From positions 1 to 64,000 of the forward strand of contig QPMI01000204.1 of the NCBI GenBank assembly GCA_004431415.1: a stretch of DNA of 64,000 nt. Direction: 5' to 3'. The position numbers and the translations under genes are program-made. Of this stretch, positions 1 through 64,000 are shown one piece after another. Source of the stretch: Cyanophora paradoxa CCMP329 (taxonomy: Eukaryota > Plantae > Glaucophyta). The notes under the pieces are model-generated. The model worked only from the letters and a program-made list of their open reading frames with translations, was not told where the DNA came from and did no database searches. Each line of letters opens with the position of its first letter. Position 1 is the first letter of the stretch.

Positions 1-2086
1 GTTGATGACGCAGAACTGCGCGTTCTCGCAGAGACAGTCGCCTGCGCGCGGGGCGAGCAGCAACGGTGTGGGGGGGGGGGGGGGGGGGCGGGGGCGAGGA
101 GGGCACCCTGCGCCTGCTGGCAGCTGCACATGGCGGCGCTCCCTGCGGGGGCGGGGCTCGCGCTCGGGCTCGCGCGCGCGCGCGGAGCAAGGCGGGCGCA
201 GCGGGGGAGCGCGGGAGCGAGCGCCGCGCGGACCGCAGAAGCAGGAGCCGAAGAGCTGGGCGCGGGGCGTGAGGGAGGCGGGGGCGGCGGGGCCGGGGCG
301 GGCACCTGGGAGCAGTCGCAGAGGCCGCCGGCGAGGCAGAAGCAGTCGCCCTTCTGCGAGGTCCCGCACGTCGTCGCCGGGCCCGTCACGTTCAGCACCG
401 GCGTCGCTGCGCCCCGCCTCGCCCCGCCCGAGCCGGGGCGGCGGGCGGGGCGGGCGGGCGCACGGGACGGGGAGCGGTCGGAAGGCGCCCTCGAGGGGCC
501 GGGTGGGCGAGGGCGTGCGGGTGGGCGTGGCGACGGGGAGGGGCTGGGCGTCCGCGTGGGCGCCGGCGTGCCCGTCGGGTCGGCGTCGGCGCGAGCGTCG
601 GCGTCGGCGCGGCCGTCGGCGTCGGCGGCGGCGTCGGCGCCCGCGTCGGCGTCGCTGCGCGGCGGGCGCGTCGGCGCAGCTGCAGGCCGGCGGCGCGGCG
701 CGCCGGCTCGCGGCGGACCGGCGGGGTGGGCGGGGCGGAGGGGTTGGCGTGCGGTGGTGGCCGCGGGGGTCGGAGGCGGCGCCGTGGCGGTGGGCGCCGC
801 CGTGGCCGCCACCGGCGTGGGGGCCGCCGTCGTCGGCGCCGCCGTGGGGCCGTCGTCGGAGCCGTCGTGGGGCTGCGGTCGGGGCGGCGGTCGGGCGGCG
901 GTCGGGGCTGTCGTAGGCGCGGTTGTCGGCGCTGTCGTCGGCGCTGTCGTGGGCGCGGTCGTGGGCGCGGTGGTGGGCGCGGTAGTGGGCGCGGTGGTGG
1001 GAGCGGGCGCGCTCGTGGCGGGTGCGCTCGTCGCTGCGGCGACACCGTCGGCGCCGCGCTCGGGCGGCCGTGCCTGCAGCGCCGAAGGCTCGCTCAGGGG
1101 GGCCGGGGCGCGCGCGGCGGCGAGGGCGCACCGGTGGCGGCGGGGCGCTGCTCGGGGCCGGCGCCGCCGTCTCCGAGGGGCCTGCGCACGCGCCGGTCAG
1201 CGCGCCGCAGCGCGCCGCAGCGGCTGCCGCGGGGCGCGGGGCCGTGGCGCGGGGTCTGTGCACCCGTCGAGGGGACGGGGACGGTGGCGAGGGGGAAGCG
1301 GCCGCCGGAAGCTCGCGGGGGAGGCGTCAGCTCCTCGGCCGCCGTCGCTGCCGGTGCCGCGAGGAAGCTCTCCCCACCCGGCCCCGCCTCGGGCGCCTCC
1401 CCCTCCCCCGCCCCGGCCTCCTCCGCCTCTTCCTCCTCGTCCGCGCCGGATTCCTCCTCCTCCTCCTCGACACCCTCGTCCCCTTCGCCGTCCTCGCCGC
1501 CCTCGTCCTCTTCCTCTGCTCTCTCCTCCTCAGCATCCTCGGCGCTCTCCTCCGCGGCCCCGTTCTTCGTTTCGCCATCTGCAAGAAACGCCGTCAGCGG
1601 AATGAGTGGGCCGATGAGGCGAGCAAGCCTTACCATCCGCATCCTCGTCTTTCGTAGACGAGGCGTCCTCCGACTCGTCTGGCGCGCGAGGGTCAAATTT
1701 CATTTTCGTTAAACTGAACTGCGAACGGTACAGTGCGTAGGCACCGCTGGGCGCTAGGCCCAGCAACAAGCGCAAGAGGACCAAAAAATACTCCAAGAGC
1801 TACGCTCTCACCGTCGTGGCCGGCATCCGGGAGGAGAGGCGCGCGTGGACCGCGGGGCGCGCGACCACGCCCTGTGCTCCAGCCGCGTCCTGGACCGGCG
1901 TTTTTATCGCGGGCGCGCGCAGAATGCCGATTTGCGTCGACGGGGGCCGCCAGCGCTGCGCGGAGAGAAGGACCGTCGATTAGCGCCCGGCAGGTAACGC
2001 AACAGCAAGCACTCGGCTAGGTATCACACACCGACTACGGTCACGAGCGCCAGGAGCGCCAGCAGCGCGAGAATGGGGCGCTGCAT
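1..2086 (-). CDS. Secreted protein: signal peptide, acidic region, P/T/A mucin-like repeat and Cys-rich CxC modules (multi-exon, runs off the left edge)
   Basis: ATG 2086 gives MQRPILALLALLALVTVV|ALAAP (signal peptide, GT-AG intron), then an E/D-rich exon (~1400-1580), (APTT)n, and Cys-rich exons TCGTSQKGDCFCLAGGLCDCSQ, MCSCQQAQ, DCLCENAQFCVIN. A probable 1-bp error lies near 1700. Confidence 0.65.
895..1030 (-). repeat. Degenerate 12-bp coding tandem repeat encoding (APTT)n
   Basis: Repeated gtcgtgggcgcg/gtggtgggcgcg units on the + strand. Confidence 0.85.
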
Positions 2087-2401
2087 GTTGTTCGCAGAAA
2101 GGTAACGAAGTGCGCGTGTACCCGCCCCCTGAGAACTCGCCGCCTTCAACTCGGCTTCAGCTTGCTTCAATCTCTGCCGCAGTCGCAGCATCAGCAGCAT
2201 CAGCAGCATCCCCGATAGCGAGCGGGATCGGCAGAGCGATCGCTCGTGCGCCTCGAGCTAGGTGTTTCTGCGCCGGCGATCGCCGCCGTATACGTTAAGT
2301 ACGATCCTTTCGAAGCCTGTTAGCAAACCAGGTGCGGCGCCCCGCTCCCACCTTCGGGATCGGCGCCGCCATAGCTAAGAGCAGAGGACGCGCGCAGGGC
2401 A

Positions 2402-2978
2402 ATGGGCAAGAGCATGAGATCAAAGATTAAGCGGAAGTGGAGGGCCGTGAAAGCTGAGAAGCTCGCCCCCAAGGAGGTCGAGCGCGTCGCCAAGCTTCAT
2501 GACGCCCTGAAAGAGCGCCTGGGTTCGTGGAGGCCGGCGCGGGTTGCCGCTCACGACGCTCGGTTGCCGCTCACTGACTCAAATCTCGCACAGCGAAAGA
2601 GGAGGAGGAGCGTGCGCAGGAGCAGATGGCGGACGCTGAGCCGGCAGCAGCAGCAGCAGCAGCAACAGCAGCGGACGGATCGATGGAGGTCGACGCTGGC
2701 GCGTCGGGCGTGAAAAAGACTATTTCCAAGGTCTGCACGACCGCCATTCCCTCAGCCCAACGAGCGCTTCGCTCCGGCCACTTTCTTCTAATTCCGGCCC
2801 CCATCAGCAGAAGGCGCTCAAGAACAAGAAGAAGCAGACCAAAAAGCGGGTGAGCGTCTGCGTACAACGACAGCTTGCGTTTATCATCCTCTGAAATTGG
2901 TGTGTTGCTCAGGGCGGCTTCTGCGGCTCCCAGGGAATCGTAATCAAGAAGAAGAAGGGGAAGTCGTTAGTATGGTGA
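2402..2978 (+). CDS. LLPH: LLP homolog, 4 exons
   Basis: MGKSMRSKIKRKWRAVK matches the LLPH N-terminal motif (MAKSLRSKxKRKxRAxK). The spliced product has a Lys-rich C-terminus ending KKKKGKSLVW*. Confidence 0.8.
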
Positions 2979-3390
2979 ACTGGCCCTTATGAATTGATGC
3001 TCCATCGCGAGCGGCCGCGGGCTGCGGGCCGCATACGCATGCGTGTGCCGTGTGGCAGGCTGCATATGCTGTGTTGAATACACATATCCGTAACTGAACA
3101 AATGCCGCCGGGCGCGGGCGAAGCTCTATTCGCCAATCAGGGGGCCGCCGGCCAGATAGAGGATAGAGGCGTGGTTTTCAGCTGCAGGCACCGCGTATGC
3201 AGCCCCAAAGCTCTCCCCACGAAATCGACCGCCGGACGCGGCCTCTTATTTCGGGCAGCTCGAGTCTGCGGCATGCCACGGCGTCAACTGCAGAGCACGT
3301 AGAGGCCCGGCTGCCAGGCTGGAGGGTGCACCGTTCGCGGAACTTCACAGTTCTCGGTGGTCTGGGACGAGTAAAGTTCACGAGCGCCTT

Positions 3391-3779
3391 TCACGTGGCC
3401 ATGGGCGAGTCTGTCTCCATTTTGATCATCGGCGCGTCGTTGGGGGCTGCAGGGCGCTCTGCGATCGAGGCGACTGACTTGTACTTCGCAAGGAGCAGGC
3501 TGCGCGCTCGTCAGCTTCGCCCCCGCCACAAGCGCACTTGCCGCGCGACGCGCACTTGACCCGCTCAAGCTTGCTCTGCAGCTCGGCATAAGACTTGTTC
3601 TGGTCCTCGCGTGTAAGCTCCGCGCCGGGCAGGCTCTGCAGGTAACGCTGCGCCTCGACGAACTTCTCGTACAACGATGCTGCGAGTTTCATGGCATCCT
3701 TGTCGTCGTCGGCGCGCTGCAGGGCCTCCACAATTTGGCCGATGAGCGGCAGGAAGTCGAAAGAGGGCGTCGAAGCCAT
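3391..3779 (-). CDS. MED9: Mediator subunit 9-like, 2 exons
   Basis: FDFLPLIGQIVEAL...LYEKFVEAQRYLQSLPGAELTREDQ...LLLAKYK fits the Med9 pattern (FLP..., LPG...EQ, LL.KYK). Confidence 0.7.
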
Positions 3780-4176
3780 CCGCGACGTCCACGTAGCTGA
3801 CTACCGCGCGCGGGCTGCTAGCACGAGACTAGTACAGTTGCAGAGCAGTGCAATTGAACAAACACGGCCTGTGACACGCGTCTATGGGTACATGTACAGC
3901 ACACACTACACGTATGGCATGCGCACGACTTCGACGCTGTGAACAAAGGGCGTGAGTCCTGGGGAACGGAGCCCCTCTATCCGGTCTACGCGCTAACCGG
4001 CGCCGCACAGGACTGTGGGCGGAAGAGGTTGGTGGTCAACCAACCGGAGGGAGAGCTAGCATGCGCAGCTATTTCATCCTGCGATCGTAAAAATCGTCCT
4101 GCGAGAGCGTTAGCGATCCTGGGAGATCGAGAGATCTGAAGGCCGTCGCACCTCGCGAGGATGACAGCGCCCGAGG

Positions 4177-5561
4177 ATGCAGCGCGCGCCGGCGCCGCCG
4201 AGCAGCATGCGCAGCTGCTCTCGCCCAACGCAGAATGCCGAGCTCGCACTCCTTGCGCACGCTTTTAATCGCGCTGAAACGCAACCGCCGCGCGCTGAAA
4301 CGCAACCGCCGCGCGCTGAAACGCAACCGCCGCGCGCTGAAACGCAACCGCCGCGCGCTGAAACGCAACCGCCGCGCGCTGAAACGCAACCGCCGCGCGC
4401 TGAAACGCAACCGCCGCGCGCTGAAACGCAACCGCCGCGCGCTGAAACGCAACCCCGGGAGGTGTGGGGGAAGTTGCTGCGAGTGCAGCAGGCGTGCCGA
4501 GCCCGGGTGCAGTCACTGACTTGCCTGCCGGTGCGATATGTGTATCCCGCTTCACTCCGATCCCCCCCTGCTCTCCCTGTAGCTAGACCTAGGCCTCTCG
4601 AGCGGGTGGATCTACACTTATGCGTACGGATTGCTGATCAGCGCCCCATCAGCGGCAGCCTAGCCTGCTAAAGCACGCGCAGAAGAACGGTGTAGCCTGG
4701 TGCTTTTTTGGTACTTTTTTTGCGGAGCTGCTCCTGGAGTCCTGGAGAGCAGCTTTTTTTGCGGAGCTGCTCCTGCAGAGCAGCTCGGCAAAAAAAGGCC
4801 TTCAGTGCCACGCCGTGATCATGACTCCTGCTGAAGCGCGCCCCTGCGCTTGGAAGCCGCGCAGCCTGCCGCGCCGCCGCGAGCTGCGCGAGCTCGAGGC
4901 CCGCGTGCGCAGGCAGACACAGGCGATCAGGAGCGCGCGGGTTCGTGCGGTGCCCCGTACGCGTGTTCGGCGGCGGGGCGGGCTTCTGACGCCGTCGCAG
5001 CTCGCGCCAGGGTGTGTGCGCTCCGCCGGGACGTCGACTCCCGTCGCGATTCGCTTGCGGCAAGGTCGCCCATGTCCCTCTCTAAACGTGCTCGCCGGCT
5101 TGGGCGCGCTTCGCATCTTCTGCTGCGGCTTCAGTGGCGACGGCGGCGCGCGCCCGCGGCGCTTACCGGGCCTTCCTGGTGGCGCAGCTGCAGGCGCTGG
5201 TGCTGCAGTCCTGCCCGCCCGCCGCCGCCGTCGCCGCCGTCGACGTCGCCCTCTGCGTCCCCGTCGGCGCCGCCGAGCCCCAGGCCCGCCCCGCCCCGCC
5301 CCGCCCCGCCCCGCCGGCCCCGCCGACGGCCGCGCAGGTCTCGGCGTCGAGCGCGGTGCTGGGGCGGCGGGCGGAGGCGCTGGCGGCCTTCACCGACGGC
5401 TCCACGCGCGAGGCCCGCGCCCCGCCGCCGAGCTCTTCTACCGCCCCTTCTCCACCCGCGAGGCCCGCCGCCGCCCGCCCCGCGCGCCCCGCGCCCCTCA
5501 CCGTGGCACGCCCCCGCAGGTCGCCCGCAGCGCCGCCGCGCTCGCGTCGCCCGAGGCGTGA
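4177..5561 (+). CDS. Putative multi-exon hypothetical protein, 5' end uncertain; may include (RAETQPP)n
   Basis: Intron-like segments (GC donors at ~5284 and ~5464, GT at ~4944 and ~5064) join exons such as RELRELEARVRRQ, AYRAFLVAQLQALVLQ and AELFYRPFSTRE|VARSAAALASPEA*. No recognisable domain. Confidence 0.4.
4270..4454. repeat. Perfect 21-bp minisatellite, 8 full units plus a partial unit
   Basis: Unit cgcgctgaaacgcaaccgccg repeated without spacers. Confidence 0.97.
4754..4796. repeat. Inverted repeat with 19-bp arms, preceded by a degenerate tandem copy (4715-4753)
   Basis: tttttttgcggagctgctc-ctgca-gagcagctcggcaaaaaaa, one mismatch. Confidence 0.85.
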
Positions 5562-6831
5562 GCCCGCATGCGCAGCAGCGCTTGCGTGGATCCGTCCCAG
5601 TTGCACAGGGGGCGGGGGCCTGCCGTGCAACGGGGCGCCGCGGCGGAGGGCGCGGCGGCCCTCGCGGAGCGGCCCCGGGCCGGGCCCAGTCGGCCCCCCG
5701 AGGCTCGAGCCGCCCGCCCCCATCTCGGGCCTCCGGTCCTTCCTTGAGCCTCTGAGGGCCGACTGGGCCCCGGGCGTCGCCGCCCGCGCAGCCGCCTCCT
5801 GCCGCACCCCACGCCGCGCCGCGCCGCGCCGCCTACCACCATCCACGTGACCCGGCGCCGCGCGCTAGAAGAGCGCACCCGCTGTCCCGGCCCGTCGCCG
5901 CCCCTGGGGGTCTCGCCGGCTCGCATCGCCCGGTCTCCGCGCGCTCCCAACTCGGCCGGCCCTGGCTCCGCCGGGCCGCCTTCGCCTAGACTGATCATGA
6001 GTTAGGCTAAGCGAGGCATGTGGTGCTCGACCTGTTGCTGAGCCAGTGACTGCATTCGAATTCTGCGAGTCGGCGAGCTCAGCCTGGCAGACTGAGACGT
6101 CGACACTGTGACAGCTCACTGACTCAGTGAGTCACGATCAGCCACAGCACCTTAAGCTTCGCGCGCTGATCCGATGATCATGAGTCGCACAGTCACTGAG
6201 TGACACGCTCCCGCGCCGCGGCGCCGGGTCCACTTTCGCTGGGTCATGATCATGATAAACTTGAAACATAATCATTGAATTCTCATCTGCTTTATCATAG
6301 TATATCCATACGTCCAACGCACACATGCACGTGCTCGAATACACCTAGTAGCTATAGAATAGTTCTACAGCCTGGCAGCCTACCAAGCTAGCACTGACTC
6401 GATGATCATGAGAGTCGATGATGAGACCCAGGCAGGGACACCAATAACTTAGTATTGAGGATTTAAAAGATACATGAAATTAAAGCGATAAGAAAATAGC
6501 ACTCTACACTGTGATTCAAGCTTGTCATGCTGCCCGCGGCCATCATGGCATGCTGGGAAGGGAAAAGAACCGAATACTCGACAGGCGGAGGCACCGAAAA
6601 TTAAAAATCCGGTGATCGGATGACGACACTGTGACCTGGTAGCTATAGGCGATTTACGCCCCTGTACTGTACTACAAGGTCCCCCAACGACGTGTACAAA
6701 AACCAGTGTACGTAGCAGATCGTGAGGCGGGGCCCCCACTTGAAAAAGCCGGAAAGCGTGACGAGGGCGGGGCGGGCGGGCGACGGGGGCTCTGGAGGGC
6801 GGGGGCTGGAGGGCGGGCGGGGCAGGCGCCG

Positions 6832-9800
6832 TCAGGGCCCCCAGCCGGTGAAGCGGAGGAGGGCGGCGCGGAGCTGCTCGCGGCGGACGGGCTTGACGAG
6901 CGTCTCGTCCATCCCCGCCCCCGCGCAGCTCTCGCTGATCCCGTCCAGCGAGTTCGCCTGGCCCCGCCCCCCGCCCCGCGTCACCCCGCGCCCCCGCGGC
7001 CGGCGGCGGGGCCGGGCCGGGGCCGGGGGGCGCACGGTGAGGGCGACGATGGGGAGGCGCTCGGGCATGCCGGGGAGGGGCACGCGCGGCGGCAGCTGCC
7101 CGGCCGCGTCCAGCGCCCGCAGCCTGCGCCCCGCGAGCGTGAGGCCCCGCCGGGCGGCGGGCGGTGGCCTGGGAGGGGTGGCGCGGGGGCGCACTCGCGG
7201 GTGGCGGCGCGGCCGTCCAGCACCGGCATCTCCACGTCCTGCGGGGCCCGCCCCTCGGCGAGGGCCCGGGGCGCGGGGGCCCGGGGCGGCCGGGGCGGGC
7301 ACCATGAGGACGAGGTCGACGGCCGCCGCAGGCACAGCTCCACCGCCTCCCGCCCGTTCGCAGCCTGCCCCCGCGAGCTCAGCCGCGCCAGCGGGGCGGG
7401 GCGGGCGGGGCGGGGCGGGGCGGGGCGGGGTGGAGGGCTGGCCTGCTCGACGGCGGGGACGCCGAGGCGGGCGAGGAGCGCCGCGCACACCTTCCGGTTC
7501 ATCTCCACGTCGTCTGCCCCCGCCCGCCCCGCTCAGCGCCCCGCACCCACCCGGCGCCACCGCCGGCGCCCGGCGGCGGCCGGCGCGGCGCACCGACGAC
7601 GAGCACGACGGGCGGGCGCCCCAGCGGCGGCGCCAGGCGGGCCGGGGCGCCCCCGGTGGCGGCAGCTCGGCCGCGAGCGCCGGGCTCGTCGGCGCGCTCG
7701 GGCCGTCCGCGGAGCGGCGGCGGCCTCCGGCGCGGGCGGCGCCCTCCTTGAGGCAGGCGGCGAGGCGGTTAAGGCGGAGGGGCTTGTGGAGGACCCCCGC
7801 GGGGCCGCCGACACCACCACCGCCTGCGCCGCGTCGCCCCGGAGCAGGGCGCAAGGGGCGGGGCGGGGCGGGCCGGCGCACGGTGTTGGAGAAGGCGCGG
7901 CGGCGCTGGCGGCTGTACGTGAGGACCGTCACCTGCGCGAGCGGCGGTGAGGCCGGCGGGGGGCGGGGGCGGGGGCGGGGGCGGGCGTGGCGGACGGCGA
8001 GGGGCGTGGCGGGGCGGGGCCGGGTCGGTGAGGGCGCGCTCGAGGGCGCCGGCGAGGGGCTCGTCCAGCAGCACCAGCGCCCCCGCCCCGCCCCTCCGCC
8101 TGCCCTCCCCGCTGAGGCGGGGCCGGCCGGGCGGGGCGGGCCGGCGGGGGCGCGGACGGCGCGGATGGCGGCGGCGGCCTCCTCGGCGGTGAGGGCGGCG
8201 ACGACGCGGCGCCAGCGGCCCCGAGCCCGAGCACCGCCTCCTGCGGGGCGTGGGGGCCGGCGGCGGGGCGGGGCGGGGCGGGCGGGGCGGACGGCGAGGA
8301 GGTGGGCGACGGTGGGTCGGCGTGCCCGACGATTACGGCGGGGCCCTCGTCGTCGGGCCCCTCCCCCGCCAGCCCCTTCGCAGCCGCTGCCGAGAGCCCG
8401 CCGGGGGCCCGTACGCCGCCCCGATGGCCGGCACCTCCGCCCCCGGAAGGCCAGCGCCTGCCCCCGCCCGCCCGGCCCGCGTCGGGCCCCGGGGCCCGGA
8501 GCGGGGCGGGGAGGGCGGGGCGCACCGAGTCGTCGAGCTCGGGCGGGGGCCGGGGCCCGTCGCCGGGGCTCCAGCGGCAGGGCCAGCTCGAAGGAGAAGC
8601 GGGAGCCGGCCCCGGGCGGGAGGCCACCCCTGCGGCGCCCCCGGTCGGCGGGGCCGGGGCGGGGGCCGGGCCGGGGCGCGGGGCGGGCACGGATGGTCCC
8701 CTCCATGAGCTCCACGAGCCGCTTGCTGATCACGAGCCCTGCGCCGCGTCAGGCCCGCGCAGCGAGACGCCGAGGCCGGGGTACGGACCCATGCCCGTGC
8801 CGCCGAAGAGGCTGCGGGGGGCGGGGCGTCAGCGCGGGGCGGGCGGGGGCGGGGAGCGGGGGCGGGGCGCGGGGGCGGGCCGTGTGATGGAGGCGTCGGC
8901 CTGGGAGTAGTCGGCGAAGAGGCGCCGCACGGCCTCCTCGTCCATGCCGGGGCCCTGCCGGCCCCGCGTCGGCCCCGGGGCCCCGCGCAGGCTGCGGGGG
9001 CGGGGGCGGGGCGGGGCGGGGGCGGACGGTGTCCTGGACGTCGACGCGAAAGGCAAGGCGGGGGGCCGAGGCGGGGCCCCGCAGCGCGAGCCCCGACACG
9101 TAGGCGACCACCGAGCCGGCCCCGCTGAACTTCACCGCGTTCGCGATCAAGTTCCCCACCACCTGCGGGGAGTGGGGGGGAAGGCGATCAGGCCCAAGGC
9201 GTTCGGGCGGGGCGGGACCGGGGCGGGGGCGGGGGCGGGGCGGGCCTGCTTGAGGCGGTGGGGGTCGCCGCGGAGGCGGGTGGGGAGGGCCGGGGGCAGC
9301 CGGAAGGCCACCTCGAGGCCCTTGGAGAGGGCCGCGGGGGCGACCATCTCCAGCGTCTCCTCGAGCAGCTCCCGCAGGTCGAAGGGGACGGCCTCGAGCT
9401 CGACCTTGCCGGCCTCGATCTTGTGCAGGTCCAGAAGGTCGTTGACGAGGGCGAGGAGCTGCTCGCCGCACTGCCGGATGGACGAGGCGAGCTCGCGCTG
9501 CTCCCCCGTGAGCTCCGTCTCCTCCAGGAGGTCGTACATGCCGAGGACGCCGGAGAGGGGCGTGCGGAGCTCGTGGACCGTGTACGCGAGGAAGCGCGTC
9601 TTCGTCTCGTTGGCGACCTCCAGCTCGATGGCGCGCCGCTTCTCCGCGATGTCCTGCGCCACCACCAGCACGCCCACCACCCGCCCGCCGGCGTCCCGCC
9701 GCGCCGTCGAGGAGAAGAGCAGCCGCGGGGCCGACGAGGGGCGGGCCGCGGCGCTGGGGATGGGGACGAGCTCGGAGAGGGAGCCCGTGTGGGAGCGCGT

Positions 9801-12800
9801 GGAGCCGCTCGCCGCGGAGGCGGCCGAGGTGGGCGAGCGCGGGGCGCCGCGGCGGGCGGCGGCGGGGCCGGGGCGCGGGGCGAGGGCGCACTCGCGGCCG
9901 GAGACGCGGGCGCCGGCGAGGGAGGCGCGGAGGGCGTCCAGGGTGGCCTCCGCGTCGGCGGGGCGACGAGGGCGAGGAAGGGGAGGCCCGCGAGGCGCGC
10001 GGCGGGGCCCCCGCCACCGCCTCCGCCGCCCCGTTCGCCTCCACGATCCGCAGCTCCTCGTCCAGCGAGAAGATCGGCGCGTCCGCCCTGCCCGCCCCGC
10101 CCCGCCCCGCTCTGGCACGCAATTCGAACGGGGGCGGGGGCGGGGCGGGGGCGGACGAGGCGATGAGGCGGCGGAGGTCCTCGGCGATGACGCGCGCCGC
10201 CGCCTCCTGCTCCCGCACGGCCTCCTCCATCCGCTGCGCCCCGCTCAGGCGCGGGCACGGCGCGGGGCGGGGCCGGGCGGGGCGGGCCTTGCGCTCGGCG
10301 ACGTCGCGGACGACGAGCACGTCGACGGCGCCCCCGCAGTACGTCGCCGGCGCCACCCTGCCCCGGGCCCCCCGCCCCGCTCGCCCCAGCGCCCCGGGCC
10401 GCGGGCCGGCGGAGGGGCGGGGGCGGGCGCACGTGACTTCGACGGGGTGGGGCGGGCATGCGTCGGGGGAGAGGGCGGCGCACTCGAGGGCGGTGCCGGC
10501 GGCGCGGGCGGCGCGGAGGGCCTCCCCCAGCGGCCGGCCCCGGGCTCCCGCAGCAGCTCCTCCAGCCCCCGCCGCAGCGGCCCCGCATCCCCGCCCCCGA
10601 ACAGACGCCGCGCCTGCCGCCCCCGCGCCCCTCGCACCGGCGCGACGGCGCGGGGCGGAGCGTGCGGGGCGGGGCGGGGCGGGGCGGACGGCGGCGTTGG
10701 AGGCGATGAGGCGGCCGGCGGGGTCGGCGATGAGGAGGGCGTCGCCGATGCTCCCCGCCACGCTCAGCGCCTCCTCCATCGACCGCAGCGCCACGTCCAC
10801 CTGCCCGCCCCGCCCCCGCCCGCCTCAGCTGCCGCTGCCGCCGCCGCGGGGCCGCCCGGCCGGCCGGCTCGGGGGCACGCGCCTGGTCGAGCTCGCGGAG
10901 GGTCCAGGGGCGGAGACGGCCGCAGCGGGGCTCGCGCGGGGCGCGGAGGTGGCCGGGGGCGGAAGCGGCGTCGAGGAAGGCCAGACTCGAGAGCTCGTCG
11001 CTCACCCTGCCGCCCCTCAGCGAGGCCGCACCGGCGGGGCGGGGCGGGGCGGGCGGACCGCTTCATGGCGGTGGCGAAGGCGCGGAGGACGAAAAGGGAG
11101 AGGAGGAGGGCGAGGGCGCACGAGACGGCGCACACGGCCGCCACGATCGGCGTCAGGTGCCGCACCTCCCCCAGCACCTGGCCCCGCCCCCGCCCCCGGT
11201 CACCCCTTGCGCGGCCCGAAGCGAAGCGAACGGGAGAAGTGAGCGGACGTCGGCCTCGGGGGCGATGACGGCGACGGCGAGCTGGAGCTCGTCGGGCTTG
11301 TCCGCCCGCCCCAGGATCTTCACCAGGCGGCCCCCGTAGCGCTGGCCCCGCAGCCCGAACGAGAGCGCGTGCAGCTTCGTCTCCGCGCTCGAGCTCGGCA
11401 CGCTCCGCACCGCTGCGCCCGCGCCCCCGCTGGCCGCGGGCCCCGCGGGGGCGCGGGGGGCGCGGGGCGCACTGGGGAAGGGGAGGGCGCGGAGGAGCTC
11501 CCCGACCTCGGGGGCGAGCTGCGCCGCCGGGATGTACTGCAGAGCCTCAGCCACCCCGCCCCCCGCCCGGGGCGCCGCGCCGGCGCTCACCTCAAAGGCC
11601 CCGCTGGCGCCGCGGCGGGTGACCGGCGTGCCGTCCCGCACGGCGGCGGCCCGCGGCGTGCCCGTCGGGTCGTCCCCAGCAGCACCGCGTAGCCTGCGCC
11701 GGCGTCACGCGGGCGGCGCGGGGCGGGCGGGGGCAGGCGGGGCGGGCCGGAGTGGGCGATCTCGACGCGGGAGAGGAAGCGGGAGAGGTGGTCGTCCTGC
11801 AGGCCCACCCGCAGCACCGCCCGCAGCTCCCCGCCCGCCCCGCGTACACTGCGCGGGACCCGGGACCCGCCTCGGCGCCCCGCCCGCCGCCGGGCGCCCG
11901 AAGGGGGGGGGGGGGGGGGGGGGGGGGGCGCACGGGGCCGCGTGCACGTGAAGCCCGACCTCCCGAACACGAAGGGGTGCACTGCGCGCCGTCGGCGCGG
12001 GCGGCGCGGGCGAGGCGAGGCGGGCGGGGCGGACCGGGGGTCCAGGCGCGGCGGCGGCGGCTGAGGGCGAGCTTGTAGAAGACGCGGATGCGGAACTCGG
12101 TGGGGTCTGCCCCCGCCGTCAGGGCCGGGGCCGGGGCCGGGCGGGCGCGGGGGCGGGGCGGGGCGGGCCGGCGTGGAGGACGTCGAATGTGACGCGCTGG
12201 CCGGCGGGGGTGAGGTAGGACATGTAGCGGTCCATCTGCCCCGCCACGCTCCCGTTCAGCCGGTTCTCGACGATGCTGAAGAACGGGCGGGCCGCCCCGG
12301 GGTGCCCGGCCTCGAACTCCTCCGTCTCCCGCGTGACGACGAGCGTCTCGCCGTTGGGGAAGGTGATGCCGACGAAGGCGATGGCCTCCTGCCCGCGGGT
12401 GGCGAGGGCCTGCATGAAGAGCTTCGCGAGGGTGGGGAAGTCGCCCGACGTCGAGTTCACCGCCAGCGCCCCCGTCGGCTCCGCCAGGTACACCCCCGCG
12501 TCCTTCGCCCCCGCCGCCCCCGCCTCCTCCTCTCCGAACTCCACGATCGGGCCGTTGACGATGGCGATGCCCAGCTGCTCGCTCAGGCCCTCCGCCTGCG
12601 CCTGCAGCCGCCGGAAGTGCTCCGTCACCAGCACCGCCGACTGGCCGTAGTAGTACTCCGAGAGCCGCTCCAGCGCCGAGCTCGTGTAGGCCGCAGAGAC
12701 CGCTGCGACGATCTGCGGCGCGCCAGCGCTCGGCGGCGGCCGGCGGCTCGAGGGCGGGCTCGGCGATGCGCACCACCACAGCCGATAGCAAAATGACGAT

Positions 12801-13175
12801 CAGGAGAGCCGCCACGACGCCGAGGCTGACGCGCCGTGGCGGCCGCGCCGTCCCCTTCGGGCCCGCCGCGCCGACCGCCGCCTCCGCACCGCTGCTTCGA
12901 ATTCCCGAGAGCGTTTTAGGCGATTCGGCGTTCGCAGCAGCGTCATCCGTTCCGCCCGGGACGATTGCAATCGAGAGCGGTGAGATGGCAGACAGGCGAC
13001 GCATTTGTATGGACGTCGGCCGCGGAGGGCCGGCATCCCCGTCTCCGCCGGAAAGATCGTCACTGGCTGGCGGCATGCTGTGAGGCCCGCGTACGCTCTG
13101 GATCCACCAGCCGGCCGATCCGCCTCCGAGTGCGGTGCCGTCAGCGACGCACAGCCATTTGCCGCCCGGGAGCAT
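6832..13175 (-). CDS. Membrane hybrid sensor histidine kinase: TM, extracellular sensor, TM, two PAS, HisKA, HATPase, pseudo-receiver, receiver (many introns)
   Basis: H-box FLAYTVHELRTPL; LRGDPHRLKQ|VVGNLIANAVKF; DVQDT|GPGM; FGGTGM|GLVISKRLVELM; receiver VLVV|DDVEMNR..DLVLM|DVEMPVLDG..PIVALT|AN..GMDETLVKP. Two hydrophobic TM segments. Start may instead be ATG 13076. Confidence 0.92.
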
Positions 13176-13656
13176 GCATGGAAGCTTTGCTGAAGGATGG
13201 CGTTTGTCGATCTTCCGATCCGAGGTGCTCGGTGAGTCTTCAGTTGCAACGCTCCGGAGAACCGCGCATGATATAATGCAGGAGCTTCACGCTACGCAGG
13301 CCTGCGGTAGCTAAGGTGACGCGAGAGAAACCAGCTAGCTATAGCTATGGCTGCTGCCGACGCGTGCTGGAAGCGGCGACGCGCGCCGGACGGCGAGCGC
13401 GGTATTATAGCGAGCTTGCGCACGCGTCATGCATGATCCAGCTCAAGGAAACGGCGCGGGATCGGCTCTCGGAGTCTCGGTATTGCAAATTTTTTGCAAT
13501 TGCAATTGCGTGATGAACAATCGTGATCTCGGAGATTCGATCGGACCGAACACTCTCGACGGGGGGTTCCTCTAGGGGCGGGTACAGCTGCGCTGCGTTC
13601 GCTCGCTGCTGGCTTCAAGCAAAACCTGCAGCAGGCGGCGAGCGCGCTGCTGAGAC

Positions 13657-16600
13657 ATGTGGCCAGGCTACGGCCAGCGAGCACCGCCAGGCCTGGGCTA
13701 CTGCGGCCCGCGAGCGCCGCCAGAGCACGGCCCCCGAGCGCCGGTGTACGGCAATGACCTCTCCTTCCACCCTGGAAACCTTTCGAGCTCCCGACGGGCC
13801 AGCGACGGCGGCGCTCAGCTGCAGCGTGCGCATGCTCATTGGCCTCCGCAAGAACGCTACCAGCAGCCTCCTTTCAATCAACTAGGTCCTGCGGCAAGCT
13901 ACGGCACACCTTGGACTGGCCACGAGCCTATGCGCCAGCAAGAGTGGCCTCCCATGCCCTGGCCGCCGAGGAATTACTTCGACGCCCGCGACCACGAACC
14001 TGCCGAGCGGCGATGGCACGAGAGAGTACGATTCGCGGACGGGCGCGGCGAGTGCGGCGTGCGGGGAGCTCGGCGCAGCCAAGAGCGAGACGACGGGGCG
14101 CGCGGGTGCGAGAGGCGACCGGGATCCGGGGACCGCGTGGCCGCTGGAGCGCGGGGTCCGGCGCCCTGGGAGCGAGGCCGGGATGACATGGTGCGTCAAC
14201 CGCAACGAGGGGCCAGCCCTCACCAGCAGCAGCAGCAGCAGCATCAACACCAACTCGGGAAGCCGGAGCGGCGGCAGCACGGAGAGCATGGAGACCGGAA
14301 GCAGGCGGAGCAGAGCCGGCGCGACGGGGTAGCACCGGAGGCCGGCTGGGAGGGGCGGGCGGCGGGGCCCGGGGCGGCGGGGATCGCGCGGCCCCTGCGG
14401 CGGGACACGTACTACGACCCGGAGAGCGACGAGGAGGGGCCCTTCCCCCCGCCCGACCTCTTTTCCAACCTCGGCTCCTGCGGCTTCCACCTCGGCCCCG
14501 CCCCCGCCGCCCCTCCCCGCGCCGGAATCGTCTACGAGCCCCCGCCGCGCCTCCTCAAGTCGCTCCCACCGTGCGTGCCCCCGCGGCGCCCGGCGGCCTG
14601 CGCTCAGCGGCGCGCCGCAGGAGCGAGCGCTTCGGGCAGGAGGTGGACGGGCGGACGCGCGCCCCCGACGCGGCGGCCCCCGCGCGTCTCGTCCCTGCCC
14701 CGCCCACCGTCTCCCGGTACCTCGCGCAGCGCTCGCCGCCGCCGGCGGTCGCCCCGCCCCGCCCCGCCCCGCCGAGCTGCAGCCGCCGGGCGCCCCGGCT
14801 GCCCCGTCTCTCCGCTGATGCACGGGGGCGGCCCCGCCTCGAGGATTCGTCGGCGCGGCCCGTCTCTCCCTCGCGGCCTCCGCGCTCCCCGCCGGCGGCG
14901 CCCCCGCTCGGGCTCATCCACGCCCTCGCCGCCGCGCCTTCCCCCGGGGCGCACGTCAGCCCGCCCCGCCTCGTCACCGCCCGCCCCGGCCCCGTCTCAC
15001 CGCCCCGCCTCCCCGTGCCGGCCCTCGGCCCCGTCTCCCCTCTCCGGGACGCTGTCTCGCCGCTCCGGGGCCCCGTCTCCCCGCCCCGCCACCTTGCGCC
15101 CTCGCCCCCCCGCGCCGCCCCACACCCGCCTTCGCCGCCGCACTCCATCTCTCCCCTGCGCCAGCCCCAGGCCCTCCAAGCTGCCGCCCCCCAGCGCCCG
15201 CCGGCAGCAGAGCCGGCTGCCGGCGCCCCGGCAGCGCTGCCTTCCGCGTTGCCTTCGGCGCTGGGCCCCATCCTCAGCGTCCTCCCGGGCCAGCCGGCGA
15301 GCGCACCTGCGCCCGCCGCCCTCGCCACCGTCCGCACCCCGCCCGCGCTCGTCCTCGTGCGCGTGCCGTGCCGGGGCGCTGACGGCGGCGGCAGCTGCCC
15401 GAGCCGGCCGGCGGGAGCTTCGCGCCCTACCAGCGCCCCGCCCCTGCCGCAGGTGCCGGTGCCCCCTGCCCGCCCCCTGCCCGCCGCTGAGCCCGTCTCT
15501 TCGCCTCGGCGCAGGCCCGCCGGCTCCACCGCCGGCCCCCGCCGTCGCGCCCAGCGCCGCCTCCCCAGCGCCTCTCGTGCGCCTCGCGCCCCGCGCCTCG
15601 CGCCCTCGCGCCCATCGACCGTCGGGGCCGCGCAGCCCTCGCCGCCGCCTTTGAGGCCGCAGGACCCCCGGGCGCGGCCCAGCGACCCTCGAGCCCGCCC
15701 CCGGCCGGCCCGAGCGCCCCGGCAACCGAAGCAGCCGCGCCGCCGCAGGCGTTCCTCTCCGCCCTCCGCGCCCTCGCGAACCCCCAGCGGCTTCCGCCCC
15801 GCCCCGCCGCCGCAGCCTCCGCTTTCGCAGCCGCCGGCGCCCCAGCAGCCGCCGCAGCCGCCGCCGCAGCTGCCGGTGGCGGCGGGGCCGTCGCCGTTCC
15901 TGCTGGTGCGCTGGAGCCACTGCCCCGGGGCCGTGCGGGACCCGCGCGCCATCCTCCCCCACTTCCACCGCTTCGGGGGCGCCGAGCTGCGCCTCACGAC
16001 GGTGCGCCGCCCGGCGGGCGGGCGGGCGGGCCGGGGGTGGGCGAGCGGGGCGCAGGGGCAAGCGCAGCAGGTGGGGCCCCTCAAGGACACCGGCTTCCTC
16101 GCCTTCCGCTCCGCCCCGAGGCCCGCCCGCCCCGCCCGCCGCCCCGCCCGCCGCCGGCGCCGCAGCACGCCGACGCGGCGGGGACGCGCGGCAGGCGGAG
16201 GCGGCGCTGTGCCTGCACGGGGCGCTCGTGGAGGGCGGGCCCTCCTCCTCGAGCGCGCCCCGGTCCGCCCCGCCCGCCGACCCGCCCCGCGACCCGGCGA
16301 CGCGGGAGGGCCGACCTGACGAGCGCGCGCACGCGGGCGCAGGCGAACGGCATCGCGGTGCTGCTGCAGCGCTACCCCGAGCTGGAGGCGCGCTACCGCG
16401 GCCCCCCGCCGCCCCGAGCCCCCTCCGCCCGCCCCGGCCCCCGCCCCGGCCCCGCCCCGGCCCTGCCGGCGACCATTCCCGAGTTCCCTTCGCTGCACAC
16501 CGGCGTCGCCATCAAGGAGGAGCGGCCCCCGACGCCGGTCTCGCCCCCGCGCCTCGTCTCGCCGCCCCGCGCCTCGTCTCGCCGCCCCCGCGTGCGGCGG

Positions 16601-18119
16601 CGAAGCGGGCAAGGAGGAGAGCGAGGGGAGGCGAGCGAGGGGAGCGGGGCGGGCCCGTCGGACGCGGAGGGCGACTCCGGGCCGAGCCCCTGCCGCGCGC
16701 CCCGCCCGCCGCCCCGCCAAGCGGCAACGACGGAGGGAGCGGGCCCCGTGCGCCACCGCCCCGCGGGGCGCCGGGCGCGCGCTGCTCACGCGGCGCCGCG
16801 CAGGGCCGCGAAGCAGCGGGCCCGCAAGCAGGCGCCGGCGCCGCCGCAGGCCGAGCAGCGGGCGCCGAAGCGGCAGCGGGCGGAGGCGGGCGGGGCGGGC
16901 CCGTCGGAGGGGGCCGTGGAGGGGCCCGGCGGGGCGCGGAGGCGCACGCCGTCGGAGGACGACGCGCTAGCGGTGCGCCGGCGCGGGGCGCGGGCGCGGG
17001 GCGGGATCCGACGGGGCGCAGGATCGCGTGCTGGCGCTGCTCCGCGACTTTGAAGGCGTGCCCCTCGACACCGACGCGGCCCGCCCCCGCCCCGCGCCCC
17101 GCTCCACCCCCCTTCGGGCCTGACGCCCGGCCCAGATCCTGATGGGCCTGGCGGGGCGCGGCGGGGCGCAGAAGAGCGCTGTGCGGCGCGCCCTGCAGCT
17201 GCTCGTCACCGAGGGCGTCGCCTGCACGCCGGTCGGCAAGTGCGGCGACCTCAACACGGTGCCCCGCCCCGCCCCGCCGCCGCCGGCCCCGCTCACGCTG
17301 GTCCGCGCAGACGTACGAGGCACGCCCGGGGGCGGAGCGGCCGCCCCTGGCCGCCCCGGAGGCCCCGCCGCCCCGGCGGCGCACGTGCAGGTGCGGCCGC
17401 CGCCCCGCGCTTCTGACGGGCGAGCGGCCGATCCCGCGGGCGCCCTCTGCGCAGGCCAAGCGCGGCGGCGGCGGCGGGTCGCACGCCCGCCGGGGCAGCG
17501 CACCTCGCGGGAAGGCGGCTCGCGGGGCGAAAGGCAAGGGCGGGAGCCGGCGAGTCGGGGCCGCTGCGGTGTGCACCCGCGCGCCCTCTGCCGGCGGCGG
17601 CGGCGCCCGAGGGCGGGCGCGGCAGGTCGGGCAGGTACAGGGCCGCGGGGCGACTTCATAGAGGAGGCGCAGGAGTGGGAGGAGCCGGAGGGCGCGCCGG
17701 CCTCCAACGAGCCCGAGGAGGTCGAGTCCATTCTGGACAGGTCCCGCCCCCCGGCCCATGCCCCGGCCGGCCCGCCCCGTCAGCCCGACGCGCCCTCGCC
17801 GCGCCAGGGTCGTGAACCCCCAGACGGGAAGCTCTTCTACAAGATCAAGTGGCTGAACTGCAACCACATCAGCTGGGAGCCGGAAGAAGTGAGCGACTGC
17901 CTGCCGGCGCCAGGCTGCTCGAGCTCGGCGGCTCGAGCCCCCGGTCGGGCCGGGCGCAGGCGGTTGCTGAGCTGTGGGGGCGCGCAGAACTGCGAGGGGT
18001 GCACGGAGCTCCTGGCGGAGTTCGAGGAGGGGTACCACGCCTGCGGCGGCAACCTCGGGCCCTCGCCGCCCCCGACCGCCCCCCTGCCTCGTGGCTTCCC
18101 CGCCGGCGTTACTGTGTGA
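13657..18119 (+). CDS. Large Pro-rich protein with a possible RRM-like segment and a C-terminal chromodomain
   Basis: Spliced C-terminus EVESILDR|VVNPQTGKLFYKIKWLNCNHISWEPEE|NCEGCTELLAEFE is a chromodomain. Central FLLVRWSH..ILPHFHRFG..GFLAF is RRM-like (weak). Confidence 0.75.
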
Positions 18120-18174
18120 TCGCCCTTGAGCCTGGAGTGTGCTGCCGGGCAGAGAACGCTCAGCGGCTCGCCAG
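16995..18174. repeat. Left copy of a ~1.18 kb direct duplication flanking the LINE
   Basis: Matches 21340-22517 apart from homopolymer indels and a 7-nt insertion (cctggag, 18131-18137). Confidence 0.95.
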
Positions 18175-21100
18175 CCATTAGTGAATTCGCACACACCGAG
18201 ACAATACGGCTAATGATAGAACTGAGGAGTCCGTAAAGTGTCAAGTCGAAAGATGAGCCTACTGGTTACGCCGGGTAGGGAACCTATCAGCCATCGGACA
18301 GGGTGGAGCTAGTCAAGGAGACGTAAACTAAAGCAAAGCTAACCCAGAGCAGAGAGCTACTACCTATACATCTAGCCTAGCTTAGGACTAGGCTACCGAG
18401 AGGACTACCCAGGGTCTACGAGAGGGAGGTAAATTAAAACACTACTACTGCTAGTGCTGCCTGCCTAGGGACCGTCGGGACGTCCGGAGCTCGCGGGCTG
18501 TTCTACTGTACGGTAGGAAAGCCAGGACGGACCCGCGGTCTAATCTGCCTACTCTCGACGCGGCCGCGACTACAGCTAGCGCGGCGGGCTCCGCGTCGAG
18601 GGGGCCGCTCGCCCGAAGCGCGGGTGGAAGCACGTCGGCGTAGAGGGCCGAGGGGAATGAGGCGAGGGGGACGTTGCGGGGAAGAAGTGGGGCGGGACGG
18701 AGAAGGTCGGCGCCGGCCGTGGCGGGGAGGGGAGGGTCGGATTTCTCGGTCAGCAGGGCTTCCAGCCTCGAACCAGCCGCCGCACCCCCGCCGCGGGCAA
18801 TTGCGAGCCCCCTCCGCGGCGGTCCTTCAACCCACGGTCCTGGCACGATGGCCGGGGTATCTGGTGGGTGCAACGACCAGCCGAAGCCTTCCGCCAAGCC
18901 TTCCGATCCATCGTTCCCTCCCTGTCGAGGCGCGAGGAGCGCGGGCGAGGTCGTGAATGGGAGGCAGGGCCAAGAGAGCGAGCGGGAGGGCAGAGCGGGA
19001 GAGGGAGGCAAGGCAGGCGCTCGCTTGGGCGGGGCCCAGCGAGTCGGTCGGGGCGGCTATATCTAGTGTGTGCGAGGCTAAGAGTAGATCAGGTAAGTTT
19101 CTCGAGGACTAGGTATGGTGAAGTAGTAGGTAGGTGGTGTCGAGAGTCTCCTCCCGACGTAGCCCCCCCCCCCCCCCCCCTTTCGCGCGGCTCGGGGTAC
19201 CGTTTAGAGCGGGCTAGGATGTGACTCCCAAGGGCGTACCTTGACGCAATCGTAGAGCTCTTGGGCGCGGAGCGCCGCCTTCCAGCCCGCGTACTCCGGT
19301 GGGCAGTCTGCGTTCCGAGCGGCGTTGAGTAGATTGTGAAGGCGAATCGGCCCGTCGCAGGCGGCGCAGACTTCCTTACAGGTCCGGGGGCCGCGGGCCC
19401 GCTCTCGGGCGCGGGCGCCCGTGCGGGGCGGGCGCGGTCGCTTCTTTGAGGCCTGGGAGACGCGGCAGTCGCGTTCCCACTCCGCGTTGATTTCGCAGCG
19501 ACGTGACCAGAGGCGTCGGGCCCGTTCCAGAAGCGTTTGCCGAACGCGTTTAGCTGCGCGTGCCGCGTACCGGGGTGCAAGGTTCAGGCAGCGTGTGAGG
19601 GCGCTTTCTAGACTCTGCGGAGCAAGGCCCTGGAGCACCCAGAGGCGCGGATACGCGTACGGCCTACCATCGTAGCTGCGCGCCTCGGTGTCGTCGTCCG
19701 CGACGCGGAGGAAGATTGGGACCAGGTCGGGAGCAAGGAGGGCTCCTGCTGGCGGCGCTGTGAGGCCGTGGGCCTCTCTGTATGCGCAGAGCAGAAGTCG
19801 GTTCAGTTCGCGAGCAGTCTCCGCGCGGTGCGCGACCGCATGCGGACCCGGGCACAGGAAGACGTGCGGGAAAGTTTCAGTCGGGCCTGCGGTGAGAGCC
19901 GTCGGTGCCCGGATCGGGCGGCTGGCGCCCGCTGCTGGTTGAGCATGCGAGGCCTCTGTTGCAGTCTGGCTGTTCTGTGAGGCTGTCGGGCCGCTAGTCT
20001 CTGCACGAGGGAGCGGCGTTCTGGTGGCGCAGCCCGCACAGCGTCCCCCAGGGTTGCAGGCGGCGTAGAGTTCCTTCTGGTCACGTACCCGGACTTCGTT
20101 CGCTGGTAGCGAGCTACAGAGCAGCTGCGTCCGAAACTTGAATAGCGCGTTGCGGGCTCCATTGGCGCCTTGGAATCGGGAACCTACGCTCGTTTCCGCA
20201 TATAGCCCTGCTATGTCTGCGCCGTCGGCGCCTCGGCGCAGGAGCGCGCCAGCCAGCGGTTGTTGGGTCCAGGCAAAGTGCGTCTGGTGTTCGTGAAGTG
20301 CGTCCATGTGTGCCTTGGGGTCCCCTTCCACCCGTCGTGTGCGCCCGTCGGGGTCGCTGATGGTGAGCACCGCAGGCATGCTGAAGGCCGGCGGCAGAAA
20401 GAGAGGCTCATGCCGGTGTTCGTCCGCCAGCTCCAGGTCGGCCGCCACGTTCGCTCCGGCGTCCGCGACGTCGTTGTGGGGGTCGCGGGCGTCGCCCTTT
20501 GCGTGCGCTTTGACTTTGACGAGTTTGAGCGGCCGCCCGCGCTCCTCTAGCATTGTCCTGAGCTTGCTCCATGCGTACAGTTCCGCGGAGCAGGCGTGCC
20601 GGATGTATTCCCGCGGGCTGCGGCAGCTCGCGTGCTGGACGAAATCGGAGTACCAGCGGATCGCGTTCATGTTGTCGACGTGTAGAACCGCTCCGAAAGG
20701 CGAGAGCAGGTCAGCCATAAGCGCCGCCTGGAGTTCCGCCTTGTTGATCTCCTGCAGGCCCCGGAGCCGGGCAAAGAAGTCCGTGAGGATACCCGGCGGG
20801 TGCAGGCTTGCGCCAGTTCTGAGGTCCGTTTCCGGCCAGTGTACTGCGTAGCCCGCGCGAGCGTTAACCGTCTGGCCCTCTTTCAGGCTCCCGTCCGTCC
20901 AGGCGTACGCTGGGGCGTCGGCCACGTATGAGCCGCCAGGCGCCGCCTCGGCCTCCAGGTGCTCTTTGCGGTAGCGGGCTTCGAGGCCCTTCCAGGTCTC
21001 CAGGTATGCAACCCAACTGTACGGGTCGGCCTGATAGTAATATAGCTCGCGCGCCTCCTTGTTGGAGCTGACCGGGGGCGCTTCATCTTGCGGCAGGGGG

Positions 21101-21339
21101 GGCAAGTCGGGCGGGTTCGCCTCGAGCGTGGCGAGGTGAGCGGCGTCGGGCTCGGAGAGGAGGTGCCAGTTGACCCGCTCATCGCCCTCCTGCTTTGCCT
21201 GCAGCAGCATCCGCCATCGGTGCGCAGTGATGGTCGCGGCCGCCTGCCTGGAGGGCTTGAAGTATTCAAGACGGGCTTGGCGCAGGACCTGGCGACTGGC
21301 GCGCCCCGAGCGCGTCTGTACCTGCCCCTCGCATTCTTC
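18175..21339 (-). mobile_element. 5'-truncated non-LTR retrotransposon (L1/Tx1-like with RNase H), ~1 kb 3' UTR, no obvious poly(A)
   Basis: Intronless, lower-GC ORF open up to the 21339 junction, encoding RNase H and a CCHC knuckle. Boundaries are defined by the flanking duplication. Confidence 0.85.
19204..21339 (-). CDS. LINE ORF2 C-terminal fragment: RNase H, CCHC knuckle and a terminal Cys cluster (RT and endonuclease missing)
   Basis: YAWTDGS...AGYAVHW...NKAELQA...VDN...KVKAH...HNDVADAGA (RNase H D-E-D-D with His); CAGC...ETFPHVFLC; RLWSRRC; CAACDGPIRLH. Confidence 0.9.
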   Translation of the reverse strand, partial: EECEGQVQTRSGRASRQVLRQARLEYFKPSRQAAATITAHRWRMLLQAKQEGDERVNWHLLSEPDAAHLATLEANPPDLPPLPQDEAPPVSSNKEARELYYYQADPYSWVAYLETWKGLEARYRKEHLEAEAAPGGSYVADAPAYAWTDGSLKEGQTVNARAGYAVHWPETDLRTGASLHPPGILTDFFARLRGLQEINKAELQAALMADLLSPFGAVLHVDNMNAIRWYSDFVQHASCRSPREYIRHACSAELYAWSKLRTMLEERGRPLKLVKVKAHAKGDARDPHNDVADAGANVAADLELADEHRHEPLFLPPAFSMPAVLTISDPDGRTRRVEGDPKAHMDALHEHQTHFAWTQQPLAGALLRRGADGADIAGLYAETSVGSRFQGANGARNALFKFRTQLLCSSLPANEVRVRDQKELYAACNPGGRCAGCATRTPLPRAETSGPTASQNSQTATEASHAQPAAGASRPIRAPTALTAGPTETFPHVFLCPGPHAVAHRAETARELNRLLLCAYREAHGLTAPPAGALLAPDLVPIFLRVADDDTEARSYDGRPYAYPRLWVLQGLAPQSLESALTRCLNLAPRYAARAAKRVRQTLLERARRLWSRRCEINAEWERDCRVSQASKKRPRPPRTGARARERARGPRTCKEVCAACDGPIRLHNLLNAARNADCPPEYAGWKAALRAQELYDCVKVRPWESHPSPL

Positions 21340-22517
21340 CGCGGGGCGGGATCCGACGGGGCGCAGGATCGCGTGCTGGCGCTGCTCCGCGACTTTGAAG
21401 GCGTGCCCCTCGACACCGACGCGGCCCGCCCCCGCCCCGCGCCCCGCTCCACCCCCCTTCGGGCCTGACGCCCGGCCCAGATCCTGATGGGCCTGGCGGG
21501 GCGCGGCGGGGCGCAGAAGAGCGCTGTGCGGCGCGCCCTGCAGCTGCTCGTCACCGAGGGCGTCGCCTGCACGCCGGTCGGCAAGTGCGGCGACCTCAAC
21601 ACGGTGCCCCGCCCCGCCCGCCGCCGCCGGCCCCGCTCACGCTGGTCCGCGCAGACGTACGAGGCACGCCCGGGGCGGAGCGGCCGCCCCTGGCCGCCCC
21701 GGAGGCCCCGCCCGCCCCGGCGGCGCACGTGCAGGTGCGGCCGCCGCCCCGCGCTTCTGACGGGCGAGCGGCCGATCCCGCGGGCGCCCTCTGCGCAGGC
21801 CAAGCGCGGCGGCGGCGGCGGGTCGCACGCCCGCCGGGGCAGCGCACCTCGCGGGAAGGCGGCTCGCGGGGCGAAAGGCAAGGGCGGGAGCCGGCGAGTC
21901 GGGGCCGCTGCGGTGTGCACCCGCGCGCCCTCTGCCGGCGGCGGCGGCGCCCGAGGGCGGGGCGCGGCAGGTCGGGCAGGTACAGGGGCCGCGGGGCGAC
22001 TTCATAGAGGAGGCGCAGGAGTGGGAGGAGCCGGAGGGCGCGCCGGCCTCCAACGAGCCCGAGGAGGTCGAGTCCATTCTGGACAGGTCCCGCCCCCCCG
22101 GCCCATGCCCCCGGCCGGCCCGCCCCCGTCAGCCCGACGCGCCCTCGCCGCGCCAGGGTCGTGAACCCCCAGACGGGGAAGCTCTTCTACAAGATCAAGT
22201 GGCTGAACTGCAACCACATCAGCTGGGAGCCGGAAGAAGTGAGCGACTGCCTGCCGGCGCCAGGCTGCTCGAGCTCGGCGGCTCGAGCCCCCGGTCGGGC
22301 CGGGCGCAGGCGGTTGCTGAGCTGTGGGGGCGCGCAGAACTGCGAGGGGTGCACGGAGCTCCTGGCGGAGTTCGAGGAGGGGTACCACGCCTGCGGCGGC
22401 AACCTCGGGCCCTCGCCGCCCCCGACCGCCCCCCTGCCTCGTGGCTTCCCCGCCGGCGTTACTGTGTGATCGCCCTTGAGTGTGCTGCCGGGCAGAGAAC
22501 GCTCAGCGGCTCGCCAG
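21340..22517 (+). pseudogene. Right duplicate: promoterless 3' fragment of the chromodomain gene
   Basis: Begins inside an intron; contains the chromodomain exons and stop (22469), followed by different downstream sequence. Confidence 0.85.
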
Positions 22518-22798
22518 ATCCATTTCCATAGCGCCAGACAATTTTTTTTGCAAGAGCTCAAGCTCAAAGCGCTAAGCACAGGTCACCGCGGCCGGCCCCT
22601 GGTCTCGGGGCGTGCGCATGCATGCGCACTGCCAGGCTGGCCATGGCAGCGACTACGTTGTGTATACGTACGTACGCGATCGCGATATCGATCAAATCTC
22701 GAAACCGCAGCGCCGAACCGAATCCCCCCCCTCGTCCCCCCCCCCTCAGGGCCTTCGGATTCTGTGTTTCCTGTTGCTGCTAGCTTGGTTTTCAACGA

Positions 22799-25354
22799 AT
22801 GTCTCCCTCGGACCCCAGGCCACCGCCCCCTGTGGAGGGCCAGGAGGGCCAGGAGCCTAGCGACGTGGTGCCGGCGGCCAGCGGTCAACCCGACGATGAT
22901 GCTGTTAAAGTGCACCCGCAGCTATTGGGCGCTTCTCGCAAGCACTTACTCAGCGTTGGACTTGCGTGCACCCCGCAGGAGCGTGAGGCGGTTGCAGAAG
23001 AATTGATTGAGCATGGCGATCGGCCGCTGGATCAAGGTTCAGAGTCCGGAGAGTCCGAGGTGGAGACCCTTCGGGTGCGCGAGCTCAGTGTCCTTGCCGA
23101 TCTTCTGAAGAGCACTCTTGAGTGGTCTTTCTCGTTTTCCGCACGCTGATCCTCGAGTCCGCGCCGACAGGTTCCTTCTCCGCCTCCCGTTCGCACGTCA
23201 AGGCGCTCCCGGAAACCACCCGCACCAGCTTCTGACTTTGTCTACGAGCTTCCTCCATCGCTAAAAGGCGACAAGCCCGGGGACAGCGACGACGGCGGGG
23301 ATGCAGGAGTGAGTTCAAACCCGCATATCAAGCGCGCGCAGCACTGCGGCCGCCTCTAAGCTCTCCACTTCTGCAGTCCGACGACAATGCAAGGCTCAAC
23401 CATCAGCGCCGCGCCGCACAGCGACGCACGCCCACGCAGGATGACTTCGAGTATGACTTCTTGTCAACAGCACGGGAGCAGCTTCTGGACGCACCTGTGC
23501 CGATCATAGATAGCGAGCCCGTCGTCGCCATGGCGCGAGTAACGGGACGGCGCGACTCTACGACGGACGACGTGCGTAGATTCCTTCAGCCGGCGCGCGC
23601 AACGCTAGCTGACATGTTCCGCGCACGTCGAACAGTCCGGAAGTGGCGGAAGGAATCAGGAGGTATGACCAATCGCTCGCGCGTGCAGTGGCGCATCCCA
23701 TCTGACCGGGAGGGCATTCTGCAGAACGGATCTTCTCACGCCTCGAAGGGCCCCGCCTCGAAGGGAGTTGGCTCGAAGGCGCCTGGAAAGAGCACAGCAG
23801 CGAAAAAGGTCCCGAAGAAAGAACCGGCTGGCGAGAAGGACGGCGACCGGGAGGAGAAGCGATCATCGGCTTCGAAGGGGCCAGCTTCGAAGGGCCCAGC
23901 TTCGAAGGCGCCCGCCAAGGGCCCGGCGTCGAAGGGACCAGCATCGAAAGGCCCAGCATCGAAAGGCCCGGCCTCGAAGGGCCCGGCGTCTAAGGGGCCG
24001 GCGGCGAAGAAGCCGAAGCGGGACCAGGAGGACGAGGAGTACGTCGAGGAGATGCCCGTCGTGCGGGATCACGACGAGGAGTACCACGACCAGGAGCAGG
24101 TACGATCTCGCCGCTGGGGGGGGCCGCCCCCCGCTTCCCCCCGCGTGACGGCGCGGGCAGTACGAGGTGGTAGGCATGCACGACCTCCCCCCGGAGGAGT
24201 GGATGGAGCAGCACGGCTACGAGATCGAGCCCGTGCGTGGGGACGCGCCTTCCGCGGGGCTCGCGGCCGCGGCCGACGGGGGGCGGCAGGTGGAGGGGTA
24301 CGAGCACGGGGACTACGAGCCGCTGGACGCGGAGGAGATGGCGACGGCGGAGATGGCGGAGGCGGCGGCGGCGGCGGCGGCGGCGGCCGGCCTGCACTAC
24401 GAGGAGGGCGCCGAGGACGACGATGGCGGCTACTACGAGCCGCCCCCAGCGAAGCGCAGCCGCGGGCGCGGCTCCTCCAGCGCCGACCGCGAGTACTCTC
24501 CGTCGGGCTCCTCCGCCCCGCGCTCCTCCAAGAAGGGCAAGGGCGGCGGCTCCCGCGGCGGCGGCGGCAGCAGCAGCAGCCGCAAGTCGGAGGGCGCCGG
24601 CTCCGAAGTTTGCGTGCGCCCTCCCCTGCTCATCGCCCTCTGGCGCTGCTGAACCGGGTCGGGCAGAGCGGGCCGAGCCCGGCGCTGAGGACACAGGTGC
24701 TGAAGATCCTCGAGCGGGCGGGGCGGGCGATGACCGCGCCCGAGGTCTGCCGCCGCAAGCGCCTCGCGTTCTCCCCACGCCGCCTCTGCCCGCTGACCCC
24801 GCCCCAGATCTACGCGAAGATTCCCGCGAACCTGAAGCAGCACTTCGGCAACCGCCCCGCGAACGTCTTCCAGGCATACAAGCTCCGGTGCACGCGGGCG
24901 GGGCGCCGGCGCGCTGCCTCCGCCGCTGACCTGACGGCGGGCGGGCAGGGAGATGGAGCGCGACGGCGACATCATCATCGCGGGGCGCGTCGGCCGGAAC
25001 CACGCCTTCCTGTACACCCTCCCCGGCGACCCGGCGGCGACGGCGGCGGCGGCGGCGGCGGCCGGCGCGAACCAGCCGGTGCCCGGCGGGGCCGGGAGCA
25101 GCAGCTCGGGAGGCGGCGGCGGGGGCTCCTCCCGCTCGCGCTCCACCAGCGACAAGCATCCTCCGGTGCGCCGCTCGCCGCGCGCCGCGAGCTTCGCCTG
25201 ACGGCCGGCTCGCAAGGGGCAGGCGCAGCGCAGCTCGGGCTCATCCTCGTCATCGCGGCCGCCCCAGCAGGCCCCGCCGCCGCCGCGCACGCGACCGAAG
25301 CGGCACCGGCAGAGCTCGGCAACAGCAGACGAGTACGTGTACGACTCCCCATGA
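22799..25354 (+). CDS. Putative nuclear protein with a (GPASK)n basic repeat and a C-terminal winged-helix-like domain
   Basis: Exons join in frame. SE|VLKILERAGRAMTAPE|IYAKIP...KLR|EMERDGDIIIAGRVGRNHAFLYTL resembles a wHTH. Ends DEYVYDSP*. Confidence 0.6.
23868..24006 (+). repeat. Degenerate 15-bp coding repeat, (GPASK)n
   Basis: Units gcntcgaagggnccn with varied third positions. Confidence 0.85.
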
Positions 25355-25453
25355 TCGCGGCCGGCCCGGCCGTCCTGCCCTCTGTGGCGACGCCCCTCCT
25401 CTCTCTCTCTCTCTCGCCTGTACATACGATGCCTTGTACAACGCCCAAATATA

Positions 25454-26619
25454 TTAACAGGAGTCAGAACTCGAGCTCGAGTCCAAGTCTGGGCGTCGAG
25501 CCGGCTTGCGTCGCGGCGAGGGCCTGCAGCTGGGAGCTGCAGGGTGATCTTGAGCGAGACCGACTGTGGCCGACGCCCAGCGCGTCAAAATGACCGCCTT
25601 CACGCGCCTGCAAAACGCCAAGCGAGAATCTCAGCGCGGGCAGGCCTCGCCGGCGCCGGCGCAACCCACTGCATGGCACTGACCACGACCTCCAATGCTC
25701 AGCCATGGCGTGCTTGCCCTCATCGCGCGCGACCGAAGCGAAGTCTGTGAGGGGATAGAGCGCTCGGTGCTGATATCTGCTCCGTGGCGTCCGACGGTCA
25801 GGCAAGGGCGGGCTGGTAAGGGGGGAAGTGCGGGCCTCCCAAAGCGGATCGCGCGTTTGAGGAGCCGCTCTCTAAGATTCTTTCTCATGCTCAGCTTCCG
25901 TCTCCAAGCTAAATAGACAGACCTGCGGTAACGAGAGGTCATACGGCGCTGCAGCTGAGATCTAGAGATCTAGAGCGAGCGCGCCTCAGTCGAAATTCTT
26001 CTGCCCGCCGACGCAGCTGCCGTTCTGTCAGGGCGGCTCTCCACGCCCTCCGTTGCACGGCCGCGCGGAAAGCAGACTGCGCAAGGGCAAAATTAATGTT
26101 ATTTAGCTGAGCTATGCAATCGCCTCGTGCGGCCGCGCGCGCGGCCGATGATCATGATGGCACCTGAATTTTGATGGTGGCCCCCTGGCGCTGCTCCTCG
26201 CAAGCGCTACGATGCCTTCGGTAGGCTTTCTGGATGCACGAGGCCGCGGCATCGACGTCCAATTGCAAGCCGGCGCGAGGTTCGGCGCCGGCGCAGGCCG
26301 GCTCATGATCAAGCTCGATGTCGTCAAGAGGCTCGGTAAAGATCGGCGTTGGAAGAGGAGCATAATCCCGCGGCCGCTCCGGGCTCAGTTCGCGCAGCCG
26401 CCGAGTGCGAACTTGGTTCGGGGCGACCGCGGACGGCCGTGCTTGCAAGCCCAACCGCTGTACTTTAAGCTTCAGGAGCGTCCTCACGAGTATGACCACG
26501 ATCAGCCTGCTCACCTCGCGGTTGTAGCGCAGCGCTCGGCTTAGCGCCGGGAACGAGCGGAGCGGGTCATCCGCATCCCGCAGAAGGTCGGACCGGACGC
26601 GCACCCGGACCAGCGGCAT
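25454..26619 (-). CDS. IQ-motif (calmodulin/centrin-binding-like) protein, about 4 exons
   Basis: AASCIQKAYRRHR is an IQ motif. Splicing 26163 to 25949 creates a second IQ-like motif, ATIKIQ|RRMTSRYRR. Further GC-AG and GT-AG introns lead to TAA at 25454. Confidence 0.5.
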
Positions 26620-26786
26620 GATTCGCTGTGCACGAAATTTTGAAGGCACCTCGGCTGGGTACGCGTTTCACACGTTGCCAGCCACAGGAGCGGAGCAGAG
26701 AGAGGGCGCGCGTTCGCAGTCAACGCGAAAAGCGCATGGAAGACGCGCGGGTAGCGCTCCGCCGCACGTAGCTAAAGCTTCCGATC

Positions 26787-27701
26787 ATGGTCCGCCGCGC
26801 TGACACGACGCGCTGGTTGACGCGACGCCGCTGACAAGCTAGCGCAGTTTTCCCTGCTTTGGGGACTTTGGGAGTACTTCACGTCGAAAGCGGAGTTCCA
26901 GGTCCTCATCCTCGGCATCGACCATGCGGGAAAGACGGTACGCGGAGGGCGCCGTCCCGCCCGTGCCGGAGCTAGCTACCGAGACTCCAATGACTCGTCC
27001 CGCGTTGCTTTTCCGCAGACACTCCTGGAGAAGATGAAGGGCATCTTTGCTGACATCGAGGGCTTAGCGCCGGACAAGATTGCGCCGACCGTCGGCCTGA
27101 ATAGTGCGCCAACATTATCAGCCTTCGTTCTGTAGGCGCGCCCGCACTCAGACACTTGCGTGCAGTCGGGCGTTTCGAAGTTGGCAATGTGAAGCTCATC
27201 TTTTGGGACCTCGGGGGCCAGATTGGCCTGCGCGGCATCTGGGACAAGTATTTTGCTGAGACTCAGGCACTCATTTACGTCGTCGATTCCGCAAACACGA
27301 ACCGCTTCGACGAATCCCGATCTGCGCTCGGTGCTTGCGTTCTTTCCCGCCCCCGAATTCCGCACAAGCGCTGAGTGGCCGGGGATCCGTGCAGACGAGC
27401 TTCTTGCGGATCCGAAATTGGATGGGGTGCCGCTGTTGTTTCTTGCGAACAAGCAGGACCTCCCAACCGCGCGGCCAGCCCAGGACACTGCATCCATGTT
27501 CGACCTGGGGCGCGTCAAGGGTCGCGGCTGCCGGGTGCAGCCCGTGAGTGCAATCTCGGGGTGAGACCCGCATGATCTCCTGCGCACTGAGCTGTGCTGT
27601 CGCACTGAGCTGTGGTGTCGCACAGCCGCGGCATCCGGGAGGGCATCACATGGCTTGTGGACGTCTTGAAAAGCAGTGCCCGAAGAAAAGAGAAGAGGTG
27701 A
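26787..27701 (+). CDS. ARFRP1: ARF-related protein 1 GTPase
   Basis: M|FSLLWGLWEYF..ILGIDHAGKT|TLLE..PTVGLN|IGR..FWDLGGQ..FLANKQD..VSA. The aromatic N-terminus without Gly2 is typical of ARFRP1/Arl3p. Confidence 0.93.
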
Positions 27702-28350
27702 CCCTGACCTGCAGCTCTTGCACCTGTGGGCCCTGTTGGAATTGGCCGGGCTGTGTTCCCCCTAGTAGTTGTACAGCGCATGATTTTCTGCAGATGATTT
27801 TCAGGTCGCCGCGATGTCAGCGGGAGAGCCGGTGCCTCGCACCCCGGACTCCGCGAGCTAGCGCTTCTATTTCCTCAGGGCCTAGCCGCTTAGCCACTGG
27901 GCCATAGCGCTGCAAGGCATGCTGCCGCAATGCGGGCGGGGCCGGGCTTCGCTCCCGCGCCCGGCCCGGCGGCCCAGGATTAGAGACCCCAGCGTGCTAG
28001 CGCTGACGTTCAATGATTGGCAAATCAAATTTGTAAGTGACTCTGTCAGTGAGCGCGCGCTACTAGGCTAAGCCGCTAACTTAGTATGTACGTAAGATTG
28101 GGCGAAACACGCCTGTCGCTGTATCGATCCGATGATCACGGCCTACAGCTGCAGTGTCGTGCGCGTGCGAGCTTAAGCTTCACCGAACTCATCGCCGCGC
28201 CGATGCATCTATAGCTAGCGTGATATCAAGCCCATACGAATTAGCGACACAGCAGCACATTGATACGAGGCTTGCATTCTCCTCGCATACTCCTCAACTA
28301 AGGATGGGAATGGGAGTCCGCGGACTGTTCGCCACAATGGGATCGTGTAC

Positions 28351-30015
28351 TTAACGCCGATCGCGGTCGCGGGAGTCGCGGCGGCGGGGGCTGCGGCTGC
28401 GGCTGCGATCCCGGCGACGGTCGTCGCGGTCGCGGGAGGAGCGCTCGCGCTTCGCGTCGCGATCGTCACGGTCGTCGCGCTTGTCGCGATCGTCACGCTT
28501 GCGGTCCTCAGGGGTGCGGCTGCGGATGGCGCGGATGAGCCGGGAAGGGGGAATACAACGCTGAAAACCGTCGCACCTCCGAGAACGCTTGTCATAGAGA
28601 CGCCAGGGGCTCCGCTCGCGACTGCGGCGGCGCACGGGGGACGGGGACCGGCTGCGCGAACGACCACGGCCGCCGGGCGAGCGCGAGCGCCGGCTTCCAA
28701 CACCGGAGCTTCGCCTGAGGGAAATCGTTAGCGAATCACCAATTTATATTTGCGAAAACCCGCGCCCGCTAGACAAGGGATATATTGACTACGGAGAGTG
28801 GGGAGGAGCGCTGAAAATCGGGACGCATTTGGTGTCGACAAGTCAGACCTGGCCAGCAATGGCGCCAAGGTGTTATAGTGGAGACGATGAGCGCAGCAGA
28901 AGGGATAGCGGAGCGCGGCGAGGTAGCGCGATTGGAATGTAGCGTGGAGGGCAGTGAGTAGTATGGGGCTCAGGGTGTCGACAAGCAGCGGTGTCGGCCT
29001 CTAGGAAGCGCAGTTGATCGAGCTTTTTTAGGTAGATGGTGAAGGACGTAGGGGGGCGATAGAAGCCGGAAGGCGCCAGCAGTGGAGAGGGTGCAGGCGA
29101 CGAGAGACGATGAGAGGACGCACGAGTCGCCGAGCGAGCTGGAGTTGCCAGCCATGTACTCCACCGTAATGGTACGGTCCAGAACCTTGGAGCCGTTGAG
29201 CGCCTTCATTGCCGCAGTCGCCTCCTCGACGGTGTCGTACTGGATGAACGCGAAGTTCTGACGACACGAGTCAGATCAAGACAGCGGATCTTCCGCAGGC
29301 GTCTTTTTTGGACCTTCTTCATCTCAACCTGCGCATTAAAAACAAGGCGGTGAGGAAATGTCTCGAAGAGGGCGCGGAGCAGAAACAAACCCGCTTGATC
29401 TTGCCGTACTTCTCAAACATCTCCTCAATGTCTGAGCGGCGCGTGCGCCTCTCATCGAAGTTGACGACGAAAACGGTGTCGGTCGGGTTCTGCTGAGCCC
29501 GGCGGCGGCGATCCTCCTCGCGCCTGCGGGGAATATGGGTCAGCGTTGCTGACCTGTTGAATCAGCTGGCGCGAACAACAAACCGCTTGATAGCGCCATC
29601 GCCTCGAGCAAATTCGACGCGGAGCTTCCTGCGCTCCGGCCCGAACTCGATGCGGTCGAACTCCTTCACGGCATCCTGAGCGTCGCGGTCATCCTGCGCG
29701 AGAAGAGTGAGTTTCCGATCTTCCCGCGTCAAAAACGCGCGTAAACCTCGTAGAAGATGAACGCGAAGCCAGTCTTCATGTCTGCGCGGGAAGGCGGGCG
29801 GGTCGGATGGCGAAACCTGTGAACACAAGAGCGCGGCCGCACCGATGCGACCAATCCTGCCCTTCTTGCCGAAGAGCCTCTCCAGCTCATCCTCCCGAGC
29901 GCCCTCCTCGAGATTCCCTGGCGACGGGAACAAGTAAGCGTGGCCGCCGAATCAAAAGCAATCCGCAGGAATGCCGGGGCGAACCGACATAGACCGCGCG
30001 ACCTTCGCGGGGCAT
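28351..30015 (-). CDS. Two-RRM SR splicing factor resembling the plant RS subfamily (RS31/RS40/RS41)
   Basis: VYV|GNL..|DMKTGFAFIFYE|DDRDAQDAV..RIEFG..KLRVEF; TVFVVNFDERRTR..|NFAFIQY..VLDRTITVEY; RS/RD-rich tail. Confidence 0.88.
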
Positions 30016-30368
30016 TTTGCTCGGCGATGGACTCCGAACCACCTGTACCCGGGGCCAACAAGGTACCCCAGCCAAACTTCGAGTCTTCGAGCCACTTCGC
30101 GCTTCGCAGCCCGTCCGACCTCGCGGGAGGAGGCTAGGCCCAGCGGTTATCCTGTAGGCCCAGCGGCAGGCCAACGTGGCGGCAATTTGAATTCAAAAGC
30201 TGCCAGCGCCTCCAAAAATTTGAACTCAGGCAGCACCGGCCATCACCAGCGAGCGCCAGCGAGCGCCAGTGCATTGCAATACATCATACAAAGCGATTAC
30301 AGTAGCTGCGGGTTATGGCCCGGCCGCCGATCTGGGGACTGTAACTCCGCGCTGCACCCGACAGTCGC

Positions 30369-33300
30369 ATGGAGGCCAGGTCGGGCCCTCGCAGCTGCGC
30401 TTAGCTTGGCGTACGCAGCTGACGCCTTGAGTTTCGCAGTGAGAGCCTCGCTGAGCGCGCCAGGCAGCGCATTTTGAAGAAGAAGAGAGGCGAGGAAAAG
30501 CGCGACTCGCCGTCAGACGAGGTCGAGGCAGTCCCATCTGCTTCCGGCGGGGACAGTCCGGTGGGATCTACTCCTGAACGCGCGCCGGAGGAGGAGCGGG
30601 ATGCGAGGAAGGAGCGCCCGCCGCCTATAGTATGAACTTTCAAATCTGTCACGGATCCGCGCAGCCTGACCAGCGTCCGCTGCGCCGCTGTCGCTGCAGG
30701 AGATCGAGACAGTGCCCGACAGGCCCATAGCTTCTGCATCTGAACCAGGAGCCTCTCGCTTCAGGGATCGGATACGGGTCAGTGTGCCACCAGCTCGAAC
30801 TAGCACATCCCGTGACGGCGGTGTTTTCTGGTTACTCAGGGCCGAAAGAACCCTGGAGATGCTGGAGCTGGTGTCGGACAGGTGCTCCCGTGCGAGCGCT
30901 CCGCGACATCCACGTGTTGGCTGAGGCGCATGCCGCAGGCTGAAGCGGGCCCTTCTTCGGCTGGAGGCGATTCGCCAGCGGTATGCGCGAGTATACATGA
31001 AGCGTTCCGCCTCAGCTTAGCGGGAGTGGCCCTCGCAGCAAGAGGACCCGGCAACTCCAGTGCAGCGCCGGATCGAGCGCCGTGTGCGCAGGAGTAGCCG
31101 GTTCGATCTTGTCCGAGGCTCCGGCGCATCAGAGGTGGACGAAAGCAGGGCATCCCGGCTCTCGGCCATAAAGGTTTGTACGCTGGCCGGTTATCTTCCT
31201 CGCCCGCTGATGCATTCGAGCACAGGAGAGCGCCCGACCCAGTGCTCGGGACGAGGGAGACAGGGCGAGCCGAGGGCAGGGCCCTGCTCCGGTGCCTGGT
31301 GCACCGGAATCTGCAGCGGTTCGTTGGCGACGATTGGCGAAGAAGGGATTTGACCGCTTGTTTGACTTTCAAGCAGGGTGTCGGTCTTGGAGAGCCCGAG
31401 ATTCCAGACACCGAGCAGGATACAGGAACCGCAAGCAAGGGCCCTGATGCTGCGGACGAAGAAGAATGCAAGGCTCTTGCTTCCTTTCCTTTTCTCTTTG
31501 TTTTCTGACTGCTGTGCGCCAGTCGTCGTGCCCGAAGATGAGTCGCTGGAGGCTATTCGCCGCGGGAAATGGCGATTTGCAGACCCCGAGAAACGTCTTG
31601 AGATCGTGCGCCCAGCGCCGCCGCCAACGAAGCCTCTTGTCAATGCCGCTGAGCAGGAAGCCAAGCACCTCTTCGAACTGCCAACGAGCTTCTTCTTTTT
31701 CGTGAGGGCACCTCCCAGCCGGCCAAGGGACGACGGCGGCGAAGAAGTGCGCCGCCTTCGCAGAAGGAAGGGACGCGGCTGCTCGGTCTGATTTTCCGCC
31801 AGGCGACCGCGTCTGGGGTTGTCCCCCGCATCGCCCGGGATGAGGGGCTGTACGTTGAGCGGAGGTGGTCGCTCTGCCCCCAACCCCTGCCGCCGGGCGC
31901 CTTCCTCTGATCGCGCGGGGGCCGTCAGCCCCTACCTCTCGGAGTCGAACCTGCGGCGCATCGAGTGGCGCTTCCTCCAGGAGGACCCCGAGTGCGCAGC
32001 GCCCCTCGGGGGCCCCGCGCGCCCCCCCGACGAAGCCTCCGCAGGCGGAGGCGGCTCTTCACAGCGCAGGGCGACGTTCTCGTCGGCGCGGACCCCGTGC
32101 TCCTCCGCAGGTGCCCCCGCCGTCCCTCGCGCCCCGCTCCTCCCGACGCCGCCCCCCGCAGCGGCCGCCCGAACCGCTGGTTCGACCCCTCCGCGCCCCA
32201 CTTGGAGCTTCTGTACGCTCGCCGCGTCTTCGCGCGGGTGCGCGGCTCTTGCGGGCGCCAGCGCGCGTGGCGGCTGAGGGCGGGGCAGGGCGTGCAGGCG
32301 GACCGGGAGAACAAGTTCGTGCTGGAGGTGGACGTGAACGCGGTGCAGTTCAGCGACCACCCACTCTGCATCAAGGAGGACATCCTCGCCGCCGAGCTCC
32401 ACGCCATGCACGCCTCCTTCAGGCCCGCCCCCGCCCCGCCAGCCCCGCCCCGGCCGCCGCCGAGCGGCTCGCAGGGCCCGGCAGCAGCTGAACATGGTGA
32501 CGTTCCTCACGAACAAGCTGGAGGCGCTCGAGGCGGAATGGCGGAAGCTGACGGGCGACCGCGTGGATACCGTCGAGCGCGAGAAGGAGGAGGGGGCCGG
32601 CAAGGAGCCGAGCCCCGCCACCGTCGAGCGCGACCGCCGCCTCGCGGTGCTCCGCCGCGAGATCCGCCAGACGCGCCAGCTGCGGGTGCGCCGCCCGGCT
32701 CCGGCCCCGCGTCGGGGCCCGACGGGGCGCCGCAGGACGACGAGGAGGAGCAGGAGCACGCCGTCGTCCGCAAGATGATCTCCACCTGGAACCGCATCAA
32801 GAAGCTCCGCCAGGTGCGCGGCCGGGCGGGGGCCGCCGCGCGAGGCCCGAGGCGAGGCGGGGCGGGGGCAGGACCAGGGCTTCACGTCGACGACGGCGAA
32901 GCTGACGGTGCGGCGGGTGGAGGCGGACGCGGAGGAGGACGAGGCGCGGCTGCGGCGCGACGTCGAGGACGAGGTCGCCCTCCTCGAGCAGGAGCACGAC
33001 GCCTCCTGCGCCGCCAAGGTGCCCCGCCCCCCGCCCCGCCCCCCGCCCCGCCCCCGGCCCCGCTCACGCCCCGCCAGGTGCGCGAGTACGAGGAGAACAT
33101 GCGCAAGTACGACGAGTACAGGCAATACCTGAAGGCCAAGGCGGAGCGCAAGCGGGCGAAGGAGGAGCGCGCCAAGGCCCGTGACGAGCTCGAGACGAAG
33201 CGGGCGGCGGCGGTGGCGGCGCGGGAGGCGCGGAGCCGGGAGCTCCTGGAGCGGGAGCGGAAGGAGGAGGAGGCGAAGAAGGAGCGGGGGGAGAAGAAGA

Positions 33301-36300
33301 AGCGGCGGGGCCTGAGCTCCGGGGGCGGGGAGCTGCGGGACGAGGCGCTGGAGGGGTCGGCGCGGGAGCTGGCGGACCTCGAGCCGACGAAGGAGGAGCT
33401 CGAGCTCGAGCAGGCCCTCCGCCAGCTCGAGGCGCCCCTCGCCCTCGCCCCCGTCAAGCGCCTCCCCAAGGCCCGCCCCGCCCCGCCCCGCCCCGCCCCG
33501 CCCCGCGGCGCGGTGCCTGAGGCGGGAGCAGGTGGAGAAGCCGGAGCCGCCGGTGTACGTGGCGTTCCACCGGAAGAAGGAGGCGAAGGCCATCCAGGAG
33601 CGCCTCGAGCGCACCCGCCGCCGCCCCGGCGAGGCCCTCCTCTTCCCCATCGTCGCCCGCTCCACCGTCCCCACCCCGGCCGCCGAGTGTCCCCCGGTAC
33701 GCACCCCCGGGCCCGTGCGCGCCGCTCCGCTGACGCCCGCCGGGGCAGGCGGAGCGGGCGCGGCGGGGCCGGATCCAGGCCTACAACGTCTACGCGCGCC
33801 TCCTACTCAACGGGCAGCCCGTCTCCCGCACGAAGGTGCGGCCCGGCTCTTTTCTCCCCGCGGGCGCCGCCGACGGGCCGGCAGCCGGTGGCGCTCGGCA
33901 CGGGCTTCACGGCGACCTTCGACGAGCGCTTCAGCATCCACACGGCTCGCTACCCCGACAGCATCGCCGTCCAGATCATGCGGGTGGTGCGCGGGGGCGG
34001 CGGGGGCGGCGGGGGCGGCGGGGGCGGGCGTGACGGGGCGGCAGCGGCCGGCGCTGGCGGACGAGGTGGTGGCGACGGTGTACGTGCCGGTGCCGGACCC
34101 CGACGCCTCGCCGAGCAAGCTCCTGGGCGAGGGCCTCCTCGCCGGCGGCCCCGGGCCCCGGCCCCTCCAGCTCCTCGAGTTCACGGGGGACGCCCCCGCC
34201 GCCCCCGCCGCCGGCCTCACGGACCTCGCCGCCGAGTCCCCCGCCGGCCGCTTCCCCGCCGGCGTCCTCTCCCTCCACGCCTCCTGGGCCCCGCCCGACG
34301 TCGAGGCCGGCGTCACCGCCCCCGAGCCGCCCCTCAAGTGCGCCCCCCCGCCCGGGGGTCGCTCGCCGGGCCCGGGCCTGACGGCGGGCAGGGCGGTGGA
34401 GAGCATGCTGCCGCTGCGGCGGTCGGTGCTGGGCGCGAGCGTCTCGTCGGTGCGGCTGCGGCTGGAGGAGCAGCTCGTCGGGCTCGACCCGAACGACCCC
34501 CGCAACGGGCCCCTCCTCGACGCCCTCCGCGCCGCCCGCCAGGACCCGCGCTCCGCCCACGCCTTCCGCCCCAACATCCACTCCCGCCAGCTCCTCCTCC
34601 ACGCCGTGCGCCCCCCCTTCGCCAGCCGCGCCGCGCCGCGCTGCGGCGGCGCCGACGGGGCGGCAGGAGGCGGAGGCTGCAGAGGGGAAGGAGGAGCAGA
34701 CGAGCGAGGGGACGCAGAGCTCGGCGCAGGCGGCGGCGCTGGCGCGGCGGCTGGAGGAGCGGCACAAGAAGGAGGAGGAGCGGCTGGCGGCGGCGGGCCT
34801 GGCGCGCCCCTCGGACTTCCTCCTCCAGATCCGCGCCAAGCAGCGGGCCCTCCTCTACGCCAAGGGCCGCCTCTCCGCCCGCCCCGCCCTCACCGACATC
34901 GTCAAGGAGGAGCCCCTGCCCCAGTTCAAGGTCCCGCCCCCGCCCCCGCCCCGCCGCCCCCGGCCGACCCCCGCGCAGTTCTCCATCCAGTTCATCCTGG
35001 AGCTCTTCGCTCCGCGGCGGAAGCTGCGGCCGGCGCGGAAGACGCCCAAGGCGGCGACGAGCCGCATGCCGGAGCGCTGCTCGCTCGTCGTGCAGGTCAT
35101 CCGCGCCTACAACCTCCCCGTCCGCTCCAACGCCGCCGAGGCCGCCGGCCCCACCTCCACCCGCATCGAGCGCTCCACCATCCGCCGCGGCGCCGTCAGG
35201 CGCGCCCCCCTCGGCCCTCCCCGCGCCCCGCTCCGCCTTACTCGCCGGCAGCATGCTCTCGGGGGTCTCAGTGGCCGGCGGGGAGGGCGCCGCGGCAGCG
35301 CCGCCGGAGCCCGAGGACCTCTCCGCCTCGTCCGGAGCCGAGGTGCGCCGTGCGCCGCGGGCCGCGGGGCGGGGGCCGACAGGGCGCGCAGCGGCTGCAG
35401 CCGTACGCGGAGGTGCGCTTCATGTCGCGATCGGGGCGGACGCGCTGCATGGAAGGCTCCAGCCCGCAGTGGAACGAGGCGCGCCGCCCGCCTGGCGCCC
35501 GGGGCGGGGCGGGGGCTGAGGCGGCGCGCAGGCGGTGACGATGCCGGTGGAGATCATCCAGGCGAAGGGCTTCTCCCCCGAGGAGGTCCGCGACGAGATC
35601 TCCATCAACTTCTTCGACGAGAGCGTCGCCGAGAAGCCCCGCGTGCGCCCCCCCGCCCCGCCCCGCCTCCCCGCGCCTGCGTGCCTGAGGCGGCGCAGGA
35701 CGACCGGCTGAAGAACACGGTCACGCACCACGTCGAGCGGCGCTGGCTCGGCTCCTTCTCCCTGCGTGCGCCCCGCCGGCCCCGCCCCGCCGCGCGCCCC
35801 GGCCCGACGCCGCGCAGCGTTCACGACGCTGTACGCGAACGAGCGAATCGAGGGGACGTTCGAGCTGGAGACGCCCATGGTGAACCTCGGCTACCGGCAC
35901 GAGGCCGGGGACACGCTCAAAGGAACCCTCTCCACCCTCGGCTCCCCCGCCCCCGAGGAGCGCCCCGAGGGGGAGGCCAAGGCGGAGGAGGCGGGGAAGA
36001 AGGGGGAGAAGGAGAAGGCGGCGCCCTCGATGGTCTCCCTCTTCTTCGCCCTCGACCCGCCCCTCTTCTCCCGCGAGCCCGTCGAGGACGAGGCGCGCCC
36101 CGCCCCCTCCCGCCCCCTCCCGCGTGGCGCTGAGGGCGGGGGCAGCTGGCGACGACGGAGGAGCGCTCGCTGATGCAGTACGGCGCCCAGTGGCTCCGCG
36201 AGATCCGCCGCCACAAGCACCTCCAGCGCCGCGACGCCAGGGCCCGCCCCGCCCCGCCCCGCCCCGCCATTCCCCGCCCCGGGCGCCGGCTGAGGCGGCG

Positions 36301-37630
36301 CCGGCAGTTCACGGTGGCGGACATCAACGGGTCGGCGGTCTTCGTGTGCCGCTACGTGCGGGCCGGGGGCATCGCGCCGCCCCCCGAGCTCTCGACGCCG
36401 GGCAAGGTCGCCCGCTTCGTCTCCCTCATCCCCTTCCTCGAGGACGCCGCCGCCTTCAAGGGCCGCACCGACGTCTGGGCCACCTGCGAGGCCCGCCCGC
36501 CCGCCCGCCCGCCCGCCCGCCGCCCCTCGCCGCGGGGTGCGACGCCGGCGCAGGAGTTCCTGGAGCTCTCGGCGGGGGACTACGAGGAGCACGCCGTCCT
36601 CCTCTGCAACCTCCTCAACAAGCTGCTCGCCCGCGACAACAAGGGCTCCGCCTTCGTCTGCGCCGGGCGGGGCATCCCCGAGGGCAAGACCTACTACGTC
36701 CTCGTCAAGGGCAAGGAGAGCGCCGCGCCGCAGGTGTGGAACGCGCACACGGGCCGCAGCTACAGCGTCAAGGACCCCTTCTGCCCCCTCCAGGAGATCC
36801 ACTATATCTTCGACCACTCCAACGTCCGCCCGCCGCCGGCCCCGGCCCCGCCGCCCCGCGTGACGCGCCGGCGCAGATCTGGGTGAACGTGCAGGCGACG
36901 GCGGTGCCGTCGCGGATGAGCTTCAGCCTCGGGGTGGAGTCGGCGTGGAAGCCGTTCTTCGGGGCGCGCGGCTTCAAGGCGCCGGTGATGGAGTCGATCC
37001 AGGGGGAGCGGGTGCGGTACCCCGTGGCGGGGACGAAGGAGGTCCGGGAGCTCGAGGCGCGCGTCGAGCAGTACCTCATCAAGCAGTTCGAGGGCTGGCG
37101 CCTCCGCATCGGCGTCACCCAGTGGAACCGGTCCGCCCCCCCCGCCCCGCCCCGCCCCGCCTCCTCCGCGCGCCGACGGGGCGGGGGCAGGGTGTGCGGG
37201 CGCATCCTGAAGACGCTGCTGCCGGGGCTGGAGCAGGCGCGGGGCGAGGGGAGGGACCTCGCCGGCGTCCGCGAGCTCGCCCGCGGCCACGCCGACGACC
37301 TCTCCCAGGCGCGCCCCGCCCCCCCGCGCCCCGCGCCCCGCCCCGGGCGAGCCCGGGCAGGTCCTCAAGACCTACTCCATCTTCGGCTTCCCCATCAACG
37401 TCTCCTACACGGACCTCGAGTCGGTGGGGCGCGCCGTCGAGAACACCCGCATCCACGACAGGTGCCCGCGGCGTCCAGCGCCGCCCCGCGCCGGGGGCCC
37501 CGCTGACGGGCGCGCGGGGCGCAGCGACGACCGCTCCCTCGAGTTCGCGCTCGCCGTGCACGTCCACCCCTACCCCTGCCGCGTCTTCTCCATCTGGATC
37601 TACCTCGCCTCCCTCCGGCCCCTCCACTAG
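30369..37630 (+). CDS. CC2D2A: Ciliary transition-zone protein CC2D2A/MKS6 (coiled coil, C2 domains, CEP76/DRC7-type transglutaminase-like domain), more than 25 introns
   Basis: VQFSDHPLCIKED; QGFTST; VQVIRAYNLPVR; PYAEVRF..EGSSPQWNE; ERRWLGSFSL|PFTTLY..IEGTF; VARFVSLIPF; AGDYEEHAVLLCN; FALAVHVHPYP..SIWIYLASL*. Confidence 0.93.
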
Positions 37631-38260
37631 CGGCCTCCGAGCCCTCTGCGCCACCTCCGCCTCCTCCCGCCCTTCACTTCCTCGCCCTGAAGCGACCCCT
37701 CCCTGCAGCTGCCCGCCCCCGCTTTAACGGGGGGCGCGCCACCCCTATCGCTATCGCAATCGTCGCTGTGAAGGCTCCGCAGGCAGCGACCGTTCATAGT
37801 GCTAGTTTTCAATTGTCGTCGTGCGTATACATTCTTGATCACAGAAAAAGCAAAACTGCTGCCTTACTGAGGAAAAATTGCGCGGGTCAGATATTACTAT
37901 GATATCAAGAAAGGCTCAGAACTAGCTATAGCTGCACAGTGCGAGCCTCGAATGGGTTCAATTTGGATTACAGGCTACGTCGTAAACTACTGCATATGCG
38001 AAGTATACGTACGAATACGGAAGGTGATTATCGGAAGAATTTGAAATGCGTGGAAAAACGCAGTTTGAAGAGAGATCCTTGAAAGAACTCTGGATGCATA
38101 TGTACATGCAAAAAGTTGCACGAGCACACAGAAAAGCCCCGCGCGGGAAAATCCACAAGGGACAAAAAGCACGGCGGTTACGACGGAGGGCGTGCGGGCC
38201 GAAGGGCGCGCCGGACGGGCCGACCGGCAGCGAACGGGCGGGGAAGAGCTGCGCTCAGGG

Positions 38261-40702
38261 TCAGCCGAGCGGAGAAGGGACGAGGGGGGTGCCACGCACA
38301 GTCGAGCTCCGCGCCGAACGTCGGCGAGACGGGGCTCGGGGCGGACTGCGCCAATACGGCGTCAGGCGGGGCGCGAGGGTCGCGCGGAGCGGCAGGCGGC
38401 AGACCCGCGTGCGGGGCGGCGGGAACGAGGGGTCGAAAGACGGCTTGGGGGACTGCGGGGCGGGCCGTCAGAGGGGGCGGGGCGGGGCGAGGGGGGGCGG
38501 GGGCACCTGGAGGGAGAGGGTGCGCTCGAGGTCGGAGCCGAGCGGGGTGAGGCAGCGGAGGCCGAGGGCCCTAATCCCGCCCCCGCCGGCCCCGTCGTCC
38601 CGTCGAAGAGCGGCACCGGCGTCGCCGCGGCGCGGGCCGAGCCGGCGATCGCGCGCAGGGCGGGGGACGGGCACGGGGAGGCGGCCGGGGAGGCCGGCGG
38701 GGGCGAGGCGCGCTCGAGGAGGCCGAGCCGGCCGGAGCGGAGCGGGCGAGGGGCGCGCAGGAGACGGGGCCACGCGGGGCGCGGGGAGGGCGGAGGTGGC
38801 GGAGCGGGTGCGGCCCATCAGTGCGGCCTCGACGTCGGGGCTCGCCCCGCGCGGGCTTTGCATCCCCGCCCGCCCCGCCACCGGCGACGGGCACGGCGAG
38901 CTCCCCAGCGAGCCGGCCGGCAGGCTCACCCGCACCACCCGCGAGCGCGGCGCCTCGTCCACCGCCGACACTGCAGCGCGCCGGCGTCAGACGTCGACGC
39001 AGGGCGGGGGACGGCGGGCCGGGGCGGACCGGCGCTCGGAGAGGGCGAGCGGCCGCGGGCGGCCGCATCCTTGGCGGCAGCCGGCGAGGGCGGGATCCTG
39101 CGGCGGCCGATCAGAGCGCGGGGCGGCGGGGCGGCGGGGGCGGCGCACTTCTCCTCGGGGATGGGGGGGATCCGGGCGGCGGGGGCCGAGGCGAGGCGGA
39201 CGAGGGGCTCGCCGGTGAGCGGGTCCTGCGTCACCGTCACCATCCGGATGTTCCCGCTCGACTTCCTCCGCCCCAGCACCGGCGACGCCGCCGGCGCCGG
39301 CGACGCTGCCCCGGCGTGTAAGCGGCGGCGCGGCGTGCGGCGGCGCCGGCCGGCACCTGTGGCGGATCGCGGGTCGCGCTTCACGTATTGCCCGATGGCC
39401 GCGGTGAGAATCGCGTCCACTGCCGCCGACGGGTCCGGCCCGCTCGCCCCGCTGCGCGCCCTCGTCGGCGAGGGCGACGGGCGGGGCCGGGCTGGCAAGG
39501 CGCCGGGGCCGCACGTGACCCTGGGGCTCATTCTCGCGCTCTCGGACATGCAGCCGACGGAGGCGGAGCGCCGGTGAGCGGCGGAGGCGGTCGGAGAGCC
39601 GACGGACATCGACAACGGGGAGCACTTGCCCGACGCCGGCGTCCGCGCCCGCTTCGCCGGCGACGGCGCCGATTGGCCGCAATCCTCCGAGAACAGAGAT
39701 CGCTTTGGGCTGAAGATGGTGAGGTCCGAAGCCGACGCGGGCCCTGGAAACGAGCGGTGAGACCCGGAAGGAACCAAGACAGGAAGAAGCGTACTTCGGG
39801 AGGCGCAGCTGATCGGTTTCGATGATGCAAAAGAAGCGGACGTTACGTGACTGAAGATTGAAGTGATGGGCGCAGCGGGCAAGCCTGCGGCGTGAAAGGG
39901 TACGAAAGTGAGATGATGAGGCACTGCGAAGCAGAAAGAAGACATGTAAAGGACGTCTGCACCGCTGTTGACTGACACAGCGCGCTTGAGAGGCTTCGAT
40001 TCCTCGGCGGGACCCCCTGAGCGGCAAGAGCGCCTCAAAACCTCTGGCAGGCTGGCGCACGCGACTCGGCGAGACCGCGACACGCACACTGAGTAACATC
40101 GACGTGCAGCTCTTCAACAACGGGGCCCGTCGCAGCAATCGCGGCGGGCCACTTGTCTGTGGTGCAGGGGGCAATCAGCTGGCGTGCGTTCGTCACAGAA
40201 AACGGCGGAGCGGCGCAGACCTTCCAAAGAGGGACACTCGAGTGAGCTTTCGTTGCCCAGTAGATCTTCGAGTTCGGGGTCCTGATCACGCATTTCGGCG
40301 TCCGCGACGCCAGCATCGGCTGCGCGACGCGCGGGGGGGGGGGCGTTCAGCGATGGTGTTGCGCTCAGAGCAGCATATAGATGATAAGGAATGATCGCTA
40401 GACGGCAGACGCCGCGTCGAACGCCGGCAGCGGCGCGTTGGAGAACGTGAAACTTCGGCCGTTTATCGAGCCGTCCCGGATCACGCGGCGACGAATGACG
40501 CACGAAGCAAGTCATTGCTGAACAATAGCGCTTCCGCCAGTTCGCCGTCGAGAGAGAGCGTCGCGTTGAGGAGGTTCAAGGTGGCGTTGTGCTGGGCCTG
40601 GCCGGCGGGCGCGACCGATGAAGACAACGCTGGATGATCGATGTACAGGTCGTCGTCCAGCGCCGCTCCGCCGAGGAACTCATCGATCCCCAGGCCTGCC
40701 AT
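38261..40702 (-). CDS. Hypothetical Ser/Pro-rich multi-exon protein, copy 1
   Basis: ATG 40702 MAGLGIDEFLGG...; long low-complexity exons with GT/GC-AG introns; no recognisable domain; exon structure uncertain. Confidence 0.5.
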
Positions 40703-41296
40703 CGTACGATTTCCCTGCGTCGCTCGCAGACGGTGCTGGCCGCTGCTGGCGAGCGTGAACTTCACAGCGTGGAACAGGCGTCGACGTCGCTCGCGAAGCC
40801 AACGTTCACAAGGTGACTCCTCTAGCCGCTGCAGTCGATGCGGATCCGGCCGAGTTAGTCCAAGCCAGCGGTACCCCCCTGGAGGCTTGCAAAAATCGAA
40901 GCGTCGCGCGACTAATCTATGTCAATATTGCCCTGCATATGCATGCGCAAGCAAATAAGCGCTAGCCTAGTAGCGCCGGCGCCGGCCCCCGCCGCCGACG
41001 CGGCGTTTCATTTACGCTTATTATACGTATACGTATACTGCAGCAGTGTTAGCGCTAGCGCAAGCTGTACTCCGGTCGACCGGGCCGTCGACGTCTCATA
41101 TTGATCATGAATTTGAATAACTTGTACGCTGCTAGCAGCGTACGTACCGAGTACGGAATCCTACTAGGCTACGGATCTAGAGCTAGACCGTCGGACTCCG
41201 GATCGTCTCAGATTCGTCTGCCGCATGCGCAGTGGCGTGGGCCGTCGTGCCGCGCGTACGGTGCACGTGGCCATGGACCCCGCCCGGGGCCTGGGT

Positions 41297-41624
41297 TCAC
41301 TTCTTGAACCACTTGGGCTTCTTGGGCGCGTCGCCCTGCCCGCCGGCCGCGCCGCCTTCCCGCTCGTAGTCGCGGCGCGGGGGCGCGGGGCCCGGCGCCG
41401 CCTCCGCGGGGCCGGCCTGCGACTCTGCGGCGACGGCCTGCGGGGCGGGGCGTGAGGGGGGCGGGGGAGGGGGCGGGGCGGGGCGCGCCCGCGGGATCTC
41501 CTCGACGGTGAGGTCCTCGGCGGTCGCGAGCAGGGCCTCCCGCAGGAAAAGGCCCCCCGTCTGGCCGTCAGCGCCGCGTCGGGCGGGGCGGAGCGGGGCG
41601 GGGCGGGGTGACGCGGGGCGGGGC
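41297..41624 (-). pseudogene. Orphan copy of the last two TUG exons
   Basis: GGLFLREALLATAEDLTVEEIP..KKPKWFKK*. Homology to 45791-46100 ends at the stop codon, and the upstream acceptor is mutated (cag to ctg). Confidence 0.8.
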
Positions 41625-41899
41625 CCGTCTGCCCGGGAGAGGCCCGTTCGCAAAGCAGCCGCGGAGGAGAACGCGGGCCTGCTGGCGCCAGCGCCGGCAG
41701 AGCTCGAGGGGGGGATTGAGCGCGAGGTCGACTTCCACGTCGGGCCGGCGGTCGCCCGACACGTCACGGCGTTGAGAAGCTCGGCAAACGGAGTCCACTG
41801 ACGTCGATGCCCGACGGACCGGCGACGGTCGCGTCTAGCGTGATGACGAATACGTACACGCACGTGCATGCACGCCGGAGAGCTCCGGGGCTCCGGGGC

Positions 41900-43499
41900 T
41901 CAGGGGCCGAGCAGCTCGACGCGGGAGCTCGGCAGGAGCCGACGAAGCGAGCCGAGGGTCCTGCCCTGCTCGACATGCTCCGCCGTCTCTCGGAGGCTGA
42001 CCTTCTCCCTCAGGAGGCGAACCTGAGGGGGGTAAGATTGGGAGGGGGTACGTGTGCAGGGGGTGCGGCGTGGACCTCGAGGCGGGCGCCCAACGGTGCG
42101 AGGGCCGCGAGGACCTCGTCCCCTGGGGGCAGGTCCCCTTGGTAGCAGGAGAAGGGGAGCGAGAGGAGGACCGACTCGAGCGGGGGCCCGCGGGCGGCGA
42201 GGGCTGCGAGATCGCCCGCGGCCGGCGGCTCCTTCACGGTCAGGGCCAGGGAGCGCAGGACCGCCCCGGCGCCCTCCAGTAGCGGGGGCAGGAAGCCCCC
42301 AGGGGGCGCGGTCACGTCTGCGCGAGAGGTACGATTACAGCTCGTCTGCGAACGATAATGGGGCACGCACCGGATTCAAACTCGAGGTGGAGGGTGGCGA
42401 GAGACGATCGGCGGACGGCCTCTCCTAGGCGTGACAAGTAGCTCCCCCAGGTTGTGTGATCTAAAATTAGCCGGGCCTCCCTTAGGGGCCCTTGCTGCTC
42501 CAGGCCACTCCACAGCTTCGGTGCCTCTTCAAGCCTGCGGGCCCGGGAGGAGAGGGGGGGGGGGTTAGCAAGGGGTAGGGGTCGAACCGGGGTACACGCA
42601 CGAGACGAAGAGCTTGGAAGCGACGCGCTCGAGACGGGGGAAGGAGAAGAGGGCTGCGGTCCCTTCGGGGTTGTACCGGTCCAGCCGAATCTTTTCCCTG
42701 CGGGGAGAGCGTCAGTTGGTGGATGGGTACAGATATCAGGGAGAGCGGAAGGGGGTGCGGCGAACCCGAGCTCGAGGGAGCGGAGGGAGGTGCCGGCGGG
42801 CGTTCCGACGAGGGATTTGAGATAGCTGCCTTTGGTGGAGCTGCCGGGGCAGCGGATGGCGAGGTCCTCCAGCGGGAGGGCCGAGAGCTGCCGCAGGACG
42901 AGGTCGGCGTTACGCTTGCCCCATTGACCGACGAGGTCGACGCCGAAGCTGAGCCGCCGGAGCCGCGGGCAGCGCGCCGCGATCTCCCGCGCTGCGTCGT
43001 CGCGGGTGTGCAGCTCCGGCGGGAGGTGCAGGCCGGTGAGGCGGTGGAGCCCCGGCGGCGCTCCGCCCAGCGCCTCACGGAGCGTGTCGACTGTCAGGAG
43101 ATTATCATCGACCGTCAGCGCCGCTTCGAAGCTCTCCGCGCCGCCCGCCGCCGGCGCCGCGGCCGCCGCGCAGGCCTCGACAACGCCCGCCGCTGCTCCG
43201 AACAGCTGCAGCACTTCGTCTCGCATCGCCTGGCGCCGTGCCCGCTTCAACGTGATGCTCACAGCGTCCGACCGCACTCGCCCGTCCCGCACCAGCGCCG
43301 CCAGCCGCTCAAGCGCGGCCGGGTCGTCGGCGGTGCCGACACTCCGGAGCTCGCCACGCCACGCCACGCCGCCCTCGACGGCATCTCGAAGGCGGCGGCA
43401 CGTACGCCGCGCGGTCCACGCGCCCGTGAGGCCAACGAGCTGCAGGATCTTCTCTAAGATGCCCTCGGGAAGGTCCAGCAACCAGCTTGAGTGCTGCAT
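41900..43499 (-). CDS. F-box/LRR-like protein A, copy 1
   Basis: LLDLPEGILEKILQLV..ARRTCRRLRDAV (F-box); CPRLRRLSF, LEDLAI, LRSLEL (LRR-like); spliced end RVELLGP*. Confidence 0.78.
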
Positions 43500-43748
43500 A
43501 TCGCGCGCCGTGGCAGCGTGTCATCAAGGACGATGAAGGAGAGCGAGCCAACGCTAGCTGCGGTTAATACCGTTGGCTCGCAGCTGCAGAGGACTCTGCC
43601 CTCTGAGACAGCTTAGAGTCGGGAGCCGGAGGACTCCGGGAGGACCCGGCCGCGGAGGACTCCGGGAGGTCCGGGGAGGAGGCTGGGGGGTACGTCAACG
43701 CGTGGGGACGTACGCAGTGCCAGCAGCACGGGCTCCATTGCTTGGGGC

Positions 43749-45344
43749 ATGGAGCAGTCGCGCATTTCGCTGCTGGACCTGCCCGACGATCTTCTTGTGA
43801 GCGTTCTGCAGTTTGTGGGCCTCGCGAAATCGTGGACCACGCGGAGTACGTGCCGCCGCATCCGCGACGCTGTCGAGCGCTGCACGTGGGGGGGCGAGCT
43901 CCGGGCGGCCGGCGCCGCGGACGACCCGGCCGCGCTGGAGCGGTTGGCGGCGCTGGTGCGGGACGGGCGAGTGCGGGCGCGGGCGGACGCTGTGAGCATC
44001 ACGTTGAAGCCGGGACTTCGGCGGCGCGAGACGAAGGAAGTCGCGGTGCTGCGGCTGTTCGTAGCGGCGGCGGCCGTGGTTGAGGCCTGCGCGGCAGCCG
44101 CGGCGCCCGCGGCGGGCGGCGCGGCAAGCTTCGAAGCGTCGCTGGCGGTCGAGGAAAAGTTTTTCCCAGCCAGCACGCTTCACGAAGCGCTGAGCGGAGC
44201 GCCGCCGGGGCTCGATCGCCTCACCGGCCTACACCTCCCGCCGGATCCGAAGCTGTACATAAGCGAGAATATGGCGCAGCTGATAGCCGCGAAGTGTCCG
44301 CGGCTCCGAAGCCTCAGGATTGCCGTCCAGGGTCGCTGGGGTCAGCTGCATCAGAACATGGACCGCTTTTTGGGCCATCTCTCGGCCCTCTCGCTGGAGC
44401 ACCTCCTCGTTCGGTGCCCCGCTCGCATCCAAGGCAGCCATCTCGAGGTCCTCGTCGGCACGCCCGCCGGCCGCTGCCTCCGCTCCCTCGAGCTCGGGTG
44501 GGACATACCCATCCCCGCGCACTCCTGTACCCCCTTATGCGCTTCTGGGAAAAGGGATAGGGTCCGGCTGCACAGCGACGGGATTCGAGCCCTGTTCTCC
44601 CTCCCTCGCCTCGAGCGCATCGCTTCGAAGCTCTTAGTCTCGTGCGTGTACCCCCCCGCCCGCCCGGTGCACCCCGTACCCCTTGCTCATCTCCCCGGTC
44701 CCGCAGGCCGGAGGCGGCAGCGGCGCTGTGGAGGGGTCTGGAGCGGCAAAAAGCCCTGAGAGCCGCCCAGCTAATTTTAGATCACACAACCTGGGGGAGC
44801 TACTTGTCGCGCCTAGGAGAGGCCGTCCGCCGATCGTCTCTCGCCACCCTCCACCTCGAGTTCGAATCCGGTGCGTGCCCCATTACCGTTCGCAGACGAG
44901 CTGTAATCGTACCGCCCGTGCAGACGTGACCGCGCCCCCTGGGGGCTTCCTGCCCCCGCTACTGGAGGGCGCCGGGGCGGTCCTGCGCTCCCTGGCCCTG
45001 ACCGTGAAGGAGCCGCCGGCCGCGGGCGATCTCGCAGCCCTCGCCGCCCGCGGGCCCCCGCTCGAGTCGGTCCTCCTCTCGCTCCCCTTCTCCTGCTACC
45101 AAGGGGACCTGCCCCCAGGGTACGAGGTCCTCGCGACCCTCGCACCGTTGGGCGCCCGCCTCGAGGTCCGCGCCGCACCCCCTGCACACGTACCCCCTCC
45201 CAATCTTACCCCCCTCAGGTTCGCCTCCTGAGGGAGACGGTCAGCCTCCGAGAGACGACGGAGCATCTCGGGACCCTGGAGGCGTTCCGGCAGCTGCTCC
45301 CAGACGCCCGCGTCGAGCTGCTCAAGGCCCCTAGCTATATATAG
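43749..45344 (+). CDS. F-box/LRR-like protein B, copy 1 (inverted paralog of A)
   Basis: LLDLPDDLLVSVLQFV..RSTCRRIRDAV; CPRLRSLRI; spliced end RVELLKAPSYI*. Confidence 0.78.
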
Positions 45345-45790
45345 ATAACAACAAGAGGTTAATTGCCGCTGTGCAGCTGCCTGTTCAACTGCTGTTTAAA
45401 ACAATAACAAGATCTGTACATGTACATTCATGATTGTGTTCCATTGCAAATTGCGCTGCGTTATCAGTTATCAATATGCATCGCCCGGTCACTTGGCGGC
45501 CAGGCCTGTCGCCGAGTCGATCGCGACGTCACTGAGTCAGTGCATGCAGTGCGCGTGCGCGTGCCCCTGCCTAAAGCGTGCTAGCCCGCCGGCGCCGTGA
45601 CGTTCAACGGTTCTTTCATGATGTGCCACAGCCGTTGAGATGCAGCGTGCTCGATATCGATATCAATTTCGACTGCGCATGCGCATACACGCACAGCCGC
45701 TGAGCACCAGTTGCAGCCGCGTCGGTCTGGTCGACGCCCTATGTTGCATAAATGATCGCTGCTGTGTTCTTCGTGCATCCGGCCCCAGGC

Positions 45791-47398
45791 TCACTTCTTG
45801 AACCACTTGGGCTTCTTGGGCGCGTCGCCCTGCCCGCCGGCCGCGCCGCCTTCCCGCTCGTAGTCGCGGCGCGGGGGCGCGGGGCCCGGCGCCGCCTCCG
45901 CGGGCCGGCCTGCGACTCTGCGGCGACGGCCTGCGGGCGGGGGCGTGAGGGGGCGGGGAGGGGCGGGGGCGGGGCGCGCCCGCGGGATCTCCTCGACGGT
46001 GAGGTCCTCGGCGGTCGCGAGCAGGGCCTCCCGCAGAAAAAGGCCCCCGTCTGGCCGTCTGCGCCGCGTCGGGCGGGGCGGGGCGACGCGGGGCGGGGCG
46101 GGCGCGCCTTCGAAGGCGAAGTTGAGGAGGGTGGCGGCTGCGTGCGCTCGCGGGTTACGCGTGGCGGGGTGGCGCGAGGAGGGCCCCTCACGCGTGAGGC
46201 CCGCCGCGTGCACGCTCGTCCCCGACTCCGCCACGCGCTGCACCGGGGGCGCCACGTCTGCGAGCTGTGAGGGCCGGCGGGGCGGGGCGGGGCGGGGCGG
46301 GGCGGGCACAGAGGTAGAAGGGGCGCGGGGCGGCGAGGCGCTGGCGGACGAAGTCGTAGACGTCCGCGACGCGCTCCCGCGCCGCGAAGGTCCCCTGCAG
46401 CACGAACCGGTCCGGGAAGCGCACGCGGATCAGGCACTGCGCGCCCCGCCCGCCGGTCAGGGCGCGGGGCGGCGGGGGGCGGCGGGGCGGGCGGGCCTTG
46501 GCGTAGCGGCGGCGGCGGCGGGCCTCCATCTCCTCCCGCAGCTTGCGCGTGAGCAGGAGGTCGCCGTCGCTGCGCGGGCCTCGCGCGGGGCGCGGGGCGC
46601 GGGGGCGGCGCGTGGCGCGGGGCGGGCCTGGCGTGGGCGGCGCGCTGGACGATGGCGAGGTCCTCGACGGTGAACTCGAAGAAGTCGTCGGGGACCTCGA
46701 AGCGCCCCGGGTCGGGGCCCCCCGCCGCCGGCCGCAGCACCCGCGCCTCCCGCTCGCACGTCGCCGGGCCCACCGGCCCCTCGTCCCCCCGGCCCCCCGG
46801 CCCCGCCGCCCCCGCGCCACTGGCTGGGGCGCCGGCTGGGCGGAGGGGCCGGGGCGCGGGGCCGGTGCGGGGGCCGGGGCGGGTGCGGGTGCCGGGGCGG
46901 GGGCGGCCGGCTGGGCGGGCTTCGGGGGCATCTTGAACTGGGCGAAGTCGGGGTTGATGCGCACGTCGCGGCTGGGCTCCCCCGGCGGGGCGCGGGCGCC
47001 GAGGGCCGGCCGAGGGCCCGGGGCGGCCTCGGGGAACTTGAAGTTGGCGAACTCGGGGTTGCGCGCCGGGGCGTGCACGAGGACGGCGTTGTCCGCCCCG
47101 CCCGCTGCTCCCCCGCCGCCGGGAACTTGAAGTGCGCGAACTCCGCCGCCACGCCCCGCGGCGCGTCCGACCGCGCCACGTCCTCCCCCGCCGCCTCCGC
47201 CGCCCGCCCCGCCGGGCCGGGCCGGGGCCGGGGCGGGGCGGGGCGGGCGGGGCGGGGCGCGGGGGCCGGAGGGATTCGGCGGTGGCGATCTCGAGGCGGG
47301 CGTCCTCGAGGGAGAGGCCCGAGGGGGCGAAGGCGACGCGATCTCGAGGCGGGCGTCCTCGAGGGAGAGGCCCGAGGGGGCGAAGGCGACGCGGAAGA
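45791..47398 (-). pseudogene. 5'-truncated TUG copy (UBX half only) created by the tandem duplication
   Basis: Lacks the UBL exons present at 57030-57817 and carries a 53-bp frameshifting duplication at 47285-47390. Confidence 0.8.
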
Positions 47399-47928
47399 GG
47401 GGCGCGCCACCCCTATCGCTATCGCAATCGTCGCTGTGAAGGCTCCGCAGGCAGCGACCGTTCATAGTGCTAGTTTTCAATTGTCGTCGTGCGTATACAT
47501 TCTTGATCACAGAAAAAGCAAAACTGCTGCCTTACTGAGGAAAAATTGCGCGGGTCAGATATTACTATGATATCAAGAAAGGCTCAGAACTAGCTATAGC
47601 TGCACAGTGCGAGCCTCGAATGGGTTCAATTTGGATTACAGGCTACGTCGTAAACTACTGCATATGCGAAGTATACGTACGAATACGGAAGGTGATTATC
47701 GGAAGAATTTGAAATGCGTGGAAAAACGCAGTTTGAAGAGAGATCCTTGAAAGAACTCTGGATGCATATGTACATGCAAAAAGTTGCACGAGCACACAGA
47801 AAAGCCCCGCGCGGGAAAATCCACAAGGGACAAAAAGCACGGCGGTTACGACGGAGGGCGTGCGGGCCGAAGGGCGCGCCGGACGGGCCGACCGGCAGCG
47901 AACGGGCGGGGAAGAGCTGCGCTCAGGG

Positions 47929-48137
47929 TCAGCCGAGCGGAGAAGGGACGAGGGGGGTGCCACGCACAGTCGAGCTCCGCGCCGAACGTCGGCGAGACGG
48001 GGCTCGGGGCGGACTGCGCCAATACGGCGTCAGGCGGGGCGCGAGGGTCGCGCGGAGCGGCAGGCGGCAGACCCGCGTGCGGGCGGCGGGAACGAGGGGT
48101 CGAAAGACGGCTTGGGGGACTGCGGGGCGGGCCGTCA

Positions 48138-48171
<34 letters not shown>

Positions 48172-50365
48172 CTGGAGGGAGAGGGTGCGCTCGAGGTCGG
48201 AGCCGAGCGGGGTGAGGCAGCGGAGGCCGAGGGCCCTAATCCCGCCCCCCGCCGGCCCCGTCGTCCCGTCGAAGAGCGGCACCGGCGTCGCCGCGGCGCG
48301 GGCCGAGCCGGCGATCGCGCGCAGGGCGGGGGACGGGCACGGGGAGGCGGCCGGGGAGGCCGGCGGGGGCGAGGCGCGCTCGAGGAGGGCCGAGCCGGCC
48401 GGAGCGGAGCGGGCGAGGGGCGCGCAGGAGACGGGGGCCACGCGGGGCGCGGGGAGGGCGGAGGTGGCGGAGCGGGTGCGGCCCATCAGTGCGGCCTCGA
48501 CGTCGGGGCTCGCCCCGCGCGGGCTTTGCATCCCCGCCCGCCCCGCCACCGGCGACGGGCACGGCGAGCTCCCCAGCGAGCCGGCCGGCAGGCTCACCCG
48601 CACCACCCGCGAGCGCGGCGCCTCGTCCACCGCCGACACTGCAGCGCGCCGGCGTCAGACGTCGACGCAGGGCGGGGGACGGCGGGCCGGGGCGGACCGG
48701 CGCTCGGAGAGGGCGAGCGGCCGCGGGCGGCCGCATCCTTGGCGGCAGCCGGCGAGGGCGGGATCCTGCGGCGGCCGATCAGAGCGCGGGGCGGCGGGGC
48801 GGCGGGGCGGCGCACTTCTCCTCGGGATGGGGGGATCCGGGCGGCGGGGGCCGAGGCGAGGCGGACGAGGGGCTCGCCGGTGAGCGGGTCCTGCGTCACC
48901 GTCACCATCCGGATGTTCCCGCTCGACTTCCTCCGCCCCAGCACCGGCGACGCCGCCGGCGCCGGCGACGCTGCCCCGGCGTGTAAGCGGCGGCGCGGCG
49001 TGCGGCGGCGCCGGCCGGCACCTGTGGCGGATCGCGGGTCGCGCTTCACGTATTGCCCGATGGCCGCGGTGAGAATCGCGTCCACTGCCGCCGACGGGTC
49101 CGGCCCGCTCGCCCCGCTGCGCGCCCTCGTCGGCGAGGGCGACGGGCGGGGCCGGGCTGGCAAGGCGCCGGGGCCGCACGTGACCCTGGGGCTCATTCTC
49201 GCGCTCTCGGACATGCAGCCGACGGAGGCGGAGCGCCGGTGAGCGGCGGAGGCGGTCGGAGAGCCGACGGACATCGACAACGGGGAGCACTTGCCCGACG
49301 CCGGCGTCCGCGCCCGCTTCGCCGGCGACGGCGCCGATTGGCCGCAATCCTCCGAGAACAGAGATCGCTTTGGGCTGAAGATGGTGAGGTCCGAAGCCGA
49401 CGCGGGCCCTGGAAACGAGCGGTGAGACCCGGAAGGAACCAAGACAGGAAGAAGCGTACTTCGGGAGGCGCAGCTGATCGGTTTCGATGATGCAAAAGAA
49501 GCGGACGTTACGTGACTGAAGATTGAAGTGATGGGCGCAGCGGGCAAGCCTGCGGCGTGAAAGGGTACGAAAGTGAGATGATGAGGCACTGCGAAGCAGA
49601 AAGAAGACATGTAAAGGACGTCTGCACCGCTGTTGACTGACACAGCGCGCTTGAGAGGCTTCGATTCCTCGGCGGGACCCCTGAGCGGCAAGAGCGCCTC
49701 AAAACCTCTGGCAGGCTGGCGCACGCGACTCGGCGAGACCGCGACACGCACACTGAGTAACATCGACGTGCAGCTCTTCAACAACGGGGCCCGTCGCAGC
49801 AATCGCGGCGGGCCACTTGTCTGTGGTGCAGGGGGCAATCAGCTGGCGTGCGTTCGTCACAGAAAACGGCGGAGCGGCGCAGACCTTCCAAAGAGGGACA
49901 CTCGAGTGAGCTTTCGTTGCCCAGTAGATCTTCGAGTTCGGGGTCCTGATCACGCATTTCGGCGTCCGCGACGCCAGCATCGGCTGCGCGACGCGCGGGG
50001 GGGGGGCGTTCAGCGATGGTGTTGCGCTCAGAGCAGCATATAGATGATAAGGAATGATCGCTAGACGGCAGACGCCGCGTCGAACGCCGGCAGCGGCGCG
50101 TTGGAGAACGTGAAACTTCGGCCGTTTATCGAGCCGTCCCGGATCACGCGGCGACGAATGACGCACGAAGCAAGTCATTGCTGAACAATAGCGCTTCCGC
50201 CAGTTCGCCGTCGAGAGAGAGCGTCGCGTTGAGGAGGTTCAAGGTGGCGTTGTGCTGGGCCTGGCCGGCGGGCGCGACCGATGAAGACAACGCTGGATGA
50301 TCGATGTACAGGTCGTCGTCCAGCGCCGCTCCGCCGAGGAACTCATCGATCCCCAGGCCTGCCAT
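47929..50365 (-). CDS. Hypothetical Ser/Pro-rich protein, copy 2
   Basis: Duplicate of 38261-40702. Confidence 0.5.
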
Positions 50366-50958
50366 CGTACGATTTCCCTGCGTCGCTCGCAGACGGTGCT
50401 GGCCGCTGCTGGCGAGCGTGAACTTCACAGCGTGGAACAGGCGTCGACGTCGCTCGCGAAGCCAACGTTCACAAGGTGACTCCTCTAGCCGCTGCAGTCG
50501 ATGCGGATCCGGCCGAGTTAGTCCAAGCCAGCGGTACCCCCCTGGAGGCTTGCAAAAATCGAAGCGTCGCGCGACTAATCTATGTCAATATTGCCCTGCA
50601 TATGCATGCGCAAGCAAATAAGCGCTAGCCTAGTAGCGCCGGCGCCGGCCCCCGCCGCCGACGCGGCGTTTCATTTACGCTTATTATACGTATACGTATA
50701 CTGCAGCAGTGTTAGCGCTAGCGCAAGCTGTACTCCGGTCGACCGGGCCGTCGACGTCTCATATTGATCATGAATTTGAATAACTTGTACGCTGCTAGCA
50801 GCGTACGTACCGAGTACGGAATCCTACTAGGCTACGGATCTAGAGCTAGACCGTCGGACTCCGGATCGTCTCAGATTCGTCTGCCGCATGCGCAGTGGCG
50901 TGGGCCGTCGTGCCGCGCGTACGGTGCACGTGGCCATGGACCCCGCCCGGGCCTGGGT

Positions 50959-51287
50959 TCACTTCTTGAACCACTTGGGCTTCTTGGGCGCGTCGCCCTG
51001 CCGCCGGCCGCGCCGCCTTCCCGCTCGTAGTCGCGGCGCGGGGGCGCGGGGCCCGGCGCCGCCTCCGCGGGGCCGGCCTGCGACTCTGCGGCGACGGCCT
51101 GCGGGGCGGGGGCGTGAGGGGGGCGGGGGAGGGGGCGGGGGCGGGGCGCGCCCGCGGGATCTCCTCGACGGTGAGGTCCTCGGCGGTCGCGAGCAGGGCC
51201 TCCCGCAGGAAAAGGCCCCCCGTCTGGCCGTCAGCGCCGCGTCGGGCGGGGCGGAGCGGGGCGGGGCGGGGTGACGCGGGGCGGGGC
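50959..51287 (-). pseudogene. Orphan TUG 3' exons, copy 2
   Basis: Duplicate of 41297-41624. Confidence 0.8.
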
Positions 51288-51562
51288 CCGTCTGCCCGGG
51301 AGAGGCCCGTTCGCAAAGCAGCCGCGGAGGAGAACGCGGGCCTGCTGGCGCCAGCGCCGGCAGAGCTCGAGGGGGGGATTGAGCGCGAGGTCGACTTCCA
51401 CGTCGGGCCGGCGGTCGCCCGACACGTCACGGCGTTGAGAAGCTCGGCAAACGGAGTCCACTGACGTCGATGCCCGACGGACCGGCGACGGTCGCGTCTA
51501 GCGTGATGACGAATACGTACACGCACGTGCATGCACGCCGGAGAGCTCCGGGGCTCCGGGGC

Positions 51563-53161
51563 TCAGGGGCCGAGCAGCTCGACGCGGGAGCTCGGCAGGA
51601 GCCGACGAAGCGAGCCGAGGGTCCTGCCCTGCTCGACATGCTCCGCCGTCTCTCGGAGGCTGACCTTCTCCCTCAGGAGGCGAACCTGAGGGGGGTAAGA
51701 TTGGGAGGGGGTACGTGTGCAGGGGGTGCGGCGTGGACCTCGAGGCGGGCGCCCAACGGTGCGAGGGCCGCGAGGACCTCGTCCCCTGGGGGCAGGTCCC
51801 CTTGGTAGCAGGAGAAGGGGAGCGAGAGGAGGACCGACTCGAGCGGGGGCCCGCGGGCGGCGAGGGCTGCGAGATCGCCCGCGGCCGGCGGCTCCTTCAC
51901 GGTCAGGGCCAGGGAGCGCAGGACCGCCCCGGCGCCCTCCAGTAGCGGGGGCAGGAAGCCCCCAGGGGGCGCGGTCACGTCTGCGCGAGAGGTACGATTA
52001 CAGCTCGTCTGCGAACGATAATGGGGCACGCACCGGATTCAAACTCGAGGTGGAGGGTGGCGAGAGACGATCGGCGGACGGCCTCTCCTAGGCGTGACAA
52101 GTAGCTCCCCCAGGTTGTGTGATCTAAAATTAGCCGGGCCTCCCTTAGGGGCCCTTGCTGCTCCAGGCCACTCCACAGCTTCGGTGCCTCTTCAAGCCTG
52201 CGGGCCCGGGAGGAGAGGGGGGGGGGGTTAGCAAGGGGTAGGGGTCGAACCGGGGTACACGCACGAGACGAAGAGCTTGGAAGCGACGCGCTCGAGACGG
52301 GGGAAGGAGAAGAGGGCTGCGGTCCCTTCGGGGTTGTACCGGTCCAGCCGAATCTTTTCCCTGCGGGGAGAGCGTCAGTTGGTGGATGGGTACAGATATC
52401 AGGGAGAGCGGAAGGGGGTGCGGCGAACCCGAGCTCGAGGGAGCGGAGGGAGGTGCCGGCGGGCGTTCCGACGAGGGATTTGAGATAGCTGCCTTTGGTG
52501 GAGCTGCCGGGGCAGCGGATGGCGAGGTCCTCCAGCGGGAGGGCCGAGAGCTGCCGCAGGACGAGGTCGGCGTTACGCTTGCCCCATTGACCGACGAGGT
52601 CGACGCCGAAGCTGAGCCGCCGGAGCCGCGGGCAGCGCGCCGCGATCTCCCGCGCTGCGTCGTCGCGGGTGTGCAGCTCCGGCGGGAGGTGCAGGCCGGT
52701 GAGGCGGTGGAGCCCCGGCGGCGCTCCGCCCAGCGCCTCACGGAGCGTGTCGACTGTCAGGAGATTATCATCGACCGTCAGCGCCGCTTCGAAGCTCTCC
52801 GCGCCGCCCGCCGCCGGCGCCGCGGCCGCCGCGCAGGCCTCGACAACGCCCGCCGCTGCTCCGAACAGCTGCAGCACTTCGTCTCGCATCGCCTGGCGCC
52901 GTGCCCGCTTCAACGTGATGCTCACAGCGTCCGACCGCACTCGCCCGTCCGCACCAGCGCCGCCAGCCGCTCAAGCGCGGCCGGGTCGTCGGCGGTGCCG
53001 ACACTCCGGAGCTCGCCACGCCACGCCACGCCGCCCTCGACGGCATCTCGAAGGCGGCGGCACGTACGCCGCGCGGTCCACGCGCCCGTGAGGCCAACGA
53101 GCTGCAGGATCTTCTCTAAGATGCCCTCGGGAAGGTCCAGCAACCAGCTTGAGTGCTGCAT
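51563..53161 (-). CDS. F-box/LRR-like protein A, copy 2
   Basis: Duplicate, with a 1-bp homopolymer deletion near 52950 (frameshift or sequencing error). Confidence 0.7.
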
Positions 53162-53411
53162 ATCGCGCGCCGTGGCAGCGTGTCATCAAGGACGATGAAG
53201 GAGAGCGAGCCAACGCTAGCTGCGGTTAATACCGTTGGCTCGCAGCTGCAGAGGACTCTGCCCTCTGAGACAGCTTAGAGTCGGGAGCCGGAGGACTCCG
53301 GGAGGACCCGGCCGCGGAGGACTCCGGGAGGTCCGGGGAGGAGGCTGGGGGGGTACGTCAACGCGTGGGGACGTACGCAGTGCCAGCAGCACGGGCTCCA
53401 TTGCTTGGGGC

Positions 53412-55008
53412 ATGGAGCAGTCGCGCATTTCGCTGCTGGACCTGCCCGACGATCTTCTTGTGAGCGTTCTGCAGTTTGTGGGCCTCGCGAAATCGTGGAC
53501 CACGCGGAGTACGTGCCGCCGCATCCGCGACGCTGTCGAGCGCTGCACGTGGGGGGGCGAGCTCCGGGCGGCCGGCGCCGCGGACGACCCGGCCGCGCTG
53601 GAGCGGTTGGCGGCGCTGGTGCGGGACGGGCGAGTGCGGGCGCGGGCGGACGCTGTGAGCATCACGTTGAAGCCGGGACTTCGGCGGCGCGAGACGAAGG
53701 AAGTCGCGGTGCTGCGGCTGTTCGTAGCGGCGGCGGCCGTGGTTGAGGCCTGCGCGGCAGCCGCGGCGCCCGCGGCGGGCGGCGCGGCAAGCTTCGAAGC
53801 GTCGCTGGCGGTCGAGGAAAAGTTTTTCCCAGCCAGCACGCTTCACGAAGCGCTGAGCGGAGCGCCGCCGGGGCTCGATCGCCTCACCGGCCTACACCTC
53901 CCGCCGGATCCGAAGCTGTACATAAGCGAGAATATGGCGCAGCTGATAGCCGCGAAGTGTCCGCGGCTCCGAAGCCTCAGGATTGCCGTCCAGGGTCGCT
54001 GGGGTCAGCTGCATCAGAACATGGACCGCTTTTTGGGCCATCTCTCGGCCCTCTCGCTGGAGCACCTCCTCGTTCGGTGCCCCGCTCGCATCCAAGGCAG
54101 CCATCTCGAGGTCCTCGTCGGCACGCCCGCCGGCCGCTGCCTCCGCTCCCTCGAGCTCGGGTGGGACATACCCCATCCCCGCGCACTCCTGTACCCCCTT
54201 ATGCGCTTCTGGGAAAAGGGATAGGGTCCGGCTGCACAGCGACGGGATTCGAGCCCTGTTCTCCCTCCCTCGCCTCGAGCGCATCGCTTCGAAGCTCTTA
54301 GTCTCGTGCGTGTACCCCCCCGCCCGCCCGGTGCACCCCGTACCCCTTGCTCATCTCCCCGGTCCCGCAGGCCGGAGGCGGCAGCGGCGCTGTGGAGGGG
54401 TCTGGAGCGGCAAAAAGCCCTGAGAGCCGCCCAGCTAATTTTAGATCACACAACCTGGGGGAGCTACTTGTCGCGCCTAGGAGAGGCCGTCCGCCGATCG
54501 TCTCTCGCCACCCTCCACCTCGAGTTCGAATCCGGTGCGTGCCCCATTACCGTTCGCAGACGAGCTGTAATCGTACCGCCCGTGCAGACGTGACCGCGCC
54601 CCCTGGGGGCTTCCTGCCCCCGCTACTGGAGGGCGCCGGGGCGGTCCTGCGCTCCCTGGCCCTGACCGTGAAGGAGCCGCCGGCCGCGGGCGATCTCGCA
54701 GCCCTCGCCGCCCGCGGGCCCCCGCTCGAGTCGGTCCTCCTCTCGCTCCCCTTCTCCTGCTACCAAGGGGACCTGCCCCCAGGGTACGAGGTCCTCGCGA
54801 CCCTCGCACCGTTGGGCGCCCGCCTCGAGGTCCGCGCCGCACCCCCTGCACACGTACCCCCTCCCAATCTTACCCCCCTCAGGTTCGCCTCCTGAGGGAG
54901 ACGGTCAGCCTCCGAGAGACGACGGAGCATCTCGGGACCCTGGAGGCGTTCCGGCAGCTGCTCCCAGACGCCCGCGTCGAGCTGCTCAAGGCCCCTAGCT
55001 ATATATAG
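53412..55008 (+). CDS. F-box/LRR-like protein B, copy 2
   Basis: Duplicate of 43749-45344. Confidence 0.72.
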
Positions 55009-55455
55009 ATAACAACAAGAGGTTAATTGCCGCTGTGCAGCTGCCTGTTCAACTGCTGTTTAAAACAATAACAAGATCTGTACATGTACATTCATGATTG
55101 TGTTCCATTGCAAATTGCGCTGCGTTATCAGTTATCAATATGCATCGCCCGGTCACTTGGCGGCCAGGCCTGTCGCCGAGTCGATCGCGACGTCACTGAG
55201 TCAGTGCATGCAGTGCGCGTGCGCGTGCCCCTGCCTAAAGCGTGCTAGCCCGCCGGCGCCGTGACGTTCAACGGTTCTTTCATGATGTGCCACAGCCGTT
55301 GAGATGCAGCGTGCTCGATATCGATATCAATTTCGACTGCGCATGCGCATACACGCACAGCCGCTGAGCACCAGTTGCAGCCGCGTCGGTCTGGTCGACG
55401 CCCTATGTTGCATAAATGATCGCTGCTGTGTTCTTCGTGCATCCGGCCCCCAGGC

Positions 55456-57817
55456 TCACTTCTTGAACCACTTGGGCTTCTTGGGCGCGTCGCCCTGCCC
55501 GCCGGCCGCGCCGCCTTCCCGCTCGTAGTCGCGGCGCGGGGGCGCGGGGCCCGGCGCCGCCTCCGCGGGGCCGGCCTGCGACTCTGCGGCGACGGCCTGC
55601 GGGGCGGGGGCGTGAGGGGGGCGGGGGAGGGGGCGGGGGCGGGGCGCGCCCGCGGGATCTCCTCGACGGTGAGGTCCTCGGCGGTCGCGAGCAGGGCCTC
55701 CCGCAGAAAAAGGCCCCCCGTCTGGCCGTCTGCGCCGCGTCGGGCGGGGCGGGGCGACGCGGGGCGGGGCGGGCGCGCCTTCGAAGGCGAAGTTGAGGAG
55801 GGTGGCGGCTGCGTGCGCTCGCGGGTTACGCGTGGCGGGGTGGCGCGAGGAGGGCCCCTCACGCGTGAGGCCCGCCGCGTGCACGCTCGTCCCCGACTCC
55901 GCCACGCGCTGCACCGGGGGCGCCACGTCTGCGAGCTGTGAGGGCCGGCGGGCGGGGCGGGGCGGGGCGGGGCGGGCACAGAGGTAGAAGGGGCGCGGGG
56001 CGGCGAGGCGCTGGCGGACGAAGTCGTAGACGTCCGCGACGCGCTCCCGCGCCGCGAAGGTCCCCTGCAGCACGAACCGGTCCGGGAAGCGCACGCGGAT
56101 CAGGCACTGCGCGCCCCGCCCGCCGGTCAGGGCGCGGGGCGGCGGGGGGCGGCGGGGCGGGCGGGCCTTGGCGTAGCGGCGGCGGCGGCGGGCCTCCATC
56201 TCCTCCCGCAGCTTGCGCGTGAGCAGGAGGTCGCCGTCGCTGCGCGGGCCTCGCGCGGGGCGCGGGGCGCGGGGGCGGCGCGTGGCGCGGGGGCGGGCCT
56301 GGCGTGGGCGGCGCGCTGGACGATGGCGAGGTCCTCGACGGTGAACTCGAAGAAGTCGTCGGGGACCTCGAAGCGCCCCGGGTCGGGGCCCCCGCCGCCG
56401 GCCGCAGCACCCGCGCCTCCCGCTCGCACGTCGCCGGGCCCACCGGCCCCTCGTCCCCCCGGGCCCCCCCGGCCCCGCCGCCCCCGCGCCACTGGCTGGG
56501 GCGCCGGCTGGGCGGAGGGGCCGGGGCGCGGGCCGGTGCGGGGGCCGGGGCGGGTGCGGGTGCCGGGGCGGGGGCGGCCGGCTGGGCGGGCTTCGGGGGC
56601 ATCTTGAACTGGGCGAAGTCGGGGTTGATGCGCACGTCGCGGCTGGGCTCCCCCGGCGGGGCGCGGGGCGCCGAGGGCCCGGCCGAGGGCCCCGGGGCGG
56701 CCTCGGGGAACTTGAAGTTGGCGAACTCGGGGTTGCGCGCCGGGGCGTGCACGAGGACGGCGTTGTCCGCCCCCGCCCGCTGCTCCCCCGCCGCCGGGAA
56801 CTTGAAGTGCGCGAACTCCGCCGCCACGCCCCGCGGCGCGTCCGACCGCGCCACGTCCTCCCCCGCCGCCTCCGCCGCCCGCCCCGCCGGGGCCGGGCCG
56901 GGCCGGGCGGGGCGGGGGCGGGCGGGGCGGGGCGCGGGGCCGGAGGGATTCGGCGGTGGCGATCTCGAGGCGGGCGTCCTCGAGGGAGAGGCCCGAGGGG
57001 GCGAAGGCGACGCGGAAGAGGGCGCCCCCCGAGGAGAGCCCCAGCTGCCCCAGCGTCGTCGTCACCAGCTCCCGCAGCGTCCCGATCTGCGATCGGCCCG
57101 CTCGCGCTCCGGCTCCACCGCCCCGCCCCGCCCCGCGCCCCGCCGCCCGCCGCGCACGTCGCGGTTGAGGACGTTGACGGCGGGGAGGAGGAAGCTCGGC
57201 GGCTGCCCGGGGCCCCCGCGGTCCGTCAGGTTGTGCGGCCCTGTCGCGTCGTACTGCCGCAGCACCTGCCGCCCCGGCTCGGCCCCGCGCGGGGGGCGGC
57301 GCGGGGGGCGGCGGCTGACCTCCCAGATCGTCGACTGGACGGGGAACTGGAGCCCCGTGAGGCGCTCGCCAGACTCGAGCTGGATGCCGACGGACACCTT
57401 CGCTTGCGCTGCCCCCGGCGTCGGCCGCGCGTGCAAGAGAGCGGGCCGGGGAGGCGCTGACATGAGACGACGTTCACGGCGAGGTCGAGCTTGGCACCAG
57501 GCGGCAGGTTCGACAAACGGAAGGTGTTCGACATATCTAATTCGACAGTGAATGTTTCTCACAATGCTCGTCGCCGTCGCTTTACCTAGAGTCTTGCCAT
57601 TGTATTTCAGCGCGTACACGTGGGCATTCTCCAGCTTCTGCTTCGCGCAGTACTCGGCGACGATTGCCTGCGCACGCACCAGTCATTTGGGTGAACCGCA
57701 CCCAGACGCACGCGTAAAGCCGGATGTCCGGCCCGTGCGCACTGTGAGCTGCGTTGCTGGCGTCACTTTGATCGTCTCTCGCCGTCCGTTGTACAAGACC
57801 GTCACGTTCGACGCCAT
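55456..57817 (-). CDS. ASPSCR1: TUG/ASPL-like UBX protein (UBL1-UBL2-UBX), p97/Cdc48 cofactor
   Basis: MASNVTVLYNGRRETIKVTP..YALKYNGKTL|DMSNTFRLSNLPPGAKLDL; VPDDFFEFTVED; IRVRFPDRFVLQGTF; terminal KPKWFKK. Confidence 0.85.
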
Positions 57818-57999
57818 CTCAGAACGAAACCAGAGGGGAGCGAGCCGCAGGGGCGTACAGCAACACGAAGGATTCGTGCTAGGCTCTGCTAGCCGGCCGT
57901 GGTGTGCGTGTGTACGTATACTACACGCAGCGGACGCGCGCTGGCGTGCGGCAGTGCGGCCGTCACGCCTGCGAGGGTAGCCCGGCGTGCACATCCGCC

Positions 58000-60900
58000 A
58001 TGGCGGACGCGCGGGAAAGGGAGCGGGCCAGCCCGTCGGGCGTCCCCGAGGCAGAGAGCGACGATCCGGTGCAAGAGGCGGACCTGCAGTGGTGGGCGCC
58101 TCCCCCCTGATCGCCCTGCGTACGTACGTGACCAGACGTTTTGCAGCCCCATCTGCTTCCAACTCCTGACGGACGCTTTCATCACCTCATGCGGTGAGAG
58201 AACGCGATTGCTTGGCCGATCTAGCGCCTGCCCTGCTGATGCTTGCCCCCCCCTGCCTGTTCGTCCGCTCACCACCTGGGCCCTCGGGGGCGGCGTCATG
58301 CAGGGCATTCCTACTGCTTCTCATGCATCAGCAGACATCTCTCTCAGCGCTCTGATTGTCCAACGTGCGGGAGGGCCCCGTTGACGAAAGATAACGTGTT
58401 CCCAAATTTCGCGCGTGCGTACGCCTCTTGACTGCCGGGCCCCGATCGCCGCCGACGCTTCCGTCTGCGCGCGCGTAGTGAACAAGCTCCTGGCGAAGGC
58501 GACGTCCGCGAAGAAGCGGGCGGCGGGCTCGGCGGTGGCCCTCCTGCAGGAGCAGATCCTCTCGCAGAAGACCTGGAGCTTGAGCGGCGCGCACCTCCCC
58601 CGCCCCAGGCCCCCCTAAAGTCTGACCTGCCGGCCCTGCAGACCTCGACGCATTGCTCGGTGCGGCGCGGCGGCGGGGGCGGGGCGGTGGGGGCGCGGTG
58701 CGAGTGGCGCGGCGCAGGTGCGCTGGTGGAGAAGAAACGGAAGCTCGAGACGAGCGAGGCGGAGGCCGAGCTCGACGTCCTCATGTTCTTCCTCCAGCAG
58801 TCCCGCGCCCAGAAGTTCCAGGTCCGCGGGGCGCGCGGGGCGCGGTGCGGGGCGCTGACGGTGCGCAGCACGTGGCGCAGCTGACGCGGGAGCTCGAGCG
58901 GCTGGAGCGGGACATGCAGGAGGTCGAGGTCCGCCGCCGCGCCCTCGGTCCCGAGCCCGGCACCGGCCCCGGCCCCAACCCGCGCCCCGCCCGCCCCGAC
59001 TCCGGCCCCGCGCCGGCCCGCCCTGCCCTCGCCCTCGCCCCCGGCGCCACCGCCGCCCCTTCCGCTGCGCTCTCTTCCTTCTCCTCCTCCTCCTCCTCCT
59101 CCTCCTACCTGCCGCCGATCCTCGCGGGGAGCGGGGGGGCGGCGCTGGAGGGCGCGACCCCGTCCCTCGCGCCAGCCGGGGCGCCCTCCTCGGCCCTCTC
59201 CGCGGGGCCCTCGCCCCCCGCCCTCGTCGGCCCGCCCCCCGAGGCCCCCCTTCCCTCCTCCGCCTTGGCACCCCGCCGCTCGCTGGTGCGCGCCGCCCCG
59301 ACACATCGCTCTCCCGGACACGCCGGGCGACCCCCGGGCAGCCGCGGACGCGCGGCGGGCCGATCGCGGGGGCGCTGGGGAGGCTGCGGGCGGGCGGGCG
59401 GGAGGGTGGCGGGGCGGGGGCGGGGCGGGGCGGGGGGCGGGGTGGCGGAGGCGGTGGCGGCGAAGAAGCGGCGGGTGGAGGCGCACTTCGCGGACCTCGA
59501 GGCCTGCTACTTCGCCGCCCAGCCCCCGGGCCCGCGCCGTCCCGGGCTCCCCCACCCCCGCCCCGCCTCCCCGGGGCCCCCGGCGGGGCGGGGGCGGGGA
59601 TGTTCGGCGGCGGGGCGCTGCAGTCCTTTGTGGAAGACCTCGAGAAGTTCTCCCGCTTCTCCCGCTTCAACGCGCGCCCGCCCCGCCCGCCCCGCCCCGC
59701 CCCGCCCTGACCCGCCCTGACCCGCCCTGACCCCGCCGCAGGTGCTGGCGACCGTCCGGCACGCCGATCTCTTCCACGCGGTGCGCGGCGCGCCGGGTTC
59801 GGGGAGCCGCGCCGTGCGCGGGGCGGGGCGGTGACGGGGGCGGGGGCGGGGGCGGGGCAGTCGAACATCGTGTCGAGCATCGAGTTCGACCGGGACGAGG
59901 AGATCTTCGCGACGGCCGGCGTCGCCAAGAAGATCCGCCTCTTCTCCTACGCCGCCCTCCTCGCCGAGCCCGCCGAGCAGCACTTCCCCCTCCGCGAGAT
60001 CCCCGCCCGCTCCAAGCTCAGGCGCCGCCCCCGCGCCCCCGGGCCCCGCCCCCGCTCCCGCGACGCCGGCTGAGGCGGGCGGCAGCTGCCTGTCGTGGAG
60101 CGGGTTCGCGAAGGGGCAGCTGGCGAGCAGCGACTACGAGGGGATCGTGACGGTGTGGGACGCGGAGACGGGCCAGGCGGTGCTCGAGCTCGACGAGCAC
60201 GAGAAGCGCGCGTGGAGCGTCGACTTCTCGCGCGTCGAGCCGACGCGGCTGGTCTCGGGCTCGGACGACGGGAAGGTCAAGGTGTGGAGCACCACGCAGG
60301 AGGCCTCCGTCGCCACCATCGAGAGCACCGCCAACGTCTGCTGCGTCAAGGCCCGCCCCGCCCCACCCGCCCCGCCCCGCCCCGCCCCGCGCCCCCTCAC
60401 AGCCCCCCCCAGTTCAACCCGGAGTCGGGCCACCACATCGCCTTCGGCTCGGCCGGTGCGCCCCGCCGGGCCGGGCCGGGGCGGGGCTCGGGGCGGGGCG
60501 AGCGGGCGGGGGGCAGACCACCACGTGTACTACTACGACCTGCGGCACACGCGGGAGGCGCTCGGGGTCTGCAAGGGCCACCGAAAGGCCGTCTCTTACG
60601 TCAAGGCCCGCTCCCTCCCCGCCCCGCCCCGCCCCGCCCCGCTCGCTCCCGCTGAACCCTCGCCGACCTGCGCGCAGTTCCTCTCCCCGGACAGCATCGT
60701 CTCAGCGTGCGCGCCTCGCTCCCCCGCGCCTGCCCCACCGGCAGCAAACATCTGGCCCCGCCCCGCAGCTCGACGGACAGCACCCTCAAGATCTGGAGCC
60801 TCGCCGGCAGCCAGGCGCCGTCCCGCAGCCCCGTGCGCGCTCCGCCGAGCGCCTCTGCGCGCAGGCCGAGGGCGGGCGCAGGGGGCGGGGGGCGGGGCGG

Positions 60901-61399
60901 GGGCGCCGGTGGTGGACTGTGCGCGGACGCTGACGGGGCACGCGAACACGAAGAACTTCGTGGGCCTCTCCGCCAGCGCCGACTACGTCGCCTGCGGCTC
61001 CGAGGCCAACGCCCTCTACGTCTACTACCGCAACGTCGCCGCCCCGGCACGGCCCCGCCCCGCCCCGCCGCGCCGCGCCCGCCGCCGCCTCTCATCCTGC
61101 CGCGCCCCGCCGCGCCCCAGATCCTCTGCCATCGCTTCGGCTCCGCCTCGGGCCCCGCCGTGCGCCGCCCTGTCGCCTCCTGCGCCACCGCAGCTGACGG
61201 GGGGCGGCAGGGCGGCGGGGGCGGGGCGGTCGAGGAGGGCCCGCTGGGGCCGGGGCCGGGGCCGGGGGCGGGGGGCCCCGGAGAGGAGGACCCGGGCCTC
61301 TTCGTGAGCTCGGTGTGCTGGCGGCGGGCGCCCAACGCGAACGTCCTCCTCGCCGCCAACAGCGTCGGCACCATCAAGGTCCTCGAGATGGCCCCATGA
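58000..61399 (+). CDS. COP1: COP1 E3 ubiquitin ligase (RING, coiled coil, WD40), plant-like
   Basis: CPICFQLLTDAFITSCG|HSYCFSCI..CPTC..FPNF; SNIVSSIEFDRD; SKLSCLSW..LASSDYEG; EHEKRAWSVDFS..LVSGSDD; HRKAVSYVK; KNFVGLS..ACGSE; FVSSVCW..AANSVGTIKVL. Confidence 0.96.
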
Positions 61400-62731
61400 T
61401 CCCCCCCCTCCCCACCCTCCCCCCTCCTCCTCCTCCCCCGCCCCCCCCTCCTACCTCCCCCTCCGCCCCCACCCCCCTTCCCTTCTCCTTCCCCCAAAAA
61501 ACTACACACAGCCCCCGGCCCCCGCCCGACCCTCCCACCGCACCTCCCATCGCCGCCGCCAACTCGATCGCCTCTGCTTTTCAAGCGTGGGCTTTCAACG
61601 TTTTTCAAAGCCAGAAGGGGTTAGCATAGCATAGGGTTCGTCAGTATTGCCCAGTTTCAAGTTGCCAGATCGATATTTAGACACGCTCGGACCGTCGGAC
61701 ACTACGTGACAGTTCAACGGTTGTTCCAGATCATTTCAAGCCTCACCAGTCTATGGTGGTATATAGGGCTAGATCTAGGTCTAATTGCCAGTTGCAGCTG
61801 TACACTTGTACGTACGAATCAACGAACCTCGAGCTCATGATAAGCAGCCCTGAGGGACCGGGACTTGGCTTGCGAAGTTGCCAAGTTGGCATCATGGCAT
61901 CTCACTGAGTCAGATCTAGCCTAGTAGACTCTCAGTCTGAGAGTTCTAGTCTCATGATCATGTTATCGATCATGCTACGATGCATATATGGGCTCCCGGG
62001 TCCGGGATGGCCCAGCCTGGCAGTGGTGACTCGGACCGTCGGACAGCGACACCGGCGCCGCGGCAGCCGGGCGGCCCCCGGGCCCGGCCCGGCGGGGCCC
62101 ACAAAACTTGAAACTGCCAAGTTGGCAAATACACCGCGGCAGTCACACACTGAGTTGCCAAGTTGCCAGGACTCCCGGAGTCACTGAGTCCCAAAGTCTG
62201 GGATTCGATATCCCGGATCATCGGATTCTGCCAGGCCCCTGAGGCTAGCGCTGACTCAGTGAGGCCTTTCCGAGGCTCCGAGGCTCCCGAAGCTAAGCCC
62301 CCCCGCGCTGCAGCTGCGTGGCACCCGGTGACCGGTACCAAACTATAGCACCATGTGCACATATATGGCACCACGGTCACCGGGTACCGGTTGGATATCG
62401 ATGGCACTGCTTGGCCCGCGTGGTGGCCGCCGGGGTTGCCAAGTTGGATAGATTCTCGGACCGTCGGACGGGCCGGGCAACCGTGGCACTCTCCGAGTCT
62501 CTGCTCGTGAATAACGTCCGACGGTCTACGTGCCACCCAGACCCCCGCGCCCAGCATGCTGTCTCGGGTCCCCAAGTAGGATCAAGGACAGCTAAGAGTT
62601 CATTTAGAATCATGTACAGCGCGGCGCAGCCGAGAGCGAGCACCAAGAGGGGACACGCCCAGCGAGGCAGGCACCGAGGCAGCGGGAGGCGGCGCGAGGC
62701 AAACGAGGGGCGGGGCGGGGGGTGGGGGCCG

Positions 62732-64000
62732 CTAGTAGCGGCGCTTGACGCGGTAGTAGCCGGGCCCGATGGGGAGCTCGTAGGGCTCCTTGGCGACGGC
62801 GGAGACGAGCAGGCGCGGGTCCTTGTAGCTCGCCAGCGTCGGGAAGCGCGGCGCCTTCGACCGCATCACGCTGTACGTCCGCATGCTCCCTGCGCCCCCG
62901 TCGCTCCCCGCGCGCGAGCAGCCGCGCCGCCGGCCGCACCGCGCAGCGCCTTGACCATGCTCGCCTTGCTCCCCTGCTCCGGATCCCGGTCCCGCTGCCG
63001 CCCTCTCAGCGCCCGACACCCTTCTCTCGCCGCGCGGGGTGCAAGCGGGCGCCTCTCTAAATCGAAGTGGTGCTGGGGGGCGGGCGGGGGCAGCGCGGGG
63101 CGCGGGGGGCGGGCGGGGGGCGGGGGCGGCGGGGGGCCGGGGCGCACGTCGGGGTCCTGGGCCTCGAGGCCGAGCGAGGCGAGGGTGACCGCCCCCTTCC
63201 CCTTCTCCTTCTCCCGCTCCGTCTGCTTCTCCGCCCCGCGCCGCGACATGAAGAAGCCCTTCCGCGTCCACTCCTGCGCGACCTCAGCCCGCGCGGCGCG
63301 GCGGCGCGCCCGGCGCCACGCGCGCCTTCGCGTCCCAGTCAAGCGTGTAGTTCGTCTCCCCCGTCGCCCGCCCCTCGAACGTCCCCGAGAAGCGCGTCCG
63401 CCCGTCGCTGCGCCCCCGCGCGGCCCTCAGCGCTGAACGACGGACAGGCGCGACGGAAGCGCTCGACGGGGGCGGCCACGGAGGGGAGACGGAAGGGGCG
63501 CGGGCGCGGGCTAGGGGAGGTGCGGCGGGGCGACGGATGGGAGAGGGCGCGGGGCGGGGCGGGGCACCGGAACATGGAGGAGGGCCTGCGGGGCTCGCGG
63601 ATGGCGAGGCCGTGGTCGCCCTTGTCGTAGGAGCCCGGCCCGAGGCCCGTCGTGTACGGCAGCGTCGGACACGGGCACCGAGCGTCGTCCAGGAACGGCA
63701 CCGCCTTCGGGAAGCGCTCTGTCGGGCTCCGCATCGCCGAGAAGCCACGCGGGCTCTCACATGCCAGCTTATACATCGATTTCTTGTTGCCCTGGTTTAT
63801 ACAGTAGCTGCGGACCGAGTAAGGCGAGGCATGCATAGAACGAAGGCGGAGACGAGCGCACGTTAGCTCCCCGCCAGGCTCCTCGCATGGTAATCGATCC
63901 GGCGCTGCGCCCCCGTCAAGCCTGGCCAGCGCAAGGCAACGCCAGCGGTGCGCACCGGAGCTGGACACGCGGTACGTGTCCCCGAAGTAGGGATTGTAAC
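62732..64000 (-). CDS. SHIPPO/ODF3-like PGPGxY-repeat ciliary protein (3' part; starts beyond the window)
   Basis: GLGPGSYD and PIGPGYY repeats with FS/RF spacers; intron-like GC segments. Confidence 0.5.

Follow-up and report, generated by a model that had tools for sequence, protein, structure and literature searches.

Introns of a CC2D2A-like gene of Cyanophora paradoxa have a lone candidate branch adenine, no pyrimidine tract and splicing signals that look worn by GC pressure

In animals and plants, recognition of the 3' end of an intron depends on a U tract. Introns of yeast and other fungi are defined by the branch site and the first suitably distant AG, and the U tract is dispensable there. 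Branch points are the least well mapped of the splicing signals because the branch word is so degenerate. Human branch sites, described as yUnAy or 'B-box' families, have a bulged A and a pyrimidine two positions before it, with U preferred and C accepted (Gao 2008, PMC2367711; Mercer 2015, PMC4315302); the share of U at this position is 74.6% and that of C 16% (PMC2367711 Table 4). The sequence of U2 snRNA that interacts with the branch site was reported to be strictly conserved across eukaryotes (PMC4315302). Short, GC-rich human introns with a weak pyrimidine tract are rescued by intronic enhancers rich in C or in G (Murray 2008, PMC2481429), and constrained distances from branch to AG were found in species that have few introns and a strict branch word (Irimia and Roy 2008, PMC2483917). 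A search of the literature for branch sites, GC donors or pyrimidine tracts of Cyanophora found no paper.

The window analysed here is a stretch of 64,000 nucleotides of contig QPMI01000204.1 from the glaucophyte Cyanophora paradoxa CCMP329. The piece from 33,301 to 37,630 belongs to a CC2D2A-like gene on the plus strand and forms its 3' part. This ciliary gene, with C2 and CEP76-peptidase-like domains, spans 30438-37630 and has 37 coding exons and 36 introns according to the map of protein P0001 and to Pfam PF24656; its TAG stop lies at 37628-37630. P0001 is the eukprot entry tig00000852_g5023.t1 of 1729 aa and maps exactly to positions 30438-37627. For the protein database search the unspliced open frame was used as the query and the exons were searched singly, and the intron ends were checked against P0001 by joins of ten codons around each junction. 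All 18 introns drawn by hand were those implied by tig00000852_g5023.t1. A larger set of 87 introns was compiled from the 36 supported by the public model and 51 from our own gene finder, which were counted separately, and paralogous copies were removed. The gene finder used a length prior and an intron-content term blind to the last 30 nt; it put two of 18 known acceptors in the wrong place, and homology confirmation of its 51 introns is limited to one junction. One of its predictions, in a COP1-like gene (59781-59860, plus strand), has the word GTGAC, then four G runs and then CAG, so that the G-run acceptor noted in the preliminary description at 59831-59860 was found again. The next intron but one of this gene (60022-60085) was confirmed via COP1 homology.

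It had to be considered whether the stretches are introns at all, or whether their ends are misplaced, as artefacts of the gene model. The public model is an uncurated Augustus prediction guided by transcript data (PMC6704402), and open frames come cheap in DNA of 75% GC. However, mapping of P0001 reproduced the public protein with 36 introns, each having a unique solution with G[TC]..AG ends (36/36). The length of 26 of the 36 was not a multiple of 3, so that retention would shift the frame. Domains were continuous over junctions in two genes, the CC2D2A-like and the COP1-like one; in the former, PF24656 matches the exons 36554-36823 and 36877-37128 and runs gap-free over the intron between them. 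Finally, the positional adenine signal described below had no part in calling any intron. An artefact is highly improbable in the face of these observations, and the GC-rich stretches are real introns as far as sequence can show.

All introns of the gene lie on the plus strand. The first ten (30630-31928) are in DNA of 46-83% GC; their donors are mostly GT followed by A or T, and their branch words mostly have the U form (CTGAC, GTGAC, CTGAG, CTGAT, TTGAC). Eight GC-rich introns follow between 31992 and 33531, with CCGAC in three, CCGAG in two, CTGAG in two and CTCAC in one. For the remaining 18 the candidate branch adenine is given with its distance from the 3' end. A GT donor together with CCGAC was found at 33836-33884 (A at 33873, -12, the sole A of the intron body), 34606-34666 (34655, -12), 34931-34978 (34967, -12, sole A), 35343-35391 (35379, -13, with another A at -11), 35766-35817 (35807, -11, sole A) and 37131-37190 (37176, -15, sole A). 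Introns with a GT donor and CTGAC are those at 33697-33748 (33733, -16), 34338-34391 (34381, -11, sole A) and 37462-37524 (37506, -19). GTGAC follows a GT donor at 33987-34044 (34033, -12, sole A), an intron that is G-rich all through, and at 36824-36876 (36863, -14, sole A), where the Pfam domain spans the junction; CTGAG follows a GT donor at 35643-35698 (35688, -11, sole A). GC donors were combined with CTGAG at 35479-35531 (35519, -13, sole A), 36093-36145 (36133, -13, sole A) and 36242-36307 (36293, -15), with CTTAC at 35200-35251 (35240, -12, sole A), with GCGAC at 36491-36553 (36542, -12, sole A) and with GCGAG at 37309-37360 (37350, -11, sole A). The words listed in the preliminary description, CCGAC at 33870, 34652, 35376 and 37173, GCGAC at 36539 and GCGAG at 37347, are thus all in place.

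As to their class, the introns have the GT/GC..AG ends of the U2 type with the reading frame restored on removal (36/36) and, at the level of sequence, an A shortly upstream of the 3' end (87/87). The polypyrimidine tract between branch and AG, which belongs to the metazoan and plant form of this class, was not found. U12-type introns, with the donor [AG]TATCCTT and the branch word TCCTTAAC 10-15 nt from the 3' end, were rejected: no TCCTTAAC-like word was present in the introns, and the donors were G[TC][GC]CGC or AT-richer GT forms. The constrained 3' structure of intron-poor eukaryotes was rejected as well. The mode at -12 is tight, but the branch word comprises 19 different 5-mers and the gene has 36 introns; the alga has a degenerate word and about 9 introns per gene (PMC6704402), unlike the species with constrained 3' ends (PMC2483917). 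An Rfam scan of the whole 64-kb window gave no match to an snRNA or any other family, and no U2, SF1 or U2AF gene was found inside the window.

Although A makes up only about 3% of the intron bodies, it was present between -30 and -6 in 87/87 introns, with a frequency peak at -12/-11 and no A at all from -10 to -6. Sixteen of the 26 GC-rich introns have a sole adenine in the body, 11-16 nt from the 3' end, and 34 of the 87 introns in the whole set have a sole A. Each intron had at least one A at 11-19 nt from its 3' end, with a mode of 12, compared with 21-34 nt from branch to 3' end in human (PMC2367711; PMC4315302). In this tight distance, and in that the next usable AG could serve as the 3' site, the introns are like those of yeast and other fungi. 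The earlier claim that a [CG][TC]GA[CG] or CTCAC word precedes the AG was borne out, as 25 of the 26 GC-rich introns had such a word with its A at -20 to -8, against 4.6 +/- 2.0 in 1000 dinucleotide shuffles. The enrichment held for both forms: CCGAC was found there in 9/26 introns against 1.5 +/- 1.1 (shuffle maximum 6), and the U form in 11/26 against 0.4. Real acceptors had the word in 85% of cases (C form 42%, U form 38%), and decoy GCAG sites matched for GC had it in 30% (C form 24%, U form 1.6%). The lone adenine about 12 nt before the intron end is therefore likely to be the branch point, judging by its position and word.

The bases around this adenine, numbered from here on relative to it unless an acceptor position is named, resemble those of human branch sites (PMC2367711; PMC4315302) in that CUGAC is a top word in both, the flanks suit a G/U-rich U2 box by means of wobbles, and the signals of GC-rich introns are richer in C. 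Of the 52 introns with one A in the branch zone, 32 had U and 20 had C at -2, and not one had a purine there. The pyrimidine of yUnAy was therefore present in 52/52, with U in just 62%, and +1 was C in 63% and G in 35%. A pyrimidine at -2 looks obligatory and U merely preferred. U at -2 was about 10-fold more frequent than in intron bodies (62% vs 6.5%; p 4e-25), whereas C was slightly under its background (38% vs 52%; p 0.05), and the exclusion of G was pronounced (p 2e-11); the U/C ratio was 12.9x that expected from composition. In human, the share of C at -2 is 16%, and that of purines is 9% as against 0% here (PMC2367711; PMC4315302). The first ten, AT-richer introns of the gene had 9 U and 1 C at -2, and the later introns had 13 of each. 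In the pooled set C at -2 tended to go with higher local GC, but this was only a trend (r 0.19, p 0.09), since the window holds few AT-richer introns. Stronger neighbouring bases that would compensate for C at -2 were looked for in these introns and none were seen.

Thus the relaxation from U to C at the branch that had been reported for this stretch was confirmed, as many introns offer just one adenine and have C at -2 from it, but the change in U2 snRNA proposed along with it was not borne out. The one point in favour of a U2 that pairs with C is that C is so frequent at -2, at about 38-41%. The roughly 10-fold enrichment of U, with none of C and with G or A in 0/52, argues against it. Moreover, a G in U2 opposite -2 would pair with C and U alike, leaving no reason to keep U. 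The flanks, with G at -4 in 60%, C at -3 in 75%, G at -1 in 83%, C at +1 in 63% and G at +2 in 69%, fit the canonical box through pairs or wobbles, in the human/yeast numbering, from which the U2 of the host may differ. With the box reported as strictly conserved in eukaryotes (PMC4315302) in addition, we give a changed U2 very little credence.

A second U-to-C change is seen at the donor. GC donors were present in 34 of the 87 introns in the window (about 39%), compared with about 1% in human. Like GC-AG introns elsewhere (PMC3167603; PMC7072748), these introns have C in place of U opposite an snRNA adenine at donor +2 and a stronger exon-side AG; the exon ended in AG at 16/34 GC donors and at 13/53 GT donors (p 0.04), which is the usual compensation. 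The preliminary description took the donor and the branch to show one and the same relaxation. The C variants are real at both sites, but a coupled change at the donor and branch of the same intron had to be rejected (Fisher p 0.27-0.39), and since the two are unlinked within introns the parallel is compositional. The same observation bears on the suggestion that the pre-mRNA undergoes C-to-U editing, which would bring back U at donor +2 and branch -2 ahead of splicing. Both variable sites are indeed U/C sites opposite snRNA adenines, but no sign of editing was seen in the window. However, editing would have to be site-specific at a large share of all introns, other eukaryotes splice GC-AG introns and C at -2 unedited, and the two C variants are not linked. 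We consider editing scarcely credible.

The region between the branch and the acceptor was, as had been described, free of a polypyrimidine tract. In the GC-rich introns the tail, from branch +2 to acceptor position -4, consisted of 61% G, 35% C and 2% T; across the set, 59 of 87 tails had no T. The pyrimidine fraction was 0.40 in the tail and 0.61 upstream (Wilcoxon p 1e-11), and acceptor position -4 was G in 25/26 GC-rich and 43/51 gene-finder introns. Human introns have a pyrimidine stretch at +4 to +24, and these have none (PMC2367711; PMC4315302). With no U-rich tract, recognition of the 3' end here cannot depend on one. The composition switches sharply at the branch word, the head before it being rich in C and the tail after it in G, and GC pressure alone gives no explanation for this switch. 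The introns are like the human class of Murray 2008 (PMC2481429) in having no usable U tract and in having C-rich and G-rich runs. That class is a minority in human and has its motifs upstream of a weak tract, whereas in the alga the layout is the standard one, and there C-rich sequence precedes the branch and G-rich sequence follows it.

In a structure-based reading, head and tail would pair in a hairpin that displays the branch word in its loop. Folding did pair about half of the tail bases with the head and left the branch A unpaired with a probability of 0.86. Shuffles that kept only the composition gave equal values (0.50 and 0.86), however, and the fold energies were no lower than those of shuffles (mean z +0.2); the A stays unpaired for the plain reason that hardly any U is available as a partner. 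The hairpin was rejected as very unlikely, its folds being no more stable and its A no more unpaired than in controls.

Alternatively, the proteins may have been re-tuned while U2 is unchanged. SF1/BBP would then have a KH-QUA2 pocket open to either pyrimidine at -2. U2AF65, or a substitute that binds G runs or C runs, would no longer require a U tract and would have its true binding sites in the C-rich head and the G-rich tail. The complete absence of a U tract with 61% G in the tail, the G at acceptor position -4, the sharp switch at the branch word, which suggests function, and a share of C at -2 that is 2.4x that of human would all agree with this. On the other hand, changed factors are not required, as human and yeast already splice introns with C at -2 and introns without a tract, and U-type words prevail in the AT-richer introns of the same gene. 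We regard re-tuned proteins as rather unlikely. The broader proposal that C. paradoxa reads the 3' ends of its introns without a U-tract reader, by the lone branch A, the G-rich tail and GCAG, through an altered U2AF/SF1 or a factor for G runs or C runs, seems doubtful to us as well, though not far-fetched. If true, this intron-rich alga would be a natural case of tract-independent, C-tolerant selection of branch sites.

The account that we favour is that these are probably ordinary U2-type GT/GC-AG introns whose signals were squeezed by extreme GC pressure to a working minimum; they look like ordinary splicing signals worn by GC pressure and not like those of a rebuilt splicing machine. A tolerant, standard major spliceosome would find the 3' site through its closeness to the branch. 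The lone A would be the nucleophile of branching and bulge out of a helix formed with the GUAGUA box of U2, itself unchanged. The consensus G C Y G A C G may be read as the all-G/C solution for pairing with U37 G36 A35 U34 / G33 U32 of U2 by G.U wobbles and C-G pairs. These U2 positions are numbered as in human and yeast. A35 alone would be left without a G or C partner, so that -2 would be the sole place where GC pressure and pairing clash, and a balance of mutation and selection there would favour U and tolerate the C.A mismatch. With the branch at a minimal distance from the 3' end, a U tract of the U2AF65 type would have no room and would not be needed. Very short introns of this kind may be recognised as a unit, the 3' site being the first suitably spaced (G)CAG past the branch.

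With only one adenine left in an intron, the DNA by itself is enough to locate the branch. The alga is thus a clean natural test of how much of yUnAy is needed and of how a 3' site is found without a U tract. The introns also matter for gene prediction in this reference glaucophyte, whose models are known to need curation, as GC donors and acceptors without a tract will escape predictors that have learnt U-rich signals. Should the splicing factors turn out to be altered, they would show how the specificity of SF1 and U2AF can evolve along with genome composition.

The window has a G+C content of about 71%; the 2019 assembly of Cyanophora paradoxa was reported to have 67.6% GC and 9.2 introns per gene, the introns being short (PMC6704402). 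Eighteen introns, from 33697 to 37524, were first placed by eye, and the exons around them were all in frame to a TAG at 37628. An open frame alone is weak support for introns in such GC-rich DNA, because stop codons are rare there. An independent check was provided by the sole matching database protein, eukprot tig00000852_g5023.t1 (P0001, 1729 aa), which was retrieved with a region of an unspliced open frame as query and could be mapped exactly onto the window. For each of its 36 gaps exactly one G[TC]..AG solution reproduced the protein, and all 18 hand-drawn introns were among these 36. Their lengths are 48-70 nt, not a multiple of 3 in 26 of the 36. Since the public gene model is a transcript-guided but uncurated prediction (PMC6704402), the confirmation at the RNA level is indirect. 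P0001 carries C2, CC2D2A-N-C2 and CEP76-peptidase-like domains and, when the exons were searched singly, profile positions 8-94 of Pfam PF24656 fell on exon 36554-36823 and positions 95-121 on the following exon; the gene (30438-37630, forward strand) is therefore a CC2D2A-like ciliary gene. A compositional break near 31.9 kb falls inside it. GC is 46-83% in its first ten introns, most of which have AT-richer GT donors and several of which have T-rich stretches, and 82-100% in the 26 that follow.

A custom gene finder was written to gain further introns without using the branch region. It combined codon log-odds, a donor matrix (-3 to +6), an acceptor matrix limited to -3 to +1, a prior on length and a term for intron content that skips the last 30 nt, and it returned 16 of the 18 hand-drawn introns with exact ends. 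An intron was kept if its gene scored at least 80, its acceptor was CAG and it measured 40-120 nt; repeats of the same intron within a tandem duplication were dropped. This added 51 introns, a set less certain than that from P0001. One of the 51 (60022-60085) is confirmed by homology: the exons on either side match COP1 residues 26-78 and 80-167, unbroken over the junction save for the split codon. Miscalled introns in this set should weaken a signal rather than generate one. The gene concerned, a COP1-like WD40 E3 ligase gene at 58783-61398 (+), has exons that match COP1 structures contiguously. A large gene at 6833-12946 (-) has predicted exons resembling, by eye only, a sensor histidine kinase with a receiver domain. 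The tandem direct duplication is about 9.6 kb long (37731-47340 and 47399-57014, 99.55% identity) and is either a very recent event or an assembly artefact; each duplicate holds two gene copies, including a UBX-domain-like gene, and a 1.5 kb inverted pair of about 82% identity (41971-43480 and 43771-45270). A direct repeat of 1.18 kb lies at 16995-18174 and 21340-22517 (98.7% identity).

The preliminary description had noted a word, [CG][TC]GA[CG] or CTCAC, shortly before the acceptors, and every word that it listed was found in place. Although adenine makes up only about 3% of intron bodies, all 87 introns have one within -30 to -6 of the 3' end. The 26 GC-rich introns (31992 onwards) have none at -10 to -6 and a peak at -12/-11 (65% of introns), and in 16 of them a single adenine is present in the entire body, the AG aside. 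In 1000 dinucleotide shuffles the word, with its A at -20 to -8, occurred in 4.6 +/- 2.0 introns, as against 25 of the 26 real ones. With the A in the same interval, the U form (U two bases upstream of the A, at -2) was found in 11 of 26 against 0.4, and CCGAC in 9 of 26 against 1.5 +/- 1.1 (maximum 6). A lack of CCGAC enrichment had been named beforehand as a result that would refute the proposal, and the refutation fails. GC-matched decoy GCAG sites served as a second control: the word preceded 85% of real acceptors and 30% of decoys, with the C form enriched only about 2-fold (42% vs 24%) and the U form more than 20-fold (38% vs 1.6%). The presence of these words before the acceptors is confirmed, far above chance.

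Bases around the A were counted in the 52 introns that have a single A in the zone. G stood at -4 in 60%, C at -3 in 75%, G at -1 in 83%, C or G at +1 in 63% and 35%, and G at +2 in 69%, and -2 was U in 62% and C in 38%, never G or A. Against the background of intron bodies (C 52%, G 38%, T 6.5%, A 3%), U is over-represented about 10-fold at -2 (p 4e-25) and G is shut out (p 2e-11), with C equal to or slightly under background (p 0.05). The rule at -2 is therefore a pyrimidine with U preferred, C not being equal to U. Human lariat data give U 74.6%, C 16.0%, A 6.6% and G 2.8% at this position (PMC2367711, Table 4), so that the algal pattern is a quantitative shift of an already known tolerance. 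C occupies -2 in 14 of the 34 introns having one adenine in all; provided that an A serves as the nucleophile, splicing of these 14 must go through the C-form site. The U form dominates the first ten introns of the CC2D2A-like gene (9 of 10, U:C 9:1, vs 13:13 in the others), and over the 87 introns C at -2 shows only a trend with intron GC (r 0.19, p 0.09). Within one transcript, splice-signal composition tracks local GC.

The absence of a polypyrimidine tract, also claimed earlier, was borne out. From branch +2 to -4 of the 3' end the GC-rich introns have G 61%, C 35% and T 2%, and upstream of the branch word C 58% and G 36%; the pyrimidine fraction is 0.40 after the branch and 0.61 before it (p 1e-11). 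Among the 87 tails, 59 have no T and 44 a G run of at least 3. GCAG forms the acceptor of 25 of 26 GC-rich and 43 of 51 predicted introns; G at -4, unusual for U2-type introns, is strong though the acceptor matrix ignored that position. With the A mostly at -12, only six to eight bases lie between the U2-paired stretch and GCAG, and a U2AF65-type tract would seem to have little space there. AGs a few bases from the branch are skipped, as in introns 35343-35391 and 33471-33531, which fits a 3' site chosen by how far it lies from the branch; judged from these sequences, a U-tract-dependent step is clearly not used. Human introns with weak tracts use C-rich and G-rich enhancers (PMC2481429), the closest tested analogue of the C-rich head and G-rich tail of the algal introns. 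Past its branch word, intron 59781-59860 carries four runs of four or five G, sufficient for a G-quadruplex in RNA, against only one or two runs in most other tails. Folding gave no support for a selected hairpin: energies were the same as in shuffles (mean z +0.2), the unpaired probability of the branch A was 0.86 in real and control sequences alike, and head-tail pairing was 0.52 against 0.50 in controls.

GC donors were found in 34 of 87 introns. A relaxation of U to C shared by donor and branch had been proposed; it is real as a genome-wide tendency but not coupled within introns, Fisher tests showing no association between a GC donor and a C at -2 of one intron (p 0.39 and 0.27). The parallel is best taken as one compositional pressure on two sites, each opposite an snRNA adenine. 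Exon-final AG accompanies 16 of 34 GC donors and 13 of 53 GT donors (p 0.04), the usual exon-side compensation of GC donors elsewhere. Donors of GC-rich introns follow the consensus G[TC][GC]CGC: +4 is C in about 88% and +6 in about 85%, and +5 is G; donors with G at +4 or +6 are almost absent (examples of sites: 33987, 35479 and 36491). This preference exceeds the compositional expectation and mismatches the usual GURAGU complement of U1. A literature search on Cyanophora found no paper treating these splicing features.

In the human/yeast numbering of U2, residues U37, G36, A35, U34, G33 and U32 would presumably face intron positions -4, -3, -2, -1, +1 and +2. The introns have G, C, Y, G, C and G at these positions, exactly the G/C bases that pair or wobble with the canonical residues. 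A35 would be the sole partner satisfied by neither G nor C, and for this reason U would be retained at -2 in introns whose remainder has 2-4% T. A re-tuned spliceosome, with a changed U2, SF1 or U2AF, had been offered as the cause. C at -2 and the missing U tract are real, but the U excess argues against an altered U2 pairing with C: U would then also pair, by wobble, leaving the roughly 10-fold excess without reason. The part of U2 that pairs with the branch site is reported to be strictly conserved across eukaryotes (PMC4315302). For C-to-U editing of the pre-mRNA, the other cause offered, nothing in the sequence data speaks in favour. The proposed cause is only partly supported. AT-richer and GC-rich introns occur in the same gene, and therefore one machinery handles both kinds; the data fit GC pressure acting on a tolerant standard spliceosome.
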